Source: Rhizodiscina lignyota
Lineage: Eukaryota
Direction of reading: 5' to 3'
Assembly: GCA_010015805.1 (NCBI GenBank)
Contig: ML978131.1
Coordinates: 620,001 to 684,000 of the forward strand
Length of the DNA stretch: 64,000 nt
The notes below the pieces were generated by a model that searched no databases, was not told the DNA's origin, and saw only the letters and a program-made list of their open reading frames with translations. The position numbers were made by a program, and so were the translations under genes. Within the stretch, counting starts at the first letter, position 1. Each line of letters opens with the position of its first letter. Shown here in pieces: positions 1 to 64,000 of this stretch.

Positions 1-223
1 TTCCTTCCCAAATGAGCAGTGGTGATGGCTCAGTTTGGTGGCTGCGGTGACTTGGGAACCTCAAAGGTTCTCGTTAAAGCCGTCGCTCTTAAGACAGGCC
101 TAACCCTCAAGTTCCCTCGTGTTCAATTCTTCGTTGGAGCATTCATGGACGTGCTCTCGGCCATTGCTATTCCCAGCTCTTGTCGTTCGTTTTGATCATC
201 GACACATCGTTAACCATGCAAAC

Positions 224-3200
224 ATGCGTTACATTGGCCTCCCCGCAGACATCTTTGGAGGCCTCAAACTGCCAGCAATATTACAAAACAATGAGGGGTT
301 TAAGGGGCACTGGCATGCATCGCTTGCATCGGCCGCGTTGCAACTATGCAGAGAATTGGCAGGAACGGTGCCAAGCCAGTCAGATCACCCTCAACCACAA
401 GGATTGAATAACCCTAACCCTACCGCATTCAACCCTAACCCCTTCCCGCTTAGCCCACCATTCAGCCGCGCGGCTCATGTGCCATCGTTCACCGCTACCG
501 CTCGCCGCGGATGGCCATTCGAGGTGCGGGCGCGATCATCGGCCCAAACTGTTGAGCGCAAACTTGCAGACGGCTTCATCGAGAGCGGATCCCATAGACT
601 GTTCACATGTCCCTACTTCCACGAGGCTACTGCTACCAGTTGCGCTTGGTGCGACCCTGAAGAACGATGTCCCTCTTGTGTGTCCATATGGAACCGGCTC
701 AGACGTCCTCGATTCCGGATTGACGGCGACATTGTCTCATGGTCCATTGATTCTTGCCACGCAACTGCGCAAACATTAGAGGGAGACTGCCAATCGAAAG
801 ATCATTGCGCGCTCGATTACGACGACATGACGGACGACGAGGAAGACGGAGATGTTGGCAGTCGCAATGGCGAGCTCGAGGCAACCAACACCCTCCAAGA
901 CACCGGCGAGTCATCTGCCACCCATCTCCAGGAAAGCGCGTCCAACACAGTGAAGCCGGAAATCCCACACTCTCCCGAATATTTATTCTCACGCGAAATC
1001 CCTTCATTTCCTCTGCAACAGTCAAACATGGAGGACCCCGACGAGCTGCAAGACACATCAACCCACCCCGCGCCAAAGTGTGAGAATGGCCATGAACTGC
1101 CATCTCTCAATAACATCCAGGAGCAAGAAAAGGTCTGTTTCGAAGGTGGACCGTCACAACAGAATGGGAACCAATCTGCACGCATCTCTGCCTACGCGAA
1201 ACTCCAGTTCGAAGATGGGGCTTATTACATGAACACAATCTCTGTCATACTTGGTCGAGACTTGGAAGTATCACGGGAAGCGAGGAGGCAGGTTACCCGA
1301 CAAAAGAGGCAGAATAGTGTGGGAGAGGTGCACACACCTGTGGTAGCACAAGGAGAGGACTCCCGAACCGTCGTGAGCGCCTCTGGTGGATTCGTCGGAC
1401 GAAACCCGAAGCCTCGAAAGCACAAGTCGAACAAGTCGAAATCGGGCAGCTCCACTTCAGATCCTGTTCGAACCGCGCTCCCACTCCCTGCCACTACCTT
1501 TCAGCATGCCCTCGATGTAGACTCTCCGGAAGTCGACGTCGCTGCTCTCCTACCCGACCCATACGAAGAACCGCTCGTCGCCATTCACGAGCCTGTTGCA
1601 AGCGATGGCACAATATCGCTTAGCAAATCAATATCCAGAAAACATTGCAAGATCGCATACAACTACGTCAGTGATGGATTTGAGATGACAATCTTGGGAC
1701 GCAATGGCGCCTTTGTCGACAACCAGCATTACGACGCAGGTGCTGTCGTCAGTTTGCACCATGGCAGCGAGATTCAAGTCGGTGGCGTGAAGATAGCATT
1801 CAATCTGCCTACTGAGGCATTACCCGATGGTGACCAACAAAGTAGCAGTGGCCGAATGAGCTTTGCTTTTGAGGATGAGACTGGAGGCGACATTGATGTA
1901 GACGATTCAGCCGACGACTTTGAAGACTTGGATGTTGCGCGCCGACCAAGGCTGGATCCATACTGGTCTCAAGGGGATGACTCGCAAGACGCCGAGGAGG
2001 ATTCTGGATCAGAGGATCAAGAAGAAGAGGTGCAGCGACCACAGCGCGTCAAACTTACCCAGAAGAAGCAGCTTTCAGCTTCTAAACCGTCGAAGGTGAC
2101 CTTGAAGAATGGACACAAAAAGTCTGGAAAAGCACGAGAAATACCACGTGCGCAAGGAGAAAAGGAACCGGAGAAGAAGAAACCCGCCAAGATATCGACG
2201 CATAAGGCTGCCAAGAAGCGACTCAGTGCTAAAGAGGATGTAGCTGATGTTGCTACAAGCATTGAAGGAGCTGAGGAAGATGCGATCAGCGATACTCCTG
2301 CAGCTGCTCAATCCACGCTAGGAAAGAAGCGTACGAAAACTCCTGCAGAGGCCTCCAAGAGAACTAAGTCCAAATCGCCCACCGATGATTCTGGCAAGCC
2401 ACAGGTGAATCGTGACCAAGCGCTTGTCAACGGCGAGGGTGGTATCAATGTTGAGGGTCTACAGCCTGGCACTGTGATACCTGCTCGTCGCAAAGGACCT
2501 GGTCGACCACCAAAAGATGGAATCATGTCAAAGCGCGAGAAAGCTCTCATTGCAAAACGCGAGAAGGAGAGGGAGAGGGCTATCAAGCTCGGCGAGGATC
2601 CGGACAATCTTCCTCCGCTAGATCTGAGTGCTCCGAAACCACGTCCAAAGGATGGATCCAAGGATGCCAATGCGACAGAAACACCCAACGCTCCGAGCAT
2701 GACTCCAAACGTGGAGGCTGGTGAAGATTCACCCGCAGAGAAGAGAGTGGTGAGACCCTCCAAAGTGAGGACTCCATCTCCAGAAATGAAGGAAGAAGAT
2801 TTCACGAGGGAGCAGTTGGAACGACCTGCGGGCAACTATGTATCTCTTCTCTACGAAGTCCTTCAGGAGAAAGGAAAACTTAATTTGCAGCAGATCTACG
2901 TCGCCATGGAAAAGAAGTGGCCCTTTTTCAGATTCAGAGGGGGATCCGGTGGATGGCAAAGTAGTGTCCGCCATAATCTTGGCCAGCACGACGCGTTCAG
3001 GAAAGTAGAGAAAGATGGCAAAGGCTACACATGGGAGATCAATCCCGATGTCTCTATTGAACCAGTGAAGAAACAGAAGAAACAGGCCACGCCTCCTCCT
3101 CCACCTCAGCCGCCACGGGCATACAATCACCAATACCACGCACCTGGCAGCTATCCCTCTCAGCCTCATGGCTACCCCCCACCCCTTCCAAATGGCACAT

Positions 3201-4162
3201 ATCCGAATCGGGGTCCACAATATCAGCAAACTGGCGTCCCTGCTCCTTTGGGTGGAGCGCCTCCTGTCGTGGGACCTGGACAACAACCATCGAATTACTC
3301 ATCACCATACGCTCCTGCACCAGCAGCTTCTGGACATCGCCCTCCAGCTGCTCAGTATCCTAATGGAACGACACCCACCACTCAGCACCCACCAGCGCAA
3401 TATCATGGTCTCCCTTCTAACCCACCAAATGCACAGAGACCTCCTGGCCCCGCAAACGCCACACCCGCGCCACATCAACAAGGCCAATCTGCGCCTCCTC
3501 CTGCGAGGGGTCCTTGGAGCCGCGATGCTCTACTCACGACTGTGAGCAGGATCTACGCTGATAAGGTCCCACCCGGTACTGATCTCGACCGTCTTTGCTC
3601 TCGAGCAATCGACGCCTTCCTCTTCCCAGACCAATTCCAGAGGACTCAAGCGCCACTCCATGGCATGGAGGTGGACATCGTCAATGCCTTGGCAGCAGCA
3701 CATGAGTCTCAGAAGACGGGGAGACCAGTTCAAACCCCTGCTCCTCCAACAATGCATGGTGGCTCTGCCCCATCTCAGTCGCAATCACCAGCTCCGCAGC
3801 AGTCTCTCGCTCAGGCTCAAGCTCAGACTGTGCCACACGCTTCAACGCCGGTGCAGTCGCAACCGTATGCGCCTCCACCGCGGGGTCAGACGCCGCAGGC
3901 GCCACAGCCTGAGCCGCTGACTCGGCCGAATTCAGTGCACAGCATTCGACAGGATGGTTCTCATACTCCGCCTCTCCCACCACAGCAGCCCGCGGCTCAG
4001 ATGCCGGCCAATCCCGTGCAGCCTGCTCCTGCCGCCTTGCCAAATGGCCATGATCAAGTATCCGGTAGTCTTCCAATGCCAGAGAGCAGTGGAGCTCTAA
4101 AGAGAAGCGCGGAAGAGGCAGCTGGAAGTGACGACGAGACGAAACGGGCACGGATATCGTGA
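224..4162 (+). CDS. fhl1: FHA + forkhead transcription factor (Fhl1-like) with an AT-hook; true start uncertain (first ATG 224, alternatives ~827 or ~1028)
   Basis: FHA-like segments AYAKLQFEDGAYYMNTISVILGR and SISRKHCKIAYN...ILGRNGAFVD; AT-hook RKGPGRPPK; forkhead RPAGNYVSLLYEVL...IYVAMEKKWPFF...WQSSVRHNLGQHDAFRK; Pro/Gln-rich C-terminus. Confidence 0.85.
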   Translation: MRYIGLPADIFGGLKLPAILQNNEGFKGHWHASLASAALQLCRELAGTVPSQSDHPQPQGLNNPNPTAFNPNPFPLSPPFSRAAHVPSFTATARRGWPFEVRARSSAQTVERKLADGFIESGSHRLFTCPYFHEATATSCAWCDPEERCPSCVSIWNRLRRPRFRIDGDIVSWSIDSCHATAQTLEGDCQSKDHCALDYDDMTDDEEDGDVGSRNGELEATNTLQDTGESSATHLQESASNTVKPEIPHSPEYLFSREIPSFPLQQSNMEDPDELQDTSTHPAPKCENGHELPSLNNIQEQEKVCFEGGPSQQNGNQSARISAYAKLQFEDGAYYMNTISVILGRDLEVSREARRQVTRQKRQNSVGEVHTPVVAQGEDSRTVVSASGGFVGRNPKPRKHKSNKSKSGSSTSDPVRTALPLPATTFQHALDVDSPEVDVAALLPDPYEEPLVAIHEPVASDGTISLSKSISRKHCKIAYNYVSDGFEMTILGRNGAFVDNQHYDAGAVVSLHHGSEIQVGGVKIAFNLPTEALPDGDQQSSSGRMSFAFEDETGGDIDVDDSADDFEDLDVARRPRLDPYWSQGDDSQDAEEDSGSEDQEEEVQRPQRVKLTQKKQLSASKPSKVTLKNGHKKSGKAREIPRAQGEKEPEKKKPAKISTHKAAKKRLSAKEDVADVATSIEGAEEDAISDTPAAAQSTLGKKRTKTPAEASKRTKSKSPTDDSGKPQVNRDQALVNGEGGINVEGLQPGTVIPARRKGPGRPPKDGIMSKREKALIAKREKERERAIKLGEDPDNLPPLDLSAPKPRPKDGSKDANATETPNAPSMTPNVEAGEDSPAEKRVVRPSKVRTPSPEMKEEDFTREQLERPAGNYVSLLYEVLQEKGKLNLQQIYVAMEKKWPFFRFRGGSGGWQSSVRHNLGQHDAFRKVEKDGKGYTWEINPDVSIEPVKKQKKQATPPPPPQPPRAYNHQYHAPGSYPSQPHGYPPPLPNGTYPNRGPQYQQTGVPAPLGGAPPVVGPGQQPSNYSSPYAPAPAASGHRPPAAQYPNGTTPTTQHPPAQYHGLPSNPPNAQRPPGPANATPAPHQQGQSAPPPARGPWSRDALLTTVSRIYADKVPPGTDLDRLCSRAIDAFLFPDQFQRTQAPLHGMEVDIVNALAAAHESQKTGRPVQTPAPPTMHGGSAPSQSQSPAPQQSLAQAQAQTVPHASTPVQSQPYAPPPRGQTPQAPQPEPLTRPNSVHSIRQDGSHTPPLPPQQPAAQMPANPVQPAPAALPNGHDQVSGSLPMPESSGALKRSAEEAAGSDDETKRARIS

Positions 4163-4992
4163 TGCGACTATGCTTTATCGGAGTAGGGTTATTGGCCCAT
4201 TGCATTGAGCGATGCGGAATGCTTTTGATGTATGACTCTAACAGCATGTGTTTGCTTTGACTTCCTTTGCTGCATTGATGATTTCAAATTCATTTACGAA
4301 ATGGACTACGGAGTAGCGCTGGGTTTACTCCTGTTCTTTCTTCTGGCATAGCGAAGGGCTCGCTTGGCTTATGGTAGTTTTGATATAGAGATCAATTCAG
4401 GCACTGACAGTTTATGACCTGTGTCTACTCTATTTCGTCATACCGGTGCAAATAGGATAACCAACAAATCGGAGCGTCGCCAGTTCGCCATCGATGAATT
4501 GCTCCACTGTCCTCCGCATCGCACGGACCTTGCCTAAAGCATCTCCACCGCGGAGGTTGTGTTGGACGCTGAACGACGATGGCTTTAGTCAATGGCTTCT
4601 CCACGTTGAGCGCCCGTATGCATCCTCCATCTCGTCCAGTGTCGCTTAGCAGTGCAGTGACAGGGGCAAGCGCCCTTCCTATATCCATTGACGTTATCCT
4701 CTTCGAGAGTTATGTTGCGCTCTGTGGCTTGGAGTCTTGGAAGCTCACGATCGACAACTCGCAGCCAATGGGAAAATCTTGCAAATCCTCGCTCTTTCTC
4801 CGGCATCACTCTAATTGCCTCAATTGCTCATTTCCCCTGTCCAGCTGCCATCCTTCCATTCCTTCCAACACGACGAGGCATTATTGCACTGCGCCTCAAC
4901 GAAACTGACAGTTGCCATCATGGAAACTCGATTATAAAATAACCCCTAATAGTACGTGATGGCTGCACTAACTTCGCTAGAATCCCATAAAC

Positions 4993-6147
4993 ATGTTCCA
5001 GTACGCCATTTACCAGCGCAACATTCCGGTTCCAGGGAGAATCCCTGGATCAACTCCACCGCTCGTAGAAATTGTGCTGGACTCCCAAGAAAACATATTC
5101 GCCCCAGGCCAGACTATCACTGGCCATGTAGCTTACAACGTCATCGATCCTCCGCAAAACTTGAAAAGCACCTCGATCACCCTGGAGGGACGTGGTAAGA
5201 TCATCACAGAGCCGAACTATTCAGGAGGATCCAGCAACAATCTCGACACTGAAATTTTTCGCGAAGAAAGATCTCTCTTCCAAGGGCCATTCACTAATGT
5301 TAAGCCACCGCTCACATGGCCTTTCGAATTCACATTACCGAAAGTCCGTACCGTAAATGGGAAAGAGTGGCCGCTTCCGCCGTCAATCACCTTGGGAAAC
5401 GAGTCGAAATTCGCACAACGGTTTGGCTTTACCGTCTCGATATCATATGTGCTTCAAGTCCATATCGAGGACGGTACAAATTGGAATGCTCACCAGAATT
5501 ACTCGAAAGCACTGGTGGTTAGACCGATTCTTACCGAGCAACCTCCGCTTGCCCAGATGGAGAGCCACGCTTTCGAATTGGTGTCGTCGCACAGCCACGG
5601 GGGCTTTCGAGAACGCATGTCGTCAATGAAGCTGAAGCTCCAAGGATTAGCCAAGAATGATGACGAGCATAAAGAACCATCGGTTGATTTTGAGGCCACG
5701 ATCTCAATGCCATCGATGCTATGGTTCGGTCAAGCTGAACGGCTGCTAATTTCGCTTCAACATAAGACTAGCACACCTTCGGATCTGCAACGACCCACAC
5801 TGGTACTCGAAGATGTCGAGCTCACGTTACATACGATCATCAAATCCATCAATGAGAGCGTGCAAACAAGAAAATATGGGAGCACCACTTTCCATCCCAA
5901 GGCGCGCTTATCCCTCGACAGCGAGACGCTGGAGCTTGCTCGCGACTTTGGCATGAGCAGCCTCACTACCGAGACCTCTTTCTGGCCCGACTTCGAAAGT
6001 ACGATGCCATACATCGTCTACACGCACAGCATCCAAGCGGTTGCCAAAATCAGGCACGAAGAGAGCGGACATGCTTTTACTCTCAAGTGTCAATTCCCAG
6101 TCCAGGCACTGCCTCGAAGGCAGCCCGGAGCTCGTTATTGGAGATAA
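4993..6147 (+). CDS. Arrestin-like N-terminal domain protein
   Basis: 384-aa ORF with the fungal arrestin-N pattern IFAPGQTITGHV, ITLEGRGK, LFQGPFT, WPFEFTLP, LPPS, ISYVLQV. Confidence 0.7.
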   Translation: MFQYAIYQRNIPVPGRIPGSTPPLVEIVLDSQENIFAPGQTITGHVAYNVIDPPQNLKSTSITLEGRGKIITEPNYSGGSSNNLDTEIFREERSLFQGPFTNVKPPLTWPFEFTLPKVRTVNGKEWPLPPSITLGNESKFAQRFGFTVSISYVLQVHIEDGTNWNAHQNYSKALVVRPILTEQPPLAQMESHAFELVSSHSHGGFRERMSSMKLKLQGLAKNDDEHKEPSVDFEATISMPSMLWFGQAERLLISLQHKTSTPSDLQRPTLVLEDVELTLHTIIKSINESVQTRKYGSTTFHPKARLSLDSETLELARDFGMSSLTTETSFWPDFESTMPYIVYTHSIQAVAKIRHEESGHAFTLKCQFPVQALPRRQPGARYWR

Positions 6148-6219
6148 TCTTATTGGCATTTATGAAGCAATCTTGAAAGTGCTATTTGCAATCTGCCATT
6201 GGCCCATTATTTTCAACAG

Positions 6220-7890
6220 CTATGGAGCCTGTGCCTTTCCACTCCACAGTTTCCTCCAGAATTGATCATTCTCATCCCCAACGGGCGCTCGTTGGACGTA
6301 TAAATACTCTCGAAGGCTTGGGTTTTCCAAAGCGAACCGTCTTTTCGTCTCTTTCGCTTGTCGCATCGCTGTCAGCGCCCTTTGACCCTCAACTGTAGCT
6401 ATGTCAGACAGCTTGCTCCAAGGATCGCGCATCGCACTGGACCTATCGTCGTCCAAAGAACTGCTTATGCTGCTATCTACACCCTGAGATATGGGCTCAG
6501 AAGCTCTCATCTCAACAGTATTCCTACGATCCTCAGGAGCAGAGTGCAAGTCTGAGGTTTCGTCTTTTTCTTCCTCTTCTGTCGATAGCCCTCCATCTAA
6601 TATGGCTGTAACGTCTTTCTCAGTAGAGGATTGATCGTTTAATTGCTGTTCTGCCACTGCCCCATGTTTCTCGAAGAACTCTTGCACATGTTCATGGAAA
6701 TCACTTTTGCCCACCAGGATAGGCAATATGCGTGCAACCTTTTGAAGGCTGCCATCGGTTGAGTTAAAGTCATGGCTTTGCGCGTCATCGGGCATGACTT
6801 CGTTTTCATCATTATGAAACTGATCGATGTGCTCGTTTTCGAAATCCGCGGAGAGCTCTCGGTCCGATCCGGAATCTTGAAGCTCATTCGCCACCTCTTT
6901 GGATGGTGGGTTGTCCAATTCGGAGTCGGATATTTCGTACAGCGTCTCCTCTCGGATGTTCCGCTTTCCATACTGTCTCCCCATGGTGCCAGCCTGCTGT
7001 CCAGTTGCCACCAAGGAGATCAAATTGTCCTCCAATAATGACTGGGTTACTATTGGCTTGTTCTTATGGGCCACGTTTGCGGTGAATGAGTTCACCTGTG
7101 TCGCAACGCTGCAAGTGCAACATTAGCATCGCCTCAGCAGGCCAAGAGAAAGGAGAGTGACCGACATTGGGACTCCTACTTCTGGTTCTTCCTCTTCAAG
7201 TAATCCATCGCGCTGAAGGCGCCAGACATATGTCTTCAGTGCAGCAGAATATTCGCGCAACTGTCTGCTTCGAAATCCCGAGCTAACAAGGTCTCTTCGA
7301 AACTCGCGCCAGACAGCCGTCTCGTCATCGTCGTATTTTGTCATAGATGACATAGAGGTCATGACTGTTGAGTTGCCTTTTCTCATCTGCGCTGCGATGT
7401 GGTCGACTCTCTGAAGGATCGCGGGCAATATATCATTCTCAATCCGATTTTGCGAGCCAATCCCAACAACTGAAAGGTAAGCAGATAAGCTCGTATTGAT
7501 CTGTATTAGCCGCTGTTGCACATCCTCAAAGGAATGAGAACCCATCCGCAGCCTGTCCCAGTGCTGTTGTATTCCCTCCAAATTGCGACGTCGACTAGTC
7601 CGAGTCTTTCCCAGCCTGTCATATCTGCTGACTATCCTCTCAAGTTCCGACACCACAGTTTCACACTCTTCAGATAGCGTTATCCAGCCGCGCAGGTCCT
7701 GGGGGTTCCGTGTGAAGATTGAATTCTCTGCCTTTGCCTCTTGCTCAACTCTGGAGACCATGACCTCGAGAACGCGGAGGTCGCTCGTGAATCTCGCATA
7801 TTGTCCATAGGCATTTTTCCAGCCATCGTGCGTCCGCTTGACGAGCTGCGCAAGTGCAATCACATCGCCGACTGAAAACCCAAAGGACAT
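6220..7890 (-). CDS. Protein with a fungal STAND-associated N-terminal helical domain (HeLo-like/SesA-type) and an acidic low-complexity C-terminus; one intron (probably 7109-7165)
   Basis: N-terminus MSFGFSVGDVIALAQL and later DDDETAVWREFRRDLVSSGF are typical of this family; a GTCGGT...GCTAAT...TTGCAG intron joins ORFs 7123-7890 and 6220-7095 in frame. Confidence 0.65.
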
Positions 7891-8824
7891 ATTTCAGCCT
7901 CGTAGAGTTACGTTCTGCGGGGTGATAATTGGCCGTTTGCGTACAAGCCCATGGACGGACTTGGTTAAACGAGACATGGGCTCCGCAAAACGACACTTGA
8001 GCGTAAAACCCCAAAAGAGAGTTGCGCCAGGAGCAAAGAGGCGACCGGACCAGAAGAGCGATGCACAAGAAGGTGAAGCGAAAATGTCTACAGGTAAACG
8101 CTGAAAATGAAACTCTCACCTGCGAGATGCGGTGTCGTACGGTGAGCGGCCGCAGTGGCAGTGCATTCCGCTTAGCCGATGCAAAAGCCCTTGACAAGGC
8201 TGAGCATACGAGATTCCTTTGCTCGTAGAAAGAGAAGATGTTGCTTTGGGCGAGCATTGCGTACGTTTTTACCTCATGGCGACTGCACCTTGATAGGCGG
8301 CGGTTGAGATAGGAAATGAATGGGGATCAAAAGGAGTATCTCCCGCTTTATCGTACGAAAGGAGCTAGTAGTACCCCAGTACCCCAGAGCGAAGGATTTG
8401 GGTGGGGTGGTACCGGATATTGGACGGTGCACGTCCCCAGCTTCGATTTATCTCCGGGTGCCTCTCCACCTCTCACACTCCCCAGAGATACTGGCTGCCT
8501 TCATGCATTTGGGGACTGAATGGACAACTGGTAGAGGTAATTCCAAATTATTACCCAAACACCTTGAACTCAACAATATTAATGATCTGCTTTTGCCTGA
8601 TATTGCCCCTCAGGTCTATCCGACGCCAGCTCTCATCAATTAATTATCGCTAAAGTATACAAAAGACGTTAAAATCATTCGTACCCCCGGAGAAGTGCTT
8701 GAGTAAATATTGCTAAGCTGAACGAGCCGATTGACATCTCCATGAAGAGAATTTGCTGTTGGTGATCTCAATGGCACAGATTGGTGACCCTTTCACAATC
8801 CGAGACCTACCGTCGGATCAGATT

Positions 8825-11800
8825 TTAACCCTCCCTCGCTTTCTCCTTCCCTATTCCTTTTGACAACTCTGACGACTCGCCACATTCTTCACCAGGTATG
8901 CTTAATGAATAGTATGCGGAATCCGAAAATGCCTGCTGCTCAACTTCGTGAGGAAACAGCATGAGATCGTCACTCGTCTCAAAGCTCGAGACGAACTCAG
9001 CAAAAGGAGTTGGGAAAAATGGAGCAAGCTGATCATCTGAAGCAGCAATGTCGAAAGCAATCTGATCGTTGGTGGCAAAGTTGAATGCGATATCAGAACT
9101 TTGTTGAGTAATGAGATCTGCCGCGTGTCGGATTCCGAGGTTCTCTTCTGGCTCACGAGGCCTGCGGTAGGCCTCAAATAGCTTTCTCTGCATAAGGCGG
9201 ACGATTTCTGGGAGCCTGCTTTTCAGCCTTTCTTCCACTGGATCAAGTTCCTTTTCAATCTCGTTGATCAGCTCTTGTCTGACACGTGCGGGAAGCTCGC
9301 TTCGGAGGAACTGCTCGTAGTGGCCGTACTCAGCAGAAGCCATCGGGTCGTCCTTTGAATTTCCCTTGGTGTCGTGAATTTCATAATCTGTAGTGCAGTC
9401 AGATTGATGCGGCCGTGTACAAGAGAGTCAAAGCCCGACAAGTCTACGTACATGGAGTCGGGATTAATTCTGGGTCGGAGTCGGGAAACAGTATCAAGTA
9501 GACATCGGCCCACTTTTCTGCTTCTGTTCTGTCATGCTGCGGTTTCTTTCTGCTTCGCAACAATTTCTCCTGACTTATGTTAAACCCGTCCATCGACGGT
9601 TCTTCACGCCTGAGGCAGGGCTCGTCCGCTCGTTGATGTTCCCTCAGGAGATGGTCAGACTTGAACACAATGCGACAACGATTGCAATGGATTGGCAGTG
9701 TGTGTCGCCTGTAGAGATGTTCCCTTGCACATGATCAGTATGTCTTTAAGACACAAAGAAGTGGGCCAGAGCTTACTTTAAGCGATGAACGGTATCCCAG
9801 CCGGGCCCGGGACACGACCGCATGGTATGATATCTTGAAGGATCGCGTTTATAATAAGGACATGCTAACTTGCGTGTTCTTTTACTGTCTGATTCTCTTC
9901 GTCGTGTCCTTTTGGACGCTTGTTCTTCCTCTTATCGGTATCACCGTCGCTCTCGTCTTCGTTGTTTTCCGAGCGATTTTGGCGATGTCGCTTGGACCAG
10001 GATTCACAAGATACGTTGTTCGAAGAGGACACAACTCCAGCCAAACTAGTATGCGAAGCTGAAGCGGCACAGTCGTTCGTGCAGCGGTCTCCTCCATCTT
10101 CAGGACTAGCTTCGGTGCGAGGATTGAGCCATACGAAAAAATATTTCATGAGGCTGTCAGCCAGTTCAAATTTTCGCTGTTCCCGAGAGAGTGTGCTTGG
10201 GCTATCAAGCTCATCATCGGCAGTAGACTCACCAGAGGAGTAAGCAGTACTCTCTGAGAATGAAGGCGAAGCATTGCGTTCAGGATTCAGTGACTGAAAT
10301 GAACTTCCAACTTCAAGATCCTTGGATGATGCTTCGGTGACGGGAGTACGCATATTCAGAATTTCCTCTCTTGATACACTCTCCCCAGGACTTCTCTGTC
10401 CTTGGTAGTCCTCAAGGGCAGAGTTTGGCGCACTGCCACTTTCCGAGGTCTTCGAGTCCTTGGCTTTGAAATGGGAAGCCCCCAGGTCGTGCGCCTTCTG
10501 TACAACAGCATCAATGTCTCGTTGCGGATGGTCTCCATATTCCAAGAGATCTTGCAAACGGGTCGGGTGATTCCACGGTTCCGAAAGAGAATGTGAGCGA
10601 CCCGAGAGTGCTCTATCCCAACGGAAAACCGGCTTCGGATTTGGCCGTGCTCCATACTCCCGGATAAGAAATTTTCTCCATGTCAAATGAATGCCTGGTT
10701 GATGTAATAAAGCCCAAATAACGTTTGTATGTCTCCAGTCCTCCTTCGATTTCCCTTCCTCGTAGTGCTGCGCAACATGCTGACACCGCTCTTCCCAATC
10801 CAAAAGTAAAGCAGCACAGAAACCACAGCCCCAAGCAGTTCTCTTTCGCAAATGTATCTCAGCTGCATCAGCGTGTGGGCAAAAGTTGTAATTATGAACC
10901 TGTTTGTGGTGCTGTTTATGGTGCTGTTTAAACTGGTTGCGAGACAATAGCCGATCAACATTACAGTCCGGGCAACGCCAGTAGCTGAAACGCTCATGCA
11001 ATCGCTCCTCATGTTGTTTCCAATCCGACTTGCGGATGAATTTGGTATCACATATTGTACACACGTACTTCTGCACTTTCCGAGGGTTGGCACTCGAGTC
11101 GTTGAAGTATTTGTTGTCGGGTGGAGAGACCCGCGGCCTCTGAACAGTCGGGCGCTTCATGTCGAGCTCATTGGTCGAATATCCATTCGACTGCGGATCG
11201 TTGAGAAGGGGCGGAAATTGCTGCTTGTGTGGCAGACCCTGGTAATATTCGTCCGGAGTTGGGGAAGGATGCTTGAGAGACTTGAGAGTCTTTGTGTGGC
11301 CCGACGTTCGTGCAGAAATCCCATAGGTGACTGGATGATCAGTATACATAGCCCTGTTGGCTACCTTTCGGCGAGACGGAATCATATCACTTGGAATTGC
11401 GGGCAATCGTTTTTGTGCACGTGTCTGCGATACTTCCCCCAAACTTCGGTCGTCTTTGATCGAAACCCGGCCAAAAGCGGGAACGTCAATGCCAGTGTCA
11501 GCACTGTGTGCTGTGGCAGTGGAATAGCCTGAGTCGCGACTTGTAGTACTTCGCAGTGACGTAGGTCTCTCACTACTGCGGCGTAGATGAGGGGACAGAA
11601 AGCCCGGTCTTCCGAACTGCGTTCCTTTGAGGAGTGTGAACACCCGCTCAAAATCAGCAGGTGATAAGGACTCTCTCAGTGAGGCCACCAGAGGCACTGC
11701 ACTTCAACTTAGCACAAGCACGTGTGAAGAATTGTATGTCCATACGCTCTGCGAGGGTAACGGCAGTACTCGCTGGACGTTCTATGGCTTTCCCATGAGA

Positions 11801-12001
11801 CTCGTCAACTGCCCCGAGGAGAGACAGATCCTTCTTGGTCTCATGGAGCATAATAGGCTTGGGCTGCTCTGTTTCTGAGGAGACGACAGCCTTGCTGGAC
11901 TGTTGACGTTCTCGTATAGGTGGTTGCGGTTCTCTAATGAGCGTGAAGACATCTGGAGACGGACGAGGTTGCCTTGATTTTTGTGTAGAAATGAAGTCCA
12001 T
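8825..12001 (-). CDS. C2H2 zinc-finger protein with two finger modules; multi-exon, with an apparent frameshift near 9870-9915
   Basis: Fingers YVCTICDTKFIRKSDWKQHEERLH, WRCPDC..., WGCGFC...HVAQHY; second module LACPYYKRDP...SCPGPGWDTVHRLK|EHLYRRH...HCNRC...H; intron 11697-11745 links the ATG at 12001. Confidence 0.7.
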
Positions 12002-13851
12002 TGCGGAGAAGCCGTGAGCCTCATGTGCCTTCGAACGCGCTTCGAATAGAGGCGCCAGAAGTCTTAAGAGTCAACAGCGACGGATTGTGAATGATTCATT
12101 TGGACTGAAGGGGAGAGCAAAGAGATTTTGTATTAAGAAAAAGGATTTTACATTGCGCGGTAATAGCCTTGCCGTTGGAAGTTTTGCGCATTTGAGCATT
12201 GTTTCAGCCTCGCAGCCAAGGTTGCTGCAAGACTTGATAGGTCCTTTTAGAGTTGCAGACAAGGGCTGCGAATTCCAGCCAATCCAAAGAGAACACACAT
12301 CTGAAGTTCACCTTTTTGATATGCGCCACACTATATGCAGCAAAGAAACAGTACGTAAGTGATGAGAACGCGAAATGTGTTCGTGGACCACGCTTTTGAG
12401 CAGCAGGAGGCAGGCTCCCTTGGCTCTCCCTGTCCTGTCCTGTCCTGTTAGCGTTCCAACTGCCGGAGTATAGCCAAATTGTCGGCCCGGCACGATACGA
12501 TAGCGTGGTGCCCATTTTCCGTCTCGGAGGCTCGAGAAAACCGTCGAGTGGTTTCAAGGATGAAAGGATATCCTCACGTCATGCCGGATTGCAGACGGGT
12601 TTTTGGACCCAGAACTACGTGGGTTCCAGTATCTTTTCTTGGCTGCTCAATACAGCTTTGTCTAAACTCAGCAGCAGTTAGACAGAGGGTAACTGCTCGT
12701 CGTATTTCCTTCCCCCATGACAATGACAGGGCACGAGATACGCCAGAATCATTAGGAGTTGGCTGTGTGAGAGGTCAAAAAGCAAGTTTCAATGCCGTAT
12801 CCAGGTCAAGCATTTGGCGTGGCCTTATATCATTTCTTGCGTGAAGCATGCTTGCAGATCCTACCCCTATTGAGGAACCCAGGAATGGGTTTTCGATATC
12901 CGTGCCACCCTGCTTCATGGAGTTCGAGCCGCATGGACATCACGATGCCCTCATATCGAATTGCCTCGCACGTGTTTTGTCCATGACAGGGAAGTGGCTT
13001 GAGCGCATGGAACTTCATGTTCCTATCTCGTGTGGCTGACGATAAACCTCCTTGCTCCCCAAACCAATTAGCGGAACGGATGTCGCCGCGCCCATGGACA
13101 ACCCAGAGTGTCCGAAATGATCGATATTTGTCTGAGCCTCTGAGGTCAACCGTGAGGTGGCCCAAGTCCGGGTGGAATCGCTGTGATTGTGAAAAGGGGC
13201 TTCGAGACATTGGATTGACGCGTCTGTTGGGTTGGCGATCTATGTACCGTATTGTGTTATCTTGAGCTTGCATTTAGTCATTGCAGCGGCTCTCTGATCA
13301 GACATTATTCTAGGCAAGTGAGGATTGCGTCTAATGCAGCCATGTGGAGTTTGCAGTGCGGAGAGCGATTCCGGCGTGCAGATCTAGCCTCGTCGAAGTA
13401 AAGTGTTCCACCGACATTACGAAGTCGGTGTCGAGGTGGTCAGAGGGATCAGCCAACAATTGCATGCCCATCACGTCTTCGCTGGGACCTGGAGGCGATG
13501 GGGCAAAATTTGATATGGGTGGGCGAGGCTTGACTGGCCATCCCGGCGTGGAGGATGGGCGACGAAAGCCCAGCCATCGATGCACGTTGACGCCACATCC
13601 CAACGCCGCCCGCCGAGGGCTAGGGCCGTCAATTGCCAGCCCACGTTGCTCCAACAACTTTATCAGAGCGCAGGCTCCTCAGGGTCCAGTTAAATTTCTG
13701 GCGAGCTACTTAAGACATCACTCGCTCGTCAATTGAGCTCCTGACCCTCCCCCTCTTGCTCCTCAAACCTCCCGCGCCGTGCTTTCCAGTGTCCAGTGTC
13801 CAGTTGCACAGAGCCGGTCCCGCAGTCGATCGCCGCGCATCCTTCCTGCAG

Positions 13852-13936
13852 GTGAGCGAGCGCCCTGATACTTAAATTTCGTCACCCGGCAGCTTTTCTT
13901 GGAGCTCCAACTAACAGCTTTTCCGCTGCTCTACAG
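13852..13936 (+). other. Probable 5'-UTR intron of ugp1
   Basis: CAG|GTGAGC donor, CTAAC branch site and CTACAG acceptor, 48 nt upstream of the ATG at 13985. Confidence 0.65.
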
Positions 13937-13984
13937 ATCCTCAACCACCTCACCAAACACTCTTCAAGCCCACAATCAGACACA

Positions 13985-16205
13985 ATGGCGTCAAGAGCGA
14001 TCCCTTCACACCTCAAGCCCGCCGCTGCTGCGAACAACGCAACCAACGGCGATGCTGGCGAGTTTGCCCGCCGACACCATGGCAAGACTCAATCACACGT
14101 GGTGAGTACAGGAACCTTCATTTCAGCTGGTCATGCCTCCTCGAATGCCTCCGTCACATGCTGGAGCTCCTGGCCTTGCTTGCACATCCCTCCGACGCGG
14201 CAAATTTCCGAGCAACACAGGTTTTTGGCTGGCTCGAGCTTTCCGCACAAGGGGTGTGTCCAAGCAAGCGACACTGCTTGACTTCAACGTGGCACAAAAC
14301 TCTACTCGACTCTCGAATACCGACGATATCCTCGAATGGAGCGTATGAAGCAGAGCATCTACGTCATTGATTTCGCGACCAGTGACAAGAAGCGTCTGCG
14401 CCTCGTGAGCACTCCTGCAGAAGCTCCCTTGCCCGGTTTCGCAGACACCGCGGTGTGAAAATCGCCTTTTGGCAAGATCGACAACTCAGCCTCCAACCAC
14501 ACACCGCTCGACACTCGTGCATCCTACGAGCTTGCACATCCAATCGACCTTCAACACTATTTTGAGGCAAAATAGCTTCCAGGAGCTCCAGCTGGCGAAA
14601 TGGGCAGAAACGACTCGTGGAGTGCATGCATCACCAGTTTTGCTTTTCTTTGTCATGGAACATATGCTAACCATTATACCCTCTATAGGCGTTCGAGAAC
14701 ACCTCCACATCTGTGGCGGCCTCGCAAATGCGCAATGCCTTGAACAACTTGGTAGACACAGTCCAGAATCCGGAGGAAAAGAAGGTACGAAGCCCTTCAA
14801 GCATACGAGGGAGAAATCGCTAACACAGCTCTCATAGCGCTTCGAGACTGAGATGGACAATTTCTTCGCACTCTTCCGCAGATATCTCAATGACAAGGCC
14901 AAGGGTACTGCTATCGACTGGGAACGCATCGCTCCCCCGAAGCAGGACCAAGTCGTCGAGTACAGCACCCTTGCCAACTCGGATTCCGTCGAATACCTCA
15001 AGAAGCTCGCGGTTGTCAAGTTGAATGGCGGTCTGGGTACATCTATGGGTTGCGTTGGCCCCAAGTCGGTCATCGAGGTCCGTGATGGCATGTCCTTCCT
15101 CGACCTGTCGGTTAGGCAGATTGAGTACCTCAACCGCACCTACGACGTCAACGTCCCCTTCGTCCTCATGAACTCCTTCAACACCGACGCAGATACCGCC
15201 AACATCATCAAGAAGTACGAGGGCCACAACATCGATATCATGACCTTCAACCAGTCCCGCTATCCCCGTATCCTTAAGGACTCTCTCCTCCCCGCCCCTA
15301 AGACCGCCGACTCTCAAATCTCAGACTGGTACCCACCAGGTCACGGTGACGTGTTCGAGTCGCTCTACAACTCTGGTATCCTCGACAAGCTGATCGACCG
15401 CGGCATCGAGATCATCTTCCTCTCCAACGCTGATAACTTAGGTGCGGTTGTCGATCTCCGCATTCTGCAGCACATGGTTGACACCAAGGCGGAATACATT
15501 ATGGAGTTGACAGACAAGACCAAGGCGGACGTCAAGGGTGGCACAATCATCGACTACGAGGGCTCCGTGCGCCTGCTCGAAATCGCGCAGGTGCCGAAGC
15601 AGCACGTCAACGAATTCAAGTCGATCAAGAAGTTCAAGTACTTCAACACCAACAACATCTGGATGAACCTCAAGGCGGTCAAGCGCGTCGTCGAGAACAA
15701 CGAGCTCGCCATGGAGATCATCCCCAACGAGAAGAGCATCCCGGCCGACAAGAAGGGCGAGGCAGACCTCTCCGTCGTGCAGCTCGAGACCGCCGTCGGT
15801 GCCGCTATCCGCCACTTCTCAAACGCGCACGGTGTCAACGTCCCACGTAGACGCTTCCTGCCCGTCAAGACGTGCTCCGATCTCATGCTCGTCAAGTCCG
15901 ACCTCTACACCCTTTCGCACGGCCAACTGCTCATGGACCCGAACCGCTTCGGCCCGGCGCCGCTCATCAAGCTGGGCAGCGACTTCAAGAAGGTGTCCAG
16001 CTTCCAGTCGCGCATCCCGTCAATCCCAAAGATCGTCGAACTCGACCACCTCACCATCACCGGTGCCGTCAACCTCGGCCGCGGTGTCACGCTCAAGGGC
16101 ACCGTCATTATCGTCGCGACGGAGGGCAGCACGATCGATATCCCGCCCGGCTCGATCCTCGAGAACGTGGTGGTGCAGGGAAGCTTGAGGCTCTTGGAGC
16201 ATTAA
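13985..16205 (+). CDS. ugp1: UTP-glucose-1-phosphate uridylyltransferase (UDP-glucose pyrophosphorylase); exons 13985-14101, 14689-14784, 14838-16205; 526 aa
   Basis: [38 protein letters not shown]-terminal [22 protein letters not shown]-terminus; strong C-ending codon bias; canonical splice sites keep frame. Confidence 0.97.
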
Positions 16206-16765
16206 ACGGGCCCCGTCTCTTGGCTCGGCAACGTGCAGACATGGGTGTGCGCGTTCGGCATGCGGCTGCGAGCGTGCAGGGGCGTGGCTGCGTAGACATC
16301 ATCATGATTGGGATACCGGCAGGCAGGCATAGCTGTTTTTGTTTGCCCACATTTTGCGGTCCTGTACCCTGATACAATTCTCTCTCCGAGCAGATAAGAC
16401 CTTTCGCGGTCTGTAAACTAGACTTTCCATCTTATAATAGCAATTCACGACGAAAAGAAATCCAACACTGGTTAGAAGAACTGGTACTTTGATAAAATGT
16501 GCTGACTTGGATGATATCTAAAATTATCTGCATGTGAATTGTACCTATTGTGGAGGAAAACAGTAGTGTGATATTCATATTCTGGGCTAGTGAGAGGGTA
16601 TCGAGCAGTTGCGGCGACTTGGAGCCTTGCGGTGCAAGTAAAATTACATGCTGGAACATTTATACAAGCTCATTTCATATGCCAAAAATCCTTCAGACCA
16701 CTGATCGGTTTAAAGGCTCGGGAGGAAACGGCATGAAAACTTCGATGCCTCGTTCATCTCTTTTG

Positions 16766-18179
16766 TCAGCCTTGAAGCAACTCCCGGATGCCCGTTAGAC
16801 TATTTCTCAGCGAAGGCGCAAGTGCACTCCCTGACTTCATACATCCCTCCGGCTGCCTTGCCATGGCAATATGCAGCAAGTTCAAAGAATCGGCCTTGCT
16901 GAACATGCCGTTTGAACGCACTGGCTTTCCGGACAGGCGAAATTCGGCCGGAAGCCCCATCAATCGTTCCATAGTGTCGACATGATGCTCGACCATTTGC
17001 AAAAGCACTTTGATAAAGATGCCCCTTCATAGATGGAAGGCCGGCAATGTCGACTTCAGGCATAGCCTCAAAGAACTCAACGACATCAGGTAATTCCCGA
17101 AACGCCACAACCACTCGTCTAAGCATGGCGTCGATGAGCTGCATCAGCTGAAGGTAGCAAGATAGTGATAGGAGCAGCAGTGGTGTACCTAAAGCCTCTA
17201 AATCCGTCGCGGTGGATGTAACCATCCGGAGGGGCGGAACTGTTGACGACGGCGGCAGCGGCTCATCTTGGTCACTACCGCCGAATGGAAGAGATGGAGA
17301 TGTTGAGAGACGGGTAGATGTGCAAGCTGTGGATGATATAGGTGGTTTGGATCTTTCAAGTAAAGATATAAAATCACAAATGCTGAGCAAGAATTGAGCA
17401 AAAGGGTTGCCAATAGGCTCGTGGACACAAGGTCCTTCAGGGAGATAAGGGAGCTGAGGGATTTTCCACTCATAGCCATTGAACATGGAGAGCTGCAGCG
17501 CAACATGCTCATTTAGCCTCGACATGTCTGTGACTAGGTCTGTCGGCATCATTATCGGTTCAGTATCCATGGTCGCATCTGGCAAAGTAGTTGCATTGCT
17601 GTGTATCCTGGTATTTGACGGTTCCAACAATCCAGTCGCTTCCGTTGGACCACTGCCGTCTCCAAGGGCTCGGCTGCTGCCATAGATATCTTGCAGAACT
17701 GATTGCTCAGAGGCTGCGTTTGGATCCTGCAGCATTGCCAATGAATCATTCATTAAGGCAGTGTCATTAGTACCCATCCGAGGGTCGAGGAAACCAAATA
17801 TATCGGACGATTCCCAAGATGGGAATTTGGCTCCTAAGCTGGAGGTTGCTCCAGTCAATGTATCTGGGTGTCCATCTATGGTCGGGGTCATCGGTGACGT
17901 TCTTGATGACATTGAGTCGCTCGCCAGTGAAGCAATAGCTGGATTCCCTCGTTTCCTTGCAGTTCTGCCAGTGTTACAAGATGCTCGTGGCGTGGATCCA
18001 TTGAGACCTGTTGTGCGCGGGCGCCCCGGAGGTCGAGGACTGCCTGTTCTGCACACAGCGCCAGCACGGAGACAGCGAGCACAATCATCAGTGGTTTGAG
18101 AGTTTTCGGTACGCAGGCATCGCAGCTTTTGATCTCTGCAACGATCGCATGCGTGGCGCTTGATCGGTTGTTGGTTCAT
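16766..18179 (-). CDS. Zn(II)2Cys6 transcription factor of the secondary-metabolite-cluster type; C-terminus frameshifted near 17010-17030 (possible pseudogene)
   Basis: KRHACDRCRDQKLRC...CARCLRAGAVC...PPGRPR; the family-like C-terminal block IKVLLQMVEHHVDTMERLMGLPAEFRLS...SLRNSLTGIRELL lies in a different frame (16766-17008). Confidence 0.8.
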
Positions 18180-18449
18180 GCGTAAAATGGCTTGCAAATA
18201 CACCTACGATATGATGGATCAAATCCTGCCGTTCTGATGGTGATGACGAAGCGGAGAAGGTTGCTGAAGCCGAGAATCAGGCGCTTATAGGTCATCAGTG
18301 TCTACTGAAGCCGCTGTTGAATAATTTATAAAGGAGGATGCGACGGCGAATCGGTTGGGATGGCAAAGTTGTGAGGAGGTGAGAGGTGATGGTTCTTGGA
18401 TGTCCCGTATCGTATCTGGGTTGCCAGGAACGTTCTCCCCGCGCTAAGC

Positions 18450-19200
18450 ATTCTCCTATTTAGGTAGATGCTTGGCGTTCTCGTTGGAATTTGTCGCGTA
18501 TCTTACTTTTACGCTAGATGACTCCACCAAAAACTTCAAGTTGGCGGCAAGATCGAAGCGCGTCGCTGTAGGATATTACGTCGACCCAAATTGATACGGC
18601 TACTCGTTTAAGACCTCTAACCGCTAGAAAAGATGGCTTATACCATCTTAAAGGATAAGGATGCGTTCCCGCATCTAGTCCCAAATACGTGCTAACGTTT
18701 TAAAGTATATTAAGGAATAGTAAACCTCCTCCTCAACGTTAAAGTTCCTGTATTACGAAGAAGTTGGTGATCTAGAAAAGTCCTGTATATTAGACGGATA
18801 ATTAGTAATACAAGGTAAGTATACGATAACTTTCTCTATTCTAAGTTTTCTAATAAGATATAGGAACAAGCTGTCGAGGGGAACTCCCCGCGTAGAAACT
18901 TACGCTACTAAACTGCTAATCCTATACCCTACTTAGTGTTTAATACGAGAGATAATTAGTCACTACGGAGTTATAGATCACGTTAGAGTCGCTAGCCTGG
19001 GAATAAGGCCGGGAGTAAAACCTATCGTGATTCCATCCCACCGCCACGGAGAAGGCTACCTAATGACGGAGATACTCTTCTCCTATATTATCGCCATCCC
19101 ACTAACACTACTATAGTTGAGACTGATGATGCGTATCCCCCGCGCGGACCTTGTTTTAAGCTTAATTATAATTCTATCGCGCTCTGGTATCTCCTCATTC
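18450..19200. pseudogene. RIP-like degenerated relic (TpA-rich, stop-riddled) with an intron-like remnant
   Basis: By eye: excess TA/TAG/TAA and scarce CA/TG; remnant CAAG|GTAAGT...CTAAT...TATAG near 18810-18865; no intact ORF. Confidence 0.5.
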
Positions 19201-19660
19201 CACGACGACAGTTGTTCGGACTGACTGGTGGCCCAAGTGTGGTGTTTTTCAAGTAATGCTATTCCCCCACGAAATCGGTTTGAAGTGTTGGTGATATCTA
19301 TTCTTGGCTGGCTCGCCGCCACTAAGTAGCTTCGCCGAACAACTCATGTCAATCTCCAAATGATATTTCACGATGCCGCCACGTGCTTAAGGAGGGTATC
19401 GACGCTTGAGTCTGTGTCAACGGAACTCCTGATGGCCAGAGAGGATTATGCTCCTGGGCTTAAATACCTCGACCTAGGCGTCAAGAGTATTCGGCGAGGC
19501 CAATTTCTAGAATACTCTCAAGAGCCTTTCAATCACTAATTCGTTGCACATTGATCACTTTCAATCTTCTCTTCGTTGTCTCATTGAAGTGTCTGTTCGG
19601 ACACCTTTATTTGACCTTGCGTAACTGACAAGAGTCTAACGTCTCTCCTTCGAAGCTAGT

Positions 19661-21473
19661 ATACGATCATTGAATATTATCACCCTCTACCTCGCGGTAC
19701 TGGCAAATGCTATTGCAGACTTGCCAGACGACTTCACAGGCAAGCCTAGATATAGCGCAGTTTCGAAGACAACTAAGGGCCTTCCTGCAATCACTAAAGC
19801 TGCAGATGTCCATAAACCATTCGGAAACCATTTCGAGAAGCATGAATCGAGGCTGGCGAAGAGGCAATTCAGCAACGAAACCCATTTCACTGTTACTCCA
19901 AACACTACTTCTTCAGCAACCTCGACCAGCACATATTCAGTAGGGGCCTTCCTCTGTCCTCCCGCTTTACCCAGTAATGATCCTATATCGTTCGTGAAGT
20001 CAGGAGCTGTGGAGTTCCTAGACGATTTCCTTGGTGCTCATTCTCCCCCTGGTATGGAAATGTCACGCTATATGTTCTTATACCCTAGCGGCTGACAATC
20101 TCTTTCAGGAGCCCATGGAGCCATCCCAGACAACTGGCTTAATGTCATGGATTCAAATACGACAAACGATGGCAACTTCCAGTCTGCTCTGGATTGTCGG
20201 GAGTTGGGTGGGGAAACATGCCCAATTCCAACTGAAGATTGCAAAACCTTTACACCACCAGCAGGTAAATGACAATCCTTAAAGATATCATTATAATGTC
20301 TTAGATTTTCTTCTCCTTCAACCAACAAAGCTGACTGATCTACAAGTTTGGTGGATAAGGGTAGCGGCTACGCAAGCCCACGACTTCTTTACACGCGCCC
20401 ACGAGACTTTGCAAGATGCTACTATACTGGACGCTCTTCAGATAGACCAAATTGTGAACGACTTTACCATTCCCCAACCGGATCCCAACAGCTTGGGCAA
20501 CCAGGGAATCATCGCGGATGTCTTAAAAGCTCTCTCACCTGTCTTTTCCATGGGAGACAAAGTCATCAAACAGGAATCCGGCTTTGGCCCGACAGCGGAC
20601 GCGCTGGGGTTTATCGGCGGAGCAGTCAACGAAGCAGCTGCAGACATAACTCTTGCTGATCCGAGTGGCGCTGCTGGAGAAGCCCTTGACAATCTTGGCG
20701 ACATGACAAGAGCGGCAGAGCGCACGTTGGCAAACGCGTTCAACAAGACAAACATAAACATTGCGAACGCGAATCGCGTGCTTTTTGGCGACTCTACAGG
20801 CGATTCCAATGCCTTCCAAGCCATCATTCGTGGCGCTGCAACGGCCGGCGCTACTATAGATCCTAACTTATTTTCGCAGACCGCTCTATTCGCGACCGGC
20901 TTTTTCACCGTGGATCCTGACTCGGCGCAAGCCAGTCTCAAGAATGGCCTCCTAGCAGGTATAAACCTGCTACAGCAGCAGCTTGTCGGCGCAGTGTTAG
21001 CGGCCCAGCATGTCGTAGTTTTCCAAAATCTGAACGGCAACCAACAGGGCTGTGACGCCGTCTCAAGCAACGGGAAATTCCTCGACAACACTTGCTTCAC
21101 GATGGCACAGGCGCACATCCTCGCCGGCAACGGCAAGAGTGACAGCAGCGATCTCTCAGCCGACATCATGAACAAGTTGCAGGGACCCCCTTACAACATC
21201 AACCTCGAGTCGCTTTACCGCAACGTCCAGGCCTGCAACAACGCCAAGACGCCAAACACTGGAATCACCTTCGATGGTGACTTCCCGTCATGTGCCTTCG
21301 GCTTGCCTTTCATGAGCGCTAAGGACCGGATCTGTAACGTGGCGAGCCGTGGTCCGTTCGATCGCAGTTTCCAGTTCGATCGTTGCTTCAACGCGCCGGA
21401 CACGACGTTCACTGAAGACGGAGGGTTCGAAACGCCCTCTCCCGGCGAGAACTGCATTGTGAGCGGCTGTTGA
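19661..21473 (+). CDS. Secreted Cys-containing protein of unknown function; three exons; start codon appears to be ATA instead of ATG
   Basis: Signal-peptide-like (I)RSLNIITLYLAVLANA; Kex2-like LAKR|QF; introns ~20052-20108 and ~20264-20346 join the ORF pieces in frame; Cys-rich C-terminus. Confidence 0.65.
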
Positions 21474-21999
21474 ACGAGTCGGTCAAGCTACACGGCTGGG
21501 AGTTCGCTGATTGCCTCGGTGGATGCAAAACCGAGGGGTTTCACTTATTTCTTTTGTATTTAATCGGCCCGAGAGCCCTCTGCTCTCGCGTCCCTCTCTT
21601 TCCTTTAGTTTATAAGCTTTCGAAACCTTTTCACGAATTCTCACAACATTCATCGGTATATCGTGATATTCATTCGACGGCGGCACGAACTGCCCGGGAA
21701 AGATGAAGCGTTGGTGGGATTAAGCATCATCTCCCTTGGCGTCTGGTTTACTCGCAATCAAACACTCGTTTCATAATGTACGGTATCCATTCTTTCACTA
21801 ATGCTGCATACTCTCTTTCTCGGCATACCGGTCTAGCATTTTGCGCGTAGTTCAAGCAACTGGATATTTTCCTCCTGCCTGCAAATCTCGTTCGTACCTT
21901 TCATGGAGTATTGCTGTTGCTCTCATTTGTACACTTGAATCTTGATTGCCATAGATGTGCTCCGTGTTACCATAGTATCGAGACTAGAGTTCTATGGCG

Positions 22000-23000
22000 G
22001 GCTCGGGTGTACCAACGAATAGACGTAGCTTAACACAGGCTCATACGTCCATTCGTCAAACCTCTAAGGATAAATCTTCATTTCAATGAAACCCCTAAGG
22101 AGAGGCACTAAATGATCATTGCAGAATTGATATAGAACCCATCCGGTTCTTTAGTCTAAAGGGCTATCTAGGACTTAATTGAGCCTCTACACGCCGCAGG
22201 CGAATAGCCTATCAATAGCTTACATATCATCACATCTTCACAATAGCAGCGGCTCGGCAGAATCGGCGACTCTAGTCAACAGCAATACAGCATATCAAGA
22301 CGATTCATTCTTCAGGGTGGAAATTCACAGATACTACTCACTTGATTAGGAGCGTATCGCGAACAACCGTCTGAGGGTAAGAGTGATAATGCAGATGGGT
22401 CACAGGGAAACGCCAATGAAGCGCGCATGGGCGTCTTGCTGTACGGAAAATGGAAACCAAGCAGGCGTGGCGAAGAAGGCCACGTATTGAACACAGCTCA
22501 AGGTAAGCCAGGCACTGTAGCATACGTCTTGCTTTTTCCCGACGTCTATCCAATTTAGAGCGGGAAGTGGAACTTTTCTATGTATAACGAGCTCGCTCTC
22601 CTTCTGTCAGACTTTGTCGATAGCAGACTATAGTGTACTACTGGCCAGTCAAGCGAAGAGGAACCTAACCGAACTTGAGAGCTGCCCTATACACTACGAG
22701 AAATTGCTGTCTTTAGAGGCATCTCCCATTATGACTGGGTATTATATTTGCTACGTCAAGATGGTTGCGGTTTAGAGGCTTACGCCAAATCAGAGGAGCT
22801 CTTACTGCTCTGGAGAAGAAGTTTAAGAACAAATAGCATGAAAAGTCCTTGTAGCTCTCGAGTCTTAGTACGTAATGGGCGGCGGCGCACTTTGAGTTTA
22901 ATAAGGAAGTTAACGCACGGCTCGAGATACCAGCGATCCAGCGAAGCAATTAGTCTCGGTCGATTCCAAGGCCCAAAAATGCGCGCTCAGATGACGGATT
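22000..23000. pseudogene. Possible second RIP-like gene relic
   Basis: TA-rich; one + frame near 22750-22960 reads like protein (RGALTALEKKFKNK*HEKSL*...WAAAHFEFNKEVNARLEIP) broken by TAG/TAA stops. Confidence 0.3.
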
Positions 23001-23173
23001 TTGGTTGCTAAAAGAATGATTGCAACTAGTATAGATACCCTATCCAAACTTGAAACCAAGAGACCAAAATGAATCGAAACTTCCCAACACCTGCGCCAAA
23101 TCAACCGGAATATAAAGTGTCCTGGGGTTCCATTGTTCAGTCTGACTTGCTGAACCACCGTTGATTCCCATCC

Positions 23174-23640
23174 TCACGCCCCTGGAATTTTAGAAGAACA
23201 TTCGCCAAGAAGAAATGCCAATCCTTTACTCGGGAAATCAATTTTTTCTACCACACCCTCGACCGTCAGGCTACCGCAGTCGAATCCTGAATTTTGAATG
23301 ATGCGGTTGAATTCGTCTAGCCTGTCGCAATGAAACGAGCATACCGCGGCACCACCCAGCTCCTCTATCATTAGAGCAACAACTTCAGATGCAGGCTCTG
23401 TTGGAATCGAAATCAGCGAATTGCATTTTTTCCTGCGTAAGAAAGGTATGACAGAGCTACATCGCACGAGGGGTATAGAGTAAACGTACGCTGTAGGCTC
23501 TCGAACCCAACATCGAGATCAATAGGTGTTGAAGTAAAGTTACCATCCGCGCCGATCAATCGAATGCTAGCCTTTGTGGGCACTTGGCAGAAAGTTGGAG
23601 AGGCAGCGAGAAGTAGCCCGAGAAGAACGACTAGGATCAT
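23174..23640 (-). CDS. Small secreted Cys-containing protein (effector-like); one intron, exact splice phase uncertain
   Basis: Clear signal peptide MILVVLLGLLLAASPTFC; second exon has 5 Cys; TATATAA box upstream (~23725). Confidence 0.55.
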
Positions 23641-24195
23641 TTCGAATAAGATTCTTTGATGTAACGACTCTAACGAGTTGAAGCTATAACGATCAATTAA
23701 GAGCAGTATCGCAAATCATCACTTATATAGAGAGATGCAAATATGTATTCCACGCATGTTGTGAGCTGCGTAGACATAATTTCGCGCGTGGAGAATCAAT
23801 TTGGTGTTCGTATTAACTGTGGTGTATTCTCGTCCGTAGTGGTCAGCGGAAACAAGTCAGCGGAGTTGACTTGGGGGTATCAAAGGTCATAAAGGATTCG
23901 GCCCACGTGGAGGAGGCGTGAATACGGATTTACGTCTGCTATAGTATTTAAATAGTACTAGAGAATTAAGCAGCTAGTCCAGGCGAGGAAAATGTGTGAT
24001 CCCAAAGCGCATCGCGCAGCCGCAACCTCGTTGACAAAAGTATTGGCAGCTTTCTGTGAGAAGATGAAAATACCGCTCCATCCAATAACTGACTTTAGTC
24101 TACAGTGTCGATAATAGCCACGCGTCTCTCTCCGCCTTATCATTTATAACCAGAGCTATAAATCGCGTTACCATGCACTCGCACAAAGTTCCACA

Positions 24196-25985
24196 CTATT
24201 CCCCTGTATTTTTCTCCGCTGTACCACCATCACCTGTCTCAATACTGGTTTTCTTGTCTTCCCCTGCGATGCCAAACTGTGTATCCAATTCCTCTCTCAG
24301 CGGGACTTCTTTCTCTATGAAAGCCAGCAGAAAACCAAAGCCGGCGAAGCCAATGGCAATCTGCCAAATACGTCGAAGACTTTCATCCAGTACAGTTATG
24401 AATTGGCGGCGAGACGGCTCTTGGAGCATGTCGCGAAAGGCAGCCGTGGCATGCGAGTATGCTTGGCGGCCGATCAACTCTTCTCTGACCGTTGCGTTTG
24501 TGATCTGGTAAGCCAGTTGGCTGAAGCGGTTATCAAAGATGGCCGCCGGGATGGCTGTACCCCAAGTCATGCCAAAGCTTCGCAGGAAGGACCATGTTCC
24601 CGCAGCGAGCGCCGTATCAGCCTCAGGGAGCGATGCCATCACAGCAGGAAGTAAGGTTGGAATGATCAAGCCGCTTCCCAGGGAAACAACAACCTGATAT
24701 CCGACCCATGCGCCAGTGCTAGAGTTCTCGTCCAGCAGCGTGAACAAACCGTACCCGACAACCATCAGAGCATAGCTGGCATGGTGGATGGGACGGTAGC
24801 GGCCTAGCTTGGACATGACAATGCCTCCCGAAGCAGCAGCAGGAATGATCACAAGGATTGAAGGAAGTAACTGGATCCCTGAGCGGCTCGGTGAAGCATC
24901 AAGAACGCCCTGAAAGTAGAGCGGCAGAAAGTAAAGAGCCCAGAGGCCAGTGTTACTATGCATGAATGTGAGAGCATATGCTGTGGCGGAGGTTCGGTTT
25001 GATAGAAGTCGGAGCGGCATGGTCGGCTGTGAGACAAAACGGGATCCTTCAAATACCAGGAATGCTCCAAGACCTGCCAGGCCGACGATCAAGGGCACGA
25101 GGACGTGGAAGGATGACCATTCGTATATGCTGCCGGCCCAGGATAAAGATATGAGAATGGAGCAGACCGACAGGACGAAGATGACGTTGCCAAACCAATC
25201 AATCATCGCCAACCTCGTTGAGAGGGTCATCTCCTTGATATAGTTCACATTCAGGAAAAGGTATAAAAGTACGAGCGCGAGGCCTCCGATAGGCAGGTTC
25301 AGATAGAAGATCCAGCGCCATGATGAATGTTGGACAATAAGTCCACCAAAGAGGGGTCCAAGGGCAGTACCCAGGGCAATGACTCCAAAGATTATGGCCA
25401 GATATGTGCCCCGCTCCCGCATAGGAACGAGATCACAAATGATAATCTCCATGAGAACATTGATGCCGGCTGCACCAATGCCCTGCAGCACGCGTCCTGC
25501 TATCAGCATCCCGATGTTGTTGGCACCTCCGCATATACCGCTGCCAAAGGTATAAATAGCCGTCGCTATAATCATGGGCCAACGACGACCGAATACATTG
25601 GAGAGCTGGCCATACAGTGGTTGTAGTGATGTCCTGCCATCCTTGTCAGTCTTTGTAACTTCGTCTTTTGTTGCACATCCAGCGGTGGACTCAAGTACAT
25701 TGCCAGAAAATAGCCGTTTATGACCCATATGAAGAGATCTCCACCACCCAGGTCGACTAGAATAGATGGTAGGGCGGTCGATGTGAAAGTGGCTTCAATG
25801 GCCGTGAGGAGGCCAGTGACGGCGAGGGCCCCGAGGATCACCCAAAATTTGATATTCTTGTTCAGGCTCGTTGAATTTGTCTTTCCTCCAACCTTTGACA
25901 CCCTCCCACTTGTCGGGTCAAGATCAGTTGCTTCATCTCTGCCGCTAGAGCCAAGTGTATCAGGTAGTTGTGTATCCAGTTGCAT
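24196..25985 (-). CDS. MFS drug/metabolite efflux pump (14-TM DHA2-type); intron 25634-25698
   Basis: QPLYGQLSNVFGRR, GRVLQGIGAAG, LGPLFGGLIVQHSSWRWIFYLNLPIG; many TM helices; in-frame splice. Confidence 0.92.
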
Positions 25986-26394
25986 CTTAACTCTGCCAAT
26001 GGCTCGCGAATGGTGCAATATGATAGCCTCGGAGGCACGATATGGCGAATAGTGTGGCGATAGGTGCGATAGTATTTCTCTAGAGCGCCGTCGTCTCTGT
26101 AAATATGCCGCAAGGTTGCCGGCAGATGTCTACAATTGACATCTGACGGGGCTAAGTAGCTTTGGAGGCCCTCAGGCGTCGTTAGATGGTCCGTTCCTAC
26201 AGAAAGGTTAGTCTATAAAGCAGTTTGCGATGTCGCTAGTCCTTGCCTGCTCTGAAAACGACAATCTGTCACTGCAGCATTGGTATAGCCCCAGGACGTA
26301 CGCTAGAACGCAGACTGCAGGTCTTTGTTGGCAATGGATTTTAGATCTGCAGAAGGTATTTAGATTTCGTGACAAAATATGTCTACCAAATTTG

Positions 26395-26635
26395 TTCGGG
26401 ACATTGGGGACCATTTAAGGTGGACTGCAGGGTCAAATTTAGGGTGGTGCCTCTACCACTTGATACATTCGGAGTATTTTGCATTCGGATGATTCCCGCC
26501 ATGTTCGGAGGATTTAATCTGTCAATTCATCAACACTGCACACAACCCACTAAAAGTCTAACGGATTCGGTGGATTATGGTTCGGAACGACAATAAATGA
26601 TACGTACCTGGTGTTCCGAATAAAAATCTACCGAA
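26395..26635. promoter_or_regulatory. Array of TTCGG half-sites forming CGG-N12/13-CGG direct repeats upstream of the MFS gene (candidate Zn2Cys6 binding sites)
   Basis: 8 TTCGG/CCGAA in ~240 bp; TTCGGTGGATTATGGTTCGGA (26566-26586) and the reverse complement of 26615-26635, TTCGGTAGATTTTTATTCGGA, match at 17/21. Confidence 0.55.
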
Positions 26636-26791
26636 TTCCAGAGGCTCGGTACCTCATTGTGGTAAGGTCCCAGCCCTTGCACTCTTAAGTCTGTTCGAGG
26701 ATGGATACAACCTTGGTAAGGCCAATGCTATAAGCCAAAAGTAAGTATTCTTCATACTGGGTTCTAAATTGCTGCTAGATCCATGAGAAAT

Positions 26792-29700
26792 CTACCGCGA
26801 TAGATACTTCTCAAGATCATCGTTAGACACTTCGTGCATGGTACCCTCACATACCCATACATCCCCCACCCGAGTGTACACAAAGCCATTCTCACAGCTT
26901 CCTAAATCTCGTATTGCTTTCTGGATATCCTTCTCTCTGGCCTTCTCATCCTCCATTTGCTTGATTCTGTCCTCAGCCTCCTTCCATCTACGCATCTCGT
27001 CCTCATTGAAACCATGTTGCTCTGCATTCCTCCGGAATTCCACCGATGCCTGCTTTAGCCGATCGATTTCCCCATCTCTGGCAGCGATATATTCATCCTG
27101 GGTTTTTTTTGCCTCCTCTATCTGGCGCCGTGTTGCATCATCCACGACCTCGTGCTGATGGGGTCTATTTGGTCTCTGGCCGTCATCACTACTTGAGCTC
27201 GAGGAGAAAATGTCATCGATGCTCAGCAAATCTTCTTCGTACTCCTGCTCGTCTTCGTCTACCTCTTCGATTCTGCGGAACTTGGTATCAAGTGGCGAGA
27301 AAGGTGGCTCGTCGTCGGGGATGGATGTGATGGAATCTACGCGCTGCACTGGTCGAAACACACTGGCAGTCCCCGTTTGGGCACGATCAGTATGTGTGTG
27401 CATAGTTGGCGGCGGCAAAGAGTGACCGAAATCACTTGCAAATGGGTTGGCTTTCGGGCTGATCACATGGTCATGCTGGTCAGCTGGTTTGGAGTTGGAC
27501 CGGTCTGCGTGAGTCTCCCACTCTTGATTAATGCGAGCCATGACTGTTTCTGCAGTCACCGGTGGGAGACCATCCAGATCACTGGCTGTGTTGTCCACCA
27601 TCTCTTGGAGATGTGTGAAACCGATACTTTTCGCAAGAGCCTGGATGTGATGCGCGTTGCTCCAAGTTGAGAGACGGTTGACGTCGTTGAAGTATTCCAG
27701 AACCTTCTTATATGCCGTTGAAGATGGATCCTCCAGAAATGGTGCCTCGACCTGGCCTTTTTGAAGCTCATGGTTCAGTAGAGACACGCACTTGTCCGGC
27801 CCGATGTTCTCAAATTTGATCTCCTCAGTGAATAGACCAGACAGCCCCGGCCGAGCAGCCATGAGCTGATTCATTTCATCTGTGAGACCGACGAGAACCA
27901 CAACAATCCTACCCTTGTTTTCTACCATGCTCAAAAACTGTATCAATTCGTTTGCAGCCTCACTGGCGTAGTGAGGCTCTTTCAGTTGCTGAGCTTCTTC
28001 GATGACAAGAACTTTGCCAAGCGCCTTTTGGAGCTGGAGCTTCGTTTTGGGTGCTGTTTGACCAATGTACTGGCCAATCAAATCAGACGAAGTGCAAGAA
28101 ACCACCGTACTAGTGGATAAGAAGCCAATGTCGTAAAAGATTTTGCCCATTTCGAGAGCAGCGGTCGTCTTTCCAGTGCCTTTGATTGGTCAGAAATGAA
28201 CATAACACAGACGGGCCACGTACCTGGAGGCCCTTTGAAGATGAAATTTGTTGGCACCCAGTCTCTGGGATCAAGCCCGCGCTTGTGGGCAACAATTGAA
28301 AGTTTCTGGAACCTTTCCAGCTTCACAATGACATTCTCACCAACCCGACCTTCGAGAAGCTTTCTGCAGGTCCCAACACCAGCTGAGGTCCTATTAAAGT
28401 TTGGATCGATATCCTGTGACTCGAACACCACCTCAAATGGACGCTCCAAAACATCAACATTTGCATACCTGCTCTCATAATTCATCTTGGCATCAGCCAT
28501 CAAGCGTTCAACTTCGCCTGCATTCGAAAAGTTTGGCCGCATCAATGCTCTTTCGAAAATTCCGCGGGCAACCTCGTAGGCATCATCAGTAGCATCCAGG
28601 TCTTGCTCTTTCATCTTCTTCCGCATGATATTTTCCAGCTCTGAAACAGTGAAATTGTCAAACCGAAAGGGACTCTCGATCGGAAATCGCCTGGACAGTC
28701 CAGGATTGGCGTGGTGGAACATGTTCTTCAGCTTGTCTTCATAGCCGACGAGGATAATAGCTCTGTCCTCGCCCAAGACACCTTGGACTTCGGCAACAAT
28801 CGTATCAATGACACCACTACGGTATGAGTCTGTTTGCATGTCGCCGGGGTGGAGCATATACGCTTCGTCAATAACGAGCACTTTTCCAACTGTAGAGGCT
28901 AAAATGGCCCTTGTATTGGCCTCCGACTTGCCCACGGCATCGCCGATGAAATCTGAAGGGTTCTTAAGAACAACTAATACAGTCAGCTAGCCCGAAGCTA
29001 TGTGGGTGCTGCGTACCATCACCCCGACTAAGGAGTCCAAGGTCGGCCAGAATTTGACCATACAATCTGGCAACCGTTGTCTTTCCCGTCCCTGGATTGC
29101 CAACAAAGACTTGGTTCAGGGGTACTCTGACTGGATTCCTCTCGGCAAGTTCACGTTTATAGTTAAACTCGATCATCCTAAACAGTTGCTTCACAGACTT
29201 CTTGACGCTATCGAGTCCGATCAGCTTCTCCAACTCTTTCCAGGCCTGGCTGTCTTTTGAGGCTTGTGATGGATCCGGTCCGATCAGGTCTTCCTTTTTG
29301 AAAAAGAAACGGTCAGGATCTCCATGGTTGTGCTGGTCGTTTTTGTGTTTCCGAACTTCATTTCTTATGCGTAAAGCTTGGCGTTCCGAAATGGTGGCAA
29401 GAAGGTTCTCAACCGCACGAGCATTGCCAAACGACTTGCTTCCACGGCCAAGACCCAGTCGGCGAATGGCAATGTGCATATACAAGCCGCCCATATCGTC
29501 GTCGACCTTCATTCTTCCACCGTACTTGGCCTCAATCTTGTCACACATGATTTTCCAGAGTTCGTCATCCGAAAAGTCGGCAAAAGTCAGTGTGTATGGA
29601 ATTCTACTCGCCAATCCAGGATTGTGCTCGAAGAAAGCTTCCATGTCGCTCTTGTACCCTGCGAAAATGGCCAGCAGCTTCTCAATATTGTTCTCCATTT

Positions 29701-31034
29701 CTGTGAGAATGACGTCGAGTGCTTGCCGCCCTTGGTTGGATGAGTGTGGCGCAACAAGTTGATACGCTTCATCAACGAAGAGCGTGCCTCCATCAGAGTC
29801 GCTTAATAGTTTCTTGATACTCTTCTTGGCGCCTTTTGGCCCTCTATACGCCAACTTTGCTCCCGTGGTGTTCTTCATCTTTTTCGATTCCAAAGCTCCA
29901 ACAAGGTGCATGAACTCTCCATAAATTAGGGCAACAGTCGTCTTCCCTGTGTGAATTTGGTCAGTATGGTTTGGACGGAGAGGAACATCTCTAACCTGTT
30001 CCGGGGTTCCCTTGGAAGATGACGTTGAACCTCTCTGTTTTCACGTTCACTTGGTGTTTTTTGTGATCACGACTGCGATTACGCTTGCGCTTGCGATATG
30101 ACCAAGTATCGCTATCCCAACACTCACTGCCACTATCGGAGTCGGAATTGAGCGCGGCCTGTTGATCTCGGCAGGTATCGATCTTGGCTAAAATTGAAAG
30201 AAATTGAGCCTTCACTTCTTCCAGCCCAACCAAGGCCATCAGCTGATCGATCTTCTGTGCCCATTCCTCGTTGGTAATGTGCTCGTTTTGTTGCTTGTGC
30301 TTTTCCCATTCTTCTTTTGCGGTAGATGGCTTGAGTTTGAATCGTTTAGCGGCAGCAATGTTGTCAAGTGCTGGCATTTCCTGAGTTTTTGTCTCCTTTG
30401 CTGGATGCAATGAATCTTCTCCTGCTGGATCTGGTGGACGTTCCGAGGTTTCTGCCATTTCCGGAGTTGGCATGTCATTTGGTACTGGCATGTCTTTGGG
30501 TGTTAGTGCATCTTCTGACGGGGATGCATCTTTTGACAGTGGTGCATCTTCTGGCTCTGGCGCATCTTCTGGCTCTGGCGCATCTTCTGGCTCTGGCGCA
30601 TCTTCTGGCTCTGGCGCATCTTCCGCTCTTGGTGCTTCATCCTGTGATGGTGTATCCTCTGATACTGATACAGCTTCTGATGTTGGTGTATCTTCTAGCA
30701 CTGTTGCCTCAGTTTCTGACGCTGGAAAATCTTCTGATACTGCCGCCTCAGCTTCTGGTATTGATGCATCAGCATCTTCTTCAACACCCTGATCATGCGC
30801 CTCTCCTAGAAGCGAAGCATCTGGCTTTCCTGCACTATAAGATATGGAAGTTCGACGAGAAGACCCTGCACTGTGAATTCTGTTGACTTCTTCCTCCGGT
30901 TCGGACTTTGGGCTTGGAGGCGACGACAAGCTGGGTCCTGAGGATTCACTGCTTGCTAAAGGGGCCGCTGCGTCTTCCTCAGTATCTGATACCACTGCAT
31001 CGAGGGATGCTGACGCTGCAGAATTGGAGTCCAT
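26792..31034 (-). CDS. Triple CbxX/CfxQ(SpoVK)-type AAA+ ATPase with an acidic N-terminus and a C-terminal Cys/His motif; exons 31034-29996, 29946-29017, 28973-28224, 28179-26792; 1368 aa
   Basis: Walker A GNPGTGKTTVA, GNPGTGKTTVAR, GPPGTGKTTAAR; Walker B LFVDEAY, LVIDEAY, LVIEEAQ; NPGLASR, FGNARAVEN; C-terminal LGSCENGFVY...WVCEGTMHEVS; three 43-49 nt GT-AG introns restore one frame. Confidence 0.9.
30544..30623. repeat. Perfect 18-bp coding tandem repeat, 4.4 copies (PEPEDA units)
   Basis: (GCATCTTCTGGCTCTGGC)4 plus GCATCTTC, flanked by degenerate 18-bp units. Confidence 0.95.
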
Positions 31035-31917
31035 TGTCTCATTGAAAGCTCGTCTGAAGAAAGGAAATATGTGCGCTACGTGATGCTAGCTTTTGAGTTT
31101 TGACTTTGAATTTCGAGTTCATACCCTTTTGCGCGTACAAACATTCGAACGTGCCTAGCCAGCTTCCACTTGTATCGATGCGGAGATGGAATTGGGCGCT
31201 TGCAGATACCAACGTGTCGGATGGGACGCAGACCTGCATTCAGCCTCGCGGTCACTCTGGACTCGACAAGCAACCCTGTCGGGCTCGACACAGTTATTGG
31301 CGTTGCCTCATGCTTGACCGACGCTTCCGCTTAAGCCATGACCCACATCAACTCTCGGACGAATTTTACTGTTCATTGAATCGGTTAATCAGTCGAAGCC
31401 TGCTGAGGTGCGAAAGATGCACCTTCTGGGCCGCTAAATTCAGCGATATTTGCTAAGGGAAAGGGGTTCTCAGCCGGATAGAGTAAGTACGGCGAAGCCG
31501 GTTGGGCACGGAAACTGTATCTATGGATTCCGACTCAACTTCATGCAAAAAAACATCGTTAGTGTGATGTATGTCGAACAGCGTTTGCAAAATTCGGAAG
31601 TTAGCTATTTCAATTGAGGTGCTTTTTTGGAAGTTCAGCTTGAAACGCAGCTGCCGGCGTCACGCTAGCAGGGGTTACTCATCTGGTTTCGGCAGGACCC
31701 GCATTGCTTCTCACTTCGTGGCTTTCACCGGTTCCTCCTTTTGATTCCCACCTTGTGCTTTGCGCCTCATGTTTTGCAATGGACTTACACGTGTCTCCAT
31801 TGCACCTATCCACTCCAGTGACGAAGTATGCTAGGTGAGTCTAATCTTTAAACGCAGTAGCTGATAAATCTTGCATGCGGTTATCTAGTGATTGGAAGAA
31901 CTATGTGACGACGCTTT

Positions 31918-32799
31918 CTAGACCAATTCGATACGGCCGTTGGTGTCATCTTCAGCCTCTTCCTCCTCTTCGTCGGCCAAATCCAGATCAAAATCATTCA
32001 CGGTAAGCTTCGTGAGGTCAAGTTCTTGTTTGTCCTCTTCCCCAAACGCAGCCTCGTGCTTTTGTGGCTGCAATCCTTGTCGGTCCATGCGGATCTCTTT
32101 TAGTATGTTCATCTTAACAAGGCTGTATGCGACAGCAATGATCTCGTCCTTGCCAATAGTCTGCTTTCTATCGCGGCTCAAGCTAGCCGAGGCATTGTAG
32201 TCAACTGAAGGGTCCAAAGCCTCTGCAGGGATCAATCCGGGGGAAGCTCCGGCTGCTGTGAGTGCAGTTTTAACAGGGATTTTCGCGTTGACTTTGTCGC
32301 TTGAGCTCGAATCGGTTGTTCTTTCCCAAGACGCATCACTGGTGGTGAGGAAGCCAGTGACGAAGTAGCCCTTTTTGCCTTTGGTGGCCAAAAGGAACTT
32401 TTTGACATCAGCTCGATAATGTTGATCATCCATGAGTTCCTCGAAGAATTCATCCGGGTTCTGAAGTCTGTATTCATCTACAGACTTGGGGTGCATGACG
32501 ACGGTCTCCTTGGTATCTGTGTCAAACTGGAGCCCGAGAAACTCGCCAACACCGGCGCCAAACCCTCTTTTCTTACCGGCCACAACATGATCTTTGGTGA
32601 TATTGCGTGTCACTGGCTCTGGAAGAAGATCCTCAATGAGATCCGCTGGACGATGCGCTGGAATCTTCGCGGGCTGGCGTTTCGAAGGAGCATAGTTATC
32701 GAGTGGACGAAGTTTGTCCGCGACAATAAGGCACATCAACTCATCTTTCTCCTTCGAAGCGAGGGTGTCGTCAAGAACAAAGAAGCGCCGACCAGCCAT
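31918..32799 (-). CDS. Gasdermin-like pore-forming protein (HET-Q1/RCD-1 family), 293 aa, intronless
   Basis: ATG in CAAAAATGGC context; motif order LIVADKLRPL, YRLQNPDEFFEELM, KGYFVTGFLT, Ser/Thr-rich amphipathic strands, IIAVAYSLVK, then AAF followed by a 41-aa acidic tail; divergent from a CHAT protease gene. Confidence 0.8.
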   Translation of the reverse strand: MAGRRFFVLDDTLASKEKDELMCLIVADKLRPLDNYAPSKRQPAKIPAHRPADLIEDLLPEPVTRNITKDHVVAGKKRGFGAGVGEFLGLQFDTDTKETVVMHPKSVDEYRLQNPDEFFEELMDDQHYRADVKKFLLATKGKKGYFVTGFLTTSDASWERTTDSSSSDKVNAKIPVKTALTAAGASPGLIPAEALDPSVDYNASASLSRDRKQTIGKDEIIAVAYSLVKMNILKEIRMDRQGLQPQKHEAAFGEEDKQELDLTKLTVNDFDLDLADEEEEEAEDDTNGRIELV

Positions 32800-33388
32800 T
32801 TTTGGATAAAGCTTTTTAGGCAAGGTGCGATTATTGATTTGTCGCTAATTGGAGTACCGAGAAGCAAAGCAATGGGAATCAAGCTCGCGTGCACAAGGAA
32901 AGGTTAACAAGAGAATTTCTCAGGCATCCGCCCTCCTAGCCCAGATATCTAGAGTAATGAGTTAGGTACAACGCTGCAATGTCCTGTCCTCAGCCTTGTC
33001 AAATGACGGACAGCTCCAGCTTTGTCTGTGCCCGGCAACTTTAGTCGATGCCACATTACCCAACTCCGCAGTGACGGGACCTCCGGGCTCGTCTAACCTG
33101 GGCCAGGAGAAGGCATGGAGTGGTTTCTCCTGCAAGGCTACCCAACCCCTGCAACTGCAGCCAGCGCATACGCGATAGTTCAACCTGGAATCCAGCGCAC
33201 CAAGGCAAAAAGTGGCGAGCAATCGTATGAGCTGCCAGCCTGTGAAACTTGCAACAGCACTCGTGTGCATTGTTCACTCGACATGCTTCATCGGATTAAG
33301 TTCTGATACTGTCTCCCTCTTGTTTCTTGCTCGAGACGAGACAGGCAAACTAATATTCAAGTCGCCTCTATTATTTCTCCTGTCCAGT
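32800..33388. promoter_or_regulatory. Probable bidirectional promoter of the gasdermin-like and CHAT-STAND genes
   Basis: 589-bp interval between head-to-head ATGs. Confidence 0.5.
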
Positions 33389-36300
33389 ATGGCACCTAAT
33401 GTCGCAATCAACATCACAGCTAGTGAAGCCATTCCCGATGAAGCTGACACCAACGAAGGGCCTGAAAACAAGTTGCATCGCTGGTCTATATCTGTTTCAG
33501 TCAATGGGAAATCTATATACGCCCACAGAGTAATCGAAGATCCGTTCCTGAACCCACACGGAGAAGAAGAAGAGGATAAAAGGGAAGAATGCCGTTGGTA
33601 TGTTGAAGAATTCGCCATCAAAGAGCCGTTTAAGCAACAAAAGGCTTCCGAGGTCGCCGAACAGCTTCAGACATATGCTACGTCTCTACTTACCCAACTC
33701 GGGCTTCAGCAGGTGCTGAAAGATGAGCTGCAAGACGACGCCAACGAGGATGACGCCAATGATAATCCACATGTTTTGATAGCGATTTCAGAAGATTTGG
33801 ACGTTAAGAGCTCAATCCACCGTTTACATTGGGAACTGCTCGAAGATTCAGCCGTGTGGGATCTCCAGGCCGAGATTACTGTCAAGCGCCTTGTCAAAAT
33901 GAGACGTGCTACTCCATCGCTGCTTATTGCAGAGGTGAAACCGGATGAGCAACATCCCACCAAGGTTACGGTAGTGAATGGCTTACTGGTTGTCGCTCGT
34001 GATCTCTCAGAGAGTTCACAGAAGAGTGACATCAATCCTAACCTCGCCTTCGGTGTCCTTGCAAACATTCAAAAGGACCTCGTCAGTTTTTCAGATGGCG
34101 CTCGGCTGAACCTTGAGGTAGTCAGGCCCGGAACTTTCAAGGCGCTACAGGAACACTTGGATCGAGCCGCGGAAATGCACGGCAAGGGCCATTACCATTT
34201 CATCCATTTCGACCTTCATGGGAAAGTAGATAAGGAAACAAGCACTGCCAGCTTGCTCTTCAATGATTCCGAGCTGAACGAAAAGAAACGAGTCGAGGAG
34301 CCTGCTCACAAGGTCGCCTCTCTACTCGGATCTCATAATATCAGCGTTGCCATCCTCAATGCCTGCGAATCGGCCAAGGCTGACTCTGGAGATTCTGCCA
34401 ACGTCGCGAAAACTTTCGTTGACGGTGGAGTTAAGAGTGTTTTGGCAATGTCATACAAACTATCCAGCTCAGCAGCCGAGCCATTCCTCAGGGGCCTCTA
34501 CCATTCGCTATTTCTCGATGGCAACACGCTGCCACAAGCGGCTAGAAATGCTCGAACCATGCTACGTGAGAATCCGCACCGTCATGCAAGGCTTGGTCTG
34601 AAGGTAGCAGTCAATGACTACTTCATCCCAGTCCTCTATAGTCATGGACAGGACCCAAAATTCATCCCTCGACAGAGAAAGCGCATCTCCAGCCAGTTTG
34701 GACTTGTCGACTTTGCGAGGCGCCGTGGAGAGCTTAGGTCTAATGATACCAGGCCTTTGACTGGCCGAGACTTTGACGTTTTGCGATTAGAGAAATGTCT
34801 GATCGAACATGGCAAGGTTCACCTCTCTGGACGTGCCGGTGTAGGCAAGACAGCACTGCTGCGCTACGCAAGTACAATCTGGATCCAGACCTCGTTCATC
34901 GACACCGTTGCATTTATTGACCTTTCCAAAGTCAAGGACTTGCCTAATGCAGTCAATGCTTTGATTTCTCAAATACCGAGAGCGACGGATGAATTGGCAT
35001 ATGATCTCAGGCTGGCACTTGAGTCTGAGAACTCCAACGACAAGTCACTATCGACACTTATTTCAATTTGCTCCGAACAATCACTTGTATTCGTCGTCGA
35101 CAGCATTCCATCCGACAAGCAGATCAAAATGTCTCTCGATCCAAACGACATGACAGACTTTAAAGCCATGGACCGCTTCCTGGGAACGCTGCTTCGGCTG
35201 AACGAAACCGTGAAATCGACTCGTGTTATTTTTGTTTCCCGATTGAATGGGGACGAATTACCAATCTCCAAGGAATTGCATACTGGCATCAGTGGCGTAA
35301 CCATGAGGCTCCAACCACTCGGATTAGATGATGCTGTTCAACTGAGCCAGTTGATCCTCGAGAGCTCCGGGCTGCATATGGATGACTGGAAAGACAGTCA
35401 CGACCGACAGCTCAAGCTGCTTGTTGGTCTGTGCGACGGCAACCCTTCAGTAATTGCGCAGGTTTCTCACCAGATGCCCAGTTCTGGTAAATCGCTTGAA
35501 GACTTTCTGGACCAGATCCAGGTCGGAATTCCTCCAGAGCATCAAGCCTTTGGCGAAGGACAGGATCTCGTTGATGAGCTGGACCATATATTCAACTCAT
35601 TCAACGATGAGCAGCGCGCTTTCTTCATCTTCATCAGTGTCTTTTGGACTGAAGCTTTTCCAATCTCCTATTTCACTGACTGGATTGTTGCAATGGAGAT
35701 ATGCAAGGACCAGAGAAATAGTCTAGCCATCCAATATCTTCAGGCACGGGGCATTATCGAGCTTGGACTGCTAATGACGAAGCCCAACGACGAGGAAACC
35801 GGATTAAAAATGATCACTTGGATCCACCCACTCCTTACGACATACGGTCGAAGAATTGCGTACAACACGCTCGCGAAGAAACGAGGCCGCCTGGGGAAAA
35901 GCCAAATCGAGGCAGCTACACTGGTTTGCCTGGTAATGGGCACAAAGTTCAAGGCGGGAAGGCAGTCTAAAAGGTTTCTCGCTTTGAGTCAGAGCGTGTT
36001 CCTCTGGCTCATTCAAGGTATTGCGGGTGCTGACGGTCAACGACTGGCGGTATCCATCTTGGAAGGGCTAGAATATGCGAAGCTAGCTTCCTTCCTGCCT
36101 CTTCAAACGGGTAACTTAGCTCTCTGTTTATCGTTATGCCTACGTCTGCCTCTGGAATTATGGCGTCTAGATTATTTCGAGTTCCATGTTGCCAACCTAC
36201 GCTTGGTCGCTAGACCCGAACATCTGGAGCAATTCACTCGCCGCTTTGGGGATCTTCTAGACAAACTTTTGGAGCTTAACGGCGGATGTGCCATTCCACA

Positions 36301-37996
36301 AGCATATCTCGCTTTCAGCCTCCTCACAGCAATCAGCCTAGCAGCAATATATTCCTCGGAATGGCCACGCAAGGAAATGCGTGAGAAATACGTGAAGCTT
36401 GCTCTTCGGATCGTTGAAGACACCGAGGAGAATGAACTCAAGAACAGTGGGGCCAATCCATTCCCCGTGGGTTCACGGGCATTTTACATGAAGGGACTAG
36501 CATATCGCCACGAACTCATGCTCGAACTGGAACGAGGAAATCTAGAAGCAGCCTTTCAGACCTGTGACAAATGTCTCGAGATTGACGAATCTCTCCTAAA
36601 ACACATGGAAGGGGGTGCCCAGTTAGTCGAATCTTCGCTGGACGATGCCAGAATCAAAGAGATGGCCAACCTGTTCCCTAACCAGCAATCAGCTAACGTA
36701 GCCAAGGAGAGGTTAGAGGCCATATCGCAGAACAAGATGGCAGTTGCTTACACTGAGTCTCGCGTGACTCTTCTGAACACTGTTAAAGTGTATCTGGCCG
36801 AAAAAATCGGAAAACATATAGACCCGCGCTTCAAGAGGCAGTACAATCCCAGCAAGCTCGGGGCCAAGATGGGCGCGAAACGTGGGAAAGGAGCAATGCA
36901 TGCTGTTAATCAGGCGGGAGATCTGATGGGTCTCTTGAACATGAACAAGGCCTCTGACTGGTACGATGGGAGCGACTACATGGATGAGTTCGTGGATCAT
37001 CGAAATAGCGAAGAAGAGAGGCTGAAAGATCTCGACCGCGATATCGGGCTGGGGAACATTCCAAGGGCAACAGAGACATACGCCAAGGTCATCGCATCTT
37101 CACTGCGTAGCCTGGACCTCGATCGCACAGGGGCGTATCTCAGCGGCCTCGCTGATTTCGCCCAGCACAATCTCATACCAAGCATGGAAAATGTAGACTG
37201 GGTTGGCGGGCAGACTCTCTTTGGTAGCCTCAAGACGACAATGAACATAGTCACGGGAAAGTCGACTTCCAAGGACCATAAAGTGGACCACGTGGTAATC
37301 GACAAAGCCTTGCAAGAGGAGATTCGCGTGCTCGAGGAGAGCAATGCACATCCTGACCTAATCAAAGCGGCTAAGATGCGTCGTCGAGGGTGGTTGAAAG
37401 ATCCGGACGCACTCAAGCACGGTGGTTCCCCTGAAGAAAACAAAATGCGCGAAACCAACACGAAAAATGCATTACACATCCTGATGGATAATGCGGGCCG
37501 GCCTGGATACCAGGAAAGACTGGTTGCGGCCAACGTCGAGTTCGAGTCCTTGAAGACGCGGGTGGTGGATGGGGAACAAGCTGTACAGGCCGCGTGGAAC
37601 TCGGGCAAGAAAGCACGAAGTATGGAAGACGAACCGGACATGATGAAAATGTACAAAGACATCATCGCCGCGTTGGATGATATGCAAACGTTCTGTGCAA
37701 AACCAGGCAACGAGGTATTCCGTGCCGTCTTTGGGGACGGCGAGACGTATTTCGACGAAAATCGTGAGCCGTATTTGGTCAATCTCGCTGCTGAAGCGGT
37801 GCGCGAGTCCTTTCAGAACGCCATTGTGCGCGGAGATTATGATGGGGCCCAGAGAGTTGTTGAGGGCTTTAAGGGCAGTTTGGATGAGAAGCTGCGTCGC
37901 AGCGCACATGCGGAGAAGATTGTGAATGGATGGCAAGCGATGATCGATGAGGGACCAGCGAATATAGCAGAATTTCGAAAGTTGATGGGCAGATGA
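33389..37996 (+). CDS. CHAT (caspase-like) protease - STAND/NB-ARC-like NTPase - helical/TPR-like NLR-type protein, ~1535 aa, intronless
   Basis: IHRLHWELLE; catalytic dyad HFIHFDLHG (His277) and ILNACES (Cys326); VLAMSY; Walker A GRAGVGKT; Walker B-like LVFVVD; CDGNP (GxP); IHPLL (MHD-like); TPR-like GNLEAAFQTCDKCLEI, GDYDGAQRVV. Confidence 0.88.
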   Translation: MAPNVAINITASEAIPDEADTNEGPENKLHRWSISVSVNGKSIYAHRVIEDPFLNPHGEEEEDKREECRWYVEEFAIKEPFKQQKASEVAEQLQTYATSLLTQLGLQQVLKDELQDDANEDDANDNPHVLIAISEDLDVKSSIHRLHWELLEDSAVWDLQAEITVKRLVKMRRATPSLLIAEVKPDEQHPTKVTVVNGLLVVARDLSESSQKSDINPNLAFGVLANIQKDLVSFSDGARLNLEVVRPGTFKALQEHLDRAAEMHGKGHYHFIHFDLHGKVDKETSTASLLFNDSELNEKKRVEEPAHKVASLLGSHNISVAILNACESAKADSGDSANVAKTFVDGGVKSVLAMSYKLSSSAAEPFLRGLYHSLFLDGNTLPQAARNARTMLRENPHRHARLGLKVAVNDYFIPVLYSHGQDPKFIPRQRKRISSQFGLVDFARRRGELRSNDTRPLTGRDFDVLRLEKCLIEHGKVHLSGRAGVGKTALLRYASTIWIQTSFIDTVAFIDLSKVKDLPNAVNALISQIPRATDELAYDLRLALESENSNDKSLSTLISICSEQSLVFVVDSIPSDKQIKMSLDPNDMTDFKAMDRFLGTLLRLNETVKSTRVIFVSRLNGDELPISKELHTGISGVTMRLQPLGLDDAVQLSQLILESSGLHMDDWKDSHDRQLKLLVGLCDGNPSVIAQVSHQMPSSGKSLEDFLDQIQVGIPPEHQAFGEGQDLVDELDHIFNSFNDEQRAFFIFISVFWTEAFPISYFTDWIVAMEICKDQRNSLAIQYLQARGIIELGLLMTKPNDEETGLKMITWIHPLLTTYGRRIAYNTLAKKRGRLGKSQIEAATLVCLVMGTKFKAGRQSKRFLALSQSVFLWLIQGIAGADGQRLAVSILEGLEYAKLASFLPLQTGNLALCLSLCLRLPLELWRLDYFEFHVANLRLVARPEHLEQFTRRFGDLLDKLLELNGGCAIPQAYLAFSLLTAISLAAIYSSEWPRKEMREKYVKLALRIVEDTEENELKNSGANPFPVGSRAFYMKGLAYRHELMLELERGNLEAAFQTCDKCLEIDESLLKHMEGGAQLVESSLDDARIKEMANLFPNQQSANVAKERLEAISQNKMAVAYTESRVTLLNTVKVYLAEKIGKHIDPRFKRQYNPSKLGAKMGAKRGKGAMHAVNQAGDLMGLLNMNKASDWYDGSDYMDEFVDHRNSEEERLKDLDRDIGLGNIPRATETYAKVIASSLRSLDLDRTGAYLSGLADFAQHNLIPSMENVDWVGGQTLFGSLKTTMNIVTGKSTSKDHKVDHVVIDKALQEEIRVLEESNAHPDLIKAAKMRRRGWLKDPDALKHGGSPEENKMRETNTKNALHILMDNAGRPGYQERLVAANVEFESLKTRVVDGEQAVQAAWNSGKKARSMEDEPDMMKMYKDIIAALDDMQTFCAKPGNEVFRAVFGDGETYFDENREPYLVNLAAEAVRESFQNAIVRGDYDGAQRVVEGFKGSLDEKLRRSAHAEKIVNGWQAMIDEGPANIAEFRKLMGR

Positions 37997-38806
37997 GTAT
38001 GATCACGTGAGGCGATAAAACAGGTTATGCAACTCTCCAAAACAGGCAGTTTAAATTACTGCTTTACGGCATAAAGCTTCAGTGGCTACCCGACAAATGG
38101 AGTTCCATACTGCCTCCTTTCTTTACAAGATGTCAGTTTGCCGGGTCTCTTTGCGGTAGGTGCTCCGCGTCTTCGCCCAGCTATTTGCGTTGGTCGGTGT
38201 AAGGAGTCCGTCCAAGAAGCTTTCCAATACGAAGGTACGAGCATCGCAGAGATTGCCGCCTTTATCTCTCCAAGTATATGAGTGCAATATTCAGTTTGAA
38301 CAAGGACGAATATGCTGAAGATAGAGGTCAATCTGTCTTCCAGTTCCCCAGTTCGCCTCAAACCTCCGATGCATGCGTGCCATGCTGCAAGGTTGCGTGC
38401 TCTCCCACTGCGTCACTGCGTGGCTTGACATCATTTGACCGCCTGCCAGCGATCCATCGTTCCACACCAACTTTTTGTCTTCTGACTCTATCTCCACCTC
38501 CACAATTTCGCTACCTTGTTCCATCTCCTCTGCAACGCCTCCACGGCCCCATCCCGCCGCCATGATGCGCCTTGCTCTCTACCCACTGACCACTCACCAC
38601 CGCGACCGCTGCAAGGGTCCAAGTGACGCCTAATAGCGAAGCCTTATAACTGACCGGTCTGCCTGCGTGCGAGCAGCTGACATTCCATCTACGATCGCCC
38701 CGAGCTCTACATTGCAGACGTTTACTTCCAAGTATTAAGCCTTGTGCTGCACTGCCTGGAATCTTTATCGAGACACTGCGCAAGAACCGAGAGCAGTGAA
38801 ACTATC

Positions 38807-40750
38807 ATGGCGACGGCGCAAGAGGCGTCGCCCGCGCCGACGGAGACGGAGACAAGAGAAGCGATGGAGTTTTGGGGATATCTATTCAAGCCGGACAAGT
38901 GTGGCACGGATATGCTGAACAACTTGCTCAGAGGAATTGCTATTTATATTGTATGCGGACACCCGAAATTCCCTCAGATCTCCTTCACTGCAATCGCTCG
39001 GATACAAGTTCTACATGCAGACTATTTGATGTTTACGCAAAGCTAATCGCAACCTCATTCACAGTCTACCAAACTCTCCCCCGACTCATGTCAAGACCTC
39101 CTCCCCTCCCAACTCGCCGAGTTCTACCGCGCTGTCGGTGGCAACTACGACATTCTCTTCATTGACACCCCCCTCTCCTCCCTCTCCTTTATCTACAAGT
39201 CACTCGGGTGCCTACACTCCATCCAACCCAGCGCAACCGACGATGGCTATACGGGCCCCAGCGTCCCCGCCTTGAAGCAGAAAGGCTTCATAACATGGCA
39301 AACAATACAACTCCTTCTTGGTCCGGAGGAGCATGTGCCGTTCCTCCAGCACGCGGTGAAGCAGTATGACATTGTGAATCCAGAGACAGGGGCGCCATTC
39401 CCAAAGGTCCTGCCGAAGGAAGCGTTCCCGGAGAAGCCAGACCCGGCGATGCAGAACTGGTACGAGGAGGTTTCAGAGCGGCTTTCGCGTGATGCGGAAG
39501 CTGAGCGGGATATTAAGACGGCCGGCGCAGGACCTAGTCGCGCACCTCGGCCAGGTGTTGATGCGCAAGTAGAAGTCAGCAGCGATAGCGACGACGAGAG
39601 GAGCCAGGCTGCAAAGTATTTCTCCAATCCGCTATATCGCGACGGCGACGGTCGGCCGCGGATTGTGAGGAGGGGATCGAAGCAGAGGCCGTACAGTCCA
39701 CGCGAGACTCTGTATGATAGAGGGAAAGCTGTAGTGCATGGCGTGAGGCACTTTATTTCGCCTTCATATGACGGTGGGCGGCGAAGGAGAAGCTATCCCG
39801 AACGCCGCGATCAAATCAGCGTCGTAGATGGTGACGTGGAAGAAGAGGATGAGGAAGACATTGGGCCGACCACATTACATCCTACATACGTGCCGCGTGT
39901 GGCAAGAGAGCGGCAGGCCGCCGCTGCGGCAGCAGCACAAAGGCGACGGCAAGAGACGCCTTCAACCGAGCCAGACAGCTCAGAAGACGAGCCCCCTGGG
40001 TCGTCAAGGCCACCAGGCAACCAACCCCCGCCGCCTAGTGCACGACCGCCTCTGCACCATAGACGAAGCGACGACCCGTCGACCGGCCCGCGGGATTACT
40101 TCCCACCACAAGGGCCACTGTATCCCCAGCACGGCCGCCGGCATTCAGCACACAGTCCGCTGTATGCAGGCAGTCCAGGCGCTAACGGCTTTGAACCAAG
40201 CGATAGCCCCCTGTTTGCGACGCAGATCGGGCAGGCGAGTAAGTCCGGTGGGCCTCCTCGACGCGCTGGTGGCTCGCCACTACGAGGAGAGTATAATCGA
40301 AGAGATTCAAGAGACCCTAGAGACCCCAGAGATAGAAGAGATCCTAGAGATGCAAGAGATCCTAGAGATGCAAGAGACCCTAGAGACCCTAGAGACCCAC
40401 GCGATCCGCGAGATGCAAGAGACGCAAGAGATCGATACGAGCGCGACGGCCGACCCGAACGACCGCCTGCGGGCCGGAGAAGGAGTAGTTCGGGACATAC
40501 ATATACGAGTTATGATCGGCCTCCGGAGTTCTCGCCTGCATATAGAGTGCAGTCCGAGCGAGACCAACGAGCGCAGGAGCGGGAAAGGGAGAGGCTGAGA
40601 GAGCGGGATAGGAGAAGGAGTCGTAGTCAGGGGCATAGTAATGAGCGGCCAAGGATGCCGAGACATATCACCCCAGTGGATGGCGTGGGTGGGAGGAGGT
40701 ATGTGAGTCCGGTTTGGGGGAATCGATATGACCCACCGGCCTCGGGATAG
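38807..40750 (+). CDS. Conserved fungal protein with a DUF7514-like N-terminal domain and an Arg/Asp/Pro-rich disordered C-terminus; intron 38951-39064
   Basis: FWGYLFKPDKCGT...LLRGIA|...LAEFYRAVGGNYDILF...SLGCLHSIQP...PALKQKGFITWQTIQLLLGPEEHVPFLQ. Confidence 0.75.
40301..40435 (+). repeat. 9-bp coding repeat, 15 x R-D-(P/A/S/R)
   Basis: AGAGAYNNN-type units encoding RDSRDPRDPRDRRDPRDA... Confidence 0.9.
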
Positions 40751-41114
40751 AGATGAGGTGGCATATAATCTAAGACGATACGAAATTGGATTGGACTGGA
40801 TTTGGTGGGCAAAGCATATACCTCTCGGCTTGAGGACAAGGGAGGCAGGTTTCATTATTCTTGAGATTCGATTACGGCACGCCCTGGGTTAGTATCGCAT
40901 CTGCTCACGGTGGATGCTCGAGTCGAACCATTCATACGTACTACTGACACGATTCTCGTTACTTGTGTGTGTATGTACATTAAGCGCTGTAAGCGTTCCA
41001 GCGCAATGGCAACGATGAGAGTACACAGAGTTTCTGCCTATCGCCCAGTGATATCAGGCTCTCACGAGCATAAATCCGTCAACAAAGCTATTAAACAAAG
41101 AGTACTGAACTTAC

Positions 41115-43125
41115 TCAATGGAACTCATTCTTCTCCCTGTTCACATCGTTCTCGAGGAATATCTCCGTCTTGTTGTTCATCTTGCGATTGATCGGCTCGT
41201 TTTCGCAAAGCAAGCACATAATCAGGCCCAAGCCGCCAAATGACAGCGAGCTTAATGCCGTCATCTTCAAGCCGTGCGCATAGCTCCACTTGTACGCCTC
41301 AGAAGCGACGCCAAGGATGTTCGCATTGATACCCGGGATAGCTTCGAGAGCGCTTGAACCTAATGGGAACGCCGCGAGGAGCTGCGATGCCGACGATTCC
41401 GACAATCCCGCTGCGATAGCTGCTTGTGGCACCGTCGCAGCCGCCTTCGAAGCCTGCGTGTTCGTGAGAATCGACACGTAAATCGCCTGTGCCAGACTCC
41501 CGCCCGCGAATCTTGCGACGCCCGACAGGCCGCCCGAAATGCCCAAGTCGTGCTGGTGCACGCCCAGCTGCGTGAAGACGACGCTCTCGTACTGCGCCCA
41601 GCCGAAGAACGTCTGCTCGAGGAACGTCACCGCGATGATGAGGCCTTTGTTGTACGGTGTGACAAGCGCGAACAGCCCGCCGAAGATCAGCATGCCGATC
41701 CAGGAGATGTTGAGCGTCCACCACCAGTGCTTGAAGACGTTGCCGAAGGCGATCAGGAGGCATGCGCCGAAGACGAGGCCGAGATTACCAGGGAGGGTGA
41801 GCAGGAGTTCGGTGCTGCGAGATGTGGTTGGGGTGAGGTAGAACACATTGACGGCGGTCGGGTAGAGGACGTTTATACCGTAGTCTGCAGAGACATTAGT
41901 ACATTGTTGCGCAAAATTTGATGAGGGTGCTGTTTGCGCTGTACTGGGCTGCAGCAATGCATTCGTGGGTTGCTAAAATCTGCTCGTGCAGCTCGACATT
42001 GAATTGCAAAATGCTCATTGGAAATTCCACAAACTGTGACAAACGAAACCGACTTACAGAACATCGTAACGATAAACGCCAAAATGAACGGAACCGTAAA
42101 CTCGCGCCCGTAGTGAGAACGGAAGACATATGGCGGGCAGAGCTTATACTTCGTATTGCTGAACGTCTCCCAAAACGCAAAGGCGATAATCAGACCAAAT
42201 CCGACGCACATGGGCGCGATGACGGTGACGTCTGTAGACTTCTTGTAGGTCGTGTTGATGATACCGACGAGCACAAGACAGATGCCAGGGATGATGAGGA
42301 CAGCGCCCACATAATCGAGTCCGCGAAGACCTTCTTTCCAGGGTACGCCCTTGGGGTGCTTTGGTGGATGATACCAGATGGCGAGACTGACAAGGGAGAT
42401 GAATTGGGCGATGAAGCCGCCCCAGAAGATGAATTTCCATCTGTACTGCTGATCAGCTACGAATATCAATTGAGGTAATCTCACTTACCCGTCACCACTG
42501 TCAATAGCATAGCGTCCAACAACAGGTCCAATGACAACAATGATGAACACAAACCCGTCGGATAAGGTGATTCCAATGTGGCGGTACTTATTCGGCATCA
42601 ATTCCGGGATCGAGCACATGGCCATCTGACAGTGTCCTGCGCCGAAACCCGTGATCGCCAGAGCAGCGGTGAATTGCTTATAGTCCTTGGAAGTGGCGGC
42701 AATGATGTATCCAACGCAGCAGAGCACGTGTCCAAACAGAAGAAACAATCGACGACCGAAAATGTCAGAGTTCGCACCAGCCCAGAGAAATCCGAGAGCG
42801 CTGCCAGTTGTGTACGCGGGGACGTACCATACTACAGAGGTGGCAGATCCAAGGACGACGGACAGTTTTGTTTGCATTGCGGCAGTTGTTGGAACAGGCC
42901 AGAATGAGAGACCAAATGTCGAGGACAGAATCTGAAAACGTTAGAATCCAATCCGATATTGTTATTGTGTTTACTCACGAAGATCACCCACCACGTCTTC
43001 ATCGTGATGGTAACATCTTCTGCTGGAACATATTCATGGGGAGGTGTAACAGATACCTCCTCCACTTTCTCAATGTCGCCCTTCTCTTGAATGCTGTGAG
43101 TGTTTTCTTCCATTGCTTCAGCCAT
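41115..43125 (-). CDS. MFS transporter of the TRI12 (fungal trichothecene efflux pump-like) family; 4 exons
   Basis: AGANSDIFGRR, ELMPNKYRHIG, WYHPPKHPKG, LDYVGAVL, LGISGGLSGVARFAGG; canonical introns link the ORF pieces. Confidence 0.88.
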
Positions 43126-43726
43126 GTCGCAATCTCAAGAATTGGGGAGTCTGACAAGGCGGATCAGATACCCAGCTGCTCGAGAGGAGCGAGGTATATT
43201 ATTACCTTTACCTCCAGCATCGTTCCGCGCGCGAAACTCGAGCGGAAGTCATTTGCAAGATTGGAGATCTCCACCCCTGGAATGGATTAGTGCACCGACA
43301 TCAACTGCACGTCTCAGAGGCCAAGCTACACGGAAGAGGCCGTTGTGGGGCCTAGGCCTGCTTCTCCAGCTGAGACTATGGGGTTGGAGCCTTGGAGGTT
43401 CTAGTTGTTCGGTATATCCCGTAGAGATTCGGGAGAAGACAGTATGTTGATGGGACGGATGTCGTTTTCCTGAAGGAAGCAGGAATCCATGTGATGATGA
43501 TCTTCGCGGCGTGAGCCGCATTCTCGCTAAATAGCGTTTGGTCGTATTCAGTGTGGAGATTTAAGGCTGTTGGTCTTGGTCAATCAAGATTTTGTTGTCT
43601 TGAGCAATGGATATTGAACTCCGAAAACTCTCCGTGAGCCCGAATTTCGAGTCCAAGAATGTCGGACAACTTCGCAACTTCACGAGAACATCTGCTGACT
43701 TATATTTCTACTTCATAGCGGCAGAG

Positions 43727-44417
43727 TTATTGACGTAGAACTCCATCTTTGCCGCCTTGGTCGTGTACGGCAGGACCAAAGATCAGGTTATCATAGCCTG
43801 CCATGCACTTGATTCCTGCACCAGCAACGTCCATGAAATGATCACAATCCGGAGCCAATGCTGCTGCATACTCAGGGCTCTGATAATAGTCAGCAACAAG
43901 TCAATGATAGAGGTAAATGTTGCAGGAGCTCTGACCTTGAAAAAGCGTTCCCAATCGTCCCAACTCTTGACCCCTGTCTCGAACGTCAGCATACAGAAGG
44001 AGTTTGGTAGAGCCAGACGTACAAATCTCAGAGCAGCCGTCAAAGTCCAGAAGGTCCATACCCAAGGCCTTCACCTTCTCCTTGGCTTCGGGGGTTTGAT
44101 GGAACTACTGATATCAGAGTGGGTCCAGAATGATTCCAAGCTCGGAGGCTCACCTGTGTATATCGCTGGATCTTCACGACATTGAATTCTTTCGACGCAA
44201 GTGTCAGGTCTGCATGAACAGTCTCCCAATGACGATGGAATTGCTCGTATGAGACGTTTGGTAGCTTCTTGAAAAAGAATGTCAATTTGACATAAGCTAT
44301 GTTTCCTGTTAGTACGGGATGTTTTTAGAGGTGAAACGACTGACGCTGATAATTCGGCTTTGCATCATATGAAAGTTGAGGATTAGAGAATTGATGATCA
44401 ATCTTCTTGTGCGTCAT
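43727..44417 (-). CDS. EthD-domain (dimeric alpha/beta barrel) protein; 5 short exons
   Basis: FFKKLPNVSYEQFHRHWETVHA, IQRYTQ|FH, DFDGCSEI|WVKSWDDW...SPEY...D..HFMD...AGYDNLIFG reconstructed across GT-AG introns. Confidence 0.85.
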
Positions 44418-44809
44418 TTTGAAAGTTATCTGCTCAGGAATATTTTGAAGACTGAATAAGAATAAATATATCTTTGGCAATACGGAGTGAACTGTTACGC
44501 TGAAATAGAGATCCAGACAAGGAGTGAGGAGTGAAAGCATTTCCGGCAGCGGCACCCTCAGCGATCTACGAACGGACGCCAATGTCCGCATGAGTGCGGA
44601 GTGCATAATGCAGAGACCACCATACAGTGCGCCATGAAACGACGTGTATTCAGGCGACGATCTTGATCCGGTCAACCAGCCAGATGATTGAAGACTGACC
44701 GGTATGAAATATTTTCGTACGACTCTACTTCTGCTTGGTCAATCTACCTATGAGCTATCCTGTGCATATCAAGGTCCAAACGACACGTGACACCTACATA
44801 TGCATGAGG

Positions 44810-45887
44810 CTAGAACACGATGACCATCCTCTTGGATGCTTTTCCCGCATCCATGTCCTTCACCATTTGTGGCATCTCTTCCAGCTTCTTGAACTCCACC
44901 TCCGGCACAATGTTGTGTTTTGCAGTGAAGTCTACAGCCTTCTTCATTCGCTGGGGAATACCAGTGTTCTCTCCCTTAATCCTGTAGTTGTTGACAACGA
45001 TGTCAAACGCCGGAAACTCCAACGGCTTCACAGGGAGACCGACAACCATCAGCAAGCCATTTATCCTTATCACCTTTGTGGCGCTCTGATATGCCGGTGT
45101 GGCATTACTGTATACCGCCGCAGCGTGTACACCACCGTCCGTGAGCTTCTTGATTTCCTCGACGTAGTTTGGGTTCTTCAACGAGTTGAATGTGGCATCT
45201 GCGCCCATCTGCTTCGCAACCTCGAGCATTGGATCGTTGACGTCTATGCCGATGACCTTGTACCCCATTGCCTTAGCATACTGTGTCGCAAACTGTCCCA
45301 GACCACCGCAACCAACTACAGCAAACCACTGGCCCTCCTTGAGGTCACAGCTGTCGACGGAATGGAATGCGGTAATGCCGGCGCAGAATAAAGGACTCGA
45401 TTTCTCGATTGGCAGACTGTCCGGCAATATAATCGCATTCTCCCAATCACAGGCAGCATATTCTGCAAAGAAGCCGTCTGTCATAAGACCCTGTACCTTC
45501 GGACCTCCTGGGTTTGGATTTTTACAGGCCAGGTTATGGACCATGCATCCTTCGCATTGAAAGCAACAGTTGATGATATAGCCCATCCCAATCCTATCTC
45601 CAACTTTGAAGCCCTTGCCCTCTGCTGATGGATGTATCTTTTCGATTATGCCAACGCCCTCGTGGCCCATTGTATACGGAGTGTCACCATCGGGTCGGAT
45701 ATCCATGATCAGATCGGAATGACAGAGGGAAGCGCCTTTGATCTTGACCAGAAACTGGCCTTCGCCGGGCTCAGGGATAGGTACGTCGTTTATAACGACT
45801 GCATCCTTCTTCTACAGGATATAGTCAGTATTTTCAACCGTCGGAAGATGAAATAGAACGAACTTTGTCATATTGAGCAGCCTTCAT
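44810..45887 (-). CDS. Zinc-dependent medium-chain alcohol dehydrogenase
   Basis: MKAAQYDK first exon; LCHSD, GHEG, structural Zn CxxCxxC...C, LFCAGITA, GCGGLG. Confidence 0.93.
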
Positions 45888-46964
45888 CTTGAACCATTCA
45901 ATGGCAATGGTGATAGACACTACTAGTCGATTCCGTAGGAGAGGAAGATATCACAGCAGAGGTATACTCTAGATTGCATGTAACCCCGAATACCTACAGA
46001 TCCATTCTCAAAAGTGAGCGATTCAGCTGGAGCGTCATCACGTCGCACGGCCAGTCATGTTCATTTGCGACCAACAGCTTCCACGGCGCTGCGGAACGCA
46101 TCAAGCGGAAAACGTGAAGCGATGCAATTCCCCGCTTCAAATCGGGTGCCTCGAATTCTCCGTAAGCGTGTGGAGAGGTCCCTGTGACCTTGAAGACGGA
46201 AACATGTCTTGGGACGGCATTTGTACACTGACGTGGTGCGTTGGTGGTGGACTTGGTGAGTGCTGTGAGGTTGGCGAACCTCGAGATCGTATGGGCCAAA
46301 TTTAACTATGCCGAAAAGGGAAATAGTTAGAGTGGAGTAGAGCGACCTCACGATACCAATGCGGCGAGAGTATTTGATATCTGTAGACCATTTGCCCCAA
46401 ACCCAACATTTCAAATCCTACATTCATTTAGTCCCAGTTATCAATCCTCGAACGCTGGCGGAGCGTCTATTTCATCGGATGCGGGATCTACTCAGCCTGT
46501 GCTACGACTTAGCAACTTTCAATCTCTTCATTTTTGACATTCCACGATTCCAAATCCCCTATATACGAAGGGTAAGAGCTGCTGGTTTCAGCCCTTTACG
46601 AGTCAAAATCACATTGTGAGAAGAAAGTATGAGCGGCAGTTAGGTCTATATCCTGTACGTGGAAAGATGTTCCAAAAGCTGCTAGGTTGCAGTTAGACAT
46701 TTTGCCGAAGACATTCATTATTTCGAAGTCTCGCTGTACTAAATACATGACTCATTGAGAATTTACTGGCTTCCAGCAAACTGAGACTACCGGGATCAGG
46801 AAGAGCGCCACCAACATGCACCATCCCGTGGACCAACCATATATCTGTAACAAGCATTGCAAGACACAAAAGTTTTTCCTATTTCTCGAGCACAAACCGA
46901 GAGTGCTTCTCTGATAAGCTCTTGGGAGATTCAGAATTCACGGACCTATAATCGAGAGTTTTCT

Positions 46965-48917
46965 TTAACGCTTCGCGGCTACACTGCAAGATAGTCAGTG
47001 ACAGCTCGTTAATACCGTCGAGGCAGGACTTACACTTTCATATTGAGACTCGGCTTCTGCCAAGTATTAAACGCCACCATGTTCTTCATGTCGCCATCCG
47101 GATCCCACTCCCAAGCGCCATCAGTGCTCACGAGATCGTAATTCCACAATAGTCGGGCCAAGATAATACGCATTTCCATGTAGCTCAGGTGCTTTCCGAT
47201 GCATCCCCGCGGACCAAGTGAGAATGGTTGCATGCCTTTCTTGTTATCGCCGGTCCACTCTTTGTCGATCCATCGCTCTGGAATGAATGCATCAGGCTGA
47301 CTGAAGTTGTTCGGATTGTGGCTGGCGGCCCAGCTGGAGACTGCGACAGAGGTGCCTTCAGGAACCCAGTTGCCATCGATGTAATCGCCGCCTTTAGGCA
47401 CTGTACGAAGCAAACCAGCAGGGACCTGGGTTACGCGGAACAAATTAGCAATCTCTCAATTAGCTTGTAAGCGTGTCAGCGAGGTTGTTGCCGTATCTCC
47501 TGATCTTCCCAAACGCGCTGATTGGAGGCAGTTCAGGCAGACTCAGTTGCTAGACGGACTTGGCGATATTGAAATGTACAGTAAAACTTGACTCACCGGT
47601 GGGTGTACACGCAGGCCTTCCTCGATGCAAGCGTTCATATAGATGAGGTCTTTGCAGCGCTCGTTCGTAATATCGGACTCCTTCTCGAAAGCCGAACGAA
47701 TTTCGTTCACCAACTTTTCGTACTTGTCAGGATTGCGGAGAAGGCGAGCAGTAAGACCGGAGAGAGCATTCGCCGTCGTTTCGCTTCCAGCAACAATGAA
47801 CAGTGCTCCGTTGACAATTACTTCGTCTTGCTTGAGATCATGTCGTTCCTTCTGCTTCAGGATATACCAGATAAAGTCTCTGTGGTCACTGTCTGGCCGG
47901 GAAAGTCTTCGAAGTACCTTCTCCTTGCTCTGTATGAGATGTTGTCGTCTACGGCGACGGAACTCCGCTGGGATCGTGTGCTCCACGAGCCAGGTCTGCA
48001 TCGCACCTCCGGCCTCAGCGAAGCGGCGCGTCCCTTGCTCCATGGCACCAGCCTTGACCGTCTCGAAGATCAGAGAGACCCACTCAATAAATTTGCCCGC
48101 ATCTAAGCAGCCAAATGGCTCACCGAATGCCAAGTCACCGATAATGTCGAAAGTGGTGAAATTCAGCCAATTGACGAGATTGAACTCTTCGCTTCTCTTC
48201 CCCATCTCGCCAAGCTTCTGAATGAGTACGTTTACATAGCCTTGAACAATGTGCTCTTGGTCTTCAAGTGCCTTTTGAGAGAATGAATATGCCATAGCTC
48301 GACGTTGACGGGCGTGGTTTGCGTCATCCGCCATAGTCAGAGTAGTAACTCCCGGGATGGGGTCTGGGAACATTAGTCAAATCTCCAATACCACCTGGGA
48401 ATCCAACTTACCAACAGAACCGACATGGATTGGGTCCTTATGCATATTCAGATGACCCTGGCGATGGCCATAAATATCCTCCCAGGCCTGTGCACTATCG
48501 AAAGAAAGTTCGTTGGGCATCACGCGGACAACAGAGCCTAAGGGGAAGTTAGAGAAATTTTCCCAAAAGGCAAACTTGTCGCTACATTGCTGGACATACC
48601 ATATTTCCTATGCATCGCAATCGTCGCCATGGGCAAACGCCCTCGAAGAAGATAGTAAATTGCGGGGACCTTCGAATCATCGTCAGTATAAATGCTGTAG
48701 AACGTGTCCTCGGACATACTGGACTAATTTTATTCAGGAACGGGCCTGGGTATTTAGCAAGGCGGTGGAAATAGAGGCGATAGACCACTATGGAGAGCGC
48801 ATAGAGGACTCCCTGTATAGTATGTCAGCATTGCTCTTCTTGGACATGACATCTGAACCATACAGCACCGACGGCCGCTAACGCAGCTGGAATAATAAGA
48901 TCGCTAAGATTCCCCAT
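46965..48917 (-). CDS. Cytochrome P450 monooxygenase (multi-exon)
   Basis: N-terminal TM anchor then AKYPGP; I-helix AGSETT; EEGLR; PERW; heme motif FSLGPRGCIG. Confidence 0.93.
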
Positions 48918-49530
48918 GGTGAAGAATGTTTCCCCAAGTCAATTCGTTCAAATGAAAGACAACGAAGATGAAAGAGAACAGTTAACAACACTCAGAACCA
49001 AATTCGACCAAAACTTATATCCACCACGAAATGAAGCCAAAATGTCCCTGAGACCACTTGCATATTGTTTGAATTAGTGTCCCTGTGATATGCCGTCCTC
49101 CGTCTGTGGCTCTACATATTCGTCCGCCTTCTTCCCCACCTGCAGTCGAGACCGTTGTAGTGACTATTTTGCATGACGGCGCAGAAGCATGCCCCGCAGA
49201 ATACATTACTCGCTCAATTCTGCATTGTTTAGAAAGAGCGCCTGCAGCTGGAACCATGCAACAAGACTCCAGGGGTACGGGCAAAGTGTGAAGTGGGATT
49301 GAGGAAATCATTCTCCGGATGGCAGGGTTTGGCACTAGTGAATGTAATACGCCGAGTCGGCGCCCGCTATCCCTATGTATCGCAATTCCACGGTAATTCA
49401 GGGGTAGCTGGTTCTCGTTCAATCGAGCAACTCGAAATTTATGATACTATCTACAAAAGTTCGCTTTCATTGCAAATCCTGCGCCGAACGACCGTACCAT
49501 GCTTGCAAAGCCCACAAATAGCATAACCAG

Positions 49531-50542
49531 CTACAACTTCGTTAATCGTCCAGAAGATAATCGCTGACCACCGTCCACCGCGATGACCACACCATTACTG
49601 CAGTCCATGGTTAGCTTCGAACCCAACTGAAAGGGATTGGAGACAAACATATAAGAGGCAGCCGGAGAACATAACCACAGCATGGTGCCTGAGATGTCCC
49701 TTGGCTCGCCCAATCGTCCTCGAGGGTTATTCTTTTTCAACTCCGCATCTCCACCCAGAATGTCGATCAGGCCGTTCGCAAGCTTAGAAGGGAAGAACCC
49801 AGGGGCGACAACATTAGTGGTGATGTTGCGAGGGCCAAGCTCAACTGCCAATTGGCGGCCAAGATGGTCAGCAGCGGCTTTCGAGACGGCATACATGATA
49901 GTGCCATGCTCGCCAACGTGAGGCACATTTGTGCCTGCTGTAGAGCTTGTGATGATGACCCTCGATGGATCCTCAGGAGTTCCTGCTGCGGCGAGCATGG
50001 GAACCAGCCTGTGAAGGTCGTAAGCGTTTGTTCTGTGTAAATTGAATGACACTTACAATCTGACGAGATTGAATACGCCTCTAACATTGAGATCGAGCAC
50101 CTTCTGAGAAGACGAGTCTGGCGTTGGCTCGAAAGGACCTCCCCACGTTGCGCCAGCATTTGCGACAACTATGTCAATCTTGCTCTCGGTCTCTTTAATT
50201 TTGTTGACCAGTCGCTCGATTTCTTCTATCTGTGAGACATTTGCAGGAATGCCTACAGCCTTTCCTTTAATGCCAGGAAGTCTGTTCAACTTGTCGACTG
50301 CTTGGTCAATGCCCTGCTCGCCACCGGCTTTACGAGCAGTGATTATGACCTTTTTGGCTCCAGCTAGAAGGAAGCCAGTAGCTGCATAAAGACCGATGCC
50401 ACGCGATCCTGTGATATGAATCTGTTAGCTGTTGCTCGAAACGGCGCATGCATCTTTGAAAGTGGATCGGCAAACCTCCAGTAACCAGCGCGACTTTGCC
50501 ATCGAGGCGAAAGTATCGGTCGAATTGCCCAATGTCCGACAT
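49531..50542 (-). CDS. Short-chain dehydrogenase/reductase (RhlG-like)
   Basis: VTG|GSRGIG across an intron, VANAG, YAVSK catalytic motif, VAPGFFPS, VDGG. Confidence 0.9.
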
Positions 50543-50905
50543 TGTTTTGTGCAGAACTAGCGAGTAAACTCAGCAAAGGGGAACAAAGATAAAGAATCAA
50601 TTGAGGATTCGCTAGGCGCGAAATTTCAACTCGGCAACTCTGTGTGCTGTTTAGCGTAGTGGTGTGAAGCTCTGGAGCTGCTTTTCCCCCCGCTTCCTCG
50701 GCCACCGAGATTCACCAGTCGGCACCGCGGGTTCGACGGCGGTTGGCGGCAAGACGCGTCGAACCTCGCAGGAAGATGCTTAAACGGTCCCGTCTTTGTC
50801 AGGATATCGTGAACAAAATGCAAAATATCCCCGTGGGGTTGGACTCCATGCACTTTTTCTCATTTCAATGGTGTTCGGCGCGTCTCCTTCATATTGAGAG
50901 TAGCA

Positions 50906-52841
50906 ATGGTTTACAAGTCGCCATTCCCGGATCTAGATATCCCAAAGACAGATGTTCTGTCCTATCTCTTTCCAGAAGGACAGCCAGTGTCTGATGAACC
51001 GATATGGTTCAATTCAAACGACACGAGAGAGAACCTTTCGCCGAAGCAATTGCTCCAATGGGTGAAAAGACTCTGCGTAAGGAAGCTCCATGACATGCGC
51101 GTATCAGTTTGCTAAATAATACCCACAGCTCGGCCTAGACAGATTAGGCGTCAAGACAGGAGAGGTTGCGATGATCTTCACGCCAAACCAGATCTTTGTT
51201 CCCGTCACATACCTAGGCATAGTCGGCTCAAGACGAGTATTCAGTGGCTCGAATCCGGCATATACAGTTCAGGGTAAGGTGTATTTGTTGTTTTTCAATT
51301 GACAAGGCACTGACGACCGTCGCGTAGAAATGATATATCAGATACAGAATACGGAATGCAAAGTAATATTAGCGCATCCGAGCTTGACCAAGCACGCTCT
51401 CGATGCCGCTGAGGGTGCTGGCTTTCCCAAGGAGAGAATATTCCAACTCTCGGAGCACCCGACAAGACCGCTGCACGGTGTCAAGGACTGGAGGGAGATG
51501 ATTGGAACTCCACAAGAGGCAGACGCGTATCAGTGGAAGCCCATGACGCCCGAGGAATCGGTCAGCACCGTAGCCACAGTCAATTACTCGTCAGGGACAA
51601 CTGGCCTCCCCAAGGGTGTGTGTGTAAGCCACGCAAATCTCATCGCAAATGCGGAACAGCACATCTTCATGAAATATGAAGGCAAGCCTTTCGGCCGAGA
51701 CAATCATCCTCCTGAACGGTGGATTGGTTTCTTGCCCTTGTATCACGCATACGGTCAGCTTTGGTGCTGTCTGATGTGCATAAAACTTCAAGTGCCGATC
51801 TATGTCATGAAAAAGTTTGGATATGAAGGCTTCCTTCGCGTCATTCAGGACCGAAAGATTACCCATCTTCAAGTGGCACCTCCAATCCTCGTTATGCTGG
51901 CAAAGCGTCCTGAAACCGCCAAATATGACCTGAGCAGCATCACCGATGTGCTTTGCGGAGCAGCACCACTCTCAAGAGAATTACAGAATGAGATAATGCG
52001 ACGGTTTGGCTGCCAAGTCAATCAGGGCTGGGGAATGACGGAGGTTACATGTGGAGCACTGATGGTTCCTTTTGGAATCAAGGATGAGTAAGTCGAAACT
52101 ATGTCTGATTCTCACCTGATATAAAATGACTGACTTTGCGCAATAGCAACGGAAGCGTTGGCATGTTGATGCCGAACGTGGAACTTCTGCTCCTTGACGA
52201 CGACGGAAAAGAGGTTCCTGAAGGCCAACCGGGCGAGATCTTCGTGCGTGGACCCAATATTTGTCTTGGATATTGGAAAAATGAGAGAGCTACAACGGAA
52301 TCATTGAGCCCTGATGGATGGTTGAAGACTGGCGATGTTGCAGTAATGAAAAGGGATTGGTTTTGGATTGTCGACCGGAAGAAGGTAAGCTGATTCTCTC
52401 CCATCGTTTACTCTATCCGCTAACGCCGTCGTCACAGGAATTGATCAAAGTCAATGCTTTGCAAGTTGCCCCTGCGGAGCTCGAGGCAGTTCTGCTGGAG
52501 CATGATGACATTGCAGATGCTGGTTGCGTAGGAATCACACTGTAAGTTTGCCCAATTCCTGATGTAACCGCAGTTGCTGACACTTCTTTTCTAGGCACAG
52601 TGAGGAGTGGCCAAGAGCGTACGTTGCCTTGAAGGATCATGCTAAAGGCAAGATCAGCGAAAAGGACATCCAAGGATGGATGAAGGGCAAGGTGGCTAAG
52701 CATAAGCAGTTGGTTGGAGGGGTTGTTTTCATTGATGAAGTTCCCAAGCTCGCCAGTGGAAAGATCATACGGAAATTGCTTAAGGAATGGTCGAAGAGGG
52801 ACGCGCCTATACTCGAGGGAAAGGTCAAGGCAAGGTTATGA
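50906..52841 (+). CDS. 4-coumarate-CoA-ligase-like acyl-CoA synthetase, peroxisomal (PTS1 -ARL)
   Basis: YSSGTTGLPKG, LPLYHAYG, QGWGMTE, GWLKTGD, DRKK|ELIK, PKLASGKI; ends KARL*. Confidence 0.93.
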
Positions 52842-53632
52842 GCAATTGTCCTCTTTGCTTTGCATGGCGTTCAGCAAAAGACTGGGTCAATTAATGTGAA
52901 GGCCAAAGGACGTCTCCGCGCGATAATTGTACTTTGCTTCATCTTCCATCAGAAGCTGATTCTGAATTGGATCAAAAGACATCCAGATCTTCATGTGATA
53001 ATTCCCCTCTCTGTGGAATGACATTAGATCCGGCGGAATCTGATTCAGCGCCCGCGATTCTGCGACTCATGGATGAGGCTCTGGAGCTGCAAGTAGCTGT
53101 ATATGACTCGAGCATCACCTTATCTTGCCGAGGCTAACGATAAAAAGGCTTAGAACCCCCGGTCGCCGCATATCTCGCAGCTTTTTCGTTACAAGTCCTT
53201 ACCGTGACACCCGTGATTGCCCCTCGCAAATGTATATCCGCTCTCTCACGAAGTACCTGAGCATCCCGCGACTCCGCGACGCTTAGATGACCATGCAGAA
53301 GAGACGGCTCTGCGGATATGCTTGCGCGACCATGTCGCCTGATCTGGGCCCTGCACAATGCAAGTGGAATTGGGGACGTGATGACCGAGGGCGGCTAACT
53401 ATAGACGCGTCTTCTTCATAGCTTTGGATCAAGGCGTCCTGCTTTGAGGCTCATACCACACCAGCGTGACGGTGCGATTGCCGCTTTGGACCGCGTGGTG
53501 GGTCTGGAATTTTTGTTTAAGAGACTGGTCTTTGCTACGACTTCTCTGACAATCTTCTTTTTTACTACCTGTCAGCGTCAGGAGCAGTTGGACAGCTTCG
53601 TTCGATACGCCTTTTGCGATTCAAAGGTAGAG

Positions 53633-55671
53633 ATGGCACCTTCAGCGATGCCGAGCGAGATGAACGGGGTCAATGGCATCTCAGCCGATATCCCTTACCC
53701 TGAGGAGCACACGCCTGAAGGCCCATACAAAGTGCTCATGGACCAGTATCATTCAAAGGTGCGAAAGCTCCGCGTTGCCTGCGTTGGGGCCGGTGCTTCT
53801 GGTTTGTGCTGCGCGTACAAGATGGAGAGGATGCTTCAACCAGGTTCATGGGAATTAACGCTCTTTGAGAAGAACCCTCAATTTGGCGGCACTTGGTAGT
53901 ACCATCCTAAGCGCAGGTTTCAGTCAATACTCATTTGCATCTAGGTACGAGAATACATATCCTGGTGTGGCCTGCGATATTCCGTCCCACGATTACAATT
54001 TCTCGTGGGACCCAAAACCGGACTGGACACAATTCTTCGCATCTGGCGGTGAAATCCAGAAATACTTTGAGGGTTTCGCAGATCGCCACGGCAGCCATAA
54101 ATATATGAAGCTCAATACGAAAGTAATTGAGGGCAAATGGGACGAGGACTCCGGCAAGTGGCTGCTGTAAGTCTACGTTTTACACTCACAACTGCACTTC
54201 TCACGTGGATGGGGACTGACTCGTAATCAGAACTCTCGAAAATCAAGAGGATAAGAGCACTTGGCACGACTGGGCACACGTCTTCATCAATGGAACTGGC
54301 ATCTTGAATACGTGGAAGTGGCCCGAAATCGAAGGCTTGCATGACTTCAAAGGTCCATTGATGCACTCCGCTAAATGGGATCACTCCGTCGATTTCACGG
54401 GCAAGGTAGCTGGCGTGATCGGAACTGGTTCAACAAGTGTGCAGATTGTCCCGCAACTTCAGAAGATATGCAAAGAGGTCAAGGTCTTTATGAGGAGTCC
54501 TACTTGGATTAGCCCGCCATTCGGCGCAGGAGCACTCATAAATGACCTCCAGAAAGGCCAAGACGTTTATCCTGGACAGCGTCAATACGACTTCACCGAG
54601 GCGGATATGCAGAAGTTTAAGGACGATCCCGCATACCACCTTGATTTCAGGAAGCGCATCGAGGCTGAAATTAATGGTCTCTTTGGCATGTATCAGCAAA
54701 ATTCAGATCTTTCTCATCTTTTCCGCAAAGTTATCACGGAAGAGATGAATAGACGCATGGGCCCAGGCCACGAAGAGCTCAAGAAATTCATCATTCCGAA
54801 ATGGTCACCCGGTTGTCGAAGAATTTCCCCTGGCGACGGCTACCTTGAGGCTTTGGTAAAAGAGAATGTGACACCGGTGATGAAAGACATTAAAAAGATT
54901 ACACCAGACGGCATCGTCACTGAGGATGGTGTCGAGGAGAAGATGGACATATTGGTCTGCGCAACAGGATTCCAAGTAGCGTTCAGGCCTCAATTCAGAG
55001 TAATCAACGGCGAAGGCAAGACGATTCAGGAGGACTGGGTCAACGGCCCCAATCTCTACATGGGCGTCTCCGCACCCCGCTTCCCCAACTACTACACCAT
55101 CGTCGGACCAGGCGCTACATGGAGCAATGGCACGCTGATCCCATCGATCGAAACTACCATCGAGTACGCCGTCAAGATGATGAAGAAGATGCAATCGGAG
55201 CACATTAAAGCGATCGAAGTGAAGCAGGAGGCTCTCGATGATCTCTATGCTCACTTTGACGAGTTCCATAAGAGTACTGTTTGGCAAGAGGAGTGTGAGT
55301 AGCCCAACAAAAGCACGGGGGACTCTTACTGACACCATCATAGGTCGATCATGGTTCAAGGACGGTAAGATCAAGAACAGAATATACCTATGGCCAGGCG
55401 CGGTAAGTCCTTGCTTCTAGCTTCCTTCTCGCTGATCCTCAATCCTCCTGCCTTCCCTGAACATGTCGCTAATGAGGCCGGGCCGCTCTAGACGATCCAT
55501 TTCCTCAAATCGATCAAACACATTCGCTTCGAAGATTACAATATCCGATATCGATACAAGAACAGATTTGCATACCTGGGGTGTGGAGATGTTAAAGCAA
55601 CGGCGTCGCGCGATGTCTTGGGGCTCAGCACCTACATCAGAAATTCGGACCACGACTGGGATGTCGATTAA
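53633..55671 (+). CDS. Baeyer-Villiger-type flavin monooxygenase
   Basis: GAGASG, GGTW|YENTYPGVACD, BVMO fingerprint FKGPLMHSAKWD, IGTGST, CATGF. Confidence 0.92.
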
Positions 55672-57363
55672 ATGAGGCTTGAGCGCAGATCGCATTTCGA
55701 CAGCGTTGTCCCACGGGCCACGTCCTCTCTGCGTCATGTGGCTGTGACTATTTCCTTTTCAGATAATGCATGTCGTTATATACTCCCAGAGATTTATGAT
55801 TGGATATATTACCACCACTACGTTATACAACTTTCTTTCAGTTTCAAGGAATGTCACGCTAGCTGAGCAAATGTCATGTACCCCAGATTCATTCGGTCCA
55901 ATGGGACTTCCTCATCCAGCATCATTCGAGTCATATTTCGATCCCCGGTGTTGTCCGTTGATCCAGCTACAGCAGCAGCTAGAGAAGGTGGGCAGCATTT
56001 CAAGCCGTTGGGCAACACGCCATAATTGCCTCGCACCCCGGAATGTCGGGTTCTCAAGCATCCTTTCGATCGTAACCCGCAAATTTGCAGACCTAGCCTT
56101 CGCCTACGGTACCCCCGCTTGCTACTACAGGGACAGAACTGCTGCCATCAAGGCGTTCAGCGGGCGAGACCCACATCGGTACACAGCTGTGAGCCCGGAC
56201 TCGCTAGTCATGCTTCGTTCCTGTGACAGTTACGAATGTCTCCGAAAGATCTTGCTTAGATCTGATATTCCATTTGCACCCAAAGTCGTTCGGAATTCCC
56301 AAATCTCTGAGTTTTTAACGCTCGGACGACCGGCGGAAAATGGCCTGCTCGCATTATTCGGTGGACAACAGATGCCGGAAGTGTGTGTTGGAGTGCGGGG
56401 GAAGTCGAAAGGAAAATGGGGAGTAGCACCGACGTTCCCCGAACTGAATCATTAGAATCACCGGATCCCATTTCTGCCGGCTCCGATTGGCCAGACGTGG
56501 CGTTCGCGTTCTTTACATGACTCGCCACGACACCTCCTCCATTCCCCAACCGCTTCTCGCCTGCCATCGTCGCGAGGCCTCAAATTTATCGCCGCGAGAC
56601 CCGCTATGCATGTTAATCGAGGGATTCCACCCTCGCACCTGGTTGCCGGACCAGCCGGGCAGCGCTTTGAGGGGGCTCAACAGCACCTGGCCGTCTGGGA
56701 CCGTTAACGGCGTGGTTTGAAATAGCAGGGCGGTGATAGAACTCAGACGCCACGTGCGCTAGTTAGGTGATTGGGTCCAACCGCGCCGAGCTTGCGTGAG
56801 TCCCTGTGACACTCAATCGAACCGTCTAGGGCTCTCCAGAGCCTGATCATCTGCTCTGGGGCCTCCCATGATGCACATCTTGCCGTTTACCGAATCCGAG
56901 AACGAATGGCAGAGCTGCGCTACTCTGGATGGATTCTTTAACAGGCCATTCGCCACGAAGATGCCGTACAGGCGGGCAATCGAGCCAAGGGATTCGCTGC
57001 TACCCAGAAGGGAGGTTGCCGACGCCGCGTGTGAGGTTAATTTATCGATTGACTCTGGCGCAAGGCCGTCGTAGCGAAGCCTTGTGGGGACCCCGCATGG
57101 GCCCTGAAAAGTAACGTAGGTACTCCAGCTGCTGAGCTGCATGGACAGATGCGGCACCCCTCTCCTGGTGCCAGTCCCTTTTTTTCGTCCGGAGATCCAC
57201 ATTTATAGTTTGGCATCTGCGGAAGTTCTGATTTCCTGATCTTTTTCGGTGCCTCGTTGCTCACATCTTCATCGTTCACTCAACATTCACCTTTTCAGAC
57301 GAATTGACCAAGCTACCTCCTCAATCATTCACCGGCTGCTAGAGCACAGGAGTAGGGAGCATC

Positions 57364-60296
57364 ATGGCAAAGCAAGCCACCAACGACAGCTCCGCAGACT
57401 CTCCAGAGAAGCACGACGCGAAAGGTGATACAGAAGATTCAAAGGATCAGAAGAGACAAAAATCAAGACACAGAGCATCCGTCGCGTGCGCTTCGTGTCG
57501 CGATCGACGTATTAGGGTACGCTCGTCTTTCAAGCCTTGCTAGTTATCCGCGACTGACCCCGCTCAAGTGCGTTGTTCCTTCGGGAGAGACGGAATGTAC
57601 ACAGTGCAAGCGATCTGGCATTGAGTGTGTTATCAAAAACGACGACGAGAGGCGACGGTAAGTTTCGGTGCTTTTGCTGGGCGACCTGTACAGGGGCTGA
57701 TTCTGCAGACCAATTTCACGAGCATACATGTGTTCGCTCACAGACAGAGTCGCGCTGCTGGAGAGCATGCTGAAGGAGAAAGGTGAAGATCCACCACCAG
57801 CAAATTATCCTCCCAAAACAAGGCACGGAAATCCCGCAGATGGTGAATTACAGCCCAAGCCACAAAATACCTCAAAACCTCCTCCAAGCATTGCCGATCA
57901 TTCCAGCCCCGGGAGCCACCAAGAAGATTTCTTTGACATCGACCATGTCGATCAGGACAGCGCTAGCCACAAAGCTGAAGATGCTGAGTCTGCACCCTCG
58001 CCTCCAGTGATCACAACTCAAAAGAAAGAAGGCATGGTCAAGAGACTTCTATCAACACGTGGACATCTTAGCTTCGATGAGCTGAGTGGACGTCTTCGGT
58101 ATTTCGGCCCAACTACAAACTGCCATGTCCATTCGGGTCCTGGGTTGAATCCCGAAGCTAGTAGAGAGTCTCAAGAGCAAGCTCGACGAGCTGAGAAAAC
58201 GATCCGATTTCTCTCTATGGAGACACACGAGTACTTAATGGAGCTCTTCTGGGAGAAGTACAATTCCCCGCTCCACGTTATACACAAGGAAGCTTTCGAG
58301 GAAGATCGAGAGAATGGCAGACTACAGTTCTATTCCCCATTCCTACACATATGCGTGCTCGCTATGGGCTTCAGATTTGCAGACAGGAGTAGGCCAGACA
58401 TGCAACGAATCACCGTTGGCGAGAGGGAAAGCATGCTGCACCGGGAAGCGAAGTACATGCTCGACTACGACTTGGAACGTCCAGGTGGTATTCCATCGGT
58501 TGTTGCTCTGCTTTTGTTGGGAGATATGGAATGTGGCGTCGGGAGAGACAATCTAGGCTGGCTCTATGGTGGGATGGCCGTCAGGTACGTACCTTTTCCC
58601 GGTTTCCCGATATTCCGGAGATCCTAGTCCAGGAGTCGGCGACGCCGTATGTTGTGTAACTCAACACTGATGAGCTGCAGAATCGCATTCGATATCGGTC
58701 TCCACCTGGATACGAGTTCGTCCGGCCTTCCGCAGCGAGAAGTCGAGATTCGCCACATGACCCTGTGGGCATGCGTGATCTACGACAAGTATTGGGCGCT
58801 GTTCTTGGGACGACCCACCAGTATGAAGAGCTCGGACCTCGAAATATACACACTCGCGAAGCAATTCGAACGTCTCGGAACATGCCGGCCAGCAGGGCCT
58901 GAAAAGGCTCTTGAAACGCAGATTTACGAGGCTCTATTGGATCTCATGGAGCTCGCAGGCAAGATTGCCGATAACCTGGACCTGAGAGGGTCTGCCGATG
59001 TGAGCATTGATCGCAATGCATACTTGCGCATGGCTGCACTTGATCGTGAGTTCAGCAACTGGTACGCACGTCTGCCAGAACAACTCCGATGGACGCCTGC
59101 CAATATCGCAACTGCGCCTTTCTCATTCTTCTTGCTTCATCAGCAGTACCACTCTGCATTGATCCTCCTCCACCGCCCATTTGCGATGTATGAAGAGCCG
59201 AACGAGCCAGAATCGGAGGATTCTAGCGACAATCACTTCTCAGCTTTGTCTCGAACTGTATGTACCAAGCACGCAATAAGGGTTGCGAGGATCTTTTGGC
59301 AGCATCGTAAACGATTCGATACCCGGGAGATCTGTATTACGGGTCTACAACATGCGGTAAGTTGCACGATTGGTGAAATCAGAGGATCGTAGCTGACGAT
59401 TTACATAGGGTACGGCTGCAACAGCACTAGTTGCAGCACTAGCTTTCATTAAAGACTTCAACGACAGGACAAACAACATGCAGTATCTCGAATGCCTCTC
59501 AGCTGCCCTAAAGGATATGTCTTACACCTACCAACCCGCCGAGCGAATGTCAACAGTTCTTGACGCTGTCATGGCCGAGCTTCGCGGTGGTGCTGACCCT
59601 GGACCACACGGTTTTATCAAACCCAAGGGCCACATTGTACCCGCTCGACGAGGCAGTACCATGGGTGAGGAAGAAAATGCGCGCCCGAGCTTCAAACGCC
59701 GTCACACGGCCCGTCCGCACAGCCGCAGTATCTCTTCCCGTGAGCGACCAACCAATGGTATGGACCGCCGCCATAGCCAAGACGCAATGAGCATTGATCT
59801 GAGCATCGACCCCATGCTGGCCACGATGCATCATCACCGTAAGGAGAGTGATGCAAATGACAGCTTTGTCATGGTAACGCCGCGTACAGAATATTCAGTC
59901 TGGCCCAGCGCGCCGCTTAGTCACGTCACCACCAATGGGACAGACCGATCAGGCGAACTTCCAAGCCACTCGTCTACAATGGATCCGACTAATATGTCGC
60001 ACACGTCGGCGACATTGTCGAGTTCTGGCCCGAAGACGAACACCTGGATGGGCGCGGATTTGGAGATGGATCCGGACGGGATCACGAACCTGGCCTCTGT
60101 GCACTTCCCTGAGATGGCTGGATTCGGTGAAGGGGATATTGCGGGTCCTCCGTTGGACTTCATGACTCTCGGCGACACAGAGTGGAAAGATTGGCAACCA
60201 GAGCATACCGAGGAACTGAATGCCTTTGGACATGGCAGTTTTACGTCAGCAAGTGGATTTCCTGGAACGCCGGCGATACATTTGTTTAATGAGTGA
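57364..60296 (+). CDS. Zn(II)2Cys6 transcription factor with a fungal-specific TF domain
   Basis: ASVACASCRDRRIR|CVVPSGETECTQCKRSGIEC; GWLYGGMAVR|IAFDIGLHLD; WACVIYDKYWALFLGRP. Confidence 0.92.
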
Positions 60297-61377
60297 TACT
60301 TGATACCGCTGCTTTTGAGGTGCTTGGAGGTCATCTTGGCTACGTTACCCCTGGTTACGGGGTCTTGCATTAGCAGCGCATGCTAATGGCTCGCGTTACT
60401 ATGAATTATGGACCAGTTCATGTTCCGCACGTGCTTAACTACCGAAAACGAAAATAGGAAAACTGATTTCCTTTTTGGGGCACCTGGGAAGAGACAGATC
60501 GAACGGGTTTTAATATCCAACAACTTCTTCGTCCGGTTTCTTAAGGAAAAGACGACGACTGTCATCTTACTGAACTCAATTAAGTATCATCTAGGAGATA
60601 ATACAATAACAAGGAAGAAATTCCACAAGATTATCTAATAAATTTTAATGCACTGAAGTATCGCTCACAATCACCGATACTAGGTGCGGAGTTTGAATTT
60701 CCGCCACCTTAGTCGTAGGAGTATGTGGAGAAGCCTGTGCTTTGTTTAATAATCACAAATGTATCCGGAGTGACTCGCTTGCCTCGCCAAGCGTCAATTA
60801 ACAGTCATTTAGCTTGTAGTCGGCGACCTGCTTGCCAAATATCAAGAGATAGTCCTTCTAGTATCTCTCCGAAGAGCACGCAATCGACGCCCTACAACGG
60901 TAGCATACGAACATTTCTTGGCCAAGTGGCCAATAAGAACCGGATTTGCACGTGACCGGATTATTAAAGAGTCCTCACGCCACGGCCGAGTCTCGGCTCT
61001 AGCGGCTTTACCGAGTGCATCTCATCATCATCCCTCTCTCGTGATTGGCAATTGCGGAGAAACGTCTAGACAAGGGGACCCTTAGATGTATCGGGAATCG
61101 ACGTCAGGCTCTTGCAGCATGCAATTGTATTTCGAATCAGGCTTAGGTGCTTCGCTTTATATAAGAACCGCGGCTACGGCAAGTATATCAGCTCATTGTC
61201 CAATTCCATTCCCACCTTTCAACATTACAGCGAAGCCTCTATATCACCTCAATTGCAGCCAATTCTCCTGCCGCCTTCAATACGACGTCCTCAGTTAAGC
61301 TATTCAGCTCTCTCGCCAGATCACTGAGTTCAGCAACAACAACCCGCCGACTTCCGTCTCACATCCAGCACATCACA

Positions 61378-62289
61378 ATGGCAACCGCAGCGCCCATCCA
61401 ACCAACTCCCATTCACAACCAAACCAATCCCTTCCACTCCTCCACTCTCGATGACTCCATCACAAATAAAGGCACACCCGTACCGCGTGGTCCCGTCACC
61501 GCGCCACTCATGTTCTACGCGCCACCCGCCGATGGTTCCAAGCCGTGGAACTACGTCGAGGACCCGCCCGCCGGCCAGCCCAAGTACAACTACAGCCTGC
61601 AGCCGCGCGAGGTGGAATTGAACGACATCCGTGGGCGGGAGTACGAGTTTAACCTTGACAGCAACGCCTTCGAGACGATTCGCGGCGTGCCGAGCGAGGA
61701 GAAGGACTTCAATGACGACGAGCACATCAAGCGCGTATACTACCCGGAGGTTGAGAAGCTGTTGTTGGAAAACGTGCCTGGTGCGAACAGGATCCTGCTG
61801 TTCGACCACACCATCAGGAGAGCACTGCCAAATGCGCATCGTGCGCCGGTACAGAGGGTGCACATCGATCAGACACCGTGGTCTGCTGAGGAGCGCGTGA
61901 AGTTCCACCTTCCCGACGAAGCAGAGCAGCTCCTGCAGAACCGGTACCGCATCATCAACGTGTGGCGTCCGCTGAACGGACCCGTCGTTTCATTCCCCCT
62001 CGCAGTCGCTGACTCGTCCACTGTTGTCGACGAAGATCTGGTTGGCATCGAACACAGGTATCCGCACCGCACCGGCGAGACGGCGATGGTGAAGAACAAC
62101 CCAAACCACAAGTGGTACTACTGGAGCGGCATGGACAATGACGAGAGGCTCCTGCTCAAGTGCTACGATAGCGACGAGATTCTGGGAAGGAATGGACGCG
62201 TACCACACACTGCTTTTGCAGACCCGAGGACGCCTGAGGGTGCTCCACAACGGGAGAGCATTGAGGTTAGGGCTTTGGTGTTTGGATAG
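61378..62289 (+). CDS. AsaB/CmcJ/NvfI (GA4-desaturase-like) Fe/2-oxoglutarate oxygenase family protein
   Basis: YYPEVEKLL, FDHTIR, VHIDQT, INVWRPL, PHTAF, RESIEVRA. Confidence 0.88.
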   Translation: MATAAPIQPTPIHNQTNPFHSSTLDDSITNKGTPVPRGPVTAPLMFYAPPADGSKPWNYVEDPPAGQPKYNYSLQPREVELNDIRGREYEFNLDSNAFETIRGVPSEEKDFNDDEHIKRVYYPEVEKLLLENVPGANRILLFDHTIRRALPNAHRAPVQRVHIDQTPWSAEERVKFHLPDEAEQLLQNRYRIINVWRPLNGPVVSFPLAVADSSTVVDEDLVGIEHRYPHRTGETAMVKNNPNHKWYYWSGMDNDERLLLKCYDSDEILGRNGRVPHTAFADPRTPEGAPQRESIEVRALVFG

Positions 62290-63675
62290 TGGTACTTCGT
62301 GAAAGACGGGAGATGAGACTACGAGGACATGATGAGATGAGATGTGCTGTCTGTACTTCTTGTAACTAAGGATTCTATTGTATAATTTCACCAAGTCAGA
62401 GGTGTCTCTTCCTTTGTGTGTACTGTGTTCCAAATACGCGTTTGCACATAGCAAAATCCAGCTTCATCCTTTCGCCAGCGTTGCACAACTCCGCCCAGTC
62501 TAAATGTGTAGCTCCACAGCCCGACTGATCGAGAATGTTTGCTTCACGGTCCGCCGGAGTAAGAGAGTGGCTTCTTCTCTCGGAACCAGGGAATCACAAT
62601 ATATCTGAAAATGATAGAAGCCAGCTAAATCTCTACTATATGCATATATGAGGGTGACGTGGGTTTAGGCTTTCTTGTATATAACTTCAAGGCGCCTGAA
62701 CTCTTACGGATACCTTGACTTGATCTAGTAGATCTTGCATTGCCGCGATCGTAGTCGAGGCCACCTCTATTCGCTCCGTCAATATGCTCGGCAGTATCCA
62801 CGTACTACGTTGTCAATCTTCCTAGCGACGAAGTCGTCAAGGCCCATCACTTGCATCCACTGGCCGCGCATGTGCCCCGACGATAGCACGTTTACGTCCT
62901 TCTCATCGTCAATCTCGTTGCACGTGATGTATGAAGACTCAATCGATAACCTCCTTTTCATGCCTGGTCTCTGCCGGGTACTTGAAGTTGTTGCAGATTA
63001 GACATTCGGTCAGGTCTACTGCGTGTGGCTGTCAAGAATCCGAGCGCGATGGGGCAGTAAAGAAGCCACAGGCCATAGGATTGGTATAGGAACGTCCCAG
63101 TGGAGATGCCTGAAAAGAAAAGCCTTAGAGAGTAGAAGAAAGATATAGGAACGATCTAGGGAACTGTCTAGGCTCTGTTGCTGAATCCCAACAGTAGGGT
63201 GAGTGCGTTATTCTAATCAGACTCGTGAGCCCCAGCAAGACCTTTCTGAGCATTACAACTAATTAGCTATCAAGGGTCTCTAGTACTTAAGAGGCTCCGA
63301 TGTTCATTATTCTTGAAATATAACGTGTCACTACGCCGTCGACGAGTACCTGATGTCCTCTGGTCGATACTGTAACATTTTGGATCACGTCCTGTGAGTC
63401 GCGCAGATCTGGGATCACGTAGATCTGGTGATGGCCTGGGGCAAGACATAATCAAGAATGCCACCATTGTTTCGTAGAGGAGATCATCATCGTGTGTCTC
63501 GGTCTTCATCATCTCCATCTCCGTTGTATATATATATCTTTAATGCAAGGTATATACCCACACTTGATGCCAAGCGTCACACCCCTGCACATGCACAACA
63601 ACCGCGTCCCCCACCCACAGCGCGACGCGCCGACATCATCGACAGAGTCAGCAGCAATGCTTTCACCGCGCAGAC

Positions 63676-64000
63676 ATGCCCGACAACATCCAGCAGCGCG
63701 TGGAGCATGCGCTCTCGCAGCTTGTCGAGAAAGTTGTCCCCGCTTACCCCGAAGATGACGACCAGGCATTGCAAGACCGACTCGACGATGCCTACGACTT
63801 CGCGATTGGCGTCGTTCAAGATGCTGGAGACACGCCGTTGAGCCCGGACGTCAATCATGCACACGATCTGATCAAGAAGAAGCTCATTCGAGACAACTTA
63901 GGCCCTGAGAAGGCGATGCGATTCTCGAATCTCTACTCGAGGCTTCTCACACTACCCGTACTACAAAACAAATGGGCGCTTCTTTACTTCCTATTCATTC
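63676..64000 (+). CDS. alp6: 5' part of gamma-tubulin complex component GCP3/Spc98; runs off the window; not in the ORF track
   Basis: Manual translation MPDNIQQRVEHAL...DVNHAHDLIKKKLIR...RFSNLYSRLLTLPVLQNKWALLYFL resembles the N-terminus of ascomycete GCP3. Confidence 0.75.
   Translation, partial: MPDNIQQRVEHALSQLVEKVVPAYPEDDDQALQDRLDDAYDFAIGVVQDAGDTPLSPDVNHAHDLIKKKLIRDNLGPEKAMRFSNLYSRLLTLPVLQNKWALLYFLFI

Follow-up and report, generated by a model that had tools for sequence, protein, structure and literature searches.

In bacteria, gasdermin genes reportedly reside in operons beside a protease gene of caspase-like or trypsin-like type (Johnson et al. 2022; Wein et al.), and operons with more genes are said to include an ATPase, which would be a STAND/NLR-type sensor and not a CbbX-type AAA+ protein. 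In contrast, at the fungal locus studied here, which lies within a 64-kb stretch of DNA (the window), an NLR with a CHAT domain, encoded next to a gasdermin-like gene, already takes the STAND role (Table 1). For fungi, Clavé et al. 2022 (PMC8851545) give CHAT-type neighbours for 353 of 1,884 gasdermins (19%), and a related TPR-CHAT/gasdermin pair in that study is the source of the tail-removal mechanism proposed below. The locus resembles these clusters in that a gasdermin fold with a short C-terminal extension is found beside a CHAT-P-loop NTPase gene, but it differs in that a triple AAA+ gene is conserved as a third neighbour. The three-gene clusters of Clavé et al. combine a gasdermin with two proteases, whereas the window holds a gasdermin, a protease-NLR and an AAA gene. 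Neither 'AAA' nor 'CbxX' occurs in the main-text passages and three spreadsheets searched from that study, the window locus is absent from its Dataset S1, and a published description of a link between the AAA gene and the gasdermin/CHAT-NLR pair was not found in the literature searched.

The third gene product resembles the bacterial proteins CbbX (the activase of red-type Rubisco), SpoVK and EccA, as each of its modules has a GxPGTGKT Walker A motif and an AAA_lid_6 lid. The bacterial proteins are single-module, whereas the window protein carries three modules in one chain, adds a long disordered N-terminus, a coiled-coil and a Cys/His C-terminal domain, and is a fungal protein with no link to Rubisco, spore coats or type VII secretion. 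The triple AAA core and a C...C...H motif are also shared with fungal Upf1/ZNFX1-like helicase-AAA fusions (~2,000-2,300 aa); unlike these, the window protein is devoid of a helicase domain and falls into a 17-row clade of stand-alone proteins, apart from the fusions.

Table 1. Features of the three-gene locus, in window positions.
Feature	Position	Strand	Remark
AAA+ gene, triple CbbX/SpoVK/EccA-type	26792..31034	-	1368 aa, four exons
AAA exon 1	31034-29996	-	splice junctions read, CDS open
AAA exon 2	29946-29017	-	splice junctions read, CDS open
AAA exon 3	28973-28224	-	splice junctions read, CDS open
AAA exon 4	28179-26795	-	stop codon 26792-26794
AAA N-terminal low-complexity region	30345..31034	-	~230 residues; rich in Ala, Glu, Ser, Pro, Asp
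Module 1 Walker A GNPGTGKT	29939..30011	-	split by intron 1
Module 1 Walker B LFVDEA	29765-29782	-	
Module 2 Walker A GNPGTGKT	29078..29101	-	
Module 2 Walker B LVIDEA	28861-28878	-	
Module 3 Walker A GPPGTGKT	28166..28233	-	split by intron 3
Module 3 Walker B LVIEEA	27992-28009	-	
AAA C-terminal charged helical stretch, then Cys/His motif	26825..27148	-	stretch from ~residue 1251
Cys/His motif C-x13-C-x4-H GSCENGFVYTRVGDVWVCEGTMHEVS	26825-26902	-	residues 1333-1358
Spacer, gasdermin stop codon to AAA start codon	31035..31917	.	883 bp
Gasdermin-like gene	31918..32799	-	293 aa + stop
Divergent promoter region, gasdermin to CHAT-NLR start codons	32800..33388	.	589 bp
CHAT-P-loop NLR gene	33389..37996	+	1535 aa + stop
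CHAT domain of NLR	~33953-34585	+	Pfam
HFIHFDLHG in CHAT	34196-34222	+	
NACES in CHAT	34358-34372	+	
P-loop GRAGVGKT of NLR	34829-34852	+	

The gasdermin/CHAT-NLR pair

A full HMMER scan yielded 144 relatives of the gasdermin-like protein. Pfam gave no match for the protein and the 70 relatives used for a family profile; against the PDB, this profile matched N. crassa RCD-1-1 (E 5e-4) and, further down, rcd-1-2 (0.017) and the HET-Q1 pore (0.47). Structural modeling with AF2 (pLDDT 76) followed by a Foldseek search returned gasdermins for all of the best 12 matches at a probability of 0.99-1.00, led by the RCD-1 pore (E 1.7e-7). By family profile and predicted fold, we assign the 293-aa protein to the gasdermins. 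The model comprises a beta-rich core (residues 1-235), an acidic disordered linker (237-282) and, at residues 289-292, a terminal strand predicted with confidence, the latter two being consistent with a putative C-terminal inhibitory tail. CbbX-type motors engage tails such as a disordered acidic linker with a docked terminal strand, and the predicted tail of the gasdermin-like protein resembles these.

In the NLR, which has a long, helical C-terminal region, Pfam identified CHAT (1.4e-12) and AAA_16 (1.4e-4). The motifs HFIHFDLHG and NACES, whose His and Cys we take to be the caspase-like catalytic dyad of CHAT, are kept in the window and in a second locus (L001, see below) and are visible also in KUL86672.1. 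The start codons of the NLR and gasdermin genes are divergent and 589 bp apart, within the 10-kb criterion for protease neighbours, and the N-terminus of a CHAT-NLR was likewise observed upstream of the gasdermin in L003. KUL86672.1 (CHAT + P-loop_NTPase in Dataset S2 of Clavé et al.), which shows visible homology to the window CHAT-NLR, and KUL86674.1, a member of the 40%-identical gasdermin cluster, appear as a gasdermin/CHAT-NLR pair in the lists of that study (PMC8851545). Judged by sequence, the pair is thus of an already known kind, and the identities that a preliminary description of this DNA had given to both genes are upheld by profile, fold and Pfam CHAT evidence.

The triple AAA+ protein and its relatives

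The same description had proposed a triple CbxX-type AAA+ ATPase, which is borne out by Walker A and Walker B motifs, three of each, and by family models that match in three stretches each, namely spore_V_K TIGR02881 (2.3e-120), cbbX_cfxQ TIGR02880 (1.2e-110) and T7SS_EccA TIGR03922 (1.8e-97) of NCBIfam; Pfam identified AAA and AAA_lid_6. Since all NCBIfam scores are under the equivalog cut-offs, the protein is classified by sequence as CbbX/SpoVK/EccA type and as an equivalog of none of the three. Its sequence match in the PDB is CbbX (3syk, 7.1e-39), and the AF2 monomer (pLDDT 84) superimposes on CbbX in Foldseek with a TMt of 0.73-0.76; two-module stretches compared with the stacked D1-D2 of Drg1/Cdc48 gave a TM of 0.40-0.46, so that the protein might assemble either as a stacked hexamer or as a planar dimer.

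Three GT-AG introns (49, 43 and 44 nt) interrupt the gene, and the NCBI protein P0001 matches exons 2-4 at 100% identity. As this NCBI model deviates in exon 1, a further in-frame intron may be present there. The N-terminal region contains four PEPEDA repeats (nt 30543-30614) and is fast-evolving (19-25% identity to its L001 counterpart). Walker A and Walker B are intact in 3/3 modules in the window and L001 alike, and the positions of introns 1 and 3, inside Walker A codons, are common to both genes. The C-terminal Cys/His motif noted earlier is also real: when 23 C-termini (from the window, L001 and 21 homologs) were aligned, both Cys proved to be kept in 23/23 and the His in 22/23, the only exception being P0015 with a Cys in place of the His. 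The motif occurs in stand-alone as well as helicase-fused proteins of this alignment.

The family search yielded 410 matches, of which 120 were listed (gene models <808 aa would escape). The earlier statement that triple-CbxX proteins can be fused to an Upf1-like helicase proved correct, with PF13087 in 49 of the 120 homologs listed (hand count) and AAA_11 plus AAA_12 in both proteins subjected to a direct domain scan (P0012 and P0038, residues 474-1035, N-terminal to the AAA modules). For some homologs, the source databases give the name NFX1-type zinc finger protein 1 or Hrr1, which stems from automatic annotation. In the AAA tree, the window protein is placed in the stand-alone clade (SH-aLRT 100), while the other large clade consists mostly of long proteins (52 of 62 rows with 1,900 aa or more). 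A helicase domain was found neither in the ORFs of the window (Pfam) nor in the stand-alone clade, and the idea that the window protein is a remnant of the helicase-fused form was rejected on account of this separate clade.

A second locus with the same arrangement

Seven loci were fetched, and long flanks are present only in L001, the other six being too short or belonging to other gasdermin clades; L001 is also the sole one of the seven within the 5-row gasdermin clade of the window (SH-aLRT 100). Its three genes, for a CHAT-NLR (-), a gasdermin (+) and an AAA protein encoded in several exons (+), follow one another and are oriented relative to each other as in the window. In both loci, the AAA gene is located downstream of, and co-oriented with, the gasdermin gene, as described before for the window, at a spacing of ~0.9-1.1 kb. 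The identities between the two loci amount to 41% for the gasdermins, 41% over 1578 aa for the NLRs and 51% overall for the AAA proteins, with 65-83% in the AAA core. DNA similarity is limited to the three coding regions, and third positions of conserved four-fold codons are identical at 0.29-0.42 only; synonymous sites are thus saturated, indicating that the adjacency is old. Besides the three genes, none is common to both loci within 10 kb on either side, and 0/12 other L001 ORFs have a homolog in the 64-kb window. The linkage, which might have been chance in a single genome, is accordingly more than that, and the recurrence of the triad in a second, anciently diverged locus is a new result, of the kind that the gene-neighbourhood survey proposed in the preliminary description aimed at. 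The proposed 'accessory block' around the locus was not recovered, as neither flanking repeats nor a shift in composition was found.

Purifying selection on the AAA core is strong, and both AAA genes are intact and, by sequence, look functional. The least conserved part of the NLR is its putative sensor region (25-34%), which, given the highly conserved AAA core, fits poorly with an NLR that reads this core. The 589-bp divergent promoter and its L001 counterpart have a slight excess of common 7-mers and 8-mers (observed counts reached by 0/200 and 4/200 shuffles, respectively). For the 883-bp spacer, k-mer conservation was not above shuffled controls, and k-mer comparison revealed no motif common to the divergent promoter and the spacers upstream of AAA.

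Possible role of the AAA+ protein

Based on the two loci, a functional coupling of the AAA protein to the gasdermin/CHAT-NLR pair appears plausible, though tentatively so. In the core fungal pyroptosis-like module, the CHAT-NLR, divergently transcribed from the gasdermin, would combine an NLR-type sensor with a caspase-like protease at its N-terminus, and the protease would presumably activate the gasdermin by cutting its short acidic C-terminal inhibitory tail, a step adopted by analogy from the TPR-CHAT/gasdermin pair of Clavé et al. 2022. As its modules match the remodeller CbbX, which pulls on tails, it might be speculated that the AAA protein is a conserved facultative third member, acting as an active ATP-driven remodeller on the protease-gasdermin axis rather than as the primary sensor; this is our preferred, if still tentative, reading, next to which a guarded decoy and a co-sensor, both named in the preliminary description, are further candidates. 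In bacteria, tandem AAA proteins of this type occur fused to protease domains (Trypsin_2 in P0061, Peptidase_M41 in P0054), which in the manner of a Rosetta stone hints that such AAA proteins cooperate with proteases. The motor might unfold or extract the tail and so hand the substrate over to the CHAT protease, or, as a safeguard, it might take apart assemblies of the NLR or of the gasdermin; its partner and direction of action are speculative. If true, the gasdermin/CHAT-NLR cell-death module would have a third working part, an ATP-driven motor. Counting against coupling, the triad is known from two loci only, and, as the gasdermin-NLR adjacency is expected anyway, the AAA-gasdermin junction alone is informative, and a single conserved adjacency is weak evidence.

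Nearly as plausible is a reading in which the AAA gene serves a cellular role of its own and the junction was inherited or hitch-hiked unbroken in two lineages. The AAA family has many members, most of which are unlinked or fused to a helicase, and this argues for a function of its own; its core is conserved at 65-83% compared to 41% for the pair, as for a housekeeping-type gene beside fast immune genes, and the lack of a motif common to the promoters is in line with this reading. The components are, moreover, found apart. The closest named ortholog among the matches listed, KUJ17460.1 of Mollisia scopiformis (73-75% identity in exons 2-3), is >1400 accession numbers from the nearest of four Mollisia gasdermins in the lists of Clavé et al., whose three spreadsheets (PMC8851545) hold no KUJ174xx entries, and stand-alone AAA genes of Fusarium are likewise not close to listed gasdermins. 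Conversely, Talaromyces and Penicillium occitanis possess the orthologous gasdermin/CHAT-NLR pair, and no Talaromyces AAA is among the 120 matches listed of 410 (gene models of at least 808 aa). With the Mollisia AAA lacking a listed gasdermin nearby and the Talaromyces pair a close AAA among the matches listed, the triad looks, on this indirect evidence, facultative and not obligate. Against mere hitch-hiking, the outer flanks have both been replaced, yet the junction, its orientation and spacing were kept despite saturated synonymous sites. The L001 and window AAA proteins form a 3-row clade (SH-aLRT 99), within which L001 branches outside the window and Mollisia, two members of different fungal classes; under vertical descent, the adjacency would be older than a class-level split, and microsynteny in Pezizomycotina is usually lost across such splits.

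We consider it unlikely that the AAA protein, as the stand-alone relative of the helicase-AAA fusions, serves immunity or surveillance in a pathway of its own and is clustered with the gasdermin/NLR module in a fungal 'defence island', comparable to the clusters of bacterial defence genes. Fungal defence islands are raised as an open hypothesis in a 2023 review (PMC10197012). In favour of this reading, the sister AAA clade carries a fused Upf1-like SF1 helicase, with some members named after ZNFX1 or Hrr1, and the L004 gasdermin has a convergent Argonaute/Piwi neighbour, so that a gasdermin is found next to a gene of RNA-surveillance type for a second time, but an immune link of the family is unsupported, PADLOC giving a marginal IetA match (1.9e-4) only, the names are automatic, an NFX1-type zinc finger was absent at E 1e-8 from the two fused proteins scanned, and the rest of the window encodes ordinary metabolism, transporters and transcription factors.

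A gasdermin, a CHAT-NLR and an AAA+ ATPase in one gene block

The 293-aa protein encoded in the window is a gasdermin, since the profile of its relatives matches N. crassa RCD-1-1 (E 5e-4) and its predicted fold matches gasdermins: the 12 best Foldseek matches of the AlphaFold2 model (pLDDT 76) are all gasdermins, and an atlas look-up agreed with this identity. Pfam gave no match for the protein or for 70 of its relatives, and a phmmer search against the PDB returned nothing meaningful; the relatives (n = 144) were collected by a full HMMER scan, word-indexed homolog searches having returned 2 and 3 proteins. The predicted C-terminal tail is acidic and disordered and closes with a docked terminal strand. 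The model is closer to pore-state protomers (RCD-1, GSDMD and Trichoplax pores, ranks 1-4) than to autoinhibited crystal forms, of which RCD-1-2 ranks 12th and Bradyrhizobium bGSDM 49th, and its long hairpins may be a modelling artefact.

The plus-strand ORF encodes an NLR of 1535 aa whose front portion carries a CHAT protease (Pfam CHAT, 1.4e-12; motifs HFIHFDLHG and NACES; P-loop GRAGVGKT). PADLOC returned marginal matches alone (IetA, 1.9e-4; SAVED_CHAT, 6.5e-5 for the NLR), which we treated as uninformative. In the main text and spreadsheets of the fungal gasdermin survey by Clavé et al., a CHAT-protease gene is located at most 10 kb from 353 of 1,884 fungal gasdermins (19%), some with NLR architecture, and a Podospora gasdermin is described as being cleaved by a neighbouring TPR-CHAT protease (PMC8851545). 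Dataset S1 of this survey lists KUL86672.1, annotated CHAT + P-loop_NTPase, as the partner of KUL86674.1 from Talaromyces verruculosus, which falls within the 90% cluster of a 40%-identical relative of the window gasdermin, and the sequence printed for KUL86672.1 is plainly homologous to the window NLR (PMC8851545). As this listed pair is homologous to the window genes, the gasdermin/CHAT-NLR pair is, judged by its sequences, a member of a described class. The Rhizodiscina lignyota locus itself has no entry in Dataset S1, which is therefore not exhaustive (PMC8851545).

Genes of the block in the window and in L001, the gasdermin locus on a metagenome contig
Sequence	Feature	Position	Strand	Details
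Window	AAA ATPase gene	26792-31034	-	exons 31034-29996, 29946-29017, 28973-28224, 28179-26795; 1368 aa
Window	gasdermin-like ORF	31918-32799	-	293 aa
Window	CHAT-NLR ORF	33389-37996	+	1535 aa
Window	DUF7514 protein gene	39047-40747	+	Pfam 4.9e-46; ~1 kb downstream of NLR
L001	CHAT-NACHT NLR	4787-9331	-	
L001	gasdermin	10001-10936	+	
L001	multi-exon AAA gene	12003-16560	+	co-oriented, ~1.07 kb downstream of gasdermin

The AAA coding sequence consists of four long ORFs in changing frames (26792-31085), joined via three GT-AG introns of 49, 43 and 44 nt. Its start codon is preceded by the gasdermin ORF at a distance of 883 bp, both on the minus strand, in agreement with the preliminary description, which had placed the AAA gene about 880 bp downstream of the gasdermin and co-oriented with it; gasdermin and CHAT-NLR diverge across 589 bp. 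The genes surrounding the block are ordinary, with an MFS transporter, a Ku-like gene, a Zn-cluster factor and UDP-glucose pyrophosphorylase on one side, and the DUF7514 protein, a TRI12-type MFS transporter, an alcohol dehydrogenase, a P450 and other enzymes on the other. The notion of an "accessory block" in the same description finds no physical mark in the window, as direct or inverted repeats of at least 25 nt flanking the three genes and a shift in composition at the block are both missing there. A mobile-element origin was likewise rejected, given the lack of flanking repeats and that the two flanking MFS genes are neither halves nor close paralogues of each other. Within the DUF7514 gene, a 9-nt tandem repeat occurs in 11 overlapping copies (40287-40439).

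The triple AAA+ ATPase and its family

Over exons 2-4, the AAA gene and the NCBI model from Rhizodiscina lignyota (P0001, an 855-aa partial model) match at 100% identity. As P0001 splices exon 1 differently near residue 300, this exon may contain one further in-frame intron. The public model is without about 220 N-terminal residues and without the last 261 residues, the conserved Cys/His motif among them, and the Mollisia scopiformis model (P0002) is likewise cut at its 3' end. The window protein comprises three ATPase modules of the CbbX/SpoVK/EccA type (NCBIfam: spore_V_K, 2.3e-120; cbbX_cfxQ, 1.2e-110; T7SS_EccA, 1.8e-97; each matching in three stretches and all under the equivalog cut-offs), and Walker A (G-x-P-G-T-G-K-T) and Walker B are intact in all three. 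Among solved structures, CbbX (7.1e-39) and EccA1 come closest in sequence. The AlphaFold2 model of P0001 (pLDDT 84) matches CbbX at TMt 0.73-0.76, and a two-module stretch of this model compares with the stacked D1-D2 of Drg1/Cdc48 at TM 0.40-0.46. Two of the three introns (29946-29995 and 28180-28223) split Walker A codons, those of modules 1 and 3, two codons apart; the Walker A introns of L001 (13141-13201 and 15113-15163) occupy the same positions, and the L001 gene has one extra intron of 187 nt.

The modules are preceded by an acidic low-complexity region of about 230 residues, in which PEPEDA is repeated four times. On their C-terminal side, a disordered linker leads to a charged helical stretch and then to a C-x13-C-x4-H motif (window 26825-26902, minus strand), which is kept in 23 of 23 aligned C-termini, both stand-alone and helicase-fused. 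In one of these proteins the His is swapped for Cys, which fits a putative metal site. Each chain offers just three candidate metal ligands, located after the charged helical stretch; a site common to two chains, acting as a candidate dimerisation hook, would fit as well.

Homologs of the AAA protein were searched among proteins of 808-2305 aa, and 120 of 410 matches were listed. The statement, in the preliminary description, that such fungal proteins are usually fused to a ZNFX1/Upf1-like helicase applies to the family at large, with the Upf1-like helicase domain PF13087 in 49 of the 120 listed homologs by hand count, whereas the window protein sits in a separate stand-alone clade. Some of the listed homologs bear the source names NFX1-type zinc finger protein 1 or Hrr1. 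In two helicase-fused proteins that were scanned directly, AAA_11 and AAA_12 occupy residues 474-1035, N-terminal to the AAA modules, and an NFX1 zinc finger is lacking at E 1e-8. The helicase-fused proteins fall in a separate clade of 62 rows, 52 of them with a length of at least 1,900 aa, and the phylogeny indicates that the window AAA belongs to a distinct stand-alone lineage. In bacteria, the relatives consist of three to five CbbX-type modules in tandem; some are fusions with a trypsin-like domain (P0061) or with an M41 peptidase and nSTAND3 (P0054), and another, from the Bacillus cereus group (P0021), carries N-terminal TPRs.

Recurrence, age and possible meaning of the linkage

Linkage was assessed by scanning a metagenome contig collection with an eight-sequence gasdermin alignment, which yielded seven loci; two scans of a prokaryote genome collection recovered no stray fungal contigs. 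L001 is the only one of the seven with long flanks (20.8 kb of a 34.7-kb contig were examined), and its genes are arranged exactly as in the window. Reconstructed, the AAA gene of L001 encodes 1401 aa in an intact CDS; of its four GT-AG introns, three lie at window positions, and all Walker motifs are present. Compared to the window, the AAA is 51% identical overall (modules 65-83%, termini 19-44%), the gasdermin 41% and the NLR 41% (CHAT domain 54-62%, C-terminal region 25-34%). Nucleotide similarity is restricted to the three coding regions: the 12 other L001 ORFs have no match in the 64-kb window, and the flanking MFS and DUF7514 genes of the window have none in L001, so that the DUF7514 gene lies outside the conserved block. 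Third-codon-position identity at conserved four-fold-degenerate residues is 0.29-0.42 and hence essentially saturated. The saturation of synonymous sites and the lack of other shared genes show that the AAA-gasdermin adjacency is old. The AAA core is under strong purifying selection. In the gasdermin tree, the window, L001, the metagenomic protein P0122 and a Talaromyces/Penicillium occitanis cluster form a five-row clade on a long stem (SH-aLRT 100); the AAA tree reads (L001,(window, Mollisia scopiformis P0002)), with support of 99 and 99, within a 17-row stand-alone clade (support 100), and the two trees agree with joint descent. No 8-mer to 10-mer is common to all four intergenic regions of window and L001, the gasdermin-AAA spacers share no more k-mers than shuffles, motif sharing between the promoters does not exceed chance, and no cleavage-site-like motif common to the gasdermin linker and the disordered AAA regions was seen by eye.

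The proposed three-gene linkage thus recurs in L001 in the same order and orientation, but looks facultative rather than obligate, the Mollisia scopiformis AAA ortholog, KUJ17460.1, lying away from the gasdermins listed in Dataset S1 (PMC8851545). Here, linkage was inferred by taking GenBank protein accession order as an approximation of gene order, which is borne out by listed pairs such as KUJ16026/KUJ16027. KUJ17460.1 is 73-75% identical to the window protein in exons 2-3, as close as that of L001, and more than 1400 accessions separate it from the nearest of the four gasdermins that Dataset S1 lists for Mollisia; the three spreadsheets contain no KUJ174xx entry, and the sole Mollisia CHAT partner listed, KUJ16027.1, is a TPR-CHAT protein of different architecture (PMC8851545). 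Similarly, the Fusarium stand-alone AAA genes have no gasdermin listed nearby (PMC8851545). The orthologous gasdermin is present in several Talaromyces assemblies and in Penicillium occitanis, and no Talaromyces AAA is among the best 120 of 410 homologs listed (proteins of 808-2305 aa), near the top of which a triad-clade ortholog should rank. The Mollisia, Fusarium and Talaromyces cases would count, indirectly, against an obligate triad.

The gasdermin-NLR junction is expected in any case, and the AAA-gasdermin junction alone carries evidence of coupling. As this one junction outlived the loss of synonymous-site similarity and of all other local adjacency, with both genes intact, we tentatively propose that the AAA may be functionally coupled with the gasdermin/CHAT-NLR pair. 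Inherited or hitch-hiking synteny is a possible explanation of only slightly lower probability; if such inertia accounts for the adjacency, the locus would be an ordinary case of a class already known. A co-location of independent immune genes is unlikely.

If functionally coupled, the AAA would be a candidate remodeller on the protease-gasdermin axis rather than a sensor. This preference derives from the AAA modules being of the tail-pulling CbbX type, from the fusion of bacterial versions of the same type to proteases, from the acidic, disordered gasdermin tail with its docked strand, and from the putative sensor region of the NLR being its least conserved part while the AAA core is highly conserved. 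That the three genes constitute a true three-component fungal immune system, in which the AAA senses or is guarded and the CHAT-NLR reads its state and then cleaves the gasdermin, seems quite improbable. On this sensing reading, the AAA, related as a stand-alone protein to the ATPase half of helicase proteins of the Upf1/ZNFX1 type, may engage viral RNA-protein complexes; alternatively, it may be a target of pathogen effectors. If the reading were true, all triple-AAA proteins, with or without the helicase, would together make up a fungal immune ATPase family so far unrecognised, and the locus would be a first worked example of a fungal defence island.

Relation to described systems and other gasdermin loci

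The preliminary description had known of no earlier account of the triad, and none was found in the literature searched. The term 'AAA' does not occur in the main text and three spreadsheets of Clavé et al. (PMC8851545), and neither 'AAA' nor 'ZNFX1' occurs in the available text of two reviews (PMC12881547, PMC10197012). The literature search returned no paper joining gasdermin with CbxX or CbbX, none joining SpoVK with fungi and NLR, and nothing relevant on fungal CbxX with ZNFX1. A gasdermin-linked CbbX-type AAA+, of which we found no description, is apparently undescribed and is here based on two loci. The fungal gasdermin systems described so far are two-gene systems, with a sensor-protease and a pore former, or three-gene systems with a second protease. 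Their trigger is presented as the main open question of the field in a review (PMC12881547). A conserved partner driven by ATP would introduce a further layer, be it substrate presentation, a safeguard or sensing, and would open a first functional way into a fungal triple AAA+ family that is very large and unstudied, with many helicase-fused members (ZNFX1/Upf1 type). The locus also bears on fungal defence islands, in which neighbours would predict immune function, an open hypothesis in another review (PMC10197012).

The six remaining loci, all of them short, fall into gasdermin clades other than that of the window, and L003 and L004 alone among them are informative. An AAA is present in one of the seven fetched loci, L001, the sole representative of the window's gasdermin clade among them and the sole locus of sufficient length for a judgement. 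L003 has a CHAT-NLR N-terminus upstream of the gasdermin, and its contig ends 447 nt downstream. The 2.6 kb downstream of the L004 gasdermin hold a convergent Argonaute/Piwi gene and no AAA. In this locus (L004:356-3604; also L002), the gasdermin is 28% identical to that of the window and the Piwi-domain gene (Pfam Piwi, 4.4e-32) is located 1.3-2.5 kb downstream, a second case of a fungal gasdermin adjoining a gene of RNA-surveillance type.
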